Origin: Myxococcota bacterium
GTDB taxonomy: Bacteria > Myxococcota_A > SURF-8
Reading direction: 5' to 3'
Assembly: GCA_965140415.1 (NCBI GenBank)
Contig: OZ223209.1
Coordinates: 2,592,001-2,656,000, forward strand
Length of the DNA: 64,000 bases
In this document: piece after piece, positions 1-64,000 of the stretch
How positions within the stretch are numbered: position 1 is the first letter of the stretch
How the letters are laid out: each line of letters begins with the position of its first letter
The notes under the pieces: model-generated
Database searches by the model: none
Told to the model about the DNA's origin: nothing
The model's input: the letters and a program-made list of their open reading frames with translations, nothing else
Made by a program: the position numbers and the translations under genes

Positions 1-14
1 AAGTACTGAGCAAC

Positions 15-617
15 ATGCAAAGCCAAGGATTACTCGTTTTTCTGCTATTCGGTTTTTTATACTGGTTGGGGATGGTCCCATACATGAACTTGTTCAGCAT
101 TTTTCTTCACGAGCAACTGCAACAACAGGGATTCACTGATGCTGGAGTTTGGATCGGAATTGCATGGGCGATCAGCACAATTACCGAATTTGTTTTTTTT
201 GTCATTTCGAACCGGGTGATTCGTCGACTTAGTGTAGAGGTTCTTTTTGCCAGCCTTATTCTTGCTTCATTGCTGCGTTATGGCATCTATGCGATAGCGG
301 CTCCAGTGTGGTTGATACTGATCGGACAGGCATTGCATTGTCTGGGATTCGCATTGTTTTATCTATTGGGTACCCGACTGATTGCCAGCAAGGCTCCCGC
401 GCAGATGCGAAACAGCTATCAGACGCTTTGGGCGAGTAGTGTGATTGGAGGTGCGGGATTCTTCGGAGGTGTTATAGCCGGATTTCTAGCAGGCATCATG
501 TCCGTTGAACGGATTTACTGGTTTTCTTTTTTCTCGGTCCTTGTAAGCGTCCTTCCATTGATTGTCTACCTGAAGAGTCACCCAATAGACAAAGAACGAC
601 TGATTATTGGGGAGTAG
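15..617 (+). CDS. MFS transporter, C-terminal half (gene probably starts upstream of the window)
   Basis: About 6 hydrophobic helices; MFS_1-like motifs (WAISTITEFVFF, GQALHCLGFALF). Confidence 0.75.
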   Translation: MQSQGLLVFLLFGFLYWLGMVPYMNLFSIFLHEQLQQQGFTDAGVWIGIAWAISTITEFVFFVISNRVIRRLSVEVLFASLILASLLRYGIYAIAAPVWLILIGQALHCLGFALFYLLGTRLIASKAPAQMRNSYQTLWASSVIGGAGFFGGVIAGFLAGIMSVERIYWFSFFSVLVSVLPLIVYLKSHPIDKERLIIGE

Positions 618-742
618 CTGTCTGAATTGGTCAACATTACTATTGCCCTGTTGTACTTTCCATCGATTTACCTTCTGTACACCACAGTGCACCAAAAACA
701 AATGGGCTAGAGGCATTTCTTCCTCTAACCCATTGTTATGTC

Positions 743-819
743 TGGTACGCCTACCCAGATTCGAACTGGGAACCAACGGGTTCGAAGCCCGGTACTCTAT
801 CCAGTTGAGCTATAGGCGC
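743..819 (-). tRNA. tRNA-Arg (anticodon UCG), reconstituted copy at the left junction of the island
   Basis: Reverse complement folds as GCGCCTA-TA-GCTC-AACTGGATA-GAGT-A-CCGGG-CTTCGAA-CCCGT-TGGTT-CCCAG-TTCGAAT-CTGGG-TAGGCGT-ACCA; encoded CCA; Arg identity A20 in the D loop. Confidence 0.95.
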
Positions 820-820
820 A
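781..820. repeat. Left att direct repeat (5' half of tRNA-Arg through the anticodon loop)
   Basis: TTCGAAGCCCGGTACTCTATCCAGTTGAGCTATAGGCGCA, identical to 14875-14914. Confidence 0.95.
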
Positions 821-843
821 CATGCTCACGACGAACGACGCGA

Positions 844-872
844 ACTATATGGCACGACGAAGGAATTGTCAA
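844..872 (-). promoter_or_regulatory. Island-supplied sigma70 promoter for the restored tRNA-Arg
   Basis: Minus strand TTGACA (872-867), 17 nt, TATAGT (849-844), ~25 nt upstream of tRNA position 1. Confidence 0.8.
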
Positions 873-920
873 TTCTTTCCGATGTCGAAAAGCGTCTGAT
901 TCACCCGCTACATAGCAATA

Positions 921-939
921 TTGGACCAGAATTGGACCA
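921..939 (+). repeat. Putative integrase arm-type sites (left)
   Basis: TTGGACCA twice with 11-bp periodicity; the same pair recurs at 14752-14769. Confidence 0.65.
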
Positions 940-1064
940 AAACCAGAACGCACCTTGAACATTCCTACCACCTACATCCGTCATCCTGCAAATTATTCCC
1001 TGTTTTCTTGCATTTCTTTTTTTCGCTTCCATGCCTGTAGAATGGGGACAAGAAAGGAGCGGTT

Positions 1065-2192
1065 ATGTCCAAACCGACAAGGCACGGAAACAGATTGAGG
1101 ATAAGGTGGATGGATGAGAACGGGAAAAGGCATTATGAAAGCTTCCCCTTGGACCAGTATGATCTCGCGGCTCTCATGCTGAAGCGCCATAAACAAGCGG
1201 TAGAGGAAATCAAGATGTGTCTTTGTACCGGCAGCGTGCCTAAGAGAACCTTCAGTCAGTTGGCCGATTACTGGCTTGAAGTCTACGCGCCAACAAAACG
1301 CTCGTATCGTGACGATAAGAGCATAATCGACGCGCACCTTCGCCCCACCTTCGGTAAGATGCAGCTTTCCGACATAGGTGTCCAACACGTGGACAGATAT
1401 CGCGCTGCACGGTCCCATCTGGCGGTTAAAACCCTAAGAAATCACATCGTTTTGTTCAAGTCGATGCTGAAAAGAGCTTTTGAAATAGGGTGGCTACGAT
1501 CAGTACCACCTATCAAGCCGCCGAAAGTGCCCAAAAACGGTCAGGATTTCAACTATCTCAAATCGAAGGATGAAATCCGCAGATTCCTTGTAGCGGCTGA
1601 AGAAGAAGGACAGCTTATCTATACTCTCTACAAGACCGCTGTTTTCACGGGAATGCGCGTGGGAGAACTTACGGGTCTGCGATGGGATGATATTGATTTC
1701 GCAAGACGAATTATTACCGTTCAACGTAGTTTCAACAAGCCAACGAAGAACAGTGAGATTCGCCATGTTCCTATCGTTGATGTTTTCTTAGATGATCTGC
1801 ATAAACTGGCCTTGAATCGCCCCCATCCCATGATCGTATTTCCGAATCAGAGAAACAATATGCAGTGCCAGAAGGCGCGAGCCTTCAATGAGATTTTCCA
1901 CAGAGTTTTGAAAAGAGCCGAATTTCCGGAAGTGGAGAGAAACGGAAAGATGCGTCCATACATCCGTTTCCATGACCTACGCCATACATTTGCCAGCCAT
2001 TGGTTGATGGAAGGCGGCGATATTTTCAAGCTACAACGCATTCTGGGTCACAAGTCGCAGGAAATGACACAGCGATACGCACATCTTTCCCCGGATGCAT
2101 TTTCAAAGGATTTTGGGCTGTTTGGCGGCAGGGGAGACATGGACACAGGGAAAGTCTTGGACTTAGCAAAAACGGGGACCAACAGCAACTAA
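1065..2192 (+). CDS. int: Tyrosine recombinase / phage-type integrase
   Basis: GMRVGE (R), FHDLRH (HxxR), LGH...TQRY (H,Y); N-terminal arm-binding-like segment; next to the att site. Confidence 0.95.
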   Translation: MSKPTRHGNRLRIRWMDENGKRHYESFPLDQYDLAALMLKRHKQAVEEIKMCLCTGSVPKRTFSQLADYWLEVYAPTKRSYRDDKSIIDAHLRPTFGKMQLSDIGVQHVDRYRAARSHLAVKTLRNHIVLFKSMLKRAFEIGWLRSVPPIKPPKVPKNGQDFNYLKSKDEIRRFLVAAEEEGQLIYTLYKTAVFTGMRVGELTGLRWDDIDFARRIITVQRSFNKPTKNSEIRHVPIVDVFLDDLHKLALNRPHPMIVFPNQRNNMQCQKARAFNEIFHRVLKRAEFPEVERNGKMRPYIRFHDLRHTFASHWLMEGGDIFKLQRILGHKSQEMTQRYAHLSPDAFSKDFGLFGGRGDMDTGKVLDLAKTGTNSN

Positions 2193-2196
2193 AACC

Positions 2197-2212
2197 GCGC
2201 AATCGATTGCGC
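2197..2212. promoter_or_regulatory. Perfect 16-bp palindrome GCGCAATCGATTGCGC (putative operator, copy 1)
   Basis: Sits just before the xis RBS; identical copy at 3499-3514 and 12-bp core at 12209-12220. Confidence 0.65.
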
Positions 2213-2230
2213 AAGCGAAGGAGGTAAGCA

Positions 2231-2437
2231 ATGCAAATTGAAAACAGTATTTTAACGTACAAGGAAGCCAGTGAGTATCTAAACATCAAGCTCGCGACCC
2301 TTTATGGTCTCGTTCACGAGAAACGTATTCCCCATTTTCGGCTTGGGGCGCGCATGGTTCGGTTTCGCCAATCCGAATTGGATCGATGGATGGAGGAAAA
2401 GTATGTCGAAGCGAAGGCGATGGAAAGCCATGCCTGA
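2231..2437 (+). CDS. Excisionase-like HTH_17 DNA-binding protein
   Basis: LTYKEASEYLNIKLATLYGLV...IPHFRLGARMVRF pattern; GGAGG RBS; directly after int. Confidence 0.85.
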   Translation: MQIENSILTYKEASEYLNIKLATLYGLVHEKRIPHFRLGARMVRFRQSELDRWMEEKYVEAKAMESHA

Positions 2438-2643
2438 GGACGCAAACAGCGGCATGGCCAATGCCGAAAAGAGAACCGCCCCTGGCGGGGGGCGGCTCTT
2501 CTAAAACTTGGCGTGATGGGATATCACGCGCTCAGCACCCTCACTATAGCGGAATATCCCCTCTCATGCCAACTGAAATCGAAAGGAAAATGCTCAGATG
2601 AGCGAGGTCTACAAGTATCAATTTCAAACGAGAGGAGTGAGCT

Positions 2644-3444
2644 ATGGCCAGCAGACACCTTTTAGTTCTCGGAGGAGTACAGAAACATCTGTACAAATTG
2701 ATCGAACGCTGGATAAACGGGGAGGATATCGAGTCATTCGATAAATACGAACGAAGAGCGATAACTCTCTACCAAATTGGTGAGGAGAAACAAGCAGGAA
2801 GGCTTTATGCCTGTGCGAACAATAAAGATCATCCTCTCAGTCGATTTGGTTATTACTGTCGCAACAGATTATGTCCGGGATGTGGAAGTTACATTTCCAG
2901 ACAGTATTTCTACAAGCAGCAAAAAGCTATCAAGAAAATGAGGAATCCCAAAGCAATTCTTTTCACGATCTATTCTTTTGGTATGAACGATCTCGTAGAA
3001 ACCATCGATCTCTTCAATGAGGCAAAGCGGAAGATCAGTCGACGGATAGCTTTCAAGCAAGCCGTTCGCGCCATGTCAGGTGTGATAGAGCCGAAACTAT
3101 CCGAGGATGGTCAACGATTCGCGGTCCATTCGCATGCAGCAGTGGATGTGGATGAGGACTATTTCGATATCGATGAATTGAACGCCATATGGAAGAAGTA
3201 TACCCATGGACGAGGAAAGATCGAGTTTCAGTGGGATGAGGACATTAGAGAAGGGGACGAAGAAAAATTCGCGTGGTATGGAAGCAAAGAACACACTTGG
3301 TCGCCGGAACCGAATTTTCTGAATGACGACTGGATCGAATATCTCCGGAAGGGAATCAAATCAAAACGCCTGTACTTCCATTACTCTCCAGGAAGCTCCA
3401 AAAAAAAGGGCGTGGAATTGAAGGGTGAAAGACGATGCGCTTGA
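2644..3444 (+). CDS. Rolling-circle HUH replication initiator (Rep_1/pC194-like)
   Basis: Zn motif CRNRLCPGC, motif 1 ILFTI, HUH motif HSHAAV, motif 3 WYGSK (YxxK); GAGGAG RBS. Confidence 0.7.
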   Translation: MASRHLLVLGGVQKHLYKLIERWINGEDIESFDKYERRAITLYQIGEEKQAGRLYACANNKDHPLSRFGYYCRNRLCPGCGSYISRQYFYKQQKAIKKMRNPKAILFTIYSFGMNDLVETIDLFNEAKRKISRRIAFKQAVRAMSGVIEPKLSEDGQRFAVHSHAAVDVDEDYFDIDELNAIWKKYTHGRGKIEFQWDEDIREGDEEKFAWYGSKEHTWSPEPNFLNDDWIEYLRKGIKSKRLYFHYSPGSSKKKGVELKGERRCA

Positions 3445-3469
3445 CAGCAATAGTCTTTAATATTATAAT
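3441..3469 (+). promoter_or_regulatory. Perfect-consensus sigma70 promoter
   Basis: TTGACA (3441-3446), 17 nt, TATAAT (3464-3469). Confidence 0.85.
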
Positions 3470-3498
3470 GAATACAGGTAGTTACGATATTTTGCCCT

Positions 3499-3514
3499 GC
3501 GCAATCGATTGCGC
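3499..3514. promoter_or_regulatory. Palindrome GCGCAATCGATTGCGC (putative operator, copy 2)
   Basis: Lies between the consensus promoter and ATG 3540. Confidence 0.65.
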
Positions 3515-3539
3515 GGACACAACATCAAACGATGGCCAG

Positions 3540-4637
3540 ATGAAAAGGAATCCTTTCCAACTCAGCCTTTTCGATAGAAATCAAAACGACATTAGAGTTG
3601 AGAATAGCGATGGTTCAATCAGTAGGGTGAAACAAGGCTCCCGCTGTTCCTGCGGTTCGAATCAATCCTGCGAACACTTCAGGCAAGCCCGTCTCTACCT
3701 CGATATGGATCGGGGGCTTTTCTATGACGGCAAAAGCGGATTTCACAAGTCAATTCGTCTCGCGGAGGTTGAGCGCTCCCTTGCTTATGCCCGCATACTT
3801 GATCGCTACAAGAAAGGCACGGCTCGTTCCTATCTTCGAGGTATCTGGGCCGAGGAAACCAGAAATCTCGATCTTCTTGCTCGTTTCTACGATGGAACGC
3901 CAACAGAAGAACTCATTGAACTGTTCTGCCGTAGCTGTAAAGATTGGCAGTGCCCTGAAGACGTAGGGATATTTTCTCGTCGCTGGCTTGAGATTCATCT
4001 TCGTTTCGGTTGCAATCCAAGTGCTGATTGGGAAGTAAGCTATCCTTGGCCAAACGAGGAGAACATCAAGCTAACCATCGCCCAGATGATTGAGGCGGAT
4101 GATTTCGATTCGCTTCTGGAAATGGTTGTCTGTGCAACGAGTTTCGGGCCAACTTCGACTCGATATCGAAAGGCTGTCCGATTTGCGCTTGTTGAAGAAG
4201 TAATGAAGCGCGCAAAGTTGCTGAACGTCCCGCCTGTGGTCGAAAAGCTGAAGGCAACATCATATCACAGTGAGGAATTGGTGGCCCTCTGGCGCATCCT
4301 GGCGGGCAAACGGAACAGTGGGGATGACGAGTACTGTAACAAACCAGTTCAAGGTCGAGAACAAATGGATGTGCCTTTCGTTGAAGACTACGTTTTCGAT
4401 ATGCACACCCGCGAAGGTAAACGACGCCTGAGAAAAGCTGGTCATTTGCTCGCTTGGGAAAAGCCTATGGCGGCAGGAATCGACCTTCGGTATTCGGGGG
4501 CGGAGGCTGGAACTCTTTGGAGATACCTTGCATGGGAGCAACATGGGAGAATCGATGTCCCGTGGGAAGCTGTCAAACTTGATGAAGAACTTTCACTGGT
4601 ATGGAAAAGCCTCATTGGAGGGAGGTTGACGACATGA
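3540..4637 (+). CDS. Hypothetical protein: N-terminal QLSLF clamp-binding-like motif, SWIM-like Zn finger, RarA/MgsA C-terminal-like domain
   Basis: PFQLSLFD; CSCGSNQSCEH; FYDGKSGFHKSIR and YVFDMHTREGKR. Start moved from 3435 to 3540 because the promoter lies inside the longer ORF. Confidence 0.6.
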   Translation: MKRNPFQLSLFDRNQNDIRVENSDGSISRVKQGSRCSCGSNQSCEHFRQARLYLDMDRGLFYDGKSGFHKSIRLAEVERSLAYARILDRYKKGTARSYLRGIWAEETRNLDLLARFYDGTPTEELIELFCRSCKDWQCPEDVGIFSRRWLEIHLRFGCNPSADWEVSYPWPNEENIKLTIAQMIEADDFDSLLEMVVCATSFGPTSTRYRKAVRFALVEEVMKRAKLLNVPPVVEKLKATSYHSEELVALWRILAGKRNSGDDEYCNKPVQGREQMDVPFVEDYVFDMHTREGKRRLRKAGHLLAWEKPMAAGIDLRYSGAEAGTLWRYLAWEQHGRIDVPWEAVKLDEELSLVWKSLIGGRLTT

Positions 4638-5683
4638 AACCGGAACAGGCGGAAAAGCCGATACAAACCCAAAATCTGTATTCTCGGCCCCAAAAACAGG
4701 AGGCTATTCCAGACAATCTTCGCTTCCTTTGGCGGGACGGAATCATTGAAAGCGAGAGCGAAAAGGAACGTCAGGCAAACGAGGAATACCTGAAGCACTC
4801 CCATGCCGAAAGCACTCTCGAAATCTACGGATACGATTGGCGAGAGTTTCTGGCTTTCTGTTCTAAAAGCGACCCTCCCGTTGCATCGCTTCCAGCCGAA
4901 CCGGAAACGATCCTGAGCTTTCTTCGCTGTCAGGCTGAACAGAATCACAAGCCTTCAACAATCACTCGGAAACTGTCGGCCATCCGGTGCTACCATCTGG
5001 AGGCAGAAGTTGAAACGATTCCGACCGACAATCCCAAGGTCAAGCGGATGATGGCGGCGATCCGGCGATTGAAAGGCGTTATGCCGGAACAGAAGAAACC
5101 GCTAACCATTCAACGCCTGAATGCGATCATCGAGAAATGCCCCCCGACCTTGTGCGGCTGTCGGGATAAAGCCATGTTGCGGCTCGGCTTTGCCGGTGGC
5201 TTTCGCAGATCGGAACTGCTTGCCTTGCGGATGGAGGATATCGATCTTTCTGAGGTCGGGGTTGAGATTTTAATAAGACGTTCGAAAACCGATCAAGAAG
5301 GTTATGGAAGGCTGTTGTCCATACCCAGGAAGGACGTTCCCTTGACCTGTCCTGTCGCTGCATTGGAAGAATGGATCGAACGGGGAATGATCCGAGAAGG
5401 CCCCATCTTTCGACGGCTGTATAAAGGCGACAAAGTAGGCGAAACGGCGATCACGGGGCGTTCGTTCGCGAAAATCATCGACAAGTATGTGGAGCAGGTT
5501 GGACTCGATCAGGAGGACTTTAGCCCCCACGCCTTGCGCGCGGGATTTGTTACGAGCGCATACAGAAGCGGAGCCTCCATCGCTCAAATTCAGGGCGTTA
5601 CCGGACACAGAAGCGCGCAATCCGTTCATCGCTACGTTCGCGGCATCGATGGCTTTCGAGAGTACCCGAATATCGAGGAATAA
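4634..5683 (+). CDS. Second tyrosine recombinase (Cre-like/resolvase type)
   Basis: RDKAML..GFRRSEL, RSKTDQ, PHALRAG, TGHRS..VHRY; ATG 4634 has a GGAGG RBS and overlaps the upstream stop (ATGA). Confidence 0.9.
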   Translation: MKPEQAEKPIQTQNLYSRPQKQEAIPDNLRFLWRDGIIESESEKERQANEEYLKHSHAESTLEIYGYDWREFLAFCSKSDPPVASLPAEPETILSFLRCQAEQNHKPSTITRKLSAIRCYHLEAEVETIPTDNPKVKRMMAAIRRLKGVMPEQKKPLTIQRLNAIIEKCPPTLCGCRDKAMLRLGFAGGFRRSELLALRMEDIDLSEVGVEILIRRSKTDQEGYGRLLSIPRKDVPLTCPVAALEEWIERGMIREGPIFRRLYKGDKVGETAITGRSFAKIIDKYVEQVGLDQEDFSPHALRAGFVTSAYRSGASIAQIQGVTGHRSAQSVHRYVRGIDGFREYPNIEE

Positions 5684-6147
5684 TGAGCGAGGACTTTTCC
5701 CTCATTCGCCAACTGGCCGCAGAGATGGCAAGCAATCTCTTCTACGATGAAATCGAGGGGATCACCCGCTACCATGAAGAAATCGGTTGGCATCTGGCTG
5801 CGCTCTACGAGGTTCATAGGGCGGTGATGGGCTGTGAGTATCCGCTTGCAAACGAAGCAATTTTAGCTGAAGTTCGCGAACGGCTGAACGATGTTATCGA
5901 GGCAAAAAGCTACGAGGACGCGAGAGACGTCATCCTGTTGATCGATGGGGAGGAAAACATATCTGTTCTGCTTCGCTGGTTGGCTGAAACTCCGAATTTC
6001 GTATCCTTCGTGGAAGAAGCGATTGAGGATAAACTTGACGGCGACCGCCCAAGATTTTCCCGGCTTCTCTATTGGGGGAACATGCGGTTCAGGCAGGAAG
6101 TAGGACTTAGCTTGTTGGATGCGTTGCGGGGAATAAATCAGGGGTAA
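5683..6147 (+). CDS. Acidic hypothetical protein
   Basis: TAATG coupling to the recombinase; about 30 D/E versus 15 K/R in 154 aa. Confidence 0.65.
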   Translation: MSEDFSLIRQLAAEMASNLFYDEIEGITRYHEEIGWHLAALYEVHRAVMGCEYPLANEAILAEVRERLNDVIEAKSYEDARDVILLIDGEENISVLLRWLAETPNFVSFVEEAIEDKLDGDRPRFSRLLYWGNMRFRQEVGLSLLDALRGINQG

Positions 6148-6328
6148 TTGGTGTACGATAGGCTCAGAGTTTACCCGAAAACAAGATCAAGGTTGCATTT
6201 AAAAGTCCCGTCATTCATTTCGCAGAAACAAAATTTATCATCATGATATTGCAGAGGAATCATTTGATATTTGTGTGTTGCTTGTTCGTAGAAAGCATAT
6301 GATGTTTGCGCCAAAATCCCAACCTGTC

Positions 6329-6784
6329 TCAAAAATCAATGTCTTCAAGTTTTAGGTCTTCTCCCCGACGCGGTAGCCATAATGGCGCAAGTTCCCATTC
6401 AGGTAATTTTGCCCCCGGAATAGCTTGAGATCGGATAATGGCCTCCAGAACACCATTTACACGCCATTCCTCCATGCGACGAGATATGGTTTGAAAAGGA
6501 GGGTAGCCCATCAAAGAGATATCTCTAAGCGACAGCTGCGTCTTTGCCCTAAGAAGGATGGCTTCTGCCATAATTCGATCTGGTACGCGAGGTCTTCCCC
6601 TTCGGCATCGTCTTTCGGGAATATGGGGCTTGATCTTGGCCCATGCTTCATCAGAAAGAATCTCTTTATGTGCAGCTTCGGGCAATTTGTATTTACCTTT
6701 GATGGTTGATGGCAACATGATTGGCTCCCTGATACAATGACGGATAACTTTCTTCATTTTAACTGGGTGTTTGGTGCACATCAA
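6329..6784 (-). CDS. IS5-family (IS427-like) transposase N-terminal DUF4096/HTH protein with no DDE partner
   Basis: LSDEAWAKIKPHIP...RRGRPRVPDR...PPFQTISRRMEEW..NGV; start codon uncertain. Confidence 0.65.
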   Translation of the reverse strand: MMCTKHPVKMKKVIRHCIREPIMLPSTIKGKYKLPEAAHKEILSDEAWAKIKPHIPERRCRRGRPRVPDRIMAEAILLRAKTQLSLRDISLMGYPPFQTISRRMEEWRVNGVLEAIIRSQAIPGAKLPEWELAPLWLPRRGEDLKLEDIDF

Positions 6785-6896
6785 GGGATTCTATTAAAAG
6801 TATTCGACACGTTAGGCATGGTCTGGTAGACTCTAAGGCGGAGTGTAAAGGTCGAAATATTCGGCTGATACGTTGCTTATCGCAAAGTAGGAGACA

Positions 6897-9800
6897 ATGG
6901 GAAAGTCGTTGGAATTAAACGAGTTATTGGAAGGACTCGGTTACTTGGGGTCGGACTATTTCCTCAAGGGGGCAGAGCTTCAGCGTCACCCGGCCTACGC
7001 CCATTTTTTCCGAAAAGCCAGCGAAGACCTTCATCTTAAAGGCGTGTACTGCCTTAGAGCGAGACCTGAATGTAAAATAGATCAGGATACCGTTGTTCCT
7101 GTCGTTTATGTGGTCGAGCTAGATTCGGATGATCCTGAATCAATTCAAAAGTGGCACCGAAAGGTTTGGAATCAGAGCATCGTTCCTTTTGTTTTACTGG
7201 CCACGCCGTCAAGTTTCAGAGTGTATCGTGGCTTCAGGCATTCGGACGATATAAAAAAAGATACAGTTCTTGATGATCTTCGAGATGCCGCAGAAATACT
7301 GGAGCGTTTCAAGGATTTTTCGGCAAGGTCGATAGATTCCGGTGCAATTTGGGAGCGTATGCAGAAGCATCTTGACCTTGATGCAAGGGTTGACAACCGA
7401 CTCCTTAAAAACCTTGAAGATCTTGGCAACAAACTTATTAAGGAGCAAGGTTTAAACAGAAGGGTTGCCCACACTCTCATTGGGAAATATGTCTTCCTCA
7501 GATATTTAAGAGACCGAAAGCACCTATCGGATAAAAAGTTCCAAGATTTTGGAATCAGTCCTAATGATGTATTCGATTCCCAGGCAAAAATCAGTTCCCT
7601 GTACGAATTGGACGAAAAGCTAAACAACTGGCTCAATGGTGCAATTTTTCCTCTCCCAAAGAGAAGTGGTGAAATCAAAGAGGAGCATGTTAAGGAAGTT
7701 GCGAGAGCTTTTCGAGGGGAAAACCCTAAACACAAACAGACAGAAATGTTTGATGTATTCAATTTTGAGTACGTTCCGGTCGAAACTCTTTCCGCTGTTT
7801 ACGAGCAATTCCTTCATTTCGATGGCAAGGGGAAAGAGCAGGGTGCTTTCTATACCCCTGTCCATCTGGTCAATTTCGTTCTTGAAGAGCTTGATACTAA
7901 ACGGCCATTAAGAGACGGTATGAAAGTACTTGATCCCTCTTGTGGGTCAGGAGCTTTTCTTGTTCAATGTTACCGACTATTGATCGAACGCGAAGTACAG
8001 CCAAGCCCCGAAAAAAAGATCCTTCCCTCCAGATTGCGAGAACTACTGGAAAGGAACATCTTTGGACTGGATATTGATGGAGATGCTTGTAGTGTTACTG
8101 AATTGAGTTTGGCACTTACTTTACTTGATTATGTAGATCCGCCGGATTTGAAACGCTATCCAACCTTTAAACTGCCTGCATTACGAAACAGAAACATTTT
8201 TCATTGCGAAGGCGGTTTTTTCGATGAGTCCTCTGCCTGGAATCAATCTGAATCTGCGATAAATGGATATGATTGGATTGTTGGGAATCCCCCGTGGATA
8301 AAACTCAATTCCTCCATGAAAGGTAAAAGTGCAATATCTGCTCTGGAGTGGATGCGTGAGAAGCAGGAGGATTGCCCTACGGGTGATAATCAGATTGCAC
8401 AAGCATTTGCATGGAAAACCTCTTTGCATCTTTCACCGGAAGGTCTGGCTGGATTGGTAATGCCAGCAATGACGCTCTTTATGCCCAAGGCTAAGCGTTT
8501 CCGCCATCATTTTTTCGAGAATAATGATGTGTGGGCTATTGCCAATTTAGCAAACTTCACCTATCGGCTTTTTGCGGGTAGAGGAAGACTGCCAACAATG
8601 TTGCTGTTTTTCAACAACTCAGTTCCTGATGCAAGTGAAGAACAGTTTTTGACTGTATTTTCCCCTTTCATAGCGGAACAAGAAGCCAGTCGAGATTACA
8701 ATAATGGAGCTTGGAGCATAACAGTTGAACAAAACGCAATCAAACAAATTCCAAGAGACAAAGTAGCATCAGGCGACAGTTTGCCTTGGAAAGCTGCTAT
8801 GTGGGGGTCTTGGAGAGATTTGAATCTATTAAAAAGGATCGAAAGTCGATTCCCCTCCTTTTTAGATTTTGCTTCACAAAAAGAATTATCTATTCATCAG
8901 GGTATAGAGCTTAGAGAATGCGGCTCGTCGCAGGCAGTAGAACCAATGCCAGAATTGGCGGGTCAACCCATTATTGATATGGGAAAAATTAAGAAGAACA
9001 CTCGTAATCTATTTCATCTGCCGGATAATATACTATTTCCAATACCTCCAGAAAAAGCTAATATCAGAATTAGAGGAGGGAAAAGGGCACTCAGAACGAG
9101 TATACCACCGCATATTTTTGTTGATGCCTCACGTAATTATTCAATTTATTCAGACAGTCTTGTCCATATCCCAGCCCGCCAAATCGGAATTGCTGGACAT
9201 GATGAGAAATTACTAAAAGCACTTTCATTGTACTTGTCGTCAGATTTTGCAAAATACCATCAGTTTCTTTTCTCCGCGCAGTGGGGCATTCAAAAATCCA
9301 TTTCCAATCTTGAGACGTTACTAAAATTGCCCATACCTTTTTCCATAATCAATACATCACATATCAATTCATGGGCAAAGCTGCACAATGAATTTGTAAA
9401 AGCGTCGAAGCACATACATGGTGATTTGTTTGTCCAGAATTCATCGAAAAAGAATTATTCAGAGATATTGGATGATTTGAGGAAATCTCTGAATAATCGT
9501 GTATACGAATTGTTAGGATTGAATAACAGTGACCGTAACCTTGTTAAAGATCTCGTGAATGTTCGTATGCATCTTGTACAGGGCAAAGTGCCCAAAGCTG
9601 CAACACGGAGTGCAACCAAGTCTGAGATGGTGGAATACTGCCAGATTCTTGCAAAGGAGCTTGATGAATTTTTAGGCGTAAAGAAGCGTCATGATGTGAA
9701 TGTGTATGCAGGAACTAATAAGGCACTTTTGGTTGTGAGGAATCAGCGTGAACCTCGACCGAACGCAATAATCGATGTAACGCAGGATGAGCATTCATTC

Positions 9801-9995
9801 AATGCCGCTCTAGAAAAACTTGGAAATCTGGTTTCAAAAAGAAAGCAGTGGATGTACTTTGACAGAGGCTTACGGATATATAGCGGTGACCGCATTTGCT
9901 TGTTCAAACCGAAAAGCCGTTTGCATTGGCTTAAAAGCCAGGCGCTTCTCGATGCAGATGCAATTATTTCTGATCTCGTATCCCAGAAAGCTTGA
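6897..9995 (+). CDS. Large N6-adenine DNA methyltransferase with TRD (Type IIG/Eco57I-like architecture)
   Basis: GAFYTP, motif I VLDPSCGSGAF, GLDID, motif IV IVGNPPW; AGGAG RBS; AT-rich C-terminal TRD region. Confidence 0.9.
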   Translation: MGKSLELNELLEGLGYLGSDYFLKGAELQRHPAYAHFFRKASEDLHLKGVYCLRARPECKIDQDTVVPVVYVVELDSDDPESIQKWHRKVWNQSIVPFVLLATPSSFRVYRGFRHSDDIKKDTVLDDLRDAAEILERFKDFSARSIDSGAIWERMQKHLDLDARVDNRLLKNLEDLGNKLIKEQGLNRRVAHTLIGKYVFLRYLRDRKHLSDKKFQDFGISPNDVFDSQAKISSLYELDEKLNNWLNGAIFPLPKRSGEIKEEHVKEVARAFRGENPKHKQTEMFDVFNFEYVPVETLSAVYEQFLHFDGKGKEQGAFYTPVHLVNFVLEELDTKRPLRDGMKVLDPSCGSGAFLVQCYRLLIEREVQPSPEKKILPSRLRELLERNIFGLDIDGDACSVTELSLALTLLDYVDPPDLKRYPTFKLPALRNRNIFHCEGGFFDESSAWNQSESAINGYDWIVGNPPWIKLNSSMKGKSAISALEWMREKQEDCPTGDNQIAQAFAWKTSLHLSPEGLAGLVMPAMTLFMPKAKRFRHHFFENNDVWAIANLANFTYRLFAGRGRLPTMLLFFNNSVPDASEEQFLTVFSPFIAEQEASRDYNNGAWSITVEQNAIKQIPRDKVASGDSLPWKAAMWGSWRDLNLLKRIESRFPSFLDFASQKELSIHQGIELRECGSSQAVEPMPELAGQPIIDMGKIKKNTRNLFHLPDNILFPIPPEKANIRIRGGKRALRTSIPPHIFVDASRNYSIYSDSLVHIPARQIGIAGHDEKLLKALSLYLSSDFAKYHQFLFSAQWGIQKSISNLETLLKLPIPFSIINTSHINSWAKLHNEFVKASKHIHGDLFVQNSSKKNYSEILDDLRKSLNNRVYELLGLNNSDRNLVKDLVNVRMHLVQGKVPKAATRSATKSEMVEYCQILAKELDEFLGVKKRHDVNVYAGTNKALLVVRNQREPRPNAIIDVTQDEHSFNAALEKLGNLVSKRKQWMYFDRGLRIYSGDRICLFKPKSRLHWLKSQALLDADAIISDLVSQKA

Positions 9996-10687
9996 TTGAG
10001 GCCGTAACGCTTATGGCAGGTATATCCAGACACAAAATCAACCAAATCGGCAAATCTGCCCTTGCAGATGAATTTCAAACCTCTTTCCTGCGAAATGCCT
10101 TGGAATTGTTATTAATCGGCTATGAAAACCTACCAACCAGTGATAGATCGAAGTGGCAGGAGGAAGAAATTACCGGCGAACTATGCAGAGAGATTCAGGA
10201 ATATCTAGATATGCCGGATTCCCCTGGTTGGACTAGACGCTATTCGCTTCATGAAGATCCGCCTGTTCATTCATCCTACAGAAAAGGAAAGAAGCGCAGG
10301 CGAATTGATTTTCGGATTGAGGAAACCCACCGACGGCCTCGCCACAAGTTCGGAGTAGAAGCAAAAAGGCTCCGTTCCGATTCCCACAATGTTGGGAAAT
10401 ACTGCGGACAAGATGGGATGGGGTGCTTTGTTTCAGGAGAATATTCGTCTCAGCAAAATATCGGCGGAATGCTTGGCTACGTTCAAAGCGGAACAGTCGA
10501 TCAGTGGGAATCCAAGGTGGGAGCAAAGATTAAGAAAGATGCAAAAACCTTGCATGTAAGGAACGGACGAACTTGGGAAAATGCTTCCGGCGCAAACCCC
10601 ATAAATCAATGCCACCTTTCCGAGCACGATAGACCGAGTTTAAATAAACCAATACTAATTTATCATCTGATGCTGAATTTCAGCTGA
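9992..10687 (+). CDS. Putative PD-(D/E)XK nuclease partner of the MTase
   Basis: EEEIT...HE...RRIDF...GVEAKRL...GMLGYV; overlaps the MTase stop (alternative ATG at 10013). Confidence 0.6.
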   Translation: MIEAVTLMAGISRHKINQIGKSALADEFQTSFLRNALELLLIGYENLPTSDRSKWQEEEITGELCREIQEYLDMPDSPGWTRRYSLHEDPPVHSSYRKGKKRRRIDFRIEETHRRPRHKFGVEAKRLRSDSHNVGKYCGQDGMGCFVSGEYSSQQNIGGMLGYVQSGTVDQWESKVGAKIKKDAKTLHVRNGRTWENASGANPINQCHLSEHDRPSLNKPILIYHLMLNFS

Positions 10688-10815
10688 CTGAAAAACTTTC
10701 ACTTCTTCAACAACCGCCTCCCATCATCCACGGTCATCATGAGTCGCTTGGGAATTCGTTTTCCCCAGTAATAAGGTGATTCCATAGCCGATATTGCAAC
10801 CCCCTCTAAAAACAT

Positions 10816-10844
10816 TTGCCTCAAAGTTATCATAAGTTTATACT
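10816..10844 (+). promoter_or_regulatory. Putative sigma70 promoter
   Basis: TTGCCT, 17 nt, TATACT, ~250 nt upstream of ATG 11091. Confidence 0.5.
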
Positions 10845-11090
10845 CTTATCGTTCGATGAAATTCCCTTGCGTTCTGCCTTTTGGCTGACGGCCTGACTAC
10901 CCGTGATCGAATGCATGGCTTTGCCATTGAACGAACAAAGTGGCTCACACGACGCGCGCCTATCACGCGCCGTGCTAGTCACACGTGCGCCTCTGATGGG
11001 AGGGGCGCATGTGATGGTGTGAGCCATGTTGCATGTCGCCCCTTTCTTTTAGGGGCAGATTGACGATTCTTGAAGCAAGGCGGTGCGCAT

Positions 11091-12161
11091 ATGAAACGAA
11101 TGTTTCTTTCGATTGTTCTCGTTATTCTTCTTCTGGCATGTGGCAACGATCAGACGACAAATTCACCAGATAACACGGATGGGGACGCCCCATTGACGGA
11201 CGGAGACATGGAGGACTGCCCGCCGGGGACGCATCTCTGCCCATGCTACGGCAATGATACCTGCAATGCGGGTCTTGATTGCCGCGATAGTATTTGCGTC
11301 GAAAGCGATGATACGACGGACGGAGACGGGGAGCGTGAAGTTGATGAGCCCCTTGATTCAGATGGCGATCTGCTCCCGGATGGAGATGATACAGATGGCG
11401 ATGCTTTCGATGCCGATTTTGATGAAGACTTACTCGAAAACTCTGACGGTTCGGACGGTGATTTCGAGCTTGATATAGAGCCAGATGATGAGATCGAACT
11501 TGATGACGATTTCGAGTCTGAAAGCGATCCAGAGCTTGATGAGGAAGTATCAGACGATGAAAACGGTGTCGAATACGAGCCGGATGATGAGATGGAACCA
11601 GAAGTTGATGTAGAGATTGAAACCGAGCTTGAAGCAGAACAGGAAGAAGAACCTCCATACGAACCTATCTGGAGAGATCCTGATACTCTTTTGTATTGGC
11701 CGTTGACGCGAGATGCTGGTACTTGGTCAGAGTCCGAGCAGTATTGCGAGGATCTTGAATGGGGAGGGCATTCGGACTGGCGCTTGCCGACTGTAACTGA
11801 GTTGCGCTCGCTTATTCGAGGATGCGGTGCAGACCTTGATAGCGATTGCATGGTTTTTGAGGATGATCGTGATCTTGGAGTTAACAGCCAGTGTATCTAT
11901 GAGACTTGTGACAGCATGTATTGCGTTGGAATGCAGGAGCCGTGCGAGATTGAAGAGTGTGAGAAGTGCCCTTTTGTTTATAACCAGTGCTACTGGCCGG
12001 AGGTGTTTGGTACATGTCCATCGTCGGCAGATTATTGGTCCTCGACTGCGGAGCGATGGGGCATGGAAGAGGAACACTGGTATGTAGGGTTTAAGCATGG
12101 CTCTGTCATTTGGGGACGTGACAGTTACGTTAAGGGTGCAAGATGTGTACGCAGGAGGTGA
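11091..12161 (+). CDS. Lipoprotein with acidic DGD linker and C-terminal DUF1566 (Lcl_C) domain
   Basis: Lipobox LLLAC; WRDPDTLLYW, YCEDLEWGGHSDWRLPTVTELRSL, YWSST, ARCVR. Confidence 0.85.
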   Translation: MKRMFLSIVLVILLLACGNDQTTNSPDNTDGDAPLTDGDMEDCPPGTHLCPCYGNDTCNAGLDCRDSICVESDDTTDGDGEREVDEPLDSDGDLLPDGDDTDGDAFDADFDEDLLENSDGSDGDFELDIEPDDEIELDDDFESESDPELDEEVSDDENGVEYEPDDEMEPEVDVEIETELEAEQEEEPPYEPIWRDPDTLLYWPLTRDAGTWSESEQYCEDLEWGGHSDWRLPTVTELRSLIRGCGADLDSDCMVFEDDRDLGVNSQCIYETCDSMYCVGMQEPCEIEECEKCPFVYNQCYWPEVFGTCPSSADYWSSTAERWGMEEEHWYVGFKHGSVIWGRDSYVKGARCVRRR

Positions 12162-12208
12162 CTTCAATGCGTGTAAGTGTGAGAAGTCAGGATGCGAAAA
12201 ATGATTGA

Positions 12209-12220
12209 GCAATCGATTGC
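12209..12220. promoter_or_regulatory. Palindrome core GCAATCGATTGC (putative operator, copy 3)
   Basis: Intergenic, upstream of the SEL1/MORN lipoprotein. Confidence 0.5.
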
Positions 12221-12304
12221 GTGTCTTCAAACAAGAATTCGTTCTGGACGACAGGTGCAATTGTTCGGAGATTCGATACTGGTTTAGCCTTGAAGGAGGT
12301 AGGG

Positions 12305-13762
12305 ATGCTCGAACGCTTGTCTTCACTGGTCGCAATTGCGTTGCTGTCCGCTCTGGTCGCCGCGTGCAGTATCTTGGGATGGGAATACAGTTACTCTGGC
12401 CGAAAATATACGATGAGCCAAGATCACATTGACTATCACCGGGAAGTTATGGCTGATTACGAGCGAAAAACGAATTCTGCCAAGCGCGCAGGCAAGAGTG
12501 AGGCGAATATCCTGACTATGCAATGCAAGCTGCTTGAGCGTGGGTTATCAGGCGCTCCGAAGTCCTCGAATTTCACTTCTGCGACCCAGTTGCTTCAGAA
12601 GGATCGAGATAGTATTTGTCCCCAGGCACAGCAGGCGCGAAGCTCGGCTAGTGGTATTGGCGGGCCTTGCCCTGAGGGAACACATGTCATGCGAAAGCCC
12701 GATCACGAATATTGCGCAGACTCAAACCAATTTCCGAATGGGTGGTATATCGCTTGGCATGGAAAGCGTCGTATCAAGAAAAGAACCGGCAACCCTGCCA
12801 CTGACCTTTACTATCCACCGGAAGGGCTTGTGAAACGCGAGGCTGGTCAAATTGTCGGAGGCAAGAGAGGTGGTGAGTGGACGTTCTGGTATGCTAGCGG
12901 AAAGAAGAAAGCTCAGGGACGTTATGATAGTGGCAATAAAGTGGGTACCTGGAATTATTGGCGAGAAGATGGTACCCCATTAACCCCTCAAGAACTTTTC
13001 CAGTTAGCGACTGACCTGTTGGCAAACAATGGTAGAGAAAAGGCCTTGGAGCTTGCGGAAACATGCTATGGGTATTGGCCGGAGAATGGCAAATGCCAAT
13101 CGATACTTGCTCAGGCTACATGCGATGCAGATGATTTAAGTGGTTGTTATGTAGCGGCCTCAAAACTACGACAATCTGATGTCAGGGGCTTTTTGGCAAT
13201 ACATGAAACCCTCTGTCGAAACTTTCAGGCATCGTCATGCGAAGCACTCGCAATATTTTTCAAAATTGGCAGTGGACCAGCGAAGTACAACAACGGAGTA
13301 GAAATCCCGGCGAACGCATCGAAATCCAAATCGCTCTATAAGAAGGCAATGACTTATTACAAATCCGCCTGTGATTTAGGAGATGGTGCAAGTTGTGATG
13401 GATTAGCGAATGGTTACGCATCAGGCAACGGAGTCTCTAAAAACCTGCCAAAGGCAAAGATGTACTTCAGGAAAGGCTGTGAATTGAACCATTGGGCATC
13501 ATGCCGGTCTTATTCCACTCGGTTTAACTACGATGATCCTGTAGGTGCATTTGCTATGTTGACCAAAGCCTGTGAAAACGGAGATGAACTAGCGTGCAAA
13601 GACCGCGTCTATCAATTGAATGAGTCTAAACAGCTTTGTAAGCAGGGCAACAAAGATGCTTGTTTCTATCTTGGCTTAACTGTCGAAGATAAATCCAAAG
13701 CTAGAACCTACCTGAAACGATCCTGCGATCTTGGACACTCCGGAGCATGCAGCGAGTTGTAG
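12305..13762 (+). CDS. Lipoprotein with MORN-variant (YwqK-like) repeats and Cys-rich SEL1/Hcp-like repeats
   Basis: AAGGAGGT RBS before ATG 12305; lipobox LVAAC; GEWTFWYASGKKKAQGRY; YKSACDLGDGASC..LA.GY..GNGV repeats. Confidence 0.85.
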   Translation: MLERLSSLVAIALLSALVAACSILGWEYSYSGRKYTMSQDHIDYHREVMADYERKTNSAKRAGKSEANILTMQCKLLERGLSGAPKSSNFTSATQLLQKDRDSICPQAQQARSSASGIGGPCPEGTHVMRKPDHEYCADSNQFPNGWYIAWHGKRRIKKRTGNPATDLYYPPEGLVKREAGQIVGGKRGGEWTFWYASGKKKAQGRYDSGNKVGTWNYWREDGTPLTPQELFQLATDLLANNGREKALELAETCYGYWPENGKCQSILAQATCDADDLSGCYVAASKLRQSDVRGFLAIHETLCRNFQASSCEALAIFFKIGSGPAKYNNGVEIPANASKSKSLYKKAMTYYKSACDLGDGASCDGLANGYASGNGVSKNLPKAKMYFRKGCELNHWASCRSYSTRFNYDDPVGAFAMLTKACENGDELACKDRVYQLNESKQLCKQGNKDACFYLGLTVEDKSKARTYLKRSCDLGHSGACSEL

Positions 13763-13973
13763 GGACTGAGACATCTCTCATTCGGTTGAACAAAGAAGTT
13801 CTAAGGAATCAACTGGCTCTATAAAGCTGACATACAGCCTGACTTGACCTCATACCCGAATATAGACCGAAAGCCGCTCACAAAGCCATTACGGAGTCCT
13901 ACGGAATAATTATGAGGGTGTTGTTACTTACAATCTTGAGCCATCGATTTCGTGAAAGTAGGAGCAGGGTTGC

Positions 13974-14759
13974 TCAGGACTCAGAACCATCTTCTGAGGT
14001 GTCATCAATCGCGGATTCTTCATCCATATCTTGGTTGTAGTCAGGATCGTAATCAAGATCGCATTCAGAATCTACCTTATCGATTGCTTCAATCGCAGCG
14101 TTGGTTTGCTGCCTGTTGTATCCAAGACAACTCAAAGTGAAACGCAGAAGCTGTCTCTTGTTGACCAGTTTGCCAAAGTAGACAGGAAACGGGGAAAGGG
14201 ATGGTTCATTTCTGAAGTTGTAAATCGTCCGTGCACCCATCTGGAGGTATTCTGCAACATTTTTTTGAGCGATTTCCACCTTTCCTTTTTTTCTGCCGTC
14301 AACATTTGGTGGCTTCAGTTCTTTGAGGGACTCTACAATGATGGAATCAACTGTGTCTGGATCGTTATCCAAAGAAAGCTCCTCATCATTGAGAGAGACC
14401 CATAGTGGTTTTGCAGTACGAACAAGCTCAATCGTTAATTCCTCGTGCCGCTCGGGTGGAATGGGTCTTTTTTTTCTCCAAGTTCCCCAGTATAGTTGAG
14501 CTATGGTTTCACTAAGTTTCACGATACGCCAGTGGCGGAGACGCTCGGAATCAATTGCATCAAGGTGATCTTTTTTGAGGACATAGAGTAATTTGAGGAT
14601 GCGTTTTTCCTTCGCGTTTGCTTTACCAATATCAGAGAGGCGCAATGAGGCACAGAATCGAAGGAGCCTTGCAAGGAACTTATCAAGCTCGACTATGAAC
14701 GTATGGTAATCTTCTTCGTCGATCTCTTTCATTTTTTTGTCATCCGTTTTCTGGACCAT
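13974..14759 (-). CDS. Hypothetical protein with probable HTH and acidic tail
   Basis: AQKNVAEYLQMGARTIYNFR is HTH-like; 261-aa ORF at the right end of the island. Confidence 0.55.
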   Translation of the reverse strand: MVQKTDDKKMKEIDEEDYHTFIVELDKFLARLLRFCASLRLSDIGKANAKEKRILKLLYVLKKDHLDAIDSERLRHWRIVKLSETIAQLYWGTWRKKRPIPPERHEELTIELVRTAKPLWVSLNDEELSLDNDPDTVDSIIVESLKELKPPNVDGRKKGKVEIAQKNVAEYLQMGARTIYNFRNEPSLSPFPVYFGKLVNKRQLLRFTLSCLGYNRQQTNAAIEAIDKVDSECDLDYDPDYNQDMDEESAIDDTSEDGSES

Positions 14760-14769
14760 CGTTGGACCA
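14752..14769 (+). repeat. Putative integrase arm-type sites (right)
   Basis: TGGACCA and TTGGACCA with 11-bp periodicity, same as 921-939. Confidence 0.6.
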
Positions 14770-14801
14770 AATCCCAGGCAAAGGTGGAAAGAATGCCATG
14801 C

Positions 14802-14830
14802 TTGACAAGGAAGTATACTGGGAATACTAT
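14802..14830 (+). promoter_or_regulatory. Outward-facing sigma70 promoter at the island right end (would read into int in the excised circle)
   Basis: TTGACA (14802-14807), 17 nt, TACTAT (14825-14830). Confidence 0.65.
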
Positions 14831-14874
14831 GAATATGGAAGCGTGAAAAGGCGGAAAAGGGCTAGGTAGGAATT

Positions 14875-14914
14875 TTCGAAGCCCGGTACTCTATCCAGTT
14901 GAGCTATAGGCGCA
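14875..14914 (-). repeat. Right att direct repeat = displaced host 5' half of tRNA-Arg
   Basis: Identical to 781-820; identity ends exactly after the anticodon loop CTTCGAA. Confidence 0.95.
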
Positions 14915-14926
14915 AAACAACTTGCC

Positions 14927-14957
14927 AGTATGTACGTCAGATTTCGATCCTTGTCAA
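14927..14957 (-). promoter_or_regulatory. Probable original host tRNA promoter
   Basis: Minus strand TTGACA (14957-14952) followed by TACATACT -10-like region just upstream of the tRNA 5' fragment. Confidence 0.5.
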
Positions 14958-15223
14958 ATTTTAGTGCTAATCCGACCTGAACAATTTTTCCGCGTTGGGC
15001 CACAAACTGTTTCAGTTTAAGGGTAAGCATTGCAGATCTTCTAAAAAATCAGCATGTTAGCTCGCTCTTCAATGTTGTGCGTATGCTTTCTTCACATCAC
15101 TGCTTCAATAAAGCCTTAACATTTTCTTAACGCGGTGCTAATATTCCTATTCTTTTCCGCCAACGTACAGAAAATTAACCTGTTGTCCAAAGTGACTTTG
15201 TTTACTGGCAAGCGAGGATAATC

Positions 15224-18025
15224 ATGAGCAAGTACTTATCGATAGCGTTGTTCACCATGCTCCTGCTATTCACGATTGGGTTGCAAGCCTGCGATTCCGG
15301 CAGCGAAACCGAACCGGATGGAGACTGGCTGGATGGCGATCAAACGGATGGCGATGACGAAAACTCCGAGGCGGATCTGGAAGAAGCTCCACAGGATGTG
15401 GCCCCTATCTTCAGCGAAGGCTGCCCGGTTCCGGGAAAAGCTTCTGTCGTTCTGTTGACAACCGAAGAACAAAAAATGCAAGGACCGGATGTCATCGGCA
15501 CGATTGGGGATGTGATGTTGATGAACGAAAAGGCGGCGTTTGTTATTTCCTCACCGGAAAACATCAATGCCTACTACTTGTATGGTGGCATCCTGGTTGA
15601 TGCTGTCGCGGTGGATGGCTGCCGGCAGGCGTCGCAGGAACGTTTTGAGGAGCTGGGGATTTTGTTCGGGATCTTGAAACTCAACGATTTCTCAAGTTCT
15701 ATATTGAGGGCGTTTAAAGGTGAGTCGGTTGAAATCATAAACGATGGTTCCGACGGAGAAGCTGCCATCGTGCGTGTCCATGGCAGCGACGATTTCTTCT
15801 GGCTTGTGGAAGACGAGTTGATTATTACTTCACTCAGTGAAGGAAAAACAAAGGGATTGAGTTCTCCTTTTGGTATGAATGTGACAGTAGATTATATTCT
15901 TCCTCCAGATTCCAACGTGTTGCAAATCGATCTTACCTTGGCTAATCAAAATAATGAGAGGTTGTCGTTATTGGCTGCAACGGAATTGATGTTTGGTGAT
16001 ACGACTCCGGTTCGTTTTTATTCGGATTCTGATATCAGCGCAGGAGGCTTCACGCTACAGCAGGGGGTTCCATGGCTTGCCGCAAGTGGTGGAGATGGAG
16101 CTTGGGCTTTTGCAATGAAAGATGCCAGTATGGCCACCACCAATATTTCCGGTGTGACGGTGCTTCTCGACCTTAACCAGGCACTGTCTTCTTCGCTGAA
16201 TCTGGCTCCTGCTGGGGATGAGAAAGATACGGCGACGGTAACCTACTATTTCAGTGTCGGTCCGACCGACGCCAACAGCGCAACGAAAGATCTAGCCAAC
16301 TACAATTCCGAACCGATCCCCGATATGCCCTACACCTTGGTTGCAATCGAGGGAAGCGTTGTCGATAAAGACAGTGGAGATCCCCTAGGGGATGTGCTTG
16401 TAGAAGTCCAGGCGCAAAATGGAAATGATGTGTGGTATCCGTTGGATAGTTTCTATACCGATGAGAATGGACTTTTTAGAGGCGAAATCCCTGATTTCGG
16501 CGAAAAAAGAATGCCCTTGCGTTTGCAAGCTTCTTCACTGGGGCGTCCTGATCCAGATGCGATGACGATCGATCTTGATAGCGTATCTTCCTATAACATC
16601 GAAATGGGAGATGGCGGTACGTTGAAGCTTGACCTGAAGAACGAATCCGGTTCTTCGATTCCGGCCAAGGTGTTGCTGTGGCAGGATGATAAAAACGTCC
16701 GGCGCATTTTCTCCGTTACGGGTGATGAATCAATTCTTGTAGAACCTGGAGAGTATCAGGCTTCGGTTTCTCGCGGTCCCGAATATTCCTATTACGAAAC
16801 GACGTTGAGTATCGATGCCAATGACACCACCACATTGAGTGTCACGGTGGAGCATCTTATCAATACCGATGGTTTTATGTCCGCAGATGCGCACTGTCAT
16901 GCTGGTCCTAGTCCGGACAATACCATTTCCATTCCGGAACGGATTCGAACCGTTGCGGCCGAAGGTTTGGAAGTGGTTGTTGCCACCGATCATGAATACG
17001 TGAACGACTGGTACTGGGGGGTAGAAGAGAACTATCTGTCCGACTGGGTTGCCACTGTTGTGGGTCAGGAAGTGACGGCCAGTTTGCCCAATCATACCAA
17101 CATGTACCCTGTCGAGCCGGATTATACCGTCAATGCGCGAGGTGGATTTGTTGAATGGTATGGACTGGATATTGCGGAAATTTACGCAGCGGAACGTGCT
17201 AGGGGAGCGGAAATTGTAGGATTGAATCATCCTCGCAAAGGAAACTATATGAGTTTGATCGAGTACAACTATGAGACCGGCGAACCGGATATGACCGATC
17301 CAACTCGGCTTGGTTTCGAATCGGACGCCACTGTCTGGAGTTGGGATTTCGATACGGTCGAATTGATGAATGGACCCGATTATATTTTTCGGAATGAACA
17401 GAATCCGCACAAATACGGAACCTTCAACGACTGGATGAGCTTTATCAACTTCGGTCATTCCATCACGGCAGTTGGCGTTTCCGATGCTCATAATTACGGT
17501 ATGCCGGGGTATCCGCGCAGCTATTTCGTTTCATCCACGGACAATCCCTCTCAATTTGACGAAGCGGAACTGGTCAGCGCCATGAAAGAGGGGCGAATTC
17601 TGGTGTCCAATGGCGCATTTGCTCGCGTGCTGATCGATGGCGAGGCGGAGATGGGGGATACGATTATGGACACCGATGGTGAAATCGACTTGTACCTGCA
17701 TATCGAGGCGATTCCCGAGATCGATGTCGATTACTTCAAGGTGTATGTCAATTGCGATCAAGTGCTCAATCTGGCGACGACCGCACCGGACGAAGTCATT
17801 AAATACGATGACACGATTAAGGTGACAATTGATCAGGACAGTCACATCGTCGTGCTTGGTTTTGGCGATGGGGAGATTCCGAAGGCACTGAAAGATTACG
17901 ATCCCGTTGGCAGACCGCGCTTCGTCACAAACCCGATTTTCATCGATTACGATGGAAACGGTGCTTTCGATGCACCGGGTGGGAAAACCTGCACCTACGA
18001 TTTGCAGGGGCCAGAAGGATTGTAA
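15224..18025 (+). CDS. Lipoprotein, CehA/McbA-family PHP-like metallohydrolase
   Basis: Lipobox LQAC; DAHCH, ATDHE, GQEVT..HTN, NHPR, VGVSDAH. Confidence 0.8.
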   Translation: MSKYLSIALFTMLLLFTIGLQACDSGSETEPDGDWLDGDQTDGDDENSEADLEEAPQDVAPIFSEGCPVPGKASVVLLTTEEQKMQGPDVIGTIGDVMLMNEKAAFVISSPENINAYYLYGGILVDAVAVDGCRQASQERFEELGILFGILKLNDFSSSILRAFKGESVEIINDGSDGEAAIVRVHGSDDFFWLVEDELIITSLSEGKTKGLSSPFGMNVTVDYILPPDSNVLQIDLTLANQNNERLSLLAATELMFGDTTPVRFYSDSDISAGGFTLQQGVPWLAASGGDGAWAFAMKDASMATTNISGVTVLLDLNQALSSSLNLAPAGDEKDTATVTYYFSVGPTDANSATKDLANYNSEPIPDMPYTLVAIEGSVVDKDSGDPLGDVLVEVQAQNGNDVWYPLDSFYTDENGLFRGEIPDFGEKRMPLRLQASSLGRPDPDAMTIDLDSVSSYNIEMGDGGTLKLDLKNESGSSIPAKVLLWQDDKNVRRIFSVTGDESILVEPGEYQASVSRGPEYSYYETTLSIDANDTTTLSVTVEHLINTDGFMSADAHCHAGPSPDNTISIPERIRTVAAEGLEVVVATDHEYVNDWYWGVEENYLSDWVATVVGQEVTASLPNHTNMYPVEPDYTVNARGGFVEWYGLDIAEIYAAERARGAEIVGLNHPRKGNYMSLIEYNYETGEPDMTDPTRLGFESDATVWSWDFDTVELMNGPDYIFRNEQNPHKYGTFNDWMSFINFGHSITAVGVSDAHNYGMPGYPRSYFVSSTDNPSQFDEAELVSAMKEGRILVSNGAFARVLIDGEAEMGDTIMDTDGEIDLYLHIEAIPEIDVDYFKVYVNCDQVLNLATTAPDEVIKYDDTIKVTIDQDSHIVVLGFGDGEIPKALKDYDPVGRPRFVTNPIFIDYDGNGAFDAPGGKTCTYDLQGPEGL

Positions 18026-18175
18026 AATACGGTGGGCAGAACTCTTTCTGCATACTTTGTTCATATTCCGTCACAATACTACAAAATCCTTGAAGGGGGA
18101 GGCGGGTTGTATTACACTCCCGGCTTATTGGTTGTGTCCCAATCCTATGTTTGCGGGTGAGGAAAAGAGGCTTAA

Positions 18176-20326
18176 ATGGCATCGAAGCTTGAAGATAAAG
18201 ATATCGTGAAAACGGAAAATCGTGTGGATTCTTCGACAGCGACGGAATCTGGTGTGCCGCCCAATTTCATTAAAGAAATCATCCAGGAAGATCTGGTGAG
18301 CGGAAAAAATAAAGGGCGAGTCGCCACGCGTTTTCCTCCCGAACCGAATGGCTATCTGCATATTGGCCATGCGAAAAGCATCTGCTTGAATTTCGGTCTG
18401 GCCAAGGAATTCAATGGCACCTGTAATCTGCGTTTCGACGATACCAATCCCGTTAAAGAGGATGTGGAGTACGTGGATTCAATCATGGAAGATATCCACT
18501 GGCTGGGCTTTGACTGGGAAGATCGCCAGTATTATGCCTCAGATTACTTCGAGCAACTCTATGAAATGGCTGTAAAGCTTATCAAAGACGGCAAGGCCTA
18601 TGTCGACGATCTGAGTGATGAAGAAATCAAGGAATACCGGGGTAATTATTACAAAAAAGGGAAGCCCAGTCCGAACCGGGATCGTTCGGTCGAGGAAAAT
18701 CTGGATCTGTTCCAGCGCATGCGCGCTGGAGAATTCAAAGATGGCGAAATGGTTCTGCGCGCCAAGATCGATGTCAATGCTTCGAACATGAACATGCGCG
18801 ATCCGCTTATGTACCGTATCCGGCATGCAAGCCATCACAGGACCGGCGAAAAGTGGTGCATTTATCCGATCTACGATTTCGCTCACGGCCAGTCGGATGC
18901 CTTGGAAAAAATCACGTATTCGCTGTGTTCGTTGGAGTTTCAGAATCATCGGCCATTGTACGACTGGTTCGTCGAAACGATTGGCGGATTCGATCCGCCG
19001 CCGCGCCAAATTGAATTTGCTCGGCTGAATCTGAACTACACGGTGCTAAGCAAACGAAAACTGCTGGAACTGGTACAGGGAGGTCATGTTTCCGGCTGGG
19101 ACGATCCCCGAATGCCTACCATTTGCGGTCTTCGTCGACGCGGATACACGCCAGAGTCGATTCGCGAATTTGCGGAGCGGATCGGTGTGGCCAAGGCGGA
19201 CAGCATGGTGGATATGGCCTTATTGGAGCACTGCCTGCGCGAAGATCTTAACGATCATGCCCCGCGCGTCATGGGTGTGCTGAATCCGTTGAAGGTCACT
19301 ATCACCAATTACCCTGAAGGTCAGGTCGAAGAGTTCGATGCTCCCTATCATCCTGAAGCGCCGGAGATGGGCTCTCGCAAAGTGCCGTTCAGTCGGGTTC
19401 TGTATGTCGAACGGGATGACTTCAAAGAAGAGGCTCCGAGAAAATGGTTCCGCCTGGCTCCTGGTAAGGAAGTACGCTTGCGCTATGCCTGTCTGATCAC
19501 TTGCAACGAAGTGATTAAAGACGAGCAGGGCGAAGTCGTGGAATTGCGTTGCACCTGGGATCCGGAAAGCCGGGGAGGAACGTCGCCAGATGGGCGCAAA
19601 GTAAAAGGTACCTTGCACTGGGTAAGCGCCGAACATGCGATTGAGGCGGAAGTCCGTTTGTATGATCGCTTGTTCTCCAACCCGAATCCGATGGATTCCC
19701 CTGAAGGGGAGGATTGGAAACAGGGTTTGAATCCCGATTCGCTGACCGTGCTGAACGGTTGTAGGCTTGAACCGAGTTTAGCTACGGCAAAGCCGGGCGA
19801 GCGGATGCAGTTCGAGCGCTTGGGCTATTTCTGTGTGGATTCAAAAGATTCGAGCGAGGAACATCTGGTGTTCAACCGAGCGGTCACACTTCGTGACAGT
19901 TGGGCGAAAATCGCGGAGAAATCAAGTAAAAGCAAAAACCCACCAAAGGCGAAAGAGAAATCAACATCGAAAAAGGCGCAGGACGCTCAAGCAACGGAAA
20001 TCATTACCATTGATGATTTCAGCAAATTGGATTTGCGGGTAGGGCAGATTGTCGAAGCCGGTTTGGTGGAGGGCGCAGATAAATTGCTGCGCTTGATGGT
20101 GGACCTTGGGGAAGCCGCGCCACGGCAGATTTTCTCTGGAATTCGCGCGAGTTATCCTCAACCGGAGGTGCTTGTCGGCAAACAGGTTATCGTGGTGGCG
20201 AACCTGAAGCCGCGCAAAATGAAGTTCGGCGTAAGCGAAGGCATGGTGTTGGGTGGTGGCAAAGGGGATCGTTTCTTCGTAACCCGTTTCGATGGTGAAT
20301 TGATACCCGGAGATAAAGTATCCTGA
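18176..20326 (+). CDS. glnS: Glutamine--tRNA ligase with C-terminal Trbp111/MetRS-type tRNA-binding OB domain
   Basis: [35 protein letters not shown]; tail [14 protein letters not shown]...[18 protein letters not shown]. Confidence 0.95.
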
Positions 20327-20408
20327 CCGGTTGAAAGCGACTTGTATTCATAAGTTAAATCAGCATCATTAACTCCTGAAGAATCGGTTAGGGGTGGGGA
20401 ACTGGAAT

Positions 20409-20570
20409 TGTCCCATGAAACAGGACATTTCCGAGGTGTGGGATATCTCCAATCCTATACTTTTCCTCCGGAAGATTATACCTGGCAAACAATTGAAAGT
20501 AATAGAAAAAACAGAAGCATATGGCGACTCAAAAATCGCTTCCTGTCGTTCTGTCCAATTATTGTGGACA
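20409..20570. promoter_or_regulatory. Two TGTCC-N9-GGACA palindromes (putative bEBP enhancer sites)
   Basis: 20409-20427 and 20552-20570, identical geometry, upstream of a sigma54 motif. Confidence 0.55.
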
Positions 20571-20753
20571 GGACAGGCTCCAATCTCGATGAAAGATTCC
20601 ACTTTTTTAAGACTCGTTGCGTTTGAACAAAAATCATAAATTCTTTCACTATCGTCTTGAAAAATGACCACTCCTTTGTAACTGTTTGTAAATATAGGAT
20701 AAAAACAGGAAATGTTAGTTGTTCTGTGAAATCGTCTGCGTCTTTGTGCTATT

Positions 20754-20769
20754 TGGCATCGTTGTTGCA
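20754..20769 (+). promoter_or_regulatory. sigma54 (-24/-12) promoter
   Basis: TGGCATCGTTGTTGCA; GG-N10-GC spacing is exact. Confidence 0.7.
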
Positions 20770-20780
20770 ATGTTAAGAAA

Positions 20781-21288
20781 GCGTTGTGTTTGAGATGGCT
20801 TCGGGCCTCGGATCTTTTCAAGTTATGGTTCTTGTTGGTGTGCTTCTGCCGGATAGAAGATGAATGTGAACAAGTGGAAGTGGCTATCCGAGGTAATTCC
20901 GGAGGAGCAAGACCGTTTGTTATTTGAAAATCAATGCAACCCATGCCGCCGATTTCTCATCCTTGATCTGCAATGGCGGCTTCCGGCAACCGGTTGAAAC
21001 GGCGTTTTAACCTGGGACAAGTTCCCGCCAGCCATCCTCGATGCAGGATAGTGGCGGGAACGATCGCCGGTGGTAAGGGTATCCACTGCCCTAGAGTTTT
21101 CATCTGAGCTCGAACATCAGGCAGTGGATTGCCTTTCATCATCATCAAAGAGCCGGGTTTCCCGGAGGCGTAATCCGCCAGGATGCGTCTACACCACACT
21201 CTTAATCATATCAATTTTCATTTCGGATTTTTTTCATCTCCCATCCTCCTCCTTGCGACGGGCTTTAACCCGTCGCCATTTCTATTTT
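20781..21288 (+). ncRNA. Putative ~500-nt structured non-coding RNA of unknown family
   Basis: Between the sigma54 motif and a terminator; several 7-10 bp nested helices with G-U pairs favouring the + strand; no convincing + strand ORF. Confidence 0.55.
21255..21288 (+). terminator. Intrinsic terminator
   Basis: GCGACGGG-CTTTAA-CCCGTCGC followed by CATTTCTATTTT. Confidence 0.6.
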
Positions 21289-21327
21289 ATGTACGAAAAC
21301 GAAAGCAGAAGATGAGAGCTTGATTGG

Positions 21328-22599
21328 CTACTTAAGCAGATACCAGAGAAAGGCGGAGACGATTGCAAGCCCTGCTAGATATAGCAGATGTTTTAGAGTT
21401 GCATTCTTGTTCGCACTAGGATTGCTATCGAATTCGCTGCTTTGCGGTTCTTGGGAGTTCGTATGAGGTTCAACTTCGTGAGAACTACTATTTGTACTCA
21501 TTTCCTTGTTGGACTTTTGGTCTTTTGCAAGATTCGCATTCAATGTCATGCGCCAGATTTCCCCATTTCCAATATACTGGATTTCATTTGAACTGGATAA
21601 TACCAGCGGCCAGAAGGGTTTACCTGGTGTTGTCATCAGCTTGGCGGCTTGCGCGGGAAAGGAACTGAAGATTGCGGCATGTCCATTTGCATCGCCGAAA
21701 AAGACAAACTTGCTATCTTCGCTCCATAGCGCATGCGGGGAGAGAAAAGGCAACTCTTCTCCTAGATGTGGAGGGAGATTTTTAAAAAAACTCCAACCGG
21801 CTGGTTTATCCGCCGCTATTTGGATGACCGATCCTTCCAGCAATACACGTAGTGGTTGATCTTCATTTTGATCGATCTGTATGAGGCTGACTCGCGTGGC
21901 TCCCTCTCCACTGATGAGCAGGCTCCTTCCATCAGGCGAGGGCCACATGCGTTTCATTGCAGAGTCAAGGGAAAGTGTGTGCGTGTAAGATTGTGCTTCC
22001 GTATTTGTTAGCAGTGTCAAACGGTCGCCATCCAAGATTACAATACGATCTCGCAACTGTACCAGATCCGCCAACGAGGGGGATTTGTATTCTATCGGTG
22101 ATGTGACATTGCCGCTTTCATCGCAGGTCAAAATCGTGGTTTTACCGTTTGGATCGTTGGGGTTTGCACAAGCCAATAAAATACGATTCTGTTGCGCCAA
22201 ACCCAACGAAAGGATTGATGCATTAGGTAAGTCTTTAAGAAGATCCTGTGATTTAAAACGCCGAAATTCTTCAAGGTTGATGCTGTATAACCAGATCAAG
22301 TCTCCGTTTTCCGGATCGAGTGCGGCGACTCGTTCTTTTAAGAAAACGGGCAGTGGAATGTCATGTGAGTCGTGAGCAAGTGAACCCTTGGGCCAGGCGG
22401 CTAGCAAGTTGCCATTTGTTGCATCATGAAGTGTAATGCTGCTTTGCCAGGCCGTAAGTAAGCCGTGCGGAGAGAGGTGTTGGTGGCGAGGGGCAGGGGA
22501 CTGGCTCAGTCGGTCCGATAACTGCAAGCTTGCTTGCAACTGCGGCTGACCGCGCATGGCGGGTTTGAGTTCAATCGACTGGTTTTGCTCCGATGACAC
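21328..22599 (-). CDS. WD40/beta-propeller-like protein with C-terminal TM anchor
   Basis: WPSPDGRSLLI and ALWSEDSKFVFFGD blades; terminal hydrophobic helix. Confidence 0.55.
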   Translation of the reverse strand: MSSEQNQSIELKPAMRGQPQLQASLQLSDRLSQSPAPRHQHLSPHGLLTAWQSSITLHDATNGNLLAAWPKGSLAHDSHDIPLPVFLKERVAALDPENGDLIWLYSINLEEFRRFKSQDLLKDLPNASILSLGLAQQNRILLACANPNDPNGKTTILTCDESGNVTSPIEYKSPSLADLVQLRDRIVILDGDRLTLLTNTEAQSYTHTLSLDSAMKRMWPSPDGRSLLISGEGATRVSLIQIDQNEDQPLRVLLEGSVIQIAADKPAGWSFFKNLPPHLGEELPFLSPHALWSEDSKFVFFGDANGHAAIFSSFPAQAAKLMTTPGKPFWPLVLSSSNEIQYIGNGEIWRMTLNANLAKDQKSNKEMSTNSSSHEVEPHTNSQEPQSSEFDSNPSANKNATLKHLLYLAGLAIVSAFLWYLLK

Positions 22600-22607
22600 G
22601 CCAACTC

Positions 22608-23942
22608 CTAACGCTTTAACAGAGTATCGATCAATTGCTTGTGATTTTTAGGGAAAGCGCTGCCGGAATAGGCGATTTTTCCATCCGGTCCCACAATCAG
22701 GTTCAATGGCATTGCCACCGCGCCCAGCCGTTCCACCAGGCTTTCTTCCACGTCCATTACAACCGGGTAGTTTAACTTCTTTTCAGAAACGAAGGAAGCC
22801 ACGCGCTCGGGAGTATCCAGCACATTGATGGAAAGCAAAACGACTTGATCGTCATTACCGTATTGCGCTTCGAACTGTTTGACCAAAGGAATTTCCTGTA
22901 CACATTCTTTGCACCAGACTCCCCAGAATGGCAGATAAACGACCTTGCCGCGCAAGTCTTTCAAGTTAAAAACTTTGGGCTTGTTTTCTGGTGTAGTCGT
23001 TTCCGCTTCGGATTCCGCTCGATAGCTGAAATCAGGTAAAGTCTGACCGACTTCAAGTGTTTTTACGGCGGGTGCGCCTGTGTCTGAAACGGATATGATG
23101 CGGTAAAGTTGGGCCTCTTTGCCTGCCTGTGTTGTCCCTAGAATACCGCCGAAATAGGCTGCTTGATACATGTAGTAACCGAACATGCCGACGATAACCG
23201 CCAAAAACACCAGTTTGACCGCTTGAGCTACATTTCCTTTGGTGCGCAATCGAGTCGCCATTGTTGCCGAAGCTCCAGCAACGACCATCAAAGTGGCCAG
23301 TCCCATGGCGTATACGAACATCAATGCCACACCATAGCCGACAGCTCCGACTTTGGCGACGTACGTCAGCACCAAAGCGATTACAGGAGCAGTACAGGGA
23401 CCTGCTAAGATACCGGAAATAAAGCCGAAAGCGAAGGTCGTGGCTCCGCCGCCTCCTTGGGTGCTGCTGTACCAGCGCACTGCACGACGCAGAATTCCGG
23501 GTTGTTCTCCGCCTTGGAAAGCCCAGTTCTGAATCGAAGCTCCAGGATCGACTCGGTCGCCTTTCCATAGCCACAGCGCCAATAAAGCCATCAGGGCGGC
23601 TAATACGATGTATGCAATGGGAGAACTTGCCAGAGTGCCGAAAACCGCTTTGCCGGAAAGGGCGGCGACCAGTCCTAAAATTGAAAACATGCTCGCCAGA
23701 CCGAGAGCATAGAATAAGCCCATCAGCAAGGCACGCCCTTTACTGGTAACGGTTTCAATCATTTTGCCATCGACGAATTCCCGTTTGCGGGCGGAGGCGG
23801 TAATCGTTCCAACTGCAACGGGAAATAGTGGCAGGACGCAAGGCGTAAAACTGGTCATGATTCCGGCAAGATAAACAAGAATAAATGCCAATGCCGGAGA
23901 TCCGGCCAGAGCTGCCTCGAATTGTTGAGTGATGGCTTCCAT
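22608..23942 (-). CDS. CcdA/DsbD transmembrane domain fused to TlpA-like thioredoxin (DipZ-like)
   Basis: TSFTPCVLP, AGPCTAP; FWGVWCKEC; AMPLNLIV. Confidence 0.88.
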   Translation of the reverse strand: MEAITQQFEAALAGSPALAFILVYLAGIMTSFTPCVLPLFPVAVGTITASARKREFVDGKMIETVTSKGRALLMGLFYALGLASMFSILGLVAALSGKAVFGTLASSPIAYIVLAALMALLALWLWKGDRVDPGASIQNWAFQGGEQPGILRRAVRWYSSTQGGGGATTFAFGFISGILAGPCTAPVIALVLTYVAKVGAVGYGVALMFVYAMGLATLMVVAGASATMATRLRTKGNVAQAVKLVFLAVIVGMFGYYMYQAAYFGGILGTTQAGKEAQLYRIISVSDTGAPAVKTLEVGQTLPDFSYRAESEAETTTPENKPKVFNLKDLRGKVVYLPFWGVWCKECVQEIPLVKQFEAQYGNDDQVVLLSINVLDTPERVASFVSEKKLNYPVVMDVEESLVERLGAVAMPLNLIVGPDGKIAYSGSAFPKNHKQLIDTLLKR

Positions 23943-23972
23943 TGATGCGAATCCTCGTATTTGATTACGGAC

Positions 23973-24911
23973 TTAACTCCAAATGATCACTTCACGCTGC
24001 AATTCAATTCCAAATTGCTTGAAAACAGCGGATTTCATTTGTTCGGACAGCGTTACAATATCGTCGAAACTGGCATTACCTCGGTTAATGATAATATTGG
24101 CGTGACCGGCAAAAACGCCTGCCTGGCCGACTGTCATCTGCTTCGCTCCAACTTGATCCAGAAAAGCTCCCGCAGCTTGCCTGCGAGTGGCATTGGAGGT
24201 CGGTTCGATATTGCGGAAAAAGGAGCCTGCACAGGGCGTGCGTCGCCAGTCGGGGTGTTTGGATCTTCGCAGCGCCATGATATCGTCGATACGTTGCTGA
24301 GAGACAGACCGGTTGCCGGGTTTGAGCTTCAAGGTGGCTTCCAATATGATTTCGCCACTGCTTTTGAACCGACTTTCCCTGTAAGCGAAGCCACATTCCG
24401 CTTGGCTGAGCTGTTGAGTTTCACCGTTGGGAGCCAGAACGCGAAGTGATTCGATGACATCTCCCACCTGCTCGCCGAATGCTCCCGCGTTGCCGTAAAT
24501 TGCGCCACCGAAGGTTCCTGGAATTCCGGCTGCAAACTCGAAGCCTGTCAAGCTTGCTTGAACGGAGGTCAAAGCTAAGGCATGAAAATCAACTCCGGCT
24601 GGTGCAGTGATCTGATTTTCATCGATTTTGATCGCGTTCTCGGGTGAATGGAAGACGATAACCAGACCATCATACCCTTTGTCAGCAACCAGCACATTGC
24701 TGCCGCCTCCCAATAATTTCCATGGGATGGACGCTTTTCTTAGAATCTCGGCAAGTTCAAGCAGAACCTCCGGGTTGGCCACTTCGATCAAGGCGCTGGC
24801 AGGGCCACCGATTTTGAACGTGGTATAGCTTGAAAGGGGAACGTCGTATTGAATTTTCGACTGCAATTCCGCTGGAATTGCTTGCTGCAACTGTTCGTTT
24901 AACCGGCTCAC
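23973..24911 (-). CDS. murB: UDP-N-acetylmuramate dehydrogenase
   Basis: TTFKIGGPA, LGGGSNVL, GIPGTFGGAIYGNAGAFG, FAYRES, AGSFFRN, HANIIIN. Confidence 0.95.
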   Translation of the reverse strand: MSRLNEQLQQAIPAELQSKIQYDVPLSSYTTFKIGGPASALIEVANPEVLLELAEILRKASIPWKLLGGGSNVLVADKGYDGLVIVFHSPENAIKIDENQITAPAGVDFHALALTSVQASLTGFEFAAGIPGTFGGAIYGNAGAFGEQVGDVIESLRVLAPNGETQQLSQAECGFAYRESRFKSSGEIILEATLKLKPGNRSVSQQRIDDIMALRRSKHPDWRRTPCAGSFFRNIEPTSNATRRQAAGAFLDQVGAKQMTVGQAGVFAGHANIIINRGNASFDDIVTLSEQMKSAVFKQFGIELQREVIIWS

Positions 24912-25139
24912 GTCGTCTCCTGATAGTCGTTCTCATCCGCTCGGAAATATAATTCGCACAGTGTAGAGCAAGCGTGGCGAAATCGCAAGAGCATCTGGTT
25001 GGAATGGTTGGACAAGTGCGGAAACGACGAACCGATTTTAAGTTCGCAAATGCCCCTTGGTCTTGAATGCAAGCAAGGCTTGATATGTCTTTAAATTACA
25101 AGTCGTTAACGACTGTTACAAGCAGGTTATGCGGGTTGC

Positions 25140-25466
25140 TTATTGATTGATCGAAAACAGATAGCCCACTCCACGTACCGATTTGATGCGTCGTGGATTG
25201 CGGCCATTGTCGTTCATTTTTTTTCGCAGTTGGGAAACACGCAGATCGATGGATCTGTCAAACCCGTTATATGGGATACCTCGCAGTTCTTCGCAGAGTT
25301 GATCGCGGCTTAGAATTTCTCCTGCGTGCAGCGCCATGAACTCCAACAGGTCGAATTCGGCGCTGGTGAGGGGAATCGGATTGCCGCCCAAGGTGGCTGC
25401 ACGGCTTTGAGGCGTAATATGGAGGGCTCCAATTGAAATGCTGTCCCGTTGTGCTTGATTCTGCAT
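25140..25466 (-). CDS. Stand-alone OmpR/RstA-type winged-helix DNA-binding domain (no receiver)
   Basis: LTSAEFDLL..AGEILSRDQL...DRSIDLRVSQLRKK...IKSVRGVGY; GAGG RBS before the ATG. Confidence 0.8.
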   Translation of the reverse strand: MQNQAQRDSISIGALHITPQSRAATLGGNPIPLTSAEFDLLEFMALHAGEILSRDQLCEELRGIPYNGFDRSIDLRVSQLRKKMNDNGRNPRRIKSVRGVGYLFSINQ

Positions 25467-25648
25467 GTTTTTTCCTCGTTACGCTTGACGGTCAATTCTT
25501 TATTATCCGGATACTTGCCTGGCGTGCCGTGCAGTCCGGATACACTTCCTATACAAAACAAGACAATTCAGTTCGCGGATTGTTACAATTGTCACAATAT
25601 TTTTATTGAACTTTTTTATCGCTGTTAGGCACTAAGTAATGTAAGTCC

Positions 25649-25673
25649 TACAATTCATTACAGAATCGATACA
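25649..25673 (+). promoter_or_regulatory. RstA-box-like direct repeats TACA-N6-TACA-N7-TACA
   Basis: TACA at 25649, 25659 and 25670, upstream of the EF-hand gene; a further pair at 25541/25552. Confidence 0.5.
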
Positions 25674-25772
25674 AACATCCATAAAAAAAGGTCGAATTCC
25701 TCTATGAGCAGGGAAGTGCACCCGGCGCAGGGACGGGCGCGTGATTTCGTTTCGTAATGAAGGAGGTGTTCG

Positions 25773-26291
25773 ATGACAATCAGTGGAATTGACAGTGGCA
25801 TGTCAGGCATCGCGCAGATGATGCAGATGCAGCGGCCAAGTCAAACCGAGCGTTTCCAAATGGCGGACAGCAATGATGATGGAAGCATCGATAAAGTCGA
25901 GCTTTCGGATATCACCGCCAGAATGGAAGAAATGTCCGGAAAGGAGATCGACGAGGAGGCGTTGATCGCTCAGTTTGACTCCGACAGCGATGGTGCGTTG
26001 AATGAAGATGAAATGGAAGCGGCAATGAACAGCCTGAGAGACAGCATGCCACCGCCTCCGATGGGTGGCCAGCCTCCGATGGGCGGACCGCCTCCAGCAG
26101 GCGGTGCGGAAGAATCCGAGGAGGAGGAAGCGTCTACTCTTTTGGAAATGCTCAACAGCTTGACTGAAGAGGATGACGAGGAGAGCAGCTTGTTGGAATC
26201 GTGGTTAACGACCAATGCCACCAATACTTATGCGAGCATTCAGTCTTCCCTGTACGGAAATGGGGGAGCAGCCGTGGATGTTGAAAGCTGA
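25773..26291 (+). CDS. EF-hand protein
   Basis: DSNDDGSIDKVE and DSDSDGALNEDE loops; AAGGAGGT RBS; Pro-rich linker. Confidence 0.88.
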   Translation: MTISGIDSGMSGIAQMMQMQRPSQTERFQMADSNDDGSIDKVELSDITARMEEMSGKEIDEEALIAQFDSDSDGALNEDEMEAAMNSLRDSMPPPPMGGQPPMGGPPPAGGAEESEEEEASTLLEMLNSLTEEDDEESSLLESWLTTNATNTYASIQSSLYGNGGAAVDVES

Positions 26292-26326
26292 GAACGTCGA
26301 AAATCAGGAAATGCCACAAAGCAACA

Positions 26327-26350
26327 CTCCCCGACCGGTTGGCCGGGGAG
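26327..26350. terminator. Hairpin between convergent genes (probable terminator)
   Basis: On the minus strand CTCCCCGGCC-AACC-GGTCGGGGAG followed by TGTTGCTTT. Confidence 0.55.
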
Positions 26351-26385
26351 CGTTCGTTTATGCATGATTTAAGGGGGCGTATTTC

Positions 26386-29300
26386 TTACTTGGAGAACAT
26401 GAACTGGCGACGAAGCCCGATTAGCATCAAACCGAGCATGAACAACCAAGCCGGGTTGGATGTTGTGTGCTGACAACCGCCGCCACTGCCATCATCGGTT
26501 TGATCGCCATCCACCGTGCTGTCTCCATCTGTGGACTGGTCGCCATCCGTAACGATTTCGTCTCCATCGATAATGTTGTCTCCATCAACGGTGGTATCTC
26601 CGTCAATCAGGCTGTCACCGTCCGCTATTGTATCTCCGTCTGTATGGTCGCCATCGATCGAATCGCCGTCAATGCTGTCCCCATCAATGGTATCACCATC
26701 GACAGAATCACCGTCAATGCTGTCTCCATCAACGGCATCGCCATCTACAGAATCACCGTCAATGCTATCTCCATCAACGACATCGCCATCTACAGAATCA
26801 CCATCAATGCTGTCCCCATCCGCCAGGTCACCATCGACTGGACCATCGTTTAGGGTTACAAGCAGGCTGAACTGATCCGCCGAGGCCGAAGCGGCGAGAT
26901 CGGCTGTAACTTGTAGAATTATAAATCCGTTTTCGGAGGTGGAGAAACCGATGATTTCCTGATCTCCAGAACCGCCGTTGGCGGAACCGACCAGGCATTC
27001 GCCTTCACAGCCCTGCCACAGAATCAAACCGTAAAATGCATAGTCTTCCTCCGGTTCCAAGAACGCGGAGTAGTGTTTTCCTGCCTCAAGCTCTACCTTA
27101 AGGAAAAGATCCCGATGTTCCGATGCCGTGCTGCCGGGAGCCAGGCAGGTTCCCGGAACATCCTTGAATCCATGATGCCCTGTGATACTCAGGTCCGTTT
27201 TTTCACCGACGCTTATCTCCAGTGCATTCTCGCAGCTATCCATGTCGCCCAGCACTTCGCACTGGCCACTGAAGCAGGCATAACTGTCTTCTCTGGAAGC
27301 TGTTGCACACGTCGTCCAGTCGGAAACGGGGGTGAATACACATCCCGCCGCTCCCTGACAGGCTGCGGTGAGACATTCGTTGTCATTGTCACATAACGGT
27401 TCTTGCTCGTCTTCTTCGTCTGTGTTGCCATCACAATCGTTGTCAATGTCATCACAGATTTCAGTTGCAGGTGTGCCTTCTGTGGCGTTACAGACGAGCA
27501 GCATTCCGCCTGACGAGCAGACCAGCTGCCCGGTGGCTTCACACGCGCCTGTACCGACAGTACAGGTTTGACCTGCATCGCCAAAACCTTCGTCGGTGAT
27601 GCCGTCGCAGTCGTTATCGATGGCGTCGCACAGTTCAACCGCATTGTCCGGGGATTCCTGACAGGAACGTATTCCACCTCGGGCGCAGATGTAGGTTCCT
27701 TCTTTACAGAGATCCGTATCCGCGCCATCACAAGCCAATCCGACCCAGCTTTCGTCGCTTCCATCGATCGTAATGGGATTGCAGTCGTTATCCACGCCAT
27801 CACAGGTTTCAGGAATATTAGTTTGGCTTTCCGAGCCACACTCGATTTCCAATCCGTTGGCGGCACACTGATATTCTCCATTGGCACACAGGTCCGTGTC
27901 GGGACCGTCACAGGCACTATGAAGCAGCGGGAAGATTTCATCCGTTTCATCATCGCAATCGTTGTCGATGCCGTCACAAAGTTCTCGTGCGCCATGGAAG
28001 ATATCCGAGTTGTTGGGCGCACAATCGCTATAGTCCGGGTCGCCGTCGTCGTCACTGTCAACCGGCGGCTGATCCGAAACGTGCAATGTGGCTGGGATCA
28101 TGCTGGTCGGGTTTTCCAGATCGCTACTGGTTACGCGAATATAACCCTGGTGTTCACCCAACGCAAAGCCTTGACCGTTTGCCGTGACCTCTACAGCATG
28201 TTGCCCTGATGGTGCAACTATGCCGCTGCCATCGGTGATCGTCAGCCAACTGGTGGCGGTGGCAATGGCGATGGAAAGATCATCGTGCATGAAACTCTGG
28301 CCTGTATGAGACAGGCTCATGCCACTGGTCGAATTTGCGTTTTGAATGCCGATGTTGGCGTTTGTGCCTTGGGCGGATTGATAGTTGATGTGGATATCGC
28401 CGGTTGAATACAGCACGAATTGGAAGGTGTAGCTATTAGTGCTGTACCAGCCATATTCCGGCACGTTATTGAAAGTAACCACGAATGCGCCATCCACGCT
28501 ACCATAATAAACGGAACCACCGCTGCCGGGGTCCAAATCGTCGTATAGAGCCGCGATGACCGGGCGGGGTTCATCCGAATCGGGGAACGTGATGGCAGAA
28601 CCGGATCTGTCGTCGAAACCATTTCCGAAGGTCAGATAACCATTGCTGCCGATATAAAGCGTTTGATACGAGTGCCCATAGAACGAAAAGGCGAATGGGA
28701 TCGACGCGGAAGAGTAGTCATCATCATCGAGATTTACACTACGTCGTGCTTGGGCGGGAATCTCCAACCATTGAACGGGAGTTTCTCCGTAATCCGAGCT
28801 CCCCCAACGGTAGCCGTAACTGTCATTTCCTCGTCCATAGCCAGTAGAGGTTTGGAATTCCAGGGGTTTGTCTCCGGTATTTGAAATCAGCACCTGACGA
28901 GCGTTTGTCGGTTGTGAAGATGTTACGTAAAAATGCAGTTGCTCAGGTGTGATAAGCGCTTCCGGGCATCCTAATTCGAAGTTCTTTTCGGTGTTTAGCG
29001 GGATGGAAATCATAGCGGTTTCGGACAAATACGAAGGGTGGGTTACGGTCAGGTCGTAGCGGCCAGCATCCAACCCATGGATGAGGTAATAGCCGTTGGC
29101 ATCGGCTTCAACCGAACCGTTCATCACACCGGAATAGCTGACGGTCGCTCCACTTATGGCTTGCCCGTTAGAAAGGCGAGTTATGTGACCGGACAGCGCA
29201 TTGCCCACCGTAAAGCTGAACTGTTCGCTCCACGAATCCTCATCGGAAGTGATATTAAGTGAAAAGTCCACACGATGATTGTTGTCGCAGGCGTTGATCT

Positions 29301-31692
29301 GCACGAGGAAAGGCTGTCCGCCATCCGATTGTTCACCGGAGGCAAGATCGCCAAAGGAAAGCTGGCTACGAGTAATACTGACACAGGTGTCATCTGCAAC
29401 CAGGGTGGCCGTTACGTTGTGAGTGTCTTCATTTCCAAAGTTTTTAAGTATCGTAGACAAGGTCAGTACTTCGCCGGGACTTGGCAGACCGTTGCCGTTA
29501 CCATTGGCTTCACCGGTTGTGCTGTCATCCCACTGTTTTTCCAGCAGTCCAATGTAAGCGCCATCCGGTGGTATGACCACCAGTGAATTGATATAGGGAT
29601 TCAGATTGTGACCGGTAATGACCACATTCAACTCGCCCGGAGTCAACAGACCTGCAAGCGATAAAGTCACTTCGCCTTGTACATCCGTGTAGGCGGTGGT
29701 TCTGAGCTGATCGTCTTTTGAAATTGCAACCAGGGCATTTTTTACAGGTTGTCCGCTGATCGATACGGTCAATGTGATTTGGCTTTGACCGATGACGATG
29801 GCACTCGGACCGGCGAGATCTATTGTTCTGGGATTTTTCGTCCAGATGTCCACGGAAGGATCACCCAGTAAGTTATATTCCTCGATCGCGTACTGTACGC
29901 TCCAGCTACTTGGGGCACGTTCGTAGAACAGTTGTAGCGACATGTCGGTGGCTGCACCCAAGGTCGTGTAACCATCGCTTGTATCCCAGGGGTAATTTGC
30001 CATCTGGGGATCGTCCGTGCGGCTGCGCAGCGAAGGCAGGAAGGCGGCCCATATCGCTTTTTCGATCAAATCATCTTCGTCCCAAAGCGAGTTGTTACTC
30101 GCTGCCCAGGAAGCGACCGCACCACCCGGCGATTTAAGCCAGGCTTCACTGAAGCAGTCGCCCTGGCTGTTGTATTGGAACTGACCGGTCTGGCAGGCAT
30201 TCGTAATGGTGAAGGGATAGGCACCGGTGTCGGTCAAGCCCATTATGAAATCGTTATCGACCGGCACGCAGGCCCAACCGCTGTGAGAACCATGGCCGGA
30301 ATAGTTGATGATCGACTGTCCGGCCTGAATGGCAGCTTTAGCTGTCGACTCGGCAGCGCTTTCTCCTACTTCGGCTTTGTAGGCGGTTGTGTGAGTCATG
30401 CCCTCGGTAAGGAATCCCGGTTTAACCCATTCATGTGTGACTTGACCCATGGCGTCGTGATCATCGGAGGCAACCCATAAACTATTGGTGTACCAGGATG
30501 AACTCGGGGCCGTCGGCTTTTCGTGAGCCAGGATCTTATTGACAACCACTGCCAGTTCTGTTGCGTTATGAACCGAAAGGCGACCTACGTGGAAATCCGG
30601 CACCTGATCGGCAGTGTAATTGCTGTCGGAAGCATCCATGGTGGCGTAATACATATCCGCTGCCTGTTCATCGCCGTCGCCGGTTCCTTCCCAATACGGA
30701 ATATGTTCGACGTCACCTACCAACGCGAGATAAGCAGGAGCGCCCATTTCGGAAGACGGATTGGTATAAAGATCCCGCAACGCAGCTTTGATCTGTTCTT
30801 TGCTGCTTCCGGTCTGGCTGGTGTACAGTGTCGTTACCTGGAATCCTTTCTGGATTTTCCAGTCGATCAGGGGTTGTAAGGTAGAGAGAAAATTTACGCC
30901 GGAACTATGATCCGGGACAACAAAAACATAATGAATCGGAGCGTTTGGCAAGGCGTCTTTGGTGTCCAGTAAGTTTGAAACACCCATGATCATGGCATCG
31001 CCTACCTGCCGCAAGCCCGGCAGGGTGCGTCGCAAAACCTGCCGTGTGCGTTGCCATTCCGGTTCTGCCGTTGTCAGTGTCGCTTGGATACTGCGGTATA
31101 CGATTAATTGACCATTTTCGGCATCATACACAACGGGGGAAAATTCCACGATGGCATGGCGGATTCCACGAAATGTCTCTACTGCCAGAATACGCGCCCT
31201 GACCGACTCTCCGATTAGCCCTTGATACGTATCGGCATCGAATGAAAAATCACGGTTTTCCCATGCTTCAGGAACTTTCAACATAGGGGGCTGCATGGGG
31301 TACAGAGGAGCAGACAATGGGAGATAAAATGGATTCTTCCCGGTTGCAGTAATACTTACATTCTTGCCCTGCGGAACGGCGATGCGCCGCCGCATAACCG
31401 GTAAAGCTGGCGAACCGACTTCGCCGGTGGACGCTCCTCCCGTAATTTCAGCAGACGTAAACAGCCCCGCTTCGGTTTCAATATTTTCCAGCCACAACCC
31501 GGATGTCGCCAGGCTTACATCCATTGAGCCGTTATCTTTCAATTCCGCAAGCTGAGTCACACTACCTTGTGTGGAATCGACTGCTTTTTCGAAAGGAGTC
31601 CATTGTGTTTGCGCAAAAGCAGGTATCGATAAAATCAGGAAAAAGATCAGTGGGAGAATCAGCTTTTGGTGAAAATGGAGAGTGCTGCTCAT
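26386..31692 (-). CDS. Secreted C25 (gingipain-like) cysteine peptidase with propeptide, Ig/CarboxypepD-like domains, MopE-type Cys repeats, DGD repeats and MYXO-CTERM
   Basis: Signal peptide; ALVGD, HVGRL, INYSGHG (His), ITNACQTG (Cys), YNLLGDP; ELCDGIDNDCD repeats; C-terminus GGGC...WLFMLGLMLIGLRR. Confidence 0.88.
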   Translation of the reverse strand: MSSTLHFHQKLILPLIFFLILSIPAFAQTQWTPFEKAVDSTQGSVTQLAELKDNGSMDVSLATSGLWLENIETEAGLFTSAEITGGASTGEVGSPALPVMRRRIAVPQGKNVSITATGKNPFYLPLSAPLYPMQPPMLKVPEAWENRDFSFDADTYQGLIGESVRARILAVETFRGIRHAIVEFSPVVYDAENGQLIVYRSIQATLTTAEPEWQRTRQVLRRTLPGLRQVGDAMIMGVSNLLDTKDALPNAPIHYVFVVPDHSSGVNFLSTLQPLIDWKIQKGFQVTTLYTSQTGSSKEQIKAALRDLYTNPSSEMGAPAYLALVGDVEHIPYWEGTGDGDEQAADMYYATMDASDSNYTADQVPDFHVGRLSVHNATELAVVVNKILAHEKPTAPSSSWYTNSLWVASDDHDAMGQVTHEWVKPGFLTEGMTHTTAYKAEVGESAAESTAKAAIQAGQSIINYSGHGSHSGWACVPVDNDFIMGLTDTGAYPFTITNACQTGQFQYNSQGDCFSEAWLKSPGGAVASWAASNNSLWDEDDLIEKAIWAAFLPSLRSRTDDPQMANYPWDTSDGYTTLGAATDMSLQLFYERAPSSWSVQYAIEEYNLLGDPSVDIWTKNPRTIDLAGPSAIVIGQSQITLTVSISGQPVKNALVAISKDDQLRTTAYTDVQGEVTLSLAGLLTPGELNVVITGHNLNPYINSLVVIPPDGAYIGLLEKQWDDSTTGEANGNGNGLPSPGEVLTLSTILKNFGNEDTHNVTATLVADDTCVSITRSQLSFGDLASGEQSDGGQPFLVQINACDNNHRVDFSLNITSDEDSWSEQFSFTVGNALSGHITRLSNGQAISGATVSYSGVMNGSVEADANGYYLIHGLDAGRYDLTVTHPSYLSETAMISIPLNTEKNFELGCPEALITPEQLHFYVTSSQPTNARQVLISNTGDKPLEFQTSTGYGRGNDSYGYRWGSSDYGETPVQWLEIPAQARRSVNLDDDDYSSASIPFAFSFYGHSYQTLYIGSNGYLTFGNGFDDRSGSAITFPDSDEPRPVIAALYDDLDPGSGGSVYYGSVDGAFVVTFNNVPEYGWYSTNSYTFQFVLYSTGDIHINYQSAQGTNANIGIQNANSTSGMSLSHTGQSFMHDDLSIAIATATSWLTITDGSGIVAPSGQHAVEVTANGQGFALGEHQGYIRVTSSDLENPTSMIPATLHVSDQPPVDSDDDGDPDYSDCAPNNSDIFHGARELCDGIDNDCDDETDEIFPLLHSACDGPDTDLCANGEYQCAANGLEIECGSESQTNIPETCDGVDNDCNPITIDGSDESWVGLACDGADTDLCKEGTYICARGGIRSCQESPDNAVELCDAIDNDCDGITDEGFGDAGQTCTVGTGACEATGQLVCSSGGMLLVCNATEGTPATEICDDIDNDCDGNTDEEDEQEPLCDNDNECLTAACQGAAGCVFTPVSDWTTCATASREDSYACFSGQCEVLGDMDSCENALEISVGEKTDLSITGHHGFKDVPGTCLAPGSTASEHRDLFLKVELEAGKHYSAFLEPEEDYAFYGLILWQGCEGECLVGSANGGSGDQEIIGFSTSENGFIILQVTADLAASASADQFSLLVTLNDGPVDGDLADGDSIDGDSVDGDVVDGDSIDGDSVDGDAVDGDSIDGDSVDGDTIDGDSIDGDSIDGDHTDGDTIADGDSLIDGDTTVDGDNIIDGDEIVTDGDQSTDGDSTVDGDQTDDGSGGGCQHTTSNPAWLFMLGLMLIGLRRQFMFSK
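26495..26836 (-). repeat. Coding DGDxx repeat (~21 units)
   Basis: 15-21 bp units encoding DGDSI/DGDSV etc. just before the MYXO-CTERM. Confidence 0.85.
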
Positions 31693-32057
31693 TACGACTC
31701 CTTGTGCATAGTTGCGGTTGTCACTGGAATTTATCGCTAAAGTAAAAACTTCCTAATGGAGATTGAAACTTCATCTGTCAACAAGAATGGACGGTGTGAA
31801 TCCTGGAATGTGACACACCGAGAAAACCGTGGCGATTGGAGAAACGGTTCTTCTCCAGAAATGCTTAAATATATATGTTTTGAATAGGGAAATCAATCAA
31901 GATTGACGGAAAGATTCAAATAAATTCCTTGATGGGTGATCGCCGAAAATTTTATATTGAATTACACTTTGGCTTGGCAAATTTCTATATTTTCTGTTAT
32001 GCTATCTGCATTGGATGTACACGAGAAACGGGGAAAAATCTATCAAGGAGGAAGAGT

Positions 32058-32624
32058 ATGAAGAAGCATCTGTTTATTCTGACAGCAGTGGTTCTGGCAA
32101 TGGTTCTTATAGTTGCGTGTGGTGATGACGGTTCCAGCATGAGCCAGCAAGATGCTGCTGTGGTGCAGACCGCCGTTATGGATGTTGCCGGTGAAGTGCA
32201 GGGCGATGTCATGTCGCAACTGGGAAGTGCCGGAACGCAGAGAGTCATGCAGGATGACCCCTGGACGTTCAACGATGACGGAAGCTTTTCGGCGACCTTG
32301 GATGGTCCGAATGGTGGAACGGTGGACGTAAGCGGATCGGGATCCATGACCGACGATTCCTATAGCTTCACTCTCACCATGACGTTCCATGCATACGTCA
32401 CCACGGCTTCCACCGGTGGTGAAATCACCCTGGATGGCGAATTGGAACTGAGCTATGAAGGTTCTGCTACCAGCTACTCTGTTAGCTATAGCGGCAACAT
32501 CGATGCCAGTGGGGCTGTCTCCGGCAGCGCCAATTTCGATTATCATGTTTCGATGAACGGAAACTGCATCGAATACAGTGGTAGTATCGGTGGCGTGAGC
32601 TTCGATAGTTCTTACGGTTGCTAG
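32058..32624 (+). CDS. Ser/Gly-rich beta-strand lipoprotein
   Basis: AAGGAGG RBS; lipobox IVAC. Confidence 0.8.
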   Translation: MKKHLFILTAVVLAMVLIVACGDDGSSMSQQDAAVVQTAVMDVAGEVQGDVMSQLGSAGTQRVMQDDPWTFNDDGSFSATLDGPNGGTVDVSGSGSMTDDSYSFTLTMTFHAYVTTASTGGEITLDGELELSYEGSATSYSVSYSGNIDASGAVSGSANFDYHVSMNGNCIEYSGSIGGVSFDSSYGC

Positions 32625-32640
32625 TCTGTAAATTTACCTA

Positions 32641-32679
32641 ACACGGCGTGCCTTTACGGGTGCGCCGTGTGTGTTTTTG
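32641..32679 (+). terminator. Intrinsic terminator
   Basis: ACACGGCG...CGCCGTGT stem followed by GTGTTTTT. Confidence 0.55.
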
Positions 32680-32715
32680 TCGTACGGAATTCAGAAAATA
32701 ACATGGAGGTGGCAA

Positions 32716-33549
32716 ATGCGACGACTTGGTGCATTAGTTTTAGGTATGGCCTTATTTTCTTTGGTTGCCGGATGCGGTATCCCGGAAGAAGACTACTTGA
32801 AATCGCAAAAGGAATTGGCCGATACACAAACTGCATTGCAGGCGGAAAGCACGAAGTTGGAGCAGTGCCAGCAGAGTTTGAAGACGTGTGAGGACGATGC
32901 CAAGGAGGCGCAAGGAGCCTTGGTTGCACTGGGTGCGGAACATGAAAAACTGGGGCAGGAGCATAGCTCTTTAGGTGCAGACTACAGCCATCTGAAAGCG
33001 TTGCTGGCCAAAATTAAAACGGCCAACGAAACTCGTCAGAAGGCCATGGACGAACTGCTCTCCAAGTTCCAGGCCCTGATTAAAAGCGGCAAGTTGAGTA
33101 TCGAAGTGAACGATGGCCGCATGGTGATCAATCTTCCGTCCAATGTCCTTTTTGCGGTAGGCAAATCCCGCCTGTCGAAAGATGGAAAAGCGGCGGTAAA
33201 GGAAGTGGCGGAAGTGTTGAAGACCATCGACGGTCGAAAATTCCAGATCGCCGGTCATACCGACGACCAACGCGGCAAGCGCGGCTTTAATCCCAACTGG
33301 AGCCTGTCCTACATGCGCGCCCGTTCAGTATTCGATATTGTGGTGAAAGCCGGCATGGACGAGTCTCGTCTGTCTCTTGCTGCGTATGCGGAATACAGCC
33401 CGGTCGCCGATAACACCACACCGGAAGGCCAGGAACGTAATCGTCGTATCGAAATCGTTTTGCTGCCCACCTCCGATGAGTTGCCGTTGCAGCAGTTGAT
33501 GAAGATCGAGAAAATCGAAAAGAAGATCGAAACCGAGATTGAGAAATAA
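32716..33549 (+). CDS. OmpA/MotB-family lipoprotein with coiled coil
   Basis: GGAGGT RBS; lipobox VAGC; IAGHTD, NWSLSYMRA, RNRRIEIV. Confidence 0.88.
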   Translation: MRRLGALVLGMALFSLVAGCGIPEEDYLKSQKELADTQTALQAESTKLEQCQQSLKTCEDDAKEAQGALVALGAEHEKLGQEHSSLGADYSHLKALLAKIKTANETRQKAMDELLSKFQALIKSGKLSIEVNDGRMVINLPSNVLFAVGKSRLSKDGKAAVKEVAEVLKTIDGRKFQIAGHTDDQRGKRGFNPNWSLSYMRARSVFDIVVKAGMDESRLSLAAYAEYSPVADNTTPEGQERNRRIEIVLLPTSDELPLQQLMKIEKIEKKIETEIEK

Positions 33550-33640
33550 GCACCTGATATGATGTTGGATTTTCAGGTACTGAAAAGCTCTCCTTTAATG
33601 TCGGAGAGTGAACCAACGAATTTTAATGGGAGAAAACAAA

Positions 33641-34384
33641 ATGAAGAAAAAAATGTCTGCAATTGGTTTGCGTTGGCTTTTGCCTGCTATCCTGCTTGTA
33701 ACTGCTCTTGTACTTGGAGCGTGCGAAAGCGGAATCGCATATCGTCCCGACCTGAAAATGGAAGCCATCACTCCGTTTATCGAGATGAGCGGTTCTTCGG
33801 TCGATTCACTCTTTACTTCGAGTAAGGAGAAATTGTTCTACGATAGCAAGCGCGGTGTGGATACGCCCCCGGAACGTGGAAATATCTTTTTCCGCACCAG
33901 CCTGGCCGGTTCGCCTGCCTACGGCGTGGAGAAGATGAACCGTGGTTACCAGTATGTGATTTACAGTGACGAAGGTGGGCATCCCTGGGTTCCAGGTGCC
34001 GTTGACGGCAAAGCCAAATATCTGGTCGGTTCCGAAGAAAATGACGCTCCGGTGCTGGATTTCTTCGCGGGTCAGTGGTTTTTGTCTACCGTGGCTGCCG
34101 CGAACTATTCGCCTGTGATTTTCGCCTACGGTACGCGCCTGACGGCCTTCTGGTCGATCATGGTGAGCTACTATGCCTATTCCTCCCCGGATGTCGTTAT
34201 CCGCAATTTCGAACTGGAAAGTCTGCTGAGCGAATTCGGCGACTTCGTGTATCTGTGGGATGGCAACAACGATGGCGATGTGTACATCTTTGCTATGAAA
34301 GACGGCCAGATCGACAAGACCGTGGACGGCTTGCTGCTTGAGACTTACGACAACGAACTGTGGCGTGTCAAGATTACACCCTAG
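33641..34384 (+). CDS. Hypothetical lipoprotein
   Basis: Lipobox LGAC; followed by a terminator. Confidence 0.7.
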   Translation: MKKKMSAIGLRWLLPAILLVTALVLGACESGIAYRPDLKMEAITPFIEMSGSSVDSLFTSSKEKLFYDSKRGVDTPPERGNIFFRTSLAGSPAYGVEKMNRGYQYVIYSDEGGHPWVPGAVDGKAKYLVGSEENDAPVLDFFAGQWFLSTVAAANYSPVIFAYGTRLTAFWSIMVSYYAYSSPDVVIRNFELESLLSEFGDFVYLWDGNNDGDVYIFAMKDGQIDKTVDGLLLETYDNELWRVKITP

Positions 34385-34407
34385 TGTTGTTTGCATAACG
34401 TTTCTTC

Positions 34408-34437
34408 AAGGCCCGCACCGAAAGGCGCGGGCCTTTT
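34408..34437 (+). terminator. Intrinsic terminator
   Basis: AAGGCCCGC..GAAA..GCGGGCCTTTT. Confidence 0.75.
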
Positions 34438-34499
34438 CTATGGGAGCGGGGAGTGCTCTGTGCTATAAAGATCGCGAAACGTGCAATGCGGAGAGATGA

Positions 34500-35573
34500 A
34501 TGATTCGTCGAAAAAGCAGGCTGATTCAGGTTGGAAATGTAGCTGTGGGTGGTGATGCGCCCATCAGCATTCAGTCGATGACGACAACTCGAACCTGTGA
34601 TGTCGAAGCGACGGTCGGGCAGATTATCGCCTTAACGACCGCCGGTTGTGAGCTGGTACGCGTGGCGGTGCTTAACGCCGAGGATGCGCATGCGCTTTCA
34701 CAAATCAGGGATCGCATAACCATTCCTTTGATCGCCGACATTCACTTCGACTACCGCTTGGCGCTGCTTGCTATTCAAGAGGGCGTGGATGGGCTGCGCA
34801 TCAATCCGGGTAACATCGGATCTGCCGAGCGAGTTCGGGCTGTCGTTGAAGCAGCCGCTGCAAGAGAAGTGCCGATACGGATTGGAGTCAATGCCGGTTC
34901 GCTTGAAAAGCCGCTGCTGGAAAAGTACGGTCAGCCGACGGCGGAGGCGATGGTTGAAAGCGCTCTGGCGCATGTGGCGATATTGGAAGAATTGGACTAC
35001 GACAAGATCAAGGTCAGCCTGAAAGCTTCGACACCCATGATGACGGTGCAGGCAAACCGACTATTCGCCGAAAAGTGTGATTGTCCGATTCATCTTGGGG
35101 TGACGGAAGCCGGACCTTCGTTGACCGGTGCGATCAAAAGCGCGGCAGCATTGGGAATTCTGCTTTCGGAAGGCATTGGCGATACGATTCGGATTTCGTT
35201 GACTGCCGATCCGGTGGAAGAGGTGCGGGCGGCGCGGGTACTATTGGAATCTTTGGAGTTGCGCAAGCCCGGTTTCCGCCTGGTTTCCTGTCCCACCTGT
35301 GGACGCTGTCAGGTGCCGGATATGATAGGTATGGCTCAGCGCATTGAAAGGCGGCTGGTACATATTTCAGCGCCGTTAACGGTCGCTGTTATGGGTTGCA
35401 TGGTGAACGGCCCCGGCGAGGCGCGCGAAGCCGATATCGGTATTGCGGCGGGTAAGGGCAGAGCTCTGTTGTTCAAAAAGGGTCGGAAAGTGGGCGAGTA
35501 TCCCGATCGTGAGATCGAGGAAATCCTGATCGCCGAAGTCGAACGCATGGCGACTTCCACTGGGAAAGAATAA
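34500..35573 (+). CDS. ispG: (E)-4-hydroxy-3-methylbut-2-enyl-diphosphate synthase
   Basis: ISIQSMTTT, ADIHFDY, RINPGNIG, HLGVTEAG, CPTCGR, AVMGCMVNGPGE. Confidence 0.96.
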   Translation: MIRRKSRLIQVGNVAVGGDAPISIQSMTTTRTCDVEATVGQIIALTTAGCELVRVAVLNAEDAHALSQIRDRITIPLIADIHFDYRLALLAIQEGVDGLRINPGNIGSAERVRAVVEAAAAREVPIRIGVNAGSLEKPLLEKYGQPTAEAMVESALAHVAILEELDYDKIKVSLKASTPMMTVQANRLFAEKCDCPIHLGVTEAGPSLTGAIKSAAALGILLSEGIGDTIRISLTADPVEEVRAARVLLESLELRKPGFRLVSCPTCGRCQVPDMIGMAQRIERRLVHISAPLTVAVMGCMVNGPGEAREADIGIAAGKGRALLFKKGRKVGEYPDREIEEILIAEVERMATSTGKE

Positions 35574-35626
35574 GCTTGAATCTTCTTTGGTAGGGATGCG
35601 CGAGTTACGCGCGCCCGTGAAGATGC

Positions 35627-36316
35627 TTAGGCTGCTTGCTCCGTGACTTCTGCATCGCCATCTGCCACATCGCCATCTGGTGTGTCACCGTCTGCCACGT
35701 CGCCATCCGCAACATCACCATCGGGAGTGTCACCGTCTACGACATCTCCATCCGCAACGTCACCGTCGGGAGTGTCACCGTCTGCCACGTCGCCATCCGC
35801 AACGTCGCCGTCGGGAGTGTCACCGTCTGCCACGTCGCCATCCGCAACGTCGCCATCAGGAGTGTCACCGTCTACAACATCTCCATCCGCAACGTCACCG
35901 TCGGGAGTGTCACCGTCTGCCACGTCACCGTCTGCCACGTCGCCATCGGGAGTGTCACCATCGGACGTGTCTCCGTCAGGAGTATCACCATCGGGCGTGT
36001 CTCCGTCTGGTGTGTCGCCATCAGGCGTATCACCGTCGGGATTGTCTCCGTCTGCAACATCGCCGTCTGTAGTATCTCCGTCCGTCACATCGCCGTCGGC
36101 TTGTTCCACAACGCAAGTCCCGTCTTCGCAGACTTTGCCCTCTTCGCAGGTGACATCCAGACAGGCGTCCACGCAAACGCCTTCCACGCATTTCTGACCG
36201 CCGGGGCAGACCGCCACCAGGCAGTTATCGGTTGCATAGTCATCCCCCTGACAGCCGGAGAAAGCGCCCATACCGAGCGCGACGATGATGACCACATAAA
36301 GTGCTTGTTTCCGCAT
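35627..36316 (-). CDS. Cys-rich lipoprotein with 30 DGDxx repeats
   Basis: Lipobox FSGC; GGAGG RBS before ATG 36316; two EGF-like Cys units. Confidence 0.85.
   Translation of the reverse strand: MRKQALYVVIIVALGMGAFSGCQGDDYATDNCLVAVCPGGQKCVEGVCVDACLDVTCEEGKVCEDGTCVVEQADGDVTDGDTTDGDVADGDNPDGDTPDGDTPDGDTPDGDTPDGDTSDGDTPDGDVADGDVADGDTPDGDVADGDVVDGDTPDGDVADGDVADGDTPDGDVADGDVADGDTPDGDVADGDVVDGDTPDGDVADGDVADGDTPDGDVADGDAEVTEQAA
35648..36097 (-). repeat. 15-bp coding tandem repeat (DGDTP/DGDVA), with 45-bp higher-order period
   Basis: 30 units counted from the translation. Confidence 0.9.
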
Positions 36317-36374
36317 TCTATTTTCCCTCCGTTTGACCGGTAGCCGAACGTTATTTGTCGTTCGGGTCAAGTGT

Positions 36375-36689
36375 TCATTCGCTTTCAAGTTCGGCTTCCA
36401 CCGTATCCTGTTCGTTTTCGGTGCTGTCCATATCGCCGTCGAGCTGATCTCCGTCTGTTTGGTCGCCGTCTTCTTCCTCTTTCACGCAGACGCCGTCCTC
36501 GCAGACCTTGCCTTCTTCGCAGCTCACATCTTTGCAGGCGTCCACACACACGCCGTCCACGCATTTCTGACCACCGGGGCAAACCGCCACCAGGCAGTTG
36601 TCCGTGGCGTAATCATCGCCCTGGCAACCGATAAGAAGGCTCGCGCCAACGAGCACCACCCCTGCGATCAGGGTCGCAACGTGTTTCAT
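36375..36689 (-). CDS. Cys-rich lipoprotein, tandem paralog of 35627-36316
   Basis: Near-identical mature segment GCQGDDYATDNCLVAVCPGGQKCV; only 3 DGD units. Confidence 0.85.
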   Translation of the reverse strand: MKHVATLIAGVVLVGASLLIGCQGDDYATDNCLVAVCPGGQKCVDGVCVDACKDVSCEEGKVCEDGVCVKEEEDGDQTDGDQLDGDMDSTENEQDTVEAELESE

Positions 36690-36768
36690 GTGCGTCTCCC
36701 GCGTTGTCATTCTATTTGAATGTCGATACGGTGCTATTATAGCAGAGAGCGGAGAATTATCAACAGAT

Positions 36769-39351
36769 TCATTGCGTTGATGCGGAATTCACGCGGTTTT
36801 GTATTCCTGTATCCGGCAAACGATCCACCGACCAGCGCCGGGGGAGGTTGCCGGCTTGGGGAGCTTGCGCCAACGGCGTTTTCGTGGGTGGTGCGGCCAG
36901 GGCGTTTTGCGGTGTGCGCCCGGTTACGATCGACTTCTTAGTCTCTCCGGGTGGGTGAATCCAGCCGCTGGGGCAGACACGGTGGTAAATTTCCGGACCT
37001 GCTACGATGTAAACATCGGAACCGCCTTGAGGACGATCTAGGATTACAGCGTTTATAACATCCGAACTTGAGAGTGTAAGCGTGTGGGTAATGGCAAGTT
37101 CAGGAGATAAAATCCAGAAGGAAGAATCTCGATAGAACAGGATCTCACCGGAAGGCATTTGAGCAAAAGGATAAACTCCCCAATCAACAAGCTGGGTCAT
37201 GTTGTTGAAATCATTAAGATATCCATGACGTATTCCATTGCCAAAGTATATTTCTTTTCCATCAGGTAGTTTGTGAATACCGTAGATTGGCAGTCTTTCT
37301 GGCAGATCCGTTAGTAATTCTGCTTCCCCTTGCAGATCGATTCGGTAAACATAATGATGTTGAACTTCAAGTTCGTTAAACGGTATTGTTACATAGATTG
37401 TTCCTAAAGTGACAAAAAGACGATCCATATAGTCACGGATTTCTAATAGATTCAATGGTGTGATATCGTTCCAGGTGTTTCCTGCATCGTCTGTGTACCA
37501 GATGGCCCTAGCAGAACCCATGCGACCAAGAAAAATAGCAGAGTGTTCATCTAGTTGGTTGTAATCATTTGCTCGATTCGAGGCTCCAAAGAGAAACTCA
37601 TCTTGCCATCCCATTTGATGATCCCAGAACATAAGACTGTCTATATACTTTTCTGAACCATGCGGATCCTCTCGTTCCAGAAGTGCCAACATCCAAGTTT
37701 TATTTCCCATAAAAGCAATCGAGTGAAGGTGAGAAATGGAAGAATCAAGGGGAGAATGTGGAGTGACTTGAAAACAACCATTTTTGTAAAAGAGTAATTC
37801 AATCCAACTGATCTGATTTGATCTGCCAATCAACAAAGCATTATTTGAATAAACAAAATCGATAGAATATAGCATCGTAGAATTATATTGTTCAAATTCC
37901 ATCTGGTGTGGCAGGAACTCCATACCGTGCATGTCCCAGGTGTCGGTGACCGGATCGCCCATGTAAATGGCGCGGCGGAAGGCAATGATGCTCTTTCCTT
38001 GGGCCGTGACATTCACATTCAGAGCATTTCCCGCATAGTCGGGTACCGGTTGCGTAAAGGCGTAGGTCTGCGTTCCTTCGGAAAAAATGCGATAGTGGTC
38101 ACAGCCCTGAATCGTCACGTGCAGGCGGTTGTTGGCATCCAGAACGCCATCGGAGAGAAAAGCCTCCTCCGAACAGCCTTCCATCAGGTAGCTTCGTGTC
38201 CAGATTTTCGTCGTTCGGTCAAAGGAAAACAAGTCGCCATATTGATCCAGGATGTCGATGCGCTGCGCGCTTGTCAGGATCTTTATGGGAAAGGGGCGGA
38301 TCTCGTGGCTCAAATCCCCGGCCTCGTAGATCGTCCATGTTTCGTTTTCATAGACGGCCAGGTAAACCCGATAGAGTGGTGCTCCATCGACATATTGAGT
38401 GGGGCCAGCTACGACGATGGTATCACCGTCTGACGCAATGGCGGTTGGCAGCAGGCCAAAACCATCTTCCGTTTGCAGTGTATGTGCCACAGTTCCTGCA
38501 TCGCTCACTTGATATACGGACCCACTCCAGGGGGAGGTGATCCAAAGGCCTTCGCCTTGCCAGGCGTGTGCGTAGATCTGGGTCGTCAAATCCGGGCGCA
38601 AATCTGTTTCCCAATGATCGTCCACGAAAACATATACTCTGCGCAGGTCGTTCAACGAATGAAACATGTTTCCCGGTTTACTGGCCTGATTGTGAGGGAA
38701 TGAAACGGTGAAATCCTGCTGTAGAATCTCCAGTTCGCTATTCTTCCAGTATTCGCCATCCCATTCGGCAAAAGAATTCGCACCACTGCTTACAAGAATT
38801 TGGCCATCAGCACCAAGAAGCACCGGCTTTTGCGGTTCCAAGCTGCCTGCCATTCCTCCAATTGGATAGCTGTAGAGCCGTTGCCATGTATTGGGATAAC
38901 GCTCGGCCAAATCAGGGGCGCAGGCTGGGCGGGCACCAGGAAGGCCGCTGTTGTCAAAGATGTCAACTTCAAGAATATCATTGTCCGAAAAATCACTCTC
39001 AAGATCCGTTTCGATTTCAAGTTCCAGTTCAAATTCATTCTCGATATCAAGATCTGGGTCGAGGTCGGAATCTGCATCCAATTCACTGTCGCCATCCGGC
39101 GGTGTGGAATCCTGATCGCCATCCACGGATTCCAGCATTTCCTCGATCTCCGAGGGATCGGCATCCCGGTCCCCCGGAGGTAAAAGATCCTGTTCCATTT
39201 CCGATGGCAGATCCCGGTCCGGGTCGCTATCGCCGGAGAGATTTGCCGCGTTATCGGAAGAACAGGCGCAGAGCAGCGCCACAAGCAAAAGAGCCAGGAC
39301 CCGCAGAGGCACGTGGTACAACTTTAAAATGCCTGAATACTGCGCATCCAT
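36769..39351 (-). CDS. Large lipoprotein with DGD/acidic linker and probable beta-propeller repeats
   Basis: Lipobox LCAC; YTDDAGNTW Asp-box-like motif; start uncertain (39351 or 39381). Confidence 0.65.
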   Translation of the reverse strand: MDAQYSGILKLYHVPLRVLALLLVALLCACSSDNAANLSGDSDPDRDLPSEMEQDLLPPGDRDADPSEIEEMLESVDGDQDSTPPDGDSELDADSDLDPDLDIENEFELELEIETDLESDFSDNDILEVDIFDNSGLPGARPACAPDLAERYPNTWQRLYSYPIGGMAGSLEPQKPVLLGADGQILVSSGANSFAEWDGEYWKNSELEILQQDFTVSFPHNQASKPGNMFHSLNDLRRVYVFVDDHWETDLRPDLTTQIYAHAWQGEGLWITSPWSGSVYQVSDAGTVAHTLQTEDGFGLLPTAIASDGDTIVVAGPTQYVDGAPLYRVYLAVYENETWTIYEAGDLSHEIRPFPIKILTSAQRIDILDQYGDLFSFDRTTKIWTRSYLMEGCSEEAFLSDGVLDANNRLHVTIQGCDHYRIFSEGTQTYAFTQPVPDYAGNALNVNVTAQGKSIIAFRRAIYMGDPVTDTWDMHGMEFLPHQMEFEQYNSTMLYSIDFVYSNNALLIGRSNQISWIELLFYKNGCFQVTPHSPLDSSISHLHSIAFMGNKTWMLALLEREDPHGSEKYIDSLMFWDHQMGWQDEFLFGASNRANDYNQLDEHSAIFLGRMGSARAIWYTDDAGNTWNDITPLNLLEIRDYMDRLFVTLGTIYVTIPFNELEVQHHYVYRIDLQGEAELLTDLPERLPIYGIHKLPDGKEIYFGNGIRHGYLNDFNNMTQLVDWGVYPFAQMPSGEILFYRDSSFWILSPELAITHTLTLSSSDVINAVILDRPQGGSDVYIVAGPEIYHRVCPSGWIHPPGETKKSIVTGRTPQNALAAPPTKTPLAQAPQAGNLPRRWSVDRLPDTGIQNRVNSASTQ

Positions 39352-39542
39352 GAGGGCTCCTTTGCTACTGCGGTAAGCCATATTACAAATCGATTGCGAA
39401 AGTATTTATAATAATGCATAATAAAATGAATCCCGTCAAGTGATAAGATGTCTGACATATTCTGTCCTGTGCGATGAATGAAGAGCATGGGTCACTAGTG
39501 TCGGCGGGGTTGCATACAATTACATACCAACCGAAAGTCAAC

Positions 39543-39577
39543 AAAAAAACGAACCCCCGGCATCTGCCGAGGGTCCG
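39543..39577 (-). terminator. pyr operon terminator
   Basis: Minus strand CGGACCCTCGGCAGATGCCGGGGGTTCG followed by T7. Confidence 0.75.
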
Positions 39578-39603
39578 TGGGGAATGTGAATAGGGAAGGG
39601 CGC

Positions 39604-40869
39604 TCAGAGTTGATGGATGATCTTGCCTGCCGCAATGGTGGTAATGGCGCGGCCTGTCAGTGTGGCGTCCAGCCAGGGCGTGTTGCGGCTCTTCGAGCGG
39701 ATGATGTCCCTGCTATAGACCCACTCCGCATCCGGGTCGATAATGGTGATATCCGCATCCGCATCCACGCTCAATGTCCCTTTTTCCAGTCCCAGCAGGC
39801 GAGCCGGGTTGATCGTCAATTTGGCGATCAGATCCGAGGGCGAAAGCACCTCTTCTCGCACCAGGTTCAGCGCCAGCGGCAGCGCCGTTTCCAGACCCGT
39901 GATGCCGTTTAACGCCTGATCGAATTCCACCAGTTTGTCGGTTTCGACGTGCGGGGCGTGATCGGTGGCGATGCAGTCGATGGTGCCGTCTTTAAGTCCA
40001 CGACGTACGGCTTTGACGTGCTCCTCCGAGCGCAGCGGCGGATTCATTTTATAATTGGTGTCGTAACTGGTCAGGTGGGTGTCGTCCAAACTCCAGTGAT
40101 GGGGCGCGACTTCACAGGAAACAGCCAGTCCGCGTTTCTTGCCCTGCCGCACCAGATCGACAGCTTCTTTTGTGGAGACGTGTTGGATGTGGTAGCGCGA
40201 CTGGGTGAACTGCAACAACTGGATGTCACGTCCGGCCATGATGCTTTCCGCCGCCGAAGGAATTCCCGCCAGTCCAAGACGGGTGCTCATTTCGCCTTCG
40301 TGCATGCTACCGCCTGCGGAAAGATCGTGATCTTCGCAGTGCTGGCAAACCAGCAAGTTCAGGTTGCTGGCGTATTCAAGCGCGGAACGCATCACCGCCG
40401 AATTCATCAGGCAGTGACCATCGTCGGTAATCGCTACCGCACCGGATTTGACCATGTCCGCGATTTCCGCCAGTTCTTCGCCCTGCAAACCCTTGCTGAT
40501 TGCGCCCATCGGGTACACGTTGACGCCGTTGGCCTGCGAGGCCTGGTGCCGGATATACTCGACTACCGAGGCGTTGTCGCAAACGGGATTTGTATTGGGC
40601 ATGGTGGCAACGGAGGTATATCCGCCCGCTGCTGCTGCCTCGCAACCGCTCTGGATGGTTTCCTTGTATTCCTGGCCCGGCTCACGAAAATGCACGTGCA
40701 TGTCGATAAGCCCAGGAACCACCCATTTTCCCTTGGCTTCTATGGTTGTGACTTTTGCACTCTTGCTTTTGGGGGGCGCAACGATCTTGGAGCCCTGAAT
40801 GTAAAGATCGGTAACTTTATCTGTGCCGTTCGCCGGATCGATGACCCGACCGCCTTTGATGCGAATCAT
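39604..40869 (-). CDS. pyrC: Dihydroorotase
   Basis: DMHVHFREPG, MPNT, KMNPPLR, ATDHAPH. Confidence 0.95.
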   Translation of the reverse strand: MIRIKGGRVIDPANGTDKVTDLYIQGSKIVAPPKSKSAKVTTIEAKGKWVVPGLIDMHVHFREPGQEYKETIQSGCEAAAAGGYTSVATMPNTNPVCDNASVVEYIRHQASQANGVNVYPMGAISKGLQGEELAEIADMVKSGAVAITDDGHCLMNSAVMRSALEYASNLNLLVCQHCEDHDLSAGGSMHEGEMSTRLGLAGIPSAAESIMAGRDIQLLQFTQSRYHIQHVSTKEAVDLVRQGKKRGLAVSCEVAPHHWSLDDTHLTSYDTNYKMNPPLRSEEHVKAVRRGLKDGTIDCIATDHAPHVETDKLVEFDQALNGITGLETALPLALNLVREEVLSPSDLIAKLTINPARLLGLEKGTLSVDADADITIIDPDAEWVYSRDIIRSKSRNTPWLDATLTGRAITTIAAGKIIHQL

Positions 40870-40872
40870 GAT

Positions 40873-41799
40873 TTACTTGCCTCCCATCAAGAGATAGATC
40901 AACGCCATGCGGACCGCAACGCCGTTGGTGACCTGGTCCAGAATCACGGAGCGTTCGCCATCGGCCACATCCGGTGTCATTTCAACGCCGCGATTGATTG
41001 GTCCCGGATGCATGATGATGGCGTCCGGTTTGGCCAATGCGATGTTGTTGCGATTTAAACCGAAGGTCATGGCGTATTCCCGGTTGGAGGGGAACAGATG
41101 CTTGGGCATACGCTCTTTTTGAATGCGCAGCATCATCACAACATCCGCGCCCTCGATGGCTTCCTCCAGGCGGTGATGCACGGTGACATTCGGCCCCAGC
41201 CGTTCGATGTAGCGAGGCATCATGGTAAACGGTCCTGAAAGCCGTACATGAGCGCCAAGCTTGCTCAACCCGATGACATTGGAGTGCGCTACGCGACTGT
41301 GCGTGATGTCGCCGACGATGGCGACCTGAAGACCGTTGAAATCGGGCTTATGCTCTTGGATCGTCATCATGTCCAACAAAGCCTGGGTCGGATGCTCGTG
41401 GCCGCCATCCCCCGCATTGATGATGGGGCTTTGTGTGTGTCGCGCCAGCAACTGAGGCGCACCGGCTGAGCGATGGCGCATGATGATCAAGTCGATGTTC
41501 ATGGCTTCGATGTTGCGGGCGGTATCGATCAGGGTTTCGCCTTTAACGATGGAACTGCCGGTGGAGCCGATCGAGTAGGTGTCTGCCGACAGGCGCTTGG
41601 CCGCCATTTCAAATGATACCCGTGTTCGGGTGGACGGCTCGAAAAAGGCCATCACCGCCGTTTTGCCGCGCAGTGTGGGAACCTTTTTCACCGGGCGGGT
41701 TGAAATTTCCTTAAAACTTTTCGCCGTTTCCAGGATGAACTGAATGTCATCCGCGGATAGCGACTCCAAACCAATCAGATGTTTGTGCCTAAAGGCCAT
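40873..41799 (-). CDS. pyrB: Aspartate carbamoyltransferase catalytic subunit
   Basis: FEPSTRT, HEHPTQ, RIQKER, HPGP. Confidence 0.96.
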
Positions 41800-41810
41800 C
41801 GGTGCTCTCC

Positions 41811-42356
41811 CTACTGTTCAATGGCGTAGATAACGACTCGATCCTTCTTGCCTTCTTCCTTCAACAGCACCTCGACACGTTCATCATCATGTGTCGGGAT
41901 GTGGCGACCGACAAAATCGGGCTGAATGGGAAATTCCCGCAGGCCGCGATCCACCAGCACTGCCAGTTGAATGTATTTGGGTCGCCCGAAATCGATGATG
42001 GCATCCATGGCTGCACGGATCGTGCGTCCGGTGAACAGGACGTCATCGACCAGCACGATACGTTTGTCGGTGATGTCCGTGTCGATTTCCGTGGTTCCGA
42101 CTTCCGGCTGGCTCATCGAGGAGATGTCGTCGCGATACAGGGTGATGTCGATGATGCCGAGTTCAGGCGCTTCGCCTTCCATTTCTTCCAGAATCGTGTG
42201 CAGGCGTCGTCCAAGGTGCATACCGCCGGTGCGAATGCCAACCAGTAACAGGTCTTTCACCCCTCCGTTTCGTTCCACGATCTCACTGGCCAGGCGAACG
42301 AGAGCGCGTTGGATCTCCTTGTCGCCCATGACTTGAAGTTTTTCTCTCAGGTTCAT
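41811..42356 (-). CDS. pyrR: Pyrimidine operon regulator / uracil PRTase
   Basis: [38 protein letters not shown]. Confidence 0.95.
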
Positions 42357-42390
42357 GGCTCCTCCATCCGTAACATGACCGAAAATACAT

Positions 42391-42425
42391 AAAAAAAACC
42401 TCTCCCGCCTACACGAGAGAGGTTT
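42391..42425 (-). terminator. Leader terminator (attenuator) upstream of pyrR
   Basis: Minus strand AAACCTCTCTCGTGTAGGCGGGAGAGG followed by T8, 35 nt before the ATG; candidate promoter TTGACA-17-TAAACC at 42555-42527. Confidence 0.65.
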
Positions 42426-42762
42426 GTTCCTGTTTGCTTAACCCATCTAACGGGTCTTTTAATATCACCATTCCGCTACCGGTCCTTATCCGTCGAAAGG
42501 AAACGTTTCGTTGGATTCGGAACTGGGGTTTACCAGTAAGCTTGCTGCTTGTCAAGCTGAAAAAGTAACTTCTTGCAAAGGATGCGATTTCAAGTCGTTT
42601 CTTAGCGGGTTACAAATGGATACCTGTGCTTCTATTAAAATAATGAAAAACCAAGCATCGCGATGAATCAAACGAAGAGCGACAAATGCGTGACCCGCAT
42701 ACAAAACTGTGCTAGGTTCCTGTCATCCTGTTTCCTGTAGGTGTTTTGATGGAGGTTGAGGC

Positions 42763-43482
42763 GTGTTAAGCGTATCGGAACAGATCGTGTTGGCTTCACG
42801 GGTTAGAATATCGAATATCTGGCTTTTTACGGACCCTTACGGCAGACGTGTCTTGGTGGATACCGGCCATGTTGTAGAACGCATGGCCTTGCTTGCGGAT
42901 TTGTGGCAGGCAGGTATACGCAAAAAAGGCGATCTGGATGCTGTCATCCTGACGCATCGGCACTGCGATCATGCAGGCAACGCCAACTGGCTTCGGAATC
43001 GATTCGATTGCCCGATATACTGCCATGAAAACGATGCCGCCTATCTGCGCAGGGAAAAGCAACCGGAACGGCTTCGTCGCGGTTTGGGGGCCTGGTACGA
43101 TGAACTGCTCTGCCGATTCGAAGATGTAGCGCCGATTCGTTGCGATGTGGATGGTGTTTTTAAGGCAGGACCGTGGCGCTTCGGACTGGAAGTGATCCCT
43201 GCATTCGGACATACGGAAGGTTCGGTCATGTTGTATCAGAAAGACCTGAAAGCCCTGTTTTCCGGGGATGTCCTTCTGGGTGGAATGCCTCCTCTATTTC
43301 TGCGTCCGTCGTTTTCTCTGGCTGTCGCTGCCTACAGTGTCGATGTCGAACAGGCGCATCGCCGGGTGGTCGATTATCTTCGCCAAGCGCCCGAGATTCA
43401 ACTGCTTTGTTCCGGTCATGGTAAACCTGTTTCGGAAAACCTGGCCTCCAGGTTGAATCGAATCGTGGAAACTGCGGCATGA
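42763..43482 (+). CDS. MBL-fold metallo-hydrolase
   Basis: LVDTG, THRHCDH, GHTEG, FSGD, SGHG. Confidence 0.9.
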   Translation: MLSVSEQIVLASRVRISNIWLFTDPYGRRVLVDTGHVVERMALLADLWQAGIRKKGDLDAVILTHRHCDHAGNANWLRNRFDCPIYCHENDAAYLRREKQPERLRRGLGAWYDELLCRFEDVAPIRCDVDGVFKAGPWRFGLEVIPAFGHTEGSVMLYQKDLKALFSGDVLLGGMPPLFLRPSFSLAVAAYSVDVEQAHRRVVDYLRQAPEIQLLCSGHGKPVSENLASRLNRIVETAA

Positions 43483-45821
43483 TGAGAATTCTTGGTCACA
43501 AATCTGCTCAGATCGCGTTTATTGCTGCGATCTTATGGATTGTCATAATCGCCGCGCTTCCCGCTTCTGCCGAGCAACTCGATTTGCAACCCTTGGGTGT
43601 GGACCCCTGGATGAGCGGTCCCGAATCGTTGACCAATGGTCAATTCATGTTGCAGTCTCCCAATCCGGTGGATGAATGCCGGGAGCCGGTGCCGTTGTGG
43701 GTGGTGGATCTGGGGGTTACGATCCCCGATGAACAAGGCAATCTGTCCATGATTGTCGGTGGGGATACCTTTTATTTGTCCGGACGCAACGAGATGCAAT
43801 GCCGGGCGTCTGGAGGAACCAAGCTGGCATGGTGCCGGGGTGTAAAACTCCCTGCGTTGGAAGATGCTTATTTCGAACAGTCCTGCACGATCGATGAGGA
43901 TTGCCCGCCTCCGGCCAATGGCTTGGCTTATCGTTGCTGGCAGCCACAGCAGTGGTGTGTTACGGAAGAGGTCTACAATTTCTGTACGCATTTGTTCGAT
44001 CCAAAGCTGATTCCGGATGTCGTGAAGTTCTGCATCAAAATGCGAGGCCGTCACGAAATTCCGGGGCAGGCTCCACTTTACGACGAAACGTTTTGCGATT
44101 GGATTCAGGGCGATTTGCGCTGCATGACGGAATTATACGACGACACTTGCAGCAAGGAATGCATGTTGCATGGCGGATTGCCTGAATGCGACGATCCCTG
44201 CACGGTGGAATGTATCCAGGCCTGCAATCGAAAAGGCACCTGCGATCATCGCAACAATACCTTTTACGATGCAAGCATCGAAGCGGACGGGCAGGGGGGC
44301 TACGTCGTAAAACTGCTGAAGGATCACCCTGAACTCATTATGAAGCGCGACTGGGAAGAGGGGCGCGGTGTGGCGTTGTTCGGTGTGTATCCCTACGATT
44401 ATTTCCGGGATCGAACCGGCGCGCTCTACATTTTCAGTGATACGCGCGTGTGGCTGAGTTGGTCGGTTCCCAAGGAAATTCGCCGTTCCGGGGTCGGGAT
44501 CTACTCGTTAACGGAAAACCGGCGTTTTGTATTTGAGGGCTATTCGCAAAAGCGTCCGCTTACTGCTGCCTGGAAGGGTGAACCCGTGCCGCCGGAGGTG
44601 CTCCCCCAGGTTCAGGGTGACAGTGACTATATCGCCTGGCAGCGCGCCTCTCAGTTTTCCGAAATTGCAGTCGTGCGTGATCTGCGGCGCTCTCCGTATC
44701 AGCCAGATAATTCGGAAACCTATATCCATGTGCTGGGAGCCGGGGTTTCCTGTGCTCCAGAGGATGTGCTGTGTCTGCGCTCGATCCATTCCGGTTTGGC
44801 GTATCTTTCCCGTATTCCAGACGATCCGAAGAGTATCGCCGACCCGATGACCTGGGAATACTACGGTGGCATGGTAAATGATCGCCCTGTCTGGCATCCT
44901 GCTTCTGCAACACCGCATGGACAGGAATTGTCGAAGCCGCTGTTCGGCCTGTCCGCGTTTTTCCCCTCCAGCGTCATGAAATACAAGCAGGAGTATTTGC
45001 ATATTGCCGTGCTGGCCAGCAGTGCGGAGGGTCCGAACGATGCGTTGCAGCTTCTAAGAAGTCCCGACGGTATTCACTGGTTCGACGGTGGTTGGTACCC
45101 ATTGGTGGAAAAAGAAAAACCGCAACGAACGAAATTTGCCTACTGTCCGCGCTGGTTGCAGAAAAACGAGCTTCCCAATGGAAATCTCGGGATCTTGATC
45201 AGTCATTGGTTGAGCTACGAAGGCTACCTGCGTGCTGCGGAGGAGTCGAAACGATTCCGCGATTACAACATGCGCAGCTTTCAGTTGCCACCGCCACAAA
45301 GCCGCGCGTTTCTGGTTCATAGCGATAGCTATACACCAACGAAAACAGGCGTGCTGGATCTACCAATTCACGTCTATCAACCCAAGGACAAGCGCCGCTA
45401 TCACGTCGCCATGCAATACTGTAGCTGCACCGAGGCGCAAGTAAAACAGGGGACTTGCCGAACGGGTTGCGCTCCATGGCAGCCGTTTTCTGCAAAGAAG
45501 CAAGATTCTTCCAAGTGGAAATGGGCTGAAAAGCTGAATGCTTCTAAACGAGTGTCCGCGCTGGATGGCGTTGCTACCGTAACGGTCCCTGCGCCAAAGC
45601 AGTGGAGAACATCACTGAAGTTAACATGGAATTGGAAGAAAGAAGGCGTCTCTGCCGCAGCGGTCGTATTGCGCTTCGGGTTAGTCGATATCGATCAGCC
45701 CCTGCCTTTTAAGCAGATGACACAGGCGTTGCGTGTCTTACCGGAGGTCTTTGAAAGAGACTGGACGTTGTGGCAGAAACCGTTGGGCTTTCATGCTAGC
45801 GATCCAATCCCACTACGGTAA
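43479..45821 (+). CDS. Secreted DUF4185-like protein with Cys-rich insertion
   Basis: Signal peptide; DLGV...GGDTF and WEYYGG motifs; Cys-rich block in the N-terminal third. Confidence 0.45.
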   Translation: MMRILGHKSAQIAFIAAILWIVIIAALPASAEQLDLQPLGVDPWMSGPESLTNGQFMLQSPNPVDECREPVPLWVVDLGVTIPDEQGNLSMIVGGDTFYLSGRNEMQCRASGGTKLAWCRGVKLPALEDAYFEQSCTIDEDCPPPANGLAYRCWQPQQWCVTEEVYNFCTHLFDPKLIPDVVKFCIKMRGRHEIPGQAPLYDETFCDWIQGDLRCMTELYDDTCSKECMLHGGLPECDDPCTVECIQACNRKGTCDHRNNTFYDASIEADGQGGYVVKLLKDHPELIMKRDWEEGRGVALFGVYPYDYFRDRTGALYIFSDTRVWLSWSVPKEIRRSGVGIYSLTENRRFVFEGYSQKRPLTAAWKGEPVPPEVLPQVQGDSDYIAWQRASQFSEIAVVRDLRRSPYQPDNSETYIHVLGAGVSCAPEDVLCLRSIHSGLAYLSRIPDDPKSIADPMTWEYYGGMVNDRPVWHPASATPHGQELSKPLFGLSAFFPSSVMKYKQEYLHIAVLASSAEGPNDALQLLRSPDGIHWFDGGWYPLVEKEKPQRTKFAYCPRWLQKNELPNGNLGILISHWLSYEGYLRAAEESKRFRDYNMRSFQLPPPQSRAFLVHSDSYTPTKTGVLDLPIHVYQPKDKRRYHVAMQYCSCTEAQVKQGTCRTGCAPWQPFSAKKQDSSKWKWAEKLNASKRVSALDGVATVTVPAPKQWRTSLKLTWNWKKEGVSAAAVVLRFGLVDIDQPLPFKQMTQALRVLPEVFERDWTLWQKPLGFHASDPIPLR

Positions 45822-45850
45822 AAAAAACCGTAGAAGGATGGAAAGAGAAA

Positions 45851-46420
45851 TTACATCCCTTTCAGGATGTACCACTTGTTATCGCTTCCCAATTCTAAAA
45901 TCATCTCGTTATCATCGCTTTTGGAATGCCAGACTTCTTCGTCGAAATTGTCGCTTTCGCCAGTCTGTTCCATTTGATCGTCGGCCCCTTCCGGCAAGTC
46001 GTATTTCGTCGGAGGCAGCTTGAAATCACTGGTGTAATGGTAATGCACCGTAACGGAATTACGCTGCTCGTTGAATTCCAGGCTGCGATAGATGATTTTC
46101 ATCCGTAGCGCCGTTACCGTGCGAAATTCAGACGAGCGGAGAAAGCGAACCAGTCCCGCGTAATCGTAATTGTTCGCGCTGTTGGCGTCGCCATTCTTCT
46201 CGAAATAGCTTTTTGAAGCCAGGGCGATCAGCATATCGGCATCGCGGTTTTCCATGGCCTTGCGATATGTTTCCACGGTGCGAATGACCTCACGCGCGTC
46301 GTCGGTGTCTTCGATTTTCGTTCCTTCAATGTAACGATCCGTGCAGGCCAACAGGCCGAACAGGGAAAGAAGCAGCAGGCACGTCGAAATGGCATGCAAG
46401 GGGCGTTGTTGCGAATACAT
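45851..46420 (-). CDS. NTF2-like lipoprotein downstream of the T2SS operon
   Basis: Lipobox LLAC; YRKAMENRDADMLIALASKSY. Confidence 0.65.
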   Translation of the reverse strand: MYSQQRPLHAISTCLLLLSLFGLLACTDRYIEGTKIEDTDDAREVIRTVETYRKAMENRDADMLIALASKSYFEKNGDANSANNYDYAGLVRFLRSSEFRTVTALRMKIIYRSLEFNEQRNSVTVHYHYTSDFKLPPTKYDLPEGADDQMEQTGESDNFDEEVWHSKSDDNEMILELGSDNKWYILKGM

Positions 46421-46440
46421 AATTCTTCCTCCACCAGATA

Positions 46441-47853
46441 TCAGTTTTCCGTTGTATTTTCTTCGCCGGATTCTTCAGACGGTTCTTTTTGCTCGTCGTC
46501 TTCTTCGGCAGCAGTGTCTTCTTCGACCTCTTCCTCGTCCTCTTCTACTTCTTCGTCCTCTTCTTCTTCCTCATCTTCGGTTTCGTCCTCTTCTACTTCT
46601 TCATCGTCTTCTTCCAGCTCTTCCGCTTCTTGAGTGTCTTGCAAGTTGTTTTTACGATCTGCGGATCTCGTGGTGCGCGGGTAGTTACTGCGGCGGCTAC
46701 TGGCAGAAGAGGGCTTCGCTTTAGAGGAACGAGTCGTTTTGCCTGGGCTCTTGGGGGAAACCGCTTTATTAGAGGAAGTCCCCTTCCGTGCGCGGGAAGA
46801 GGCTGATTTGGCCGCTTTGCTACGGCTGGAGCGTTTGGATGTCTTCTTGGCCTTAGGTTTGGATCTACGCTTACTACGAGTTTTCGATTTTACACCCTTC
46901 GCCTTATTGTCTCTATTCTCGAATTTAACTTGAGACGCTTTGCCGTTGACCGGGCGCGGATGACCCAGGGTGCCGCGGATCGTCTGGTAGTAGTACTCAT
47001 CCGAGCCTTTGCTTTTATCCAGTTGGCTCAACGCCGTTTTGGCCAACGGGTCTTGTTCGAGCGTGTTTTTAAGACCATCCTGAATTTTGAAGCGATAATC
47101 GAGATTCAAACGTGAATTCCCGATATTTTTGTTAAGTGAAATGTTTCCCATCATGTCCGACAGGATGTCGCCCTCACGCTGCTCGAAGGTTGTAACTTCG
47201 AGTTTGCCTTTTTCGATGGTGAAGCGGGAGGTCAGCTTGCCCAATCGGATGCCGGGAACATCGATTCCATAGCGTCCGGGTCCAACGACCGCGTTATCTA
47301 TATCCAAAGTCAGATAGCCGGATGAATCCGCGATTTTATTGAAATGCAGATCCATTTCCGAGCGCAGATTGGCTTTGCCTTTGAAAGGCAGTTCTTTGTA
47401 CTGTTGTTTCAAGAAACCGATCTTGTCAAACGCCAACTCATCTGCGGTGAGGTCAATGACATAACGATTGGCAGCTTGATCGATCTGAAAATCGCCCGAG
47501 ATCTCACCTCCAAAAACTTCTGCATCCAGTGCTACGTTCAAGTTTCCGGTTACTAATGCAAACAATCCTACATTGATTTCCAGTGAAGCGAGGTTCAATG
47601 GAAGAAAGCCAGATGACGTTTCTTCCGTTTTTGGGAAAAAGGTGATGTTGGAGGCCTTGACTCCCAGCGGCAAGCTGGAACTGAGCAAGTCCATCTCCAC
47701 ACGAATGTCGTAGTTGTCTTCCAGCTGCTTGCTGATTTTTCCTTTCAATTGGTTGAAAGGAAAGGTCCAAACCAGCGAAAGCATCAGACACACCATGGCA
47801 AAGGCGGGATAGCCGATCCATTTGATGATTTTGGTTTTCTTTTCGCTTAACAT
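46441..47853 (-). CDS. gspN: T2SS protein N with long charged disordered tail
   Basis: N-terminal TM then TFP motif; last gsp gene of the operon. Confidence 0.8.
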   Translation of the reverse strand: MLSEKKTKIIKWIGYPAFAMVCLMLSLVWTFPFNQLKGKISKQLEDNYDIRVEMDLLSSSLPLGVKASNITFFPKTEETSSGFLPLNLASLEINVGLFALVTGNLNVALDAEVFGGEISGDFQIDQAANRYVIDLTADELAFDKIGFLKQQYKELPFKGKANLRSEMDLHFNKIADSSGYLTLDIDNAVVGPGRYGIDVPGIRLGKLTSRFTIEKGKLEVTTFEQREGDILSDMMGNISLNKNIGNSRLNLDYRFKIQDGLKNTLEQDPLAKTALSQLDKSKGSDEYYYQTIRGTLGHPRPVNGKASQVKFENRDNKAKGVKSKTRSKRRSKPKAKKTSKRSSRSKAAKSASSRARKGTSSNKAVSPKSPGKTTRSSKAKPSSASSRRSNYPRTTRSADRKNNLQDTQEAEELEEDDEEVEEDETEDEEEEEDEEVEEDEEEVEEDTAAEEDDEQKEPSEESGEENTTEN

Positions 47854-47874
47854 AAGCCCTCCTATCCTCGACCG

Positions 47875-48441
47875 CTAGTCTTCGTCCAACGGCACGAGTG
47901 TGCTTACTAGGAAGGAAACATCGATCTGAGCCTTGTTATCATAACGCCGGCGCATATTGACACTGCGGATGAAAAACAATTTGTTTCGTTCTTCGATCGT
48001 TTCCAGAAATCTTAAAAGCGGTTCCAACTCGACACGTTGCAATTCCACTTTGACCGACTCTTCGCGGATTTTAGCTTTTTTGTCGACGGCGCCTTTCGTA
48101 CTGGTTACCTGGTAGATCTCAACGCCATTGTCGGCGGCAATCGTTCCGATATTCTGTGTGAGGTTGCCACGGTTTCCGTCGATTTCACTTTTGGTCTTCT
48201 TAAGCGTTTCCTTGGCCTGTTGATACCTGGTCTCCAAAGAGGCGATTCTTACATAGGAATCGCGCTTCGTTTCCAGGCGATCTTCCAACTTGGTCAGAGA
48301 CATATTTACACCGAAACCGACCATCATGGCCGCAAAGGAAAGTACGGCCCCGACCATGACCATGACCAGCACTTTCTCACGCGGCGACAGCCGTTCGAAC
48401 ACCATTTGGAGTTCGTAGAATTTCTGTTTTATCTGATCCAC
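47875..48441 (-). CDS. gspM: T2SS protein M
   Basis: LSPREK + TM + coiled coil; GTG start with GGAGG RBS. Confidence 0.8.
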   Translation of the reverse strand: MDQIKQKFYELQMVFERLSPREKVLVMVMVGAVLSFAAMMVGFGVNMSLTKLEDRLETKRDSYVRIASLETRYQQAKETLKKTKSEIDGNRGNLTQNIGTIAADNGVEIYQVTSTKGAVDKKAKIREESVKVELQRVELEPLLRFLETIEERNKLFFIRSVNMRRRYDNKAQIDVSFLVSTLVPLDED

Positions 48442-48457
48442 ACCAACCTCCAAATAA

Positions 48458-50197
48458 CTATGGCTTGCGCGTGGCACAGTCCACGTTGATACTTAGGCTG
48501 AATTGAATGCCGTCGCCTTTGACCGTACTGCGTGTCGGTCCCTGGCTGACATTGCTGAAGCAATCATATTTCTTCAAATTCTCCACGATCATGCCTACCG
48601 TTGGAATGGCATCCACCGTGCCTTTGAGTTTGATTTTCTTGCCACTGATTTCCAGATCTTCAACATCCACCGTGACGCCTTCGCCGGTCATGCGCGAGAT
48701 CAACTCATCGTAAATTGCAAGAACGCTGATTTCCGGACGCAACTTGGAGCCGCCCGATCCCTGCTGGCTGATGACTTCCATCATTTGCGACATGCAGATC
48801 TTGGCGTCGCTCACATTTTGACCGATGATTTTGTTGCAGGTCGAGGCGATAGCCTCGCTCATGCGTTCATCTTCGGTGCCGAGAACGTGGAATTGCGACC
48901 AGATGCTGAAAAAGAAGAAAACAAAGATGATCGCAACATTTAGTCCCAGATGCGTCAAACGGCCTTTCCAGTATTCGAAATCGCCTTTAAATGCGAAATC
49001 ACCCTTGCGGAAGTTCAGTCGTTTTAGGCGCATGCCGGAAATGCCAGTAAAGGCCATGCCCATACCGGAGGCCATCTCGGCTTCGACGTCTTCGGAGTCG
49101 CTGAGGCGATTGAAGTCGTCGCGCAGGTAGTGGAAGGGATGCGTTGGCGTATCGAGACGCTCCTGCAAGAATGAGGACAGGTTGTGAAGTTTACTGCCTC
49201 CACCGCAAATGTATACTTCCTCTACAGCCATTTTGTTGCGGGCGATATTTGCCTGGAATGTAAGTTTGATCTGTAATAAAAGTGGAGCCAGACTTTTTTC
49301 CAGCATTTCAGCCAGTTCCTGCTGGCCTTCGCTGAGCGCGCCGAGTTCGCTGGAACGTACGATGCCTTCAATGTGTTTGGTTCGTTCCGCGCGCGAAAAC
49401 TCAAGATCCTTTTTATCTGCGATGGTCTGAGTCAGATCCTGTCCGCCGATTGGAATCGAGCGGATCATCGTGACTACGCCATCTTGCAGGATCGTGATTG
49501 TGGTTTTACGATGTCCGATGTCGATGATGGCGCGTGCACCGATGCGTTGTTCCTCGCTGGCCAGAGTTTGAAACAGATTTGCAAGCGCCAGACCGTCGGT
49601 GATAACGCCTTTGGGCTCTTTGCCGCTGTCGGTGAAATCGCTTAAGTAGTCCCGCATATGGTGGCGATCCAGCACGCCGACCAGTAGCTTGGTCTTTTCA
49701 GGCAAAATCTCCAGAACCTGGTAATCCACCACTTTGTCATCCAGCGAGAAGGGCAGGTCGTCTTCGATGGTGAATGTCAGGGTGCGGTCGATGGCGCGAA
49801 CATCCGTGAGTTTCGTTTCCATAATTTTAGTGGAAATGGTGTCGCCGTCCAGCGAGGTAAACACCGCATCCCAATCGGAGCCGTAGCGGGAAATGAACTG
49901 TTGAATGGCATAGCGTCGACGTTCCCGCTTCGGATCGAAGATGTTTCGATTTTCCTGCTCCTGGCTTTCTTCTTCGGCTGATGCCTCTTCTTCATCTGAA
50001 GATGCTTCTTGTTCGTCAGTTTCCGGCTCTACCGGTGCTTCGACCGTGCTCTCGATCATTGCCTCGGTTTCCACGTACTCCGAGCCGATGCTCATTTCGT
50101 GAAAACCGATCAGTTCCCAGCCGCGATAGGTGCTTTCAAGCACGACTGCCTTGATCGAGTAATTGCCGACATCCAGTCCGACGATTTTTTGTGCCAT
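48458..50197 (-). CDS. gspL: T2SS protein L (PilM/PilN-like fusion)
   Basis: VGLDVG, IIDIGH, ICGGGS actin-like motifs; LNFRKG + TM. Confidence 0.88.
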   Translation of the reverse strand: MAQKIVGLDVGNYSIKAVVLESTYRGWELIGFHEMSIGSEYVETEAMIESTVEAPVEPETDEQEASSDEEEASAEEESQEQENRNIFDPKRERRRYAIQQFISRYGSDWDAVFTSLDGDTISTKIMETKLTDVRAIDRTLTFTIEDDLPFSLDDKVVDYQVLEILPEKTKLLVGVLDRHHMRDYLSDFTDSGKEPKGVITDGLALANLFQTLASEEQRIGARAIIDIGHRKTTITILQDGVVTMIRSIPIGGQDLTQTIADKKDLEFSRAERTKHIEGIVRSSELGALSEGQQELAEMLEKSLAPLLLQIKLTFQANIARNKMAVEEVYICGGGSKLHNLSSFLQERLDTPTHPFHYLRDDFNRLSDSEDVEAEMASGMGMAFTGISGMRLKRLNFRKGDFAFKGDFEYWKGRLTHLGLNVAIIFVFFFFSIWSQFHVLGTEDERMSEAIASTCNKIIGQNVSDAKICMSQMMEVISQQGSGGSKLRPEISVLAIYDELISRMTGEGVTVDVEDLEISGKKIKLKGTVDAIPTVGMIVENLKKYDCFSNVSQGPTRSTVKGDGIQFSLSINVDCATRKP

Positions 50198-50208
50198 CGT
50201 CCGTAATC

Positions 50209-51450
50209 CTATTCTTCGCGATAGTAAAGCAGTTGGCTGTCTTTGGTCATGACAACCTTGATCGTGCGCAGCACTTCGTTGATGTCGCCCTGCGCCTTGA
50301 TCGTGAAGACGCCGCTCTCTACGGTGATCAACCTTTTCAACGCGCTTGCTCCGCTCGAACCGCCTTTTAATTCCAACACCAGTTCCGGACCCTTGGTCAG
50401 GAAATTAATAAAAGCCTTTTCATTCCAGAAGCCGCCGTTTTGCAATCTGAAATCCATGATTTCATCGATGATGCGCTGCATTTCGCTTTCGCCGGGAAGC
50501 GGCTCTTCCAGGTATTGCTCCAATAATGCTCGCATAACTTCGATGCCGCAGGTGTTCACGTTGATCTTACTGGTGCGATAGATCGTGAACGTGTCGGAGA
50601 ACAGCCGCCAGAAACGATCGTCGATTCCACTGACCATCTGCAATTCATCCAACGAGTCGAACAGATGGTTCCGGCTCGGGTAGGGCTCATCGAGGTAATC
50701 GTAGCGGCTGGATTCGTCTCCGGATTCGAAACCGCTGCGTTGCGTGTCCGAGTCGATCCAGTCGATGATCGCCGAGATGATTTCCTGGCGGTCGTGATAT
50801 TGACCGTGCTGGTCTGGATTTTCAAAAAGCGGATTGTATTTTACCGGCGAGAAAAGTCGCTCCAGTTCCGCCTTCATCAAGTTGACTTCCTGGTAATTTC
50901 CTGGGCGGATGGCGATATTGATTTTACTGTCTTCGTCGATGATTTCCGCATGGAAATGGCCATCGAATTCGCCAAAACCTTCTGCCTGACCGAAGGACAG
51001 CGCCTCGTCAATTGTCTGTGCCTGTTTACTGGCCTGGCTCTCTTCGTCGTCCAGTCCGGCTCCCAATACGGTATCCTTGAAAACGCTTTCCTGATCCTGC
51101 ATGGAAAACATGCCGCCGGCCACCGCACGAGCCAGGTCCGAATCGATCGGGATCATCTGCCACAATTGGATATTGGGCGGATTCTTTTTCCAGAACCGGC
51201 GAATCATGGTATCCACCGTGTTCTGCAAGTAGAAAATCAAGCGGGTGAAGTCGATAGCGGACCGGGCGAGGTAATAGGCGCGTGTGCGATCCCTGAAATT
51301 GGCCGTGGTTTGCAGATACACGCGCGATTCATACTGAAACTCCACGGAAATCACGGTGAGAATGACGATGACCGTCATCACCATGATCAGCGCCACGCCT
51401 TTGCGTCCCTGTAGCGCTTCCCGTCTGGAGTTTCTGTATTCCTCTGCCAT
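50209..51450 (-). CDS. gspK: T2SS minor pseudopilin K
   Basis: KGVALIMV, DEDSKINI, IIDWID, KINVNT. Confidence 0.92.
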   Translation of the reverse strand: MAEEYRNSRREALQGRKGVALIMVMTVIVILTVISVEFQYESRVYLQTTANFRDRTRAYYLARSAIDFTRLIFYLQNTVDTMIRRFWKKNPPNIQLWQMIPIDSDLARAVAGGMFSMQDQESVFKDTVLGAGLDDEESQASKQAQTIDEALSFGQAEGFGEFDGHFHAEIIDEDSKINIAIRPGNYQEVNLMKAELERLFSPVKYNPLFENPDQHGQYHDRQEIISAIIDWIDSDTQRSGFESGDESSRYDYLDEPYPSRNHLFDSLDELQMVSGIDDRFWRLFSDTFTIYRTSKINVNTCGIEVMRALLEQYLEEPLPGESEMQRIIDEIMDFRLQNGGFWNEKAFINFLTKGPELVLELKGGSSGASALKRLITVESGVFTIKAQGDINEVLRTIKVVMTKDSQLLYYREE

Positions 51451-51462
51451 ACCCGTTCTCTT

Positions 51463-52158
51463 CTACAGCGAATTGAAATCCAAGGGCGTCGTCAACATGA
51501 TCTGCACCTTGGTGAAAAAGGTGATTTCCTTGTCGTTCTCGTCTAAAATCGTCAGTTCAATGGAAATCATCTGCGGCATACGCTCGAATTTCTCAACCTG
51601 GGACGTATCCCATTCTTCTACCCATTCTTTTTCCAACTCATCCCAAACTTTGATCTGAAAATCGATCACGTCTTCCGCCAATACCCGCTTAACGCCACCC
51701 CAGCTGGGCTCGTTGTCGATGCGGTTCTGTTCGCGACGCATGAGGTTGTATTGGTCCGGAATATCCGGGTCCGCTTCCAGGAAGTAACCGATTTCACATT
51801 GATCTGATTCGTCCACATCTTCGAACATTTTCATGTGTGCGAAAGAGGTGAAGTCGATGCGGTCGCCTGGGTCTTCGTTCATTACGCGGAAGATGTAGCG
51901 AGGCGATTCCTCCGTATTGGGGTCCACATGTTTAGACAGATACGCGCTGGGAATCTCGGTCGTCATGCGGTCCATGGCGATACGCACCTTATGGTAGCGC
52001 TCGTGAATGTTCCGCAAATACCCGGGGATTTCCAGGCTGCGGGCGAAAGAGCTGTATATCAGCGTGGACACCATAGCCAGGATCGTGACGGCAATCATCA
52101 CTTCCATCAGCGAAAAGCACCCCCGGCTGAAAAATGTAGGTTTCCGCTTCGCCATCAA
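51463..52158 (-). CDS. gspJ: T2SS minor pseudopilin J
   Basis: FSLMEVMIA N-methyl motif; operon position. Confidence 0.85.
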   Translation of the reverse strand: MMAKRKPTFFSRGCFSLMEVMIAVTILAMVSTLIYSSFARSLEIPGYLRNIHERYHKVRIAMDRMTTEIPSAYLSKHVDPNTEESPRYIFRVMNEDPGDRIDFTSFAHMKMFEDVDESDQCEIGYFLEADPDIPDQYNLMRREQNRIDNEPSWGGVKRVLAEDVIDFQIKVWDELEKEWVEEWDTSQVEKFERMPQMISIELTILDENDKEITFFTKVQIMLTTPLDFNSL

Positions 52159-52165
52159 TCCTCTG

Positions 52166-52813
52166 TCACTTGGTTGTGATCCCCGACGTACTTTTCGTCG
52201 AGGTCGTCAGGCTATTGGACTTGGAGGTCGCAGTCGTCAAACTGTTCGCTTTGTTTTGCAAACTGCCTACGCCACTGGTTGGAGCCTCCAACTGACCTGC
52301 TCTTCCAAGTTCGATGAAGTGGGTCGAAATCTTCACATTATCGAATTCGTCTTCGCCACCCCAGGTTACCGTCAGGTTGCATTCCCGCAGGGCATTGCCG
52401 ATCATATCCGTGAGCATCGAGGAATAACCCGACATCATCGATGCATAAGTGTTGTTACCCTCGCTGGAGCCAGGCATGTTGCTCGGGATGGGGAACTTCA
52501 CTTTGCTGATTTCCGCCACCCATTTGAAATCCGGCCAGCCTTCTTCTTCGAAATCGCCTTCCATGTTTTCCGCAAAATCGGAAAATCCCTCTTCAATCAA
52601 CTCTCGTTCGATATCCACCATTTTGCTGCGGGCCAACAATATAGCCACGGTGGCGTTCTTCACCCGGTTGGCCGCCATGATGGAGGAGCCCTGCACGTTG
52701 AAGATCGCAACTAGGCTGATCGCCAGAATGCCGATGGCGACCATGACCTCCATCAGGGTGAATCCTGCTCCCCCCGAAGGATTAATTGTCCTGCCATCAC
52801 CAGTCTTCTTCAT
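52166..52813 (-). CDS. gspI: T2SS minor pseudopilin I
   Basis: GFTLMEVMVA; operon position. Confidence 0.85.
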   Translation of the reverse strand: MKKTGDGRTINPSGGAGFTLMEVMVAIGILAISLVAIFNVQGSSIMAANRVKNATVAILLARSKMVDIERELIEEGFSDFAENMEGDFEEEGWPDFKWVAEISKVKFPIPSNMPGSSEGNNTYASMMSGYSSMLTDMIGNALRECNLTVTWGGEDEFDNVKISTHFIELGRAGQLEAPTSGVGSLQNKANSLTTATSKSNSLTTSTKSTSGITTK

Positions 52814-53573
52814 CCAACTGCTCCTCGGGAAGATCTACCTGGCTGTCGGTTATGCTTGATCGTCCCGTTAATGATTGCACCATGATCGAATAGATTTCGT
52901 AATCCATCGGAGTCAGGTCGATATCTTCAAGGTCGCTTGTTTTCACAAGCCAGATAACAGCCCGCTCGCAATTGCCGTTTGGAAAAAGATGAATATTCAC
53001 CTTGCCGGTCGTTACCGCCTCGTCTACGCTTTCCGTATGAACGCCGAAAAACTTGACCTCTTTGGGCAGGCTGGTTCGCTTGCTCAAGTCCGTTTGATAC
53101 GTGGAAAAAGCGGCTTTCTTCTTTTTGAATTTATTGGCGAAATCCGACCAGCCCTGCCACTTGTAATTTTCCGGATCGTCGAACAAAATTTCATTGTCGA
53201 ACAAAGGCTGATCTTCTTCCTCTTCGTCGTCGTCTTCTTCAATGACGATGGCTCCTTCTTCAACCGTCAGAGGTTTCTGGCTTAGGAAGAAGGGATCTTT
53301 GGTGGATTCCGCCCAATACTGACCACTGTCCAGATCGATCACCAAGCGAATGTAGATCCGCTCCAGAATGGCACGGTCATACAGAAACTTGATGTTGCCC
53401 GCCATTTTCTGTGCGGCGGTTTTCTGATAGACGTTGGCCATGCTGTTCACCAGTGGAATGGAAGCGCCCATCAGAATGGCGACGATCAGCAGGCTGATGA
53501 TCATTTCGATCAGAGTAAAACCTGCTTTGTTGCATGGTCGTCGCCTTCGATCTGGTTCAGTCGGTCGAATCAT
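52797..53573 (-). CDS. gspH: T2SS minor pseudopilin H
   Basis: GFTLIEMII; FPNG motif; operon position. Confidence 0.8.
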   Translation of the reverse strand: MIRPTEPDRRRRPCNKAGFTLIEMIISLLIVAILMGASIPLVNSMANVYQKTAAQKMAGNIKFLYDRAILERIYIRLVIDLDSGQYWAESTKDPFFLSQKPLTVEEGAIVIEEDDDEEEEDQPLFDNEILFDDPENYKWQGWSDFANKFKKKKAAFSTYQTDLSKRTSLPKEVKFFGVHTESVDEAVTTGKVNIHLFPNGNCERAVIWLVKTSDLEDIDLTPMDYEIYSIMVQSLTGRSSITDSQVDLPEEQLDEEDW

Positions 53574-53585
53574 AAACTCCTTTTG

Positions 53586-54005
53586 TTATCCTTCGGTGTC
53601 CCAGTTCTCGATGTCATCCGCGCCACCGTCTGCTCCATCGGGACCATAGGACTCGATATCGAAAGACGAGGTGTTGTGCGTACCGGGGGAGATGTAGATG
53701 TAATCCCGGTTCCACGGATCCTTGGGAATGGTGCGCATGTACGGTTTCTTGTTGTTGGGCGGACTGGTCAGAATATTCAATCCCTCACTTGTGCTCGGGT
53801 AAACGCCGAAGTCGAGCTTAAACAAATCCAACGCTTGTCCGAAATCGTGAATTTGCGTTTTGGACGCTTTCATTTTCGCTTCTTCCAACTGATCCAGAAC
53901 GGCCACGCCAACCATTCCGGCGATCAGACCTAGAATCACCATAACGACCATGATTTCCAACAGGGTCATACCGCTGTTTCCCGATAAAGACGGCCTCATC
54001 TTCAC
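53586..54005 (-). CDS. gspG: T2SS major pseudopilin G
   Basis: GMTLLEIMVV, YPSTSEGL, PKDPW, SYGPDG. Confidence 0.95.
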   Translation of the reverse strand: MKMRPSLSGNSGMTLLEIMVVMVILGLIAGMVGVAVLDQLEEAKMKASKTQIHDFGQALDLFKLDFGVYPSTSEGLNILTSPPNNKKPYMRTIPKDPWNRDYIYISPGTHNTSSFDIESYGPDGADGGADDIENWDTEG

Positions 54006-54068
54006 ATCCTCCTTTTAAAAGTCCGAATCGGATAGCCTATGCCATCCGTTGTATGTCCGTTTCCACCA

Positions 54069-55319
54069 CTAACCGAGTTGCTGGTTGATTTGCAGGATCG
54101 GCAGCAGAATGGACAGAACGATAAACGTCACAACTACACCCATAACAATAATCATAAAGGGTTCCAACAGGGAGGTCAGCGCTCCCAGTTTGCTTTCTAC
54201 CTGCACGTCATAGTTTTTCGATACGTGCCCAAGCATTTCCTCCAATTGTCCCGAACGTTCACCGACTGCAATCATGTGGGTTACGATCGGCGGGAATTCT
54301 CCACTTCGTTTCAAAGGTCCGGCGATGCTTTCGCCTTCGCGGATTTCTTCACGCGCTTTTTCCAGCACGTTTACCAGAATGACGTTGTCTAAAATGTTTT
54401 TCACAATTTCCATCGCATTTAAAAGCGGCACGCCGGAAGAGAGCAGGGTGGCCAGCGTACGCGAAAAGCGCGACACGGCGATCATGCGCACCAGGTCTCC
54501 GACAATCGGTGCGGTCAAGGTCAAACGATCCCAGCGCTTGCGCCCTTTCTTCGAGTTTTTCCAGCGACGGAAAAGATAAAAAACCAGAACAAAGAAAAGG
54601 ATAATCGCCCACCAGTAACTGCTGACCAGTTCGCTTGCGCCGATCAGGATGCGGGTCGCAATAGGCAGGGTGATCTTGGCCTCTTCGAAAATCTTCGTGA
54701 TTTTCGGAATGACCAGCACGAACAGAATGCCGACCACGACCACCGCAAAAATCAGCATGATGATCGGATAGGTCATCGCGCCCTGGATTTTGGATCGCAG
54801 CGCCATCTGGTTTTCGGTATAGTCCGCCAGACGATCCATAACGATGTCCAGTGAGCCGGAGCTTTCTCCGGCGGCTACCATATTCGTATACAATGGTGGG
54901 AACAGCTTTGGATAATCCGCCATGGCGGTAGACATCGAGGAACCTTCGTTGACGCGCTCTCGGATATGTGACAGCGTTTTCTTGAACTGCTCGTTCTCGA
55001 CCTGATCGATAATGGCGGTAAGCGATTCGATTACCGTAATGTTGGCGCCGATCATGTTTGCCAGCAAACGGGTGGTAATGGCGATATCGGCCTGTGAGAT
55101 CCGTTGGAAATACTGCTTGAAATCGATCTGCTTGGAAAGCAGCTTGCTCGACTCGCCGCTTTTGCGCCCTTTTTTGTCTGCGGCTCCCTCTACGAGGTCG
55201 CTCAGGAAAACACCGGTCTTTTTAAGCTTTTCCTTCGCAGCACGGGAAGACTCGGCATCGATGATACCTTTTCTGTTCTTCCCTTTGGCGTCAACGCCTT
55301 TCCATTCATAAACAGGCAT
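54069..55319 (-). CDS. gspF: T2SS inner-membrane platform protein F
   Basis: AGESSGSL, AMTYP, VGERSGQL, LLEP. Confidence 0.95.
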   Translation of the reverse strand: MPVYEWKGVDAKGKNRKGIIDAESSRAAKEKLKKTGVFLSDLVEGAADKKGRKSGESSKLLSKQIDFKQYFQRISQADIAITTRLLANMIGANITVIESLTAIIDQVENEQFKKTLSHIRERVNEGSSMSTAMADYPKLFPPLYTNMVAAGESSGSLDIVMDRLADYTENQMALRSKIQGAMTYPIIMLIFAVVVVGILFVLVIPKITKIFEEAKITLPIATRILIGASELVSSYWWAIILFFVLVFYLFRRWKNSKKGRKRWDRLTLTAPIVGDLVRMIAVSRFSRTLATLLSSGVPLLNAMEIVKNILDNVILVNVLEKAREEIREGESIAGPLKRSGEFPPIVTHMIAVGERSGQLEEMLGHVSKNYDVQVESKLGALTSLLEPFMIIVMGVVVTFIVLSILLPILQINQQLG

Positions 55320-55336
55320 GGGTTCCTACTTAGCAG

Positions 55337-57031
55337 TTACACTTCATCGGTTACGATTTCATCCTGGGTTACGCGCATGACTTCTTCTACCGTTGTGTGG
55401 CCATGCGAAATTTTCTCTACGCCATCCATACGAAGCGTCAACATGCCGCTTCGCAGAGCGCGGCGCTTGATCGAATTGGAGTCGGCGCCGTTTAGCACCA
55501 TGGTCTGCAACTCGTCGGTAATTTCCATCAACTCGAAAATACCCATTCGGCCTTTGTAGCCTTTGTTCATGCAGGTCGGACAACCGACCGGACGATAAAA
55601 GGGTGCAGTCAAACTGGTTCGGTCCAGCCCGATGTTGTGAAGCTCTTCATCCGTCGGATCGTAGGCTTCTTTACAGACTGGGCAGACCAGGCGCACGAGG
55701 CGCTGAGCGAGAATGCCGATAACGGAGGACACGACCAGGAATGGCTCAACGCCCATGTCGATCAGTCGCGTGACCGTGCTAGCGGCATCGTTGGTATGGA
55801 TCGTGGAAAAGACCAAGTGACCGGTCAAGGATGCTTGAATGGCGATTTCCGCCGTTTCAAGGTCACGAATTTCACCGACCATGATAACGTCCGGATCCTG
55901 TCGCAGAATAGAGCGCAGACCACGGGCAAAGGTCATGCCGATTTTCGAATTCACCGGAATCTGGCTGATGCCGGGAAGCTGGTACTCGACCGGATCTTCC
56001 GTCGTGATGATGTTCTTGTCCGGCGTGTTGATTTCCGATAGCGCCGAATACAGCGTGGTTGTTTTACCTGAACCGGTTGGTCCGGTAACCAGAATAATGC
56101 CGTGGGTCTGCTTGATCAGGCGGCGGAAAATAACATCCTGCTTTTCCAAAAAGCCGAGACTTTCCATCGAGAGCAGTACTGCCGAGCGATCCAGCAAACG
56201 CATAACCAGGCGCTCTCCGTGGGAGGTCGGCAGGGTGGACAAGCGAATGTCCACGTCTTTGCCTGCGATCTTGATGCGGATACGACCGTCTTGCGGCAGA
56301 CGTTTTTCCGCGATGTTGAGATCACCCATGATCTTTACACGCGAAGTAATCGAAGCCTGGGCGCTTTTGGGTGGACGGGTGACTTCGTAGAGCACACCAT
56401 CGATGCGCAGACGCACCGAGATGTCGTTTTCCATCGGCTCGATATGAATATCGCTGGCGCGCTCTTTTACCGCCCGGAAAAGCAGGTTGTTGACAAAGCG
56501 AATAATCGGCGCATCGTCGTCGCCGCCGACCAGGATGTCGGTGATTTCCGTGTCTTCTTCGTCATCCGATTTTTTCAGGTTTTCGTCTTCCAGATCGCGG
56601 TTGTAGCGATCGGCTTCGGAATACACCTGGTTGATGGCGTTTAATACGCGCTGAAAGCCTGCCGTAGTGATTTCGATCTCACTATTGAATATCAGGCGTA
56701 GATCGTCCATCGCGAACAGTTCGAGCGGTTCGGATGTGGCGATGCGTACACGGTCGTCGTTTTTGTCGACCGGAATGAACTTGAACTTTTTACAGAAGCT
56801 GATGGGAAGCTTTTCCACGAGATTGACGTCGATATCGCGCGGCAATTCCGGCATGTAATCGATGCCGAGTTGTTGCGAGAGCGCAAACGCGATTTCCTCT
56901 TCGTTGACCGCTTTCGCACCGATCAGCAGTTCGCCTATTCGACCGCCGCGTTCCTCCTGCTGCTCCAAAGCCTGTTTGACTTGTTCCGCCGTGCAGCTCG
57001 ATTTGTTGATGAGCAGTTCGCCCAGTTGCAT
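55337..57031 (-). CDS. gspE: T2SS ATPase E
   Basis: ASDIHIE, GPTGSGKTT, LRQDPD, CxxC...CxxC. Confidence 0.95.
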   Translation of the reverse strand: MQLGELLINKSSCTAEQVKQALEQQEERGGRIGELLIGAKAVNEEEIAFALSQQLGIDYMPELPRDIDVNLVEKLPISFCKKFKFIPVDKNDDRVRIATSEPLELFAMDDLRLIFNSEIEITTAGFQRVLNAINQVYSEADRYNRDLEDENLKKSDDEEDTEITDILVGGDDDAPIIRFVNNLLFRAVKERASDIHIEPMENDISVRLRIDGVLYEVTRPPKSAQASITSRVKIMGDLNIAEKRLPQDGRIRIKIAGKDVDIRLSTLPTSHGERLVMRLLDRSAVLLSMESLGFLEKQDVIFRRLIKQTHGIILVTGPTGSGKTTTLYSALSEINTPDKNIITTEDPVEYQLPGISQIPVNSKIGMTFARGLRSILRQDPDVIMVGEIRDLETAEIAIQASLTGHLVFSTIHTNDAASTVTRLIDMGVEPFLVVSSVIGILAQRLVRLVCPVCKEAYDPTDEELHNIGLDRTSLTAPFYRPVGCPTCMNKGYKGRMGIFELMEITDELQTMVLNGADSNSIKRRALRSGMLTLRMDGVEKISHGHTTVEEVMRVTQDEIVTDEV

Positions 57032-57052
57032 ATCAATACTCTCCTGGCCGCG

Positions 57053-59764
57053 CTATTCGGATTCCGTCTTGTCGGAACTACGACGATTGAACAGGCTATC
57101 CATCATCAGGTCACCCTTCGACTTGCGTGAGGGCGGGGGAGGCGTGGAAATCGACGACTGCTCGTCGCTGCCGCTGGTAGTGGAACGTGCGCCGGAGGTT
57201 CCGATCTCCACCGCATGGTGTCCTTCTTCTGGCATGATCACCGTCTCCTGCTCTTCCAATGCCTGCTGCTGACGGGTCTTTTCCTTTTCTTCGTAGGCAT
57301 AACGGATCGATTCGATCAGACCGGTTTTCTGTGTGTAGTCCACTTCAAACTCGTAATCGTCATCGGTTCCGTAGAACTTACGTAAAAATTCGTTGCGCTC
57401 GTCCATCTTGCGTTTGAAAATCCGCTTGAAATCATCCTCTGTCTTGATGATGTGCGGCGTCAGGAAAATCAGCAGGTTGGTTTTTTCAGAGGAGTCCTTG
57501 TCGCGACGGAAGAGGCGGCCCAGCACCGGCAGATCGCCGAAGAAAGGCACTTTCTCCACGTCGCTCTTCTGCGTGTCACGCAACAAACCACCGATGACGA
57601 TCGTCTGGTTGTCCTTTACTACCACCGTACTTTTCGCCGCACGCTTGGTCGTGGTCGGTCCCAGCGTTTCACTGATCGACTGCAACTCGGTGATTTCCTG
57701 TTGCACCTGTAGACGAACGTAATTGCTTTCGTTGATCTGCGGTTTGATCTTCATGGTCAACGCAACATCCTGGCGCTGAATGGAAAGCACCGGGCGGTTA
57801 TTGACGTCGCGGGCCTGGCCGGTAATGAACGGCACGTTTTGACCGACGATGATTTCCGCCTCTTCGTTGTCCATCGTTAGAATGTGTGGAGTCGACAGTA
57901 CGTTGGCATCCGAATCGGTTTGCAGGAATTGGATGATCGCTCCGAAAGACGGGATGGAAATACCATCGCCCAGTAGACCTTCCGTACCGGCAACATCGGG
58001 ACCGCGCAGACCAACCGCCATTCCGGAGAGTGCGGTGGGGTCGAGCGCAATCGCATTCAAAGTGCCTACCGCCGTTCCTGCATAGAGCGGAATGGTTTCA
58101 CCCATGATGTCCATTGCATATCCACCCGCAAGCGCGATGCCCTGCTGGTTGTCACGCTTCAGTGAAACTTCGATGATGACGGCTTCTACGAAGACCTGGC
58201 GGCGACGAATATCCAATTGGCCGATGACACGCTTGAGCTGCGTGTAATCTTTGGTGGAGGCAACGATCACCAGGGAGTTGGTGGCCTTGTCTGCCGTAAT
58301 CTTGACTTCGCCTTCGAATAATTCGCCGGAGGCTGCACCTTTCTTTTTACCTTTGGAAGAAGCTGATTTGCCACGCCCTGCCATACCGGTCAGTGTGGTG
58401 GCCAATTCATCGGCGTTGGCATTTTCCAGGTAATACACGTGCACCTGGCCGTCGCCGGGAATCGGAACGTCCAGGCGATTGATCATGTCCAGGATACGCG
58501 GCATGGCATCGCGCGGAGCGACGATAATCAACTGGTTGGTTCGTTCGTCGGCAATAACATTGGAAAGGGTGACCTGGGTTTCACTGGATTCATCGGCGGA
58601 TGATGATTTTTTCCCTCGTTTGCTGGTGCGTTTTGATGTGCTTTTCGATTTGCCCGCAGCCTTTTCGCCGAAAATCTGTTCCAGCGTTTCAGCAACATCG
58701 GAGGCACTGGCATAATAGATGTCGATGACGTGAATGGAATCACGACCGCCGGGAACATCCAGTTCATTCATTATTTTGACCATGCGCCGAATATTGATGG
58801 CGGTATCGGTCAGAATAAGGGTGCCGGTAGGTTCAAAGGTGATGATGCTGCCGTTTTTGGATTTCAGATCCTTCAGGATCTTGTCGACATCTTTCAAATC
58901 GATATGTTTCAGCTTGAAAAGATACGTAATGATTTCATCGGAAGGATCGGTGCTGCCGCCATCGAGATAGGTTTTCAACGGCGTGCGTTGCGAATCGCGT
59001 ACATCGATGATTTTGTAAAACTTTCCAACACGTACCAGTGTCAGGTCACGAGACTCCAAGGCGGAAATGAACGCCTGCCACGCCTCTTCGCGGCTGACCG
59101 GATTCGGAGAAATAATCGTAATCTTGCCACCTTTTACCTTCTCCGGGAGGATAAAATTGACCTTGAATTTTTCAGACATCTGCTTGACGAATTCGAGCAG
59201 ATCCTGTTCGAAGAAGTCAATATGATACAGAACACCGGCTTGGTATTCTTCGTATTTGTGTGCGTTGTCGCCCTGATCCTCGCCACCGCCGGACGTCCCG
59301 GATGCGCCTTCACCGGCTTTGGCTGCCGCTGCGGCGTTATCGATGGCTCCAGGTGCGGGAAGGCGTGTGGTTTTGCCACGCACGCCGGAATCGGAAGCGG
59401 GCGGCGGGGGGGGAGGCGGAGTCGCCGTACGCTTTACTGCCGACTGTCCTTTAAGTCCCGCCGGACCGGAGCGCTGCGATTTGCTGGGACCGGAGGGTAG
59501 TTTCATGGAGCCGCTCTGGCCTCGCTGCGGTTGCAGTGTAGGCTTGGAGTTGATCTTCTCAGGAGAAAGCTTGGTTTTGGTTTTTCCTTTTTTCTCCTTT
59601 TTCCCTTTGTCATCCTTCGTCGCCTTGGTTTTAAAACTGGGGGCTCCGAAATTCGGCTGATCGTCGGTTTTTTCTTCTTGTGCCGCCGCCCAGTGTTCAA
59701 CCGGCAACGCCAGTCCCAACAGTAGCAGCAGAGCAAGGCCAAAACGCAGGGCTGTTTTTCGCAT
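57053..59764 (-). CDS. gspD: T2SS secretin D with long Pro/Lys-rich N-terminal extension
   Basis: LDIRRRQVFVEA, STPHILT, VGQNVP, KVPFFGDLP; AAGGAG RBS before ATG 59764. Confidence 0.95.
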   Translation of the reverse strand: MRKTALRFGLALLLLLGLALPVEHWAAAQEEKTDDQPNFGAPSFKTKATKDDKGKKEKKGKTKTKLSPEKINSKPTLQPQRGQSGSMKLPSGPSKSQRSGPAGLKGQSAVKRTATPPPPPPPASDSGVRGKTTRLPAPGAIDNAAAAAKAGEGASGTSGGGEDQGDNAHKYEEYQAGVLYHIDFFEQDLLEFVKQMSEKFKVNFILPEKVKGGKITIISPNPVSREEAWQAFISALESRDLTLVRVGKFYKIIDVRDSQRTPLKTYLDGGSTDPSDEIITYLFKLKHIDLKDVDKILKDLKSKNGSIITFEPTGTLILTDTAINIRRMVKIMNELDVPGGRDSIHVIDIYYASASDVAETLEQIFGEKAAGKSKSTSKRTSKRGKKSSSADESSETQVTLSNVIADERTNQLIIVAPRDAMPRILDMINRLDVPIPGDGQVHVYYLENANADELATTLTGMAGRGKSASSKGKKKGAASGELFEGEVKITADKATNSLVIVASTKDYTQLKRVIGQLDIRRRQVFVEAVIIEVSLKRDNQQGIALAGGYAMDIMGETIPLYAGTAVGTLNAIALDPTALSGMAVGLRGPDVAGTEGLLGDGISIPSFGAIIQFLQTDSDANVLSTPHILTMDNEEAEIIVGQNVPFITGQARDVNNRPVLSIQRQDVALTMKIKPQINESNYVRLQVQQEITELQSISETLGPTTTKRAAKSTVVVKDNQTIVIGGLLRDTQKSDVEKVPFFGDLPVLGRLFRRDKDSSEKTNLLIFLTPHIIKTEDDFKRIFKRKMDERNEFLRKFYGTDDDYEFEVDYTQKTGLIESIRYAYEEKEKTRQQQALEEQETVIMPEEGHHAVEIGTSGARSTTSGSDEQSSISTPPPPSRKSKGDLMMDSLFNRRSSDKTESE

Positions 59765-59794
59765 CAAGTCGGTCTCCTTCTCCCAAACCAATGT

Positions 59795-60721
59795 CTACTG
59801 AATCGTGTAATCGACCGAGACTTTTGAGCCTCGTCGCAGTAGATCCAGGGTGAATCCTTTTTCCGAACGTAGTTTCGAATAAATTTCAAGCGCTTTTTCC
59901 GGGCTGTCCAGGTCCATGCCGTTGACGCGCTGGATGATGTCGCCGTTTTTAATGCCGATTTTCTGATAAAGCGAACCCGGCTTGATGGAGTAAATCCGGA
60001 AGCCGTTGCCTTTGCCGTTTTTAAAGCTAGGAACGATCCTGGCTTGAGTGGCAAGGGCGTTCATGTTTTCAAGGGCCCGGTTCAGTTCGCCTTCTGCGAT
60101 GATGTATTCCGTTTCGCTTACCTTGCGAATGCCGTCTCCAGCTTCCGCCGCAGCGTCTTCGGGTGTTTTCGGCTTTTTCTTTTCATCCAATTCGCCATGT
60201 ACCAGGCATTCGATCCGGTTACCGTTGCGAACGAAAACCAGTTTTCTTTTCACGGAAAGTACACTGCCCGACGAGCCGATTTTGTCCCCGATTTCGTAGA
60301 TCATCGTTTTTTTATCTGAATCTTCAACGATGGCGTAGGATTGGCTTGGATCGCTGGCTTCCACCGTGGCCATCAGCGTTCCGCCACTAAAAACACCCTG
60401 GCACTGGGATTCGGAATCGAATTCTTCCGGGTTTTCCGGGATAGGTTCTGCGGGCTTGCTGTCGTCGACTTCTTCAAGAGGCTCTTGCGGAGTCATAGCT
60501 TCGCCGGTGAACGGGTTCACACTTGCCTTTCGGGAAGACGGTTTTTTGGGTGGTTCTGCACCTGTATCTGCCTGAGCGCTTTGTACCGGCACGGTCAGTT
60601 CCGTATCGGAAAGGAGGTAGCCGCCTACGAACGTGTTGATCGATTGTGCCGCCAGATAAGCACACAGAGCGATCGTGACCAGGTTGATTGTCCAAAAATA
60701 TTTTCGAATGTATTTTTCCAT
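59795..60721 (-). CDS. gspC: T2SS protein C (PDZ type)
   Basis: TM + HR domain + GFRIYSIKPGSLYQKIGIKNGDII PDZ. Confidence 0.92.
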   Translation of the reverse strand: MEKYIRKYFWTINLVTIALCAYLAAQSINTFVGGYLLSDTELTVPVQSAQADTGAEPPKKPSSRKASVNPFTGEAMTPQEPLEEVDDSKPAEPIPENPEEFDSESQCQGVFSGGTLMATVEASDPSQSYAIVEDSDKKTMIYEIGDKIGSSGSVLSVKRKLVFVRNGNRIECLVHGELDEKKKPKTPEDAAAEAGDGIRKVSETEYIIAEGELNRALENMNALATQARIVPSFKNGKGNGFRIYSIKPGSLYQKIGIKNGDIIQRVNGMDLDSPEKALEIYSKLRSEKGFTLDLLRRGSKVSVDYTIQ

Positions 60722-60780
60722 ACATCACCCTTTGCGAGCGGGATCTAAATTTAACCGCACTATTACCTGGAGTTTGAATT

Positions 60781-60797
60781 AGCAATTTTCGTGCCTT
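60781..60797 (-). promoter_or_regulatory. sigma54 promoter of the gsp operon
   Basis: Minus strand AGGCACGAAAATTGCT; IHF-like TATCAGTTTGTTA at 60824-60836. Confidence 0.75.
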
Positions 60798-61213
60798 GTT
60801 TGCTGTTGTAAAAATACAAGGAATATCAGTTTGTTACACTTTAAGCTCGAGTTTAAAGGCTGATGCGCTATGAATATATGGCATTAAGCCGATTTTTTCG
60901 TGGTTTTCCATGTGGATTGGTGGACAAAATGTCAATATACCCTGTTGGGTGCCGACTGGGGTGACAAATTGTCATTACATTCGAGCGATTTGGGGTGTTG
61001 CTGAAAATGTGAAAAGGATTTCAGTGTAAAGTTCTTGGAAATCGTGCATCGATTCACTTTGAACCGGGTTTGAATCACTACGGCACTGCCGCCAGGCGCA
61101 GGCCGCAATTCGAGCCGAAGTATAGAGAAAGTTAAGAAAATAAATTGCGTATCTTGCTGCACCATGCTAAGTAAATTTGCTCAGTTAGGGCCACCCCATA
61201 TGGAAATGGCCTC

Positions 61214-61552
61214 ATGTCCGAGGAGGGTTGGAGCGTGGGTTCATTGAGTCGGGAAAAAGTAGTCAAACTTGTCGAGCAGGGCGTTAGCCTGCATAAAGAA
61301 GATCTTTCCGGCATGGATCTGAGCGGGTTGAATCTTCGTGGTGCAGATCTGAGTTTCGCCAACCTCGCCGGTGCCAAACTGAAAAACACGAATCTCATTT
61401 GTGCAAATATGGAAAACACGGATCTGACCGGAGCGCAGTTGGAAGGTGCGGATTTGCGTTACGCCAACCTCAAGGGCGCCGTTTTGGTAAACACGGACCT
61501 TCAAGAGGAAGACCTCTTTAAAATCACACGTTTACGTCACGCCGAAAAGTAA
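61214..61552 (+). CDS. Pentapeptide-repeat protein
   Basis: A(D/N)Lxx repeats. Confidence 0.88.
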   Translation: MSEEGWSVGSLSREKVVKLVEQGVSLHKEDLSGMDLSGLNLRGADLSFANLAGAKLKNTNLICANMENTDLTGAQLEGADLRYANLKGAVLVNTDLQEEDLFKITRLRHAEK

Positions 61553-61648
61553 CTGAACCAGCAAAAATGTAGAACACTCCTATGCGTCTTCTATCTTCGC
61601 ACGGAAGAACGATGTGCAACAGATTCTGATTTGTTGTGAAGAGGGGGC

Positions 61649-61984
61649 TTACTCGGCGTAGAAGGGGTCGACTTGTGACAGGAAACGTTTTAAAGCCGCT
61701 TTCTGTTCATCGTCCAGCGCCATGAACTTGATGCCCATGCGGCCTTCGTCTTCTTCGTGGCTCCAAACGACTTCTCCCAGGCATTCCAGGATGTCGCTTC
61801 CGGTCGGGAAGTTCAAGACCAACTCAACCGTGGTGCCAACACGCTCCACTGAAGGAGCAACGATGCTGATACCGCCCAGTGAAATATTCTCGATTTTGTG
61901 GAAAAGAAGGACTTCTTCTCCCGTAAAATCAACATACGCATTCGCTTCGATACGCGGATATTGTCTTTGATCTCGAGTCCCCAT
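61649..61984 (-). CDS. PilZ-domain protein
   Basis: QRQYPR (RxxxR), NISLGG; GGAGG RBS. Confidence 0.9.
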   Translation of the reverse strand: MGTRDQRQYPRIEANAYVDFTGEEVLLFHKIENISLGGISIVAPSVERVGTTVELVLNFPTGSDILECLGEVVWSHEEDEGRMGIKFMALDDEQKAALKRFLSQVDPFYAE

Positions 61985-62104
61985 GCATGCCTCCACTGTT
62001 GGCTATCCCGAACCACGGGAAGAATATACCATAACCCCCTTGTCTGGCAAGTTCTTTTTCGATTTCCGTGTGCGTGCTTCCGGCGGTTGTAAAGGGGAGG
62101 GGGC

Positions 62105-63478
62105 TCAGTTTAGCTGGTCGATCTTTCGATAGATCGTGCGGACCGCAATGCCCAGAATTTGGGCGGTGAGTTTTTTGTCGCCTCCGGTACGAGCCAGGGT
62201 TTCCTTGATGACCTGATGCTCGATTTCTTCCAGTGTCAAACCGAAAGGTACCGTAAAATCCGCAGCTTGAGTGGCAGAAGGCTTGGCTTCTTCCTCGAAG
62301 AAATCGACTGGCTGCAAGGTGTCCTCAGCGGATAGAATCACGGCTCGCTGGACTTTCTTTTCCAGTTCGCGGACGTTTCCCGGCCATTTGTAAGCCAGTA
62401 GAGAATCCAGCGTTTTATGTGAGATTCCCTTGGTTTTGACTCCGTTCTCCTCGCAGTGGCGCTTGACGAAATGCTGGGTAAGCAGCGAAATGTCGTCTTT
62501 TCGTTCGCGGAGCGGCGGCAAGGTGATGGGAATGCCGTTTAGGCGATAGTACAAATCTTCCCGAAAACGTTTTTCCGCTACTTCCTGTAGCAATTGCCGA
62601 TTGGTGGCGGCGATCAGTCGAAAATCGACCTTGATCGAGGTCGTGCTGCCAAGGCGCTCGAATTCACCTTCTTCAAGCACACGTAACAGCTTGGCCTGCA
62701 ACGATAAACTCATGTCGCCGATTTCATCCAGGAAGAGCGTTCCCTCGTGAGCGGCCATGATGCGTCCGTCCTTGCGCTGTGTCGCGCCGGTGAACGCCCC
62801 GCGTTCATAGCCAAACAATTCCGATTCCAAAATGGTTTCCGGCAGCGCAGCGCAATTGACCGCTACGAAATTCTTTTTATTTCTGCCACTTTGGCGATGG
62901 ATCGCCCTGGCGAAAAGTTCTTTTCCCGTTCCGCTTTCACCCTGAATCAGAATCGGCGCGGTAGTCGGCGCTGCCTGTTCCAGAATTTTCAACGGTTTTC
63001 GAATGGCAGCGCTGGAGCCGATGATCTGCGCCCGACCGCTGACTTGCTCCAGTTGTTCGCGAAGCTGCCGGTTTTCTTCGAGCAGGCTCATTTTCTCCAT
63101 GGCGCGCTCTACCGTCTTTGTAACCTGCACCTTTCGTATCGGTTTGGTGATAAAGTCGTAGGCACCGGATTTCATGGCTTCTACAGCCGTTTCGATCGTG
63201 CCGTAAGCGGTCATCAAAATGATTTGAGATTCAAGTTGCAGCGTGCGCGCCGTTTTCAGAATGTCCAACCCATCGACTTCGCCGGGCATTATCATATCGG
63301 TCAATACGACGTGGAAGCGTTCCGAGCGCATTTTGTCAAGGGCTTCTTTGCCACGCGAGGCGGTGGAGACACTATAACCCTCTTTTTGAAACAGCCGCTC
63401 CAGCGAAAGCAGGTGCTCGGTTTCGTCGTCTACGATTAGTATGGTCTTTTCTATGACTCGATCTTTCCGTTTGTTCAT
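62105..63478 (-). CDS. NtrC-family sigma54-dependent response regulator
   Basis: Receiver (VDD, D, K), GESGTGKE, GAFTGA, LDEIG, C-terminal HTH. Confidence 0.95.
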   Translation of the reverse strand: MNKRKDRVIEKTILIVDDETEHLLSLERLFQKEGYSVSTASRGKEALDKMRSERFHVVLTDMIMPGEVDGLDILKTARTLQLESQIILMTAYGTIETAVEAMKSGAYDFITKPIRKVQVTKTVERAMEKMSLLEENRQLREQLEQVSGRAQIIGSSAAIRKPLKILEQAAPTTAPILIQGESGTGKELFARAIHRQSGRNKKNFVAVNCAALPETILESELFGYERGAFTGATQRKDGRIMAAHEGTLFLDEIGDMSLSLQAKLLRVLEEGEFERLGSTTSIKVDFRLIAATNRQLLQEVAEKRFREDLYYRLNGIPITLPPLRERKDDISLLTQHFVKRHCEENGVKTKGISHKTLDSLLAYKWPGNVRELEKKVQRAVILSAEDTLQPVDFFEEEAKPSATQAADFTVPFGLTLEEIEHQVIKETLARTGGDKKLTAQILGIAVRTIYRKIDQLN

Positions 63479-63691
63479 TCGATTGACTTACGCTGTTGGG
63501 TATCACAAAAAGTCATGGATTGCAACAAGTCGTCACCATGTTCTATTCCCGCTTTCTTCAACATCGGTCTGTTTTTACTGGCTCTCGCTATCGACGAGAT
63601 GAAATGCCGCAGGTCTATGTTTTCCTTGACAATGACGGGGATTCAGGGTAATTGCTGCCTGCAAGGCTTCGCAATGTGATTGGGAACAATC

Positions 63692-63769
63692 GCCCCCATA
63701 GCTCAGCTGGATAGAGCACAGGATTCCTAATCCTGGCTAGCGCAGGTTCGAGTCCTGCTGGGGGCACCA
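63692..63769 (+). tRNA. tRNA-Arg (anticodon CCU)
   Basis: GCCCCCA...CAGGA-TTCCTAA-TCCTG...GCAGG-TTCGAGT-CCTGC-TGGGGGC-ACCA. Confidence 0.95.
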
Positions 63770-63840
63770 TTGTTTTACCCCTTTTTTTCGAGATGCATGC
63801 CGTTCGTTTGGGCGGATAATTCCCGGCATTCGAAAAAGGG

Positions 63841-63869
63841 TTGACAAAAGACTAATGAATACATAGAAT
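63841..63869 (+). promoter_or_regulatory. sigma70 promoter
   Basis: TTGACA, 17 nt, TAGAAT. Confidence 0.75.
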
Positions 63870-63907
63870 TGCTTCATCTCTTGTTAGAGAGCCAGAGGAG
63901 GCCATCT

Positions 63908-64000
63908 ATGAACAAATCGGAGCTGATCGAACAGCTTGCCGCGAATGCGGATGTCACCAAAAAGAAAGCCGAGCTGGTGGTCAACCTGATCTTCGATTCC
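63908..64000 (+). CDS. HU/IHF-family DNA-binding protein (truncated by the window end)
   Basis: MNKSELIEQLAANADVTKKKAELVVNLIFDS; GAGGAGG RBS. Confidence 0.85.
   Translation, partial: MNKSELIEQLAANADVTKKKAELVVNLIFDS

Follow-up and report, generated by a model that had tools for sequence, protein, structure and literature searches.

An integrative element in the anticodon loop of a tRNA-Arg gene that appears to replace the 5' half of the gene and to carry a promoter for it

The single tRNA-Arg(UCG) gene near the left end of the window, by which we mean the whole 64,000-nucleotide stretch of a Myxococcota bacterium genome analysed here, probably houses a plasmid-like integrative element of 14.1 kb. 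In the explanation that we hold with good confidence, the element is inserted in the anticodon loop of this gene, its attP carries the tRNA segment in inverted orientation, the rebuilt tRNA gene is driven by a promoter of the element, and the original promoter of the host is stranded at the far end. The layout itself is a known, catalogued minority class among tRNA-associated islands and not a new principle. Two of its details are instructive, namely the flip of polarity relative to the rest of the integrase family and a promoter that was probably captured.

ARAGORN identified the minus strand of positions 743–819 as an intact tRNA-Arg gene with the anticodon tcg (UCG). Rfam scored it as a tRNA at 63.7 bits, and this was the only Rfam match with E ≤ 1 within positions 1–16000. 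The repeat search revealed a 40-nt direct repeat of 100% identity (family D3), in which 781–820 equals 14875–14914. In the numbering of the tRNA strand, the repeat covers positions -1 to 38 and stops at the last base of the anticodon loop. It comprises the acceptor arm, the D arm, the 5' side of the anticodon stem and all 7 nt of the loop. The recurrence of a perfect 40-mer within 14 kb is far beyond chance. A BLAST search of the tRNA sequence against the whole genome found two copies only, the gene at 743–819 and the fragment at 14875–14914; tRNA-Arg(UCG) is a single-copy gene in this genome. The fragment was called as a tRNA by neither ARAGORN nor Rfam, and it lies in the same orientation as the gene at a distance of 14 kb, upstream with respect to the tRNA strand. 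The repeat search and the two tRNA programs thus agree with the initial annotation, which had described 781–820 and 14875–14914 as a duplication of the tRNA's 5' half up to the end of the anticodon loop. The annotation had further taken the intact gene to be a composite of a host 3' half and an island-side 5' half. This reading is supported as well, since recombination across the 40-bp blocks places 821–14874 on the element. The intact gene would accordingly consist of 743–780 from the host and a 5' half supplied by the element. The left copy of the identity block is the att core, in which the anticodon loop (781–787) is the putative crossover segment, and the right copy is the displaced 5' tRNA fragment of the host.

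The genome also encodes tRNA-Arg(ACG) and tRNA-Arg(CCG). By the standard wobble rules, these two tRNAs suffice for all four CGN codons. tRNA-Arg(UCG) is therefore probably dispensable, and its silencing may carry little cost. A second tRNA gene of the window, tRNA-Arg(CCU), lies at its far end (63692–63769, plus strand).

The element occupies positions 821–14874, approximately 14.1 kb between the 40-nt repeats. Next to the left repeat lies a gene for a tyrosine integrase of 375 aa (1065–2192, plus strand; Pfam Phage_integrase, E 6.2e-31). Its open reading frame is intact, lies 245 nt from the core, and is divergent from the tRNA gene. Residues R198, K228, H303, R306, H329 and Y338 of the integrase are kept in at least 95% of 33 aligned sequences. 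It is followed by an HTH_17/AlpA-like protein of 68 aa (2231–2437, plus strand), an excisionase candidate according to Pfam and PHROG 66 (excisionase and regulator), with homologues in the island stretches of seven of eight relatives. A Rep_1-like replication protein (2644–3444, plus strand) scored 34.6 bits with Pfam Rep_1 against a cutoff of 33.2 and has a homologue in the island of one relative (L123). On the host side, the left flank contains the C-terminal part of an MFS transporter gene (3–617, plus strand; Pfam MFS_1_like, E 9.7e-16) and, downstream of the tRNA gene, a terminator-like hairpin (701–734, minus strand) with a 13-pair stem followed by a T-run. The right flank begins with the gene of a conserved 933-aa protein (15224–18025, plus strand), which shares 58% identity with its homologue in the related genome G004 and 49% with that in G007; the promoter region of this gene can be aligned with the corresponding regions in both genomes.

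A promoter-like site was found upstream of each of the two tRNA 5' halves. The element-side site, here called U, is TTGACA-17-TATAGT on the minus strand (872→844); it matches the consensus at 11 of 12 positions, with a predicted transcription start near 837. The consensus scan that detected it gave two promoter-like sites in 500–1200, compared with 1.1 ± 1.0 in shuffled sequences. The initial annotation had placed an island-borne TTGACA-17-TATAGT 25 nt upstream of the tRNA. We recovered the site, but place the end of its second hexamer 24 nt ahead of tRNA +1, which is within the range of 12–64 nt for the other tRNA promoters of the genome. The displaced fragment is preceded by a second site, here called A, with the sequence TTGACA-17-TACATA (14957→14929, minus strand; 9/12), which ends 15 nt before the fragment's +1. 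A was missed by the standard consensus scan; its second hexamer, TACATA, is weak and ends in A, and a second hexamer ending in A is common to many tRNA promoters of this genome. In the 5.98-Mb genome, the pattern TTGACA-N17-TA was counted 231 times (1.9e-5 per strand position); for a 100-nt stretch, the probability of such a site is about 1.4e-3. The pattern nevertheless precedes 12 of the 48 tRNA/tmRNA genes within 100 nt, and it precedes the fragment by 15 nt. These features suggest that A is the original tRNA promoter of the host, now orphaned. From their consensus matches, both U and A are predicted to be active promoters.

The region around U resembles a chromosomal promoter of a relative. 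A promoter and leader block at 820–880 (minus strand) is homologous to the tRNA-Arg(UCG) promoter of G004, which belongs to a different genus of the same family as the window genome. The two are identical at 45 of 61 positions in an ungapped alignment, a value reached by none of 100,000 shuffles (maximum 33). The next-best upstream region among the other tRNA/tmRNA genes of the window genome reached 21/61 against the G004 promoter, and A reached 15/61. In a BLAST search of 41 relatives, a match extending upstream of the tRNA was obtained in G004 only (80% over 138 nt, E 3.9e-29), and the tRNA itself is most like that of G004 (86% identity). In G004, an S41 peptidase gene precedes this promoter by 240 nt; the gene was found in none of the other nine tRNA-bearing loci tested, and none of the integrase-family matches of G004 adjoins the promoter. 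In the window genome, the orthologue of the S41 peptidase adjoins tRNA-Arg(UCU). Since U ends up on the element when the 40-nt blocks recombine and is homologous to the G004 promoter, capture is the simplest reading: U and the 5' half were probably taken from an earlier, related host and not invented by the element. The element copy of the 5' half equals the host copy at 40 of 40 positions. The 5' half of G004 differs at two positions, one of which is compensated in its 3' half, and the donor of U is therefore not G004 itself but an unsampled lineage.

We made a side observation at the corresponding loci of G004 (L038) and a further relative, G001 (L040). They share a closely similar terminator/trailer over about 70 nt downstream of tRNA-Arg(UCG), while their promoters are unalike (12/61). 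The flanks of tRNA-Arg(UCG) may have undergone exchange by mobile DNA in relatives too.

Our survey of the integrase family revealed a uniform polarity outside the window. The family was present in 91 of 401 genomes of the phylum searched (E ≤ 1e-20). A first set of 32 loci, made up of 29 from the phylum search together with L046, L122 and L123, had a co-oriented tRNA gene 103–265 nt upstream of the integrase gene in 26 cases, no divergent tRNA gene, and no nearby tRNA gene in the remaining six; a separate ARAGORN run had detected tRNAs at 22 of the 29 loci from the phylum search. In a second set of 20 further loci, the tRNA gene was co-oriented in ten, divergent in none, and absent from the neighbourhood in ten. 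When pooled, 36/52 loci are classical, with the tRNA gene 97–269 nt upstream of the integrase gene, 0/52 are flipped, and 16/52 lack a nearby tRNA gene. L052, which has a partial integrase match (63%), is also of classical polarity. The initial annotation had proposed that homologous integrases be surveyed for duplications of the 5' half. In our survey, 36 of 52 loci were classical and 0 of 52 divergent. Scans of collections of genome and metagenome contigs gave no relative of the integrase closer than L046, with 50% full-length identity, and the partial match of L052. The targets in the examined loci are tRNA-fMet, several tRNA-Arg species, tRNA-Thr, tRNA-Asn and tRNA-Pro; tRNA-Arg(UCG) is the target in none of them. 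In a maximum-likelihood tree, the window integrase is nested within the family, and its sister is the classical tRNA-Met element L046 (support 96/93). This nesting within a classical family indicates that the flip is derived.

The family normally acts on the same part of the tRNA gene. We searched the island stretches of eight relatives, L046 included, for a distal direct repeat and found one in four of them, covering tRNA positions 33–77, 27–76, 32–76 and 32–75. These repeats start at 27, 32 or 33, and therefore the anticodon-loop sublocation is used and the 3' half is normally carried. The same sublocation is indicated in the window, where the identity block ends at position 38 and the CGGG/CCCG stems flank the loop; it is the site of the anticodon-loop (symmetric sublocation) integrase subfamily in the sense of Williams 2002, as that subfamily is defined in review text. 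The crossover accordingly appears to lie in the anticodon loop. The anticodon arm of tRNA-Arg(UCG) reads CCGGG-CTTCGAA-CCCGT in the sense direction and ACGGG-TTCGAAG-CCCGG in the direction of the integrase. It has the form CGGG-N7-CCCG on either strand, and its loop holds the palindrome TTCGAA. All 17 of the 17 tRNA-Met targets listed, including that of L046, read TCGGG-CTCATAA-CCCGA, and the stem words common to these targets and tRNA-Arg(UCG) are the same on both strands. In tyrosine recombination, such a near-twofold symmetry of the anticodon arm could permit either orientation.

The arm-type repeats of the element also follow the family pattern. TGGACCA has seven plus-strand copies in the 64-kb window. 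Four of them make up two tandem pairs spaced by 11 nt, and each end of the element has one such pair directly inside it (922/933 on the left, 14752/14763 on the right). The P' pair (921–944, plus strand; TTGGACCA twice with 11-nt spacing; D15) has the same motif upstream of the integrase gene in relatives, and the P pair (14752–14774, plus strand; TGGACCA twice with 11-nt spacing; D15) lies 100 nt from the loop. A tandem TTGGGCCA or a variant of it, at 11–12 nt spacing, is found between the tRNA and integrase genes in L046, L009, L011, L013, L014, L012, L017, L023, L119 and L124, and its orientation relative to the integrase gene is the same in the window as in every such relative. L119 and L124 also have the tandem pair in the distal arm. 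About 100 nt separate the distal arm pair from the anticodon loop in the window, L119 and L124 alike. On the integrase side, the gap between loop and arm pair amounts to 134 nt in the window, compared with 84–91 nt in the classical L046, L009 and L013. The longer distance fits a longer insert, that is, the 5' half and a promoter in place of the 3' half and a short trailer elsewhere. Tandem TTGGRCCA pairs thus occupy both arms of attP, are distinct from the core and are conserved in relatives, which at the level of sequence characterizes a heterobivalent (lambda-type) integrase. The element therefore appears to use the anticodon-loop site and the attP layout of its family with the tRNA segment inverted. 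The host-style promoter A, 15 nt upstream of the displaced fragment, together with family-typical arm repeats inside both ends at the P-arm spacing of the family, gives independent support to an element-side 5' half and upstream region. The proposal of the initial annotation that the element takes over the transcription of the tRNA is supported by this layout, in which U would drive the rebuilt gene; we add that U was probably captured.

A third promoter-like site, TTGACA-17-TACTAT (14802–14830, plus strand; 10/12 consensus matches), lies in the P arm and points outward. A similar TTGACAAG motif is found at the same place of the P arm in L119, L122 and L123. The predicted P-arm promoter would face the integrase gene across attP only in the circular form. 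Between the core and the integrase gene (821–1064), no plus-strand promoter site better than 7/12 was detected. Expression of the integrase may depend on circularisation, as a P-arm promoter of the TTGACAAG type is upstream of its gene only in the circle. At the right end of the element, an open reading frame of 261 aa (13974–14759, minus strand, from the ORF list) reads inward, and its start codon overlaps the P-arm repeat. This frame had no significant family in Pfam, PHROGs or NCBIfam, and only weak HTH_17 leads were obtained; its Atlas scores of 0.82–0.85 were under the useful level, and no homologue was found in the island stretches of the eight relatives. Between the fragment and this frame, there is no minus-strand promoter site better than 8/12. 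The only good promoter upstream of the 261-aa frame would be A in the integrated state and the tRNA promoter of the element in the circle.

We propose the following course of events. A tyrosine recombinase would have inserted 821–14874 site-specifically into the anticodon loop of the sole tRNA-Arg(UCG) gene. Along with the loop, the element would bring the 5' half and a promoter/leader of about 60–80 bp, whereas its relatives bring the 3' half and a trailer with theirs. On integration, the 3' half of the host and the 5' half of the element would be joined into an intact tRNA gene, which U (872→844) would drive. The host promoter A (14957→14929) and the original 5' half would be stranded 14 kb away, pointing into the right end of the element. 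U and the 5' half may have been captured, for example, via imprecise excision after a wrong-way insertion into the near two-fold symmetric anticodon arm. A more far-reaching reading, which we offer only tentatively, joins these points: one lineage of a family that restores the 3' half inverted the tRNA segment of its attP, as the symmetric arm permits, the inversion was fixed by capture of the 5' half and its native promoter from a former host, and promoters are swapped reciprocally on integration. If this tentative reading is true, the host tRNA is transcribed from a captured promoter, the stranded host promoter reads into the 261-aa frame, and the conserved P-arm promoter of the family faces the integrase gene in the excised circle only.

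These results indicate that the half of the tRNA gene restored by an element is not fixed by its integrase family, and that the same attP architecture, with its arm repeats and P-arm spacing, serves with the tRNA segment reversed. The reversed polarity demands a promoter, which was apparently supplied by carrying off a real tRNA promoter of an earlier host. The element illustrates concretely how new usage of att sites arises where the tRNA sublocation is symmetric. For genome annotation, 14875–14957 should be described as a 5' fragment with a live-looking promoter and not as a gene. Expression of tRNA-Arg(UCG) would now rest on mobile DNA.

The layout can be compared with several known systems. 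Table 1 of the Islander paper (Hudson, Lau and Williams 2015; PMC4383910) lists 3919 islands, of which 3760 have a 3' tDNA fragment and 159 a 5' fragment. This table, together with review text, bears out the statement of the initial annotation that most tRNA-targeting integrases restore the 3' portion. As the Islander text describes them, the 5'-fragment islands have the same intact tDNA with a same-orientation 5' fragment upstream, an internal tyrosine integrase, a length of 2–200 kb and a block ending at the anticodon loop, and from that description they show no difference in kind from the window element. The latter has a full tDNA with a cognate, same-orientation 5' fragment upstream on one replicon, an integrase inside and a length of 14.1 kb. 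A reverse-orientation element whose recombination involves the 5'-distal portion of a tRNA gene was reported by Zhao and Williams 2002 (J Bacteriol 184:859; PMC139527), as cited in PMC6563490; judged by its title and the citing text, it shares recombination at the 5' part with the window element. The pTN3-like (SSV-type) integrases of Thermococcales use the same attB, the tRNA 5' half, and the rebuilt tRNA is said to use a promoter of the element (PMC5495485; PMC8371274); Cossu et al. 2017 (PMC5495485) describe the rebuilt tRNA-Leu gene as cut off from its original promoter. In these systems, according to the same texts, attP is part of the integrase gene, integration splits that gene, and the tRNA is transcribed from the integrase promoter. 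In contrast, the integrase frame of the window element is intact, 245 nt from the core and divergent from the tRNA, and a separate promoter of tRNA type is supplied; it is not of the suicidal pTN3/SSV type.

Two further systems are similar in part. The arg2A-VII islands of Klebsiella (10.1101/2020.11.02.365908) are likewise described as lying upstream of a tRNA-Arg gene, unlike the other islands of that study; however, they are assigned to the D-loop sublocation and to a different integrase clade, whereas the window element uses the anticodon loop. The dusA-specific integrases (Farrugia et al. 2015, PMC4482086) are likewise described as inserting into their target at its 5' end; that target is a protein-coding gene. 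Our literature search, to which the key primary papers were external, met no statement of a polarity flip within an otherwise classical integrase family, nor any of a tRNA promoter that lies on the element side and is homologous to a chromosomal one in a relative.

No empty insertion site was seen among the 41 relatives searched, which include no conspecific; within this set, the window genome is the sole representative of its genus. The left flank (1–780) matched its own genome only among these relatives. The gene of the right flank has homologues in G004, G007, G015 and G023, and no tRNA was found within approximately 1.4–1.5 kb on each side of the match in the corresponding loci (L003–L006).

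The resemblance of U to the G004 promoter can be read in another way. U (820–880) could be the host's own, vertically inherited promoter, with the copy at 14875–14914 and its flank derived from a secondary rearrangement or an older event, so that no takeover occurred. It is in keeping with such inheritance that U matches the G004 promoter at 45/61 and A at just 15/61, that the tRNA is closest to that of G004 at 86% identity, and that a GC-rich stretch follows the second hexamer directly, as in the G004 promoter. A GC-rich stretch in this place is typical of stable-RNA promoters. However, with simple att × att recombination over the 40-bp block, U must belong to the element; inheritance needs a rearrangement, yet no other repeat brackets the element. 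A, with the genome's tRNA-type signature at the right distance, would then be a coincidence (about 1.4e-3), and the arm-type repeats stand at family-typical positions relative to both 40-nt copies. Vertical conservation is not to be expected either, because the promoters of the family members are unalike, as seen in G001 versus G004. We therefore regard a native U as unlikely and favor its arrival with the element.

The preferred explanation also takes U to be a working promoter and the assembly to be correct. It seems quite improbable that the layout is as described but that the tRNA is transcribed by read-through or from another start, or is a silent, dispensable gene. Silence would be tolerable with tRNA-Arg(ACG) and tRNA-Arg(CCG) able to read all four CGN codons, but U has 11 of 12 consensus matches at a distance seen for other tRNA promoters of the genome (12–64 nt) and is homologous to the promoter of a relative, and the tRNA sequence is intact at 63.7 bits. 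An assembly artefact, in which the element is a free circular replicon or otherwise joined and was threaded through the 40-nt repeat by the assembler, is in our judgement very improbable. The element does encode a Rep_1-like protein. No circular junction was seen. The stretch is present in three public runs of one study, for which no joints were reported; their k=31 contigs end inside the 40-nt repeat and fit the integrated and excised forms equally; the depth in those runs is one mean figure per contig, which cannot separate the forms. The genome was nevertheless assembled as a single 5.98-Mb contig, and a free circle would still bear the tRNA 5' half and its promoter, which implies the same attP and leaves the biology unchanged.

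The remaining genes between the repeats appear to be cargo. A second tyrosine recombinase (4601–5683, plus strand; Pfam) was considered as the att-site enzyme and rejected, as a tRNA lies within 1.5 kb in just 1 of 18 loci of its homologues. It is flanked by proteins of 400 aa and 154 aa without known family; the group spans 3435–4637 and 4601–6147 (plus strand) and may be a nested or separate recombination module. Pfam further identified a DUF4096 transposase fragment as well as Lcl_C and Sel1 proteins. An Eco57I/MmeI-like N6-adenine methyltransferase of 1032 aa (6897–9995, plus strand) was identified by Pfam, with NCBIfam matches below cutoff; it is BREX PglX-like under the family cutoffs and is followed by an overlapping 231-aa frame without known family. 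The genes of 6897–10687 (plus strand) are probably defence or restriction-modification cargo. A perfect palindrome of 16–19 nt with the core GCGCAATCGATTGCGC occurs three times in the element, at 2195–2213, 3498–3516 and 12205–12221 (D4, I6, I25). These sites lie directly after the integrase gene, directly after the Rep-like gene and directly before the Sel1 gene, and the palindrome may serve as operator, origin or terminator.

Follow-up and report, generated by a model that had tools for sequence, protein, structure and literature searches.

Does the long gene-free interval behind glnS contain a gene of its own? The interval spans 1001 nt and lies 3' of the glutaminyl-tRNA synthetase gene in a single-contig genome of 5.98 Mb. 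It is part of a stretch of 64,000 nt, here called the window. A preliminary description of the window had proposed that the interval encodes a large regulatory RNA under the control of sigma-54. All the motifs named in that description were found in the sequence, and we examined what they amount to.

The interval and its coding potential

The glnS gene occupies 18176-20326 on the + strand (tRNA-synt_1c, E 6e-109) and carries an appended C-terminal tRNA_bind domain. The next gene is convergent to the gap, as described earlier. It occupies 21328-22599 on the minus strand, encodes 423 aa without a Pfam match, and comes after a DsbD/thioredoxin-like gene. The closest named relatives of the synthetase were MAGs labelled Myxococcota, Thermodesulfobacteriota, Desulfobacteraceae, and Desulfomonilia. 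These labels indicate that the source organism belongs to the old 'delta-proteobacterial' assemblage. Since the genome is apparently complete, the organism may be in culture.

Coding potential was scored with a phased Markov model of fourth order, for which 1279 long ORFs of the source genome served as the training set. Both flanking genes scored positive, and no positive run was found in any of the six frames of 20330-21330. A conserved protein on the minus strand at 20369-20944 had been named as the alternative that would speak against an RNA. Such a protein was not seen, as the 191-aa ORF at this position matched only itself among 5.8 billion proteins. An 80-aa minus-strand ORF gave 0 matches at E <= 0.001 among 1.84 billion representatives, and no homologue candidate was found for the 45-aa and 74-aa ORFs of the + strand. 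When ten ORFs were compared with Pfam and NCBIfam at E <= 1, only three rows appeared, all far below the cut-offs, which left 10 of 10 ORFs without a significant match. Starts behind a Shine-Dalgarno-like sequence in the predicted transcript opened no more than 26 codons. A Shine-Dalgarno sequence with ATG on the minus strand (21254-21237) was rejected as a gene start, since it opens 8 codons, and at most 15 after a frame shift at the A7 run. Judged in silico, no ORF looks coding, and a tiny translated ORF may be present.

Signals for initiation and termination

The promoter criterion was a GG and a GC 10 nt apart in the pattern TGGCAC-N5-TTGCW, and this arrangement was found at 20754-20769 on the + strand. 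The core there, TGGCAT-N5-TTGCA (TGGCATCGTTGTTGCA), is the exact -24/-12 motif reported before. The exact core TGGCAY-N5-TTGCW occurs 32 times genome-wide on both strands, against about 11 chance matches expected by our arithmetic (4^-10 x 12 Mb). An ORF of at least 60 codons begins within 110 nt downstream in 26 of these 32 cases, and several cores adjoin activator genes. The genome has one rpoN (Sigma54_DBD, 223.6 bits) and 32 matches to Sigma54_activat, 29 of them at E <= 6e-26, which corresponds to about 29 activator genes. Since only about one-tenth of the genome is intergenic, chance cores should lie mostly inside genes, so that an exact core in an intergenic region is probably real. Judged from its sequence, the element is probably a genuine promoter of the source genome. 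Two findings count against the reading as an ncRNA gene. The core scores 15.0 in a PWM built from 24 of the exact sites, near the bottom of their own range (11.4-26.2), because its spacer and flanks differ. In addition, no activator gene is adjacent; about 41 kb lie between the core and the closest one, which is found at the window's end. Matches to the IHF consensus WATCAANNNNTTR with 1 mismatch were uninformative, with 51 in the window against 58.6 expected.

A matrix scan gave 91 sigma-54 promoter candidates in the genome. Besides the core at 20754, at least three intergenic candidates lack an ORF of 90 codons downstream, all on the + strand. The unit at 283692 lies directly 3' of an activator gene and extends for about 390 nt to a 12-bp terminator. 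The unit at 1237563 is divergent from an activator gene and measures about 300 nt, and the one at 5063329 (about 580 nt) has a possible 29-codon ORF behind GGAG. None of the three matched Rfam. A U-rich/CAU/C-rich stretch 5' of the terminator, noticed by eye in units 283692, 1237563, and 123724, was discarded, as a common 10-mer is within chance and CCTCC upstream of terminators is not enriched (see below).

Two palindromes of the form TGTCC-N9-GGACA, 19 bp each, with identical arms and no strand, had been reported upstream of the promoter, and both are there. The distal one (TGTCCCATGAAACAGGACA, 20409-20427) lies 345 nt and the proximal one (TGTCCAATTATTGTGGACA, 20552-20570) 202 nt upstream of the -24 element. 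Exact copies number 8 in the genome against 6.2 expected. With up to one mismatch, the genome has 140 sites, and the pair at 20409/20552 is the sole pair within 300 nt. We regard the two palindromes, on the basis of their sequence, as candidate binding sites of an activator (EBP). Sites with up to one mismatch were found near 5 of the 91 promoter candidates, compared with 1.8% of random windows. We do not claim a palindrome regulon, as the sites at 5063329 and 5554912 adjoin a different, nearer repeat, TGTTGC..GCAACA. The composite of palindrome, N170-200, and promoter was found only in the source genome itself among 101 genomes.

The terminator scan found an intrinsic terminator on the + strand at 21255-21288, GCGACGGG-CTTTAA-CCCGTCGC followed by CATTTCTATTTTAT, where the preliminary description had placed it. 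The stem (21255-21276) has 8 bp, 7 of them G-C pairs. A T-rich tail comes after it on the + strand; read on the minus strand (21276-21255), the stem is followed by AAGGAGGAGG. Since only the + strand has the T-tail, the terminator works in one direction. From the glnS stop (20326) to 21255, the scan detected no canonical terminator on the + strand. A hairpin with G-U pairs followed by CUUUUCC at 20431-20465 (+ strand), which the scan missed, was entered tentatively. Its local fold has -16.3 kcal/mol, and the window 20330-20479 folds with z -2.84 (3 of 200 shuffles as good). This hairpin is possibly a weak terminator of glnS, as modelled by folding.

Directly 5' of the terminator stem lies CCUCCUCCUU (21245-21254, + strand), which is similar to the anti-Shine-Dalgarno end of 16S rRNA. 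Among the terminators of this genome, CCTCC in the 30 nt upstream is no general feature, with 8 of 529 strict-set entries against a background of 1.7%. In the fold ensemble, pairing of 21246-21252 with GGAGGAG (20901-20907) has a probability of 0.6-0.74. The long-range helix GGAGGAG/CUCCUCC was nevertheless rejected as a feature, since it is a 7-bp match of which several are expected by chance per 500 nt. An excess of TCATC (6 against 1.1 expected, z 4.9) was dropped as well. By our arithmetic, chance alone should give about one 5-mer of this kind in 1024, and 3 of the 6 counts overlap within TCATCATCATC.

Structure, transcription, and conservation

The transcript predicted from the promoter and terminator runs from 20781 to 21288 on the + strand, about 505 nt. 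The segment 20781-21290 (510 nt) folds at -178 kcal/mol with z -3.64 on the + strand, and its reverse complement has z -4.16. Among 433 random genome windows of the same length, and with GC regressed out, it stands 2nd (+) and 7th (-). The two strands fold about as well as each other, so that the fold gives no indication of the strand. In 150-nt windows at 20930-21079, 21005-21154, 21080-21229, and 21141-21290, the + strand z was -3.32, -5.79, -4.17, and -4.14, and 0 of 200 shuffles were as good. The minus strand gave -4.03, -4.82, -2.00, and -3.44 in the same windows. The + value is thus stronger in 3 of 4 windows, a slight lean that is not decisive.

A hairpin-rich core was delimited at 20958-21240 (+ strand) by the window z-scores, the MFE structure, and the repeats I1 and I9. 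In the MFE structure, it contains stem-loops at 20992-21012, 21021-21061, 21071-21141, and 21166-21190, and a CCGGG hairpin at about 21153-21165. Two hairpins of the preliminary description are present in it, GTTCCCGCCA/TGGCGGGAAC (21021/21052, I9) and AAGGGTATCCACTGCC/GGCAGTGGATTGCCTT (21075/21120, I1). The first three helices on the 5' side fared differently. They fall in windows with z +0.06 (20781-20930) and +0.86 (20855-21004), no better than shuffles. The AT-rich promoter region is unstructured (z +0.9 to +1.4), and a spacer of 450 nt lies between glnS and the core. The local z signal therefore assigns the structured part about 330 nt instead of 500. The claim of a structured RNA of about 500 nt holds for this 3' part (about 20930-21290), and the first 170 nt or so have no excess structure.

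We considered that the core might be a dispersed palindromic repeat of the REP, MITE, or ERIC type. This was rejected since the hairpin region is single-copy by BLAST and by covariance model; the palindromic intergenic repeats of the genome give 16 and 80 matches. BLAST with word size 7 found no other genomic copy of the region, only chance matches of 16-38 nt.

Four sequencing runs from an index search (X1-X4) were checked over 19300-22300. In X3, a wetland metatranscriptome, a strandless RNA-library contig of 156 nt matched 20929-21084 with 0 differences. No X3 contig fell on glnS or on the 423-aa gene within 19300-22300. The contig has a depth of 3.8, this same query was what had retrieved the run, and RNA libraries may contain carried-over DNA. 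The contig therefore gives weak support for transcription. A single near-identical contig of X1, possibly the run from which the assembly was made, covers the whole of 19300-22300, and X4 had no cover on the region.

X2 is a second sample of the same organism. Its flanks match with 0 differences, and it has no cover at 21012-21238. X2 contains none of the 31-letter words of this segment, and its contig continues into unlike sequence; a coverage hole in X2 or X4 proves nothing on its own. It is a long shot that the 3' hairpin module (about 21012-21238) is a strain-variable cassette within a large sigma-54-controlled RNA. If this were true, an enhancer-dependent RNA of about 500 nt would have its structured effector domain swapped or lost between near-identical strains. 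We know of no description of such swapping for sigma-54 sRNAs.

Searches for relatives of the interval returned only the source genome. BLAST with the gap gave one chance match of 42 nt in 41 genomes (40 relatives and the source itself), and seven matches of 22-40 nt scattered over the query in 401 genomes of the phylum. For a covariance model built on the core 20983-21140, the source itself was the sole match among 61 genomes at E <= 1. In 80 metagenome loci anchored on the GlnRS C-terminus, none of which exceeded 61% identity over the full query, nhmmer detected nothing of the gap. Homologues beside glnS, to which the preliminary description had pointed, thus appeared neither in these 80 loci nor, by BLAST, in the 401 genomes. 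With no homologue in any genome searched, there is no covariation and no sign of selection. The comparison unit at 283692 likewise had no DNA match in the 40 relatives. The nearest genomes are therefore too distant, and the absence of homologues says little.

In relatives of the family, GlnRS shares 69-74% identity and the 423-aa protein 25-30%. In the two family genomes examined around glnS, other genes come directly after it, with no long spacer. At locus G001, about 50 nt separate the pair of DsbD-like and 423-aa genes from the next gene. The gap thus lies at a synteny break, both flanking genes having other neighbours in family relatives, and this counts against the reading as an ncRNA gene.

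The preliminary description could not match the interval to RNase P, tmRNA, SRP, 6S, or a riboswitch, and no Rfam family matched it in our searches. Nothing in the gap reached the gathering score of Rfam 15, and the whole window contained two tRNAs only. At E <= 10, the region gave three chance-level rows (E 1.7-5.1, 17-19 bits against thresholds of 39-76). RNase P, tmRNA, SRP, 6S, riboswitches, Pxr, CrcZ, OLE, GOLLD, ROOL, and HEARO are among the families in Rfam. The claim of a previously undescribed large regulatory RNA is partly supported. The unit of promoter, ORF-poor body, and terminator is present and matches no Rfam family, and structure above chance is found in the 3' 330 nt or so.

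Known systems and competing readings

Several enhancer-dependent RNAs invite comparison. Pxr is sigma-54 dependent, and CrcZ is several hundred nucleotides long. Like the predicted RNA of the gap, Pxr of Myxococcus xanthus is an enhancer-dependent regulatory sRNA of related bacteria with a terminator stem-loop at its end. It is described as a small RNA of three stem-loops, unlike the gap unit of about 500 nt, and Rfam, Pxr included, gave no match. CrcZ and CrcY of Pseudomonas are RpoN/CbrB-dependent and sequester Hfq/Crc (PMC5113210). They share with the gap unit a sigma-54, activator-controlled promoter. Like CrcZ, the gap unit is apparently ORF-less and lies 3' of a + strand gene, so that read-through is conceivable. 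Unlike CrcZ and CrcY, with their defining A-rich AAnAAnAA motifs (PMC5113210), it has 0 such motifs on the + strand of 20781-21290, and the genome has 0 Hfq matches. The unit thus does not fit a sponge of the Hfq/Crc type. Nor does it fit a CsrA sponge of the CsrB/RsmZ type, which has many GGA motifs exposed in hairpin loops. CsrA is present in the genome; the 12 GGA in 510 nt are not above dinucleotide shuffles, and 2 of the 12 are unpaired in the MFE structure.

A close parallel in arrangement is the sigma-54 regulome of Desulfovibrio vulgaris Hildenborough, whose published reconstruction contains four ncRNAs (Kazakov et al. 2015, PMC4641369). Two of them are given directly downstream of the activator genes DVU0653 and DVU0679, the remaining two upstream of DVU3282 and DVU2357 (PMC4641369). 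The two organisms share the broad lineage (the nearest named relatives here being MAGs of Thermodesulfobacteriota/Myxococcota type) and many activators per genome. The predicted unit of the gap and the D. vulgaris ncRNAs (PMC4641369) also have in common a -24/-12 promoter and an upstream palindromic site with TGT...ACA half-sites, and the gap unit apparently also shares the lack of an ORF. The units without a long ORF adjacent to activators in the present genome, two of the three siblings, resemble the D. vulgaris arrangement given there (PMC4641369). The gap unit differs in having no activator gene within about 41 kb. Its half-sites (TGT-N13-ACA) are 13 bp apart, whereas those of many D. vulgaris activator motifs are 9-12 bp apart (9, 11, or 12) (PMC4641369). 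Most activator sites of D. vulgaris lie within 100 nt of the promoter, and four lie more than 300 bp away. The distances of 202 and 345 nt found here are greater than for most D. vulgaris sites, which counts against the ncRNA reading (PMC4641369). The interval had been ranked as the best novelty candidate outside the island, which is too high a rank. The kind is known, among others from the four D. vulgaris ncRNAs (PMC4641369), and at least three further ORF-poor units are present in this genome.

We tentatively favour, at a probability of roughly 0.45, the reading that the gap is a stand-alone, species-specific gene for a sigma-54/enhancer-dependent regulatory ncRNA. An activator would bind both TGTCC-N9-GGACA palindromes and drive sigma-54 RNA polymerase from the motif at 20754-20769. 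Transcription would start near 20781 and stop at the intrinsic terminator at about 21288. In the product, an RNA of about 505 nt, the 5' third would be loosely folded and the 3' domain compact, with several hairpins. Such an RNA would most likely be a trans-acting regulator. Sequestering of CsrA or Hfq/Crc is less likely, because the sponge motifs are absent. We infer that base-pairing with mRNA is the likelier mode, and CCUCCUCC beside the terminator may serve as a seed against ribosome-binding sites. This anti-Shine-Dalgarno-like candidate is itself paired with the internal GGAGGAG (20901-20907), at a probability of about 0.7.

Unlikely, but deserving of real weight, is the view that there is no dedicated gene. 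The gap would then be a fast-evolving spacer at a rearrangement junction, with a hairpin-rich segment and a cryptic sigma-54 motif or a functionless transcript. The segment itself would possibly be a single-copy palindromic insertion or relic. The region was unique to the source genome in every search, synteny breaks exactly at the gap, and the genome is rich in palindromic intergenic repeats. The equal folding of both strands is as expected of DNA palindromes, and about 11 promoter cores are expected genome-wide by chance. However, these chance cores should fall mostly within genes, and the region has no other genomic copy. This view also requires a coincidence of three features, namely the exact promoter core, the unique palindrome pair upstream of it, and the terminator in the correct orientation, and an RNA-library contig lies over the core. 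It is less likely still that the structured segment belongs to a long 3' UTR. Either glnS would be read through to the terminator at 21255, in which case the sigma-54 motif would be an internal promoter or of no relevance, or the segment would be the tail of the dsbD-like operon. That operon, without a terminator of its own, may enter the region, since the hairpin at 21276-21255 has no U-tail on the minus strand. The scan saw no canonical + strand terminator in 20326-21255, the RNA contig is strandless, and CrcZ is also produced by cbrB read-through and processing (PMC5113210). Against this, the G-U hairpin followed by UUUU at about 20431-20465, specific to the + strand, may end glnS transcripts. 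An AT-rich spacer of 450 nt that lacks structure (z +0.9 to +1.4) parts glnS from the core, and X3 has no contig on glnS or the 423-aa gene.

It seems very improbable that the sigma-54 promoter drives a small protein gene with the hairpins as its 3' UTR. The candidates would be a 45-codon ORF (20860-20997) and a 26-codon TTG ORF at 20917 behind AGGAG. GGAGGAG (20901-20907) lies 9 nt before the TTG, and the end of the 45-codon ORF coincides with the start of the structured core. Short ORFs also occur in comparable places, namely the 29-codon ORF behind GGAG in the 5063329 unit and a 46-codon hydrophobic ORF behind AAGGAG after a sigma-54 promoter in metagenome locus L060. Yet the +1 frame scored -11 to -18 per 120 nt across 20850-20970, a good ribosome-binding site is missing before the ATG at 20860, and the 45-aa ORF has no homologue or family match.

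On the favoured reading of a regulatory ncRNA gene, the RNA has so far been seen in one species only, which limits its general importance. Sigma-54-controlled ncRNAs are known mostly from Proteobacteria, a few sulfate reducers, and myxobacteria. If the unit is real, it would add to this known class a long RNA (about 500 nt) that is encoded far from any activator gene. Together with its three siblings, it would show that part of the enhancer-dependent signalling in an organism with about 29 activators passes through ncRNAs.

The glnS locus and the candidate RNA

The gene preceding the putative sigma-54-driven ncRNA, at window 18176-20326 (+), encodes a glutaminyl-tRNA synthetase with a C-terminal tRNA_bind (Trbp111/EMAP-like) domain, 716 aa in total. 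This fusion was common to the closest genome-contig matches covering residues up to 716. On a metagenome contig from a distant relative (L060, 3871-4130), whose GlnRS C-terminus was 57% identical to that of the window, an exact sigma-54 core lay 136 nt 3' of glnS. Beyond this core came AAGGAG, with a hydrophobic ORF of 46 codons behind it. These sequence features indicate that a different predicted sigma-54 unit occupies the same post-glnS place in this relative.

The hairpin-rich core of the candidate was also compared with X2, a sequencing run from a second sample with the same organism label. Both flanks of window 21012-21238 matched X2 with 0 differences. None of the words of window 21012-21238 was present in the run, and the X2 contig continued with 27 unlike letters at this place. 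The absence of these words could reflect deletion, replacement or a coverage drop-out.

Other candidate ORF-poor sigma-54 units in the genome

Three further sigma-54 promoter candidates, all on the + strand, were found at G000:C1:283692-284105 (L215), 1237563-1237885 (L216) and 5063329-5063925 (L047) of the genome under study. Each was followed by 300-580 nt without a 90-codon ORF and then by a terminator. Sigma-54 activator genes adjoined two of the three units, and none of the three matched Rfam. They are likely to be sibling sigma-54 sRNA or small-ORF units.

The 'terminator' of unit 1237563 was a ~57-nt hairpin element (L216 365-424; G000:C1:1237844-1237903). Since 16 copies were found in this genome, and 15 and 23 in those of the family relatives G002 and G003, the element is a family-wide REP-like repeat. 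A ~165-nt dispersed repeat at L213 4230-4400 (G000:C1:5555730-5555900) had 79 further BLAST hits in the genome (E <= 1e-5), one of them at position 319052.

Repeats upstream of three promoters

By eye, TGTTGC...GCAACA-type repeats were common to the upstream regions of promoters 5063329 (L047 2260-2700), 283692 (G000:C1 about 283540-283640) and 5554912 (L213 3270-3320). As these repeats are shared, the sequences suggest that one activator may control all three promoters.
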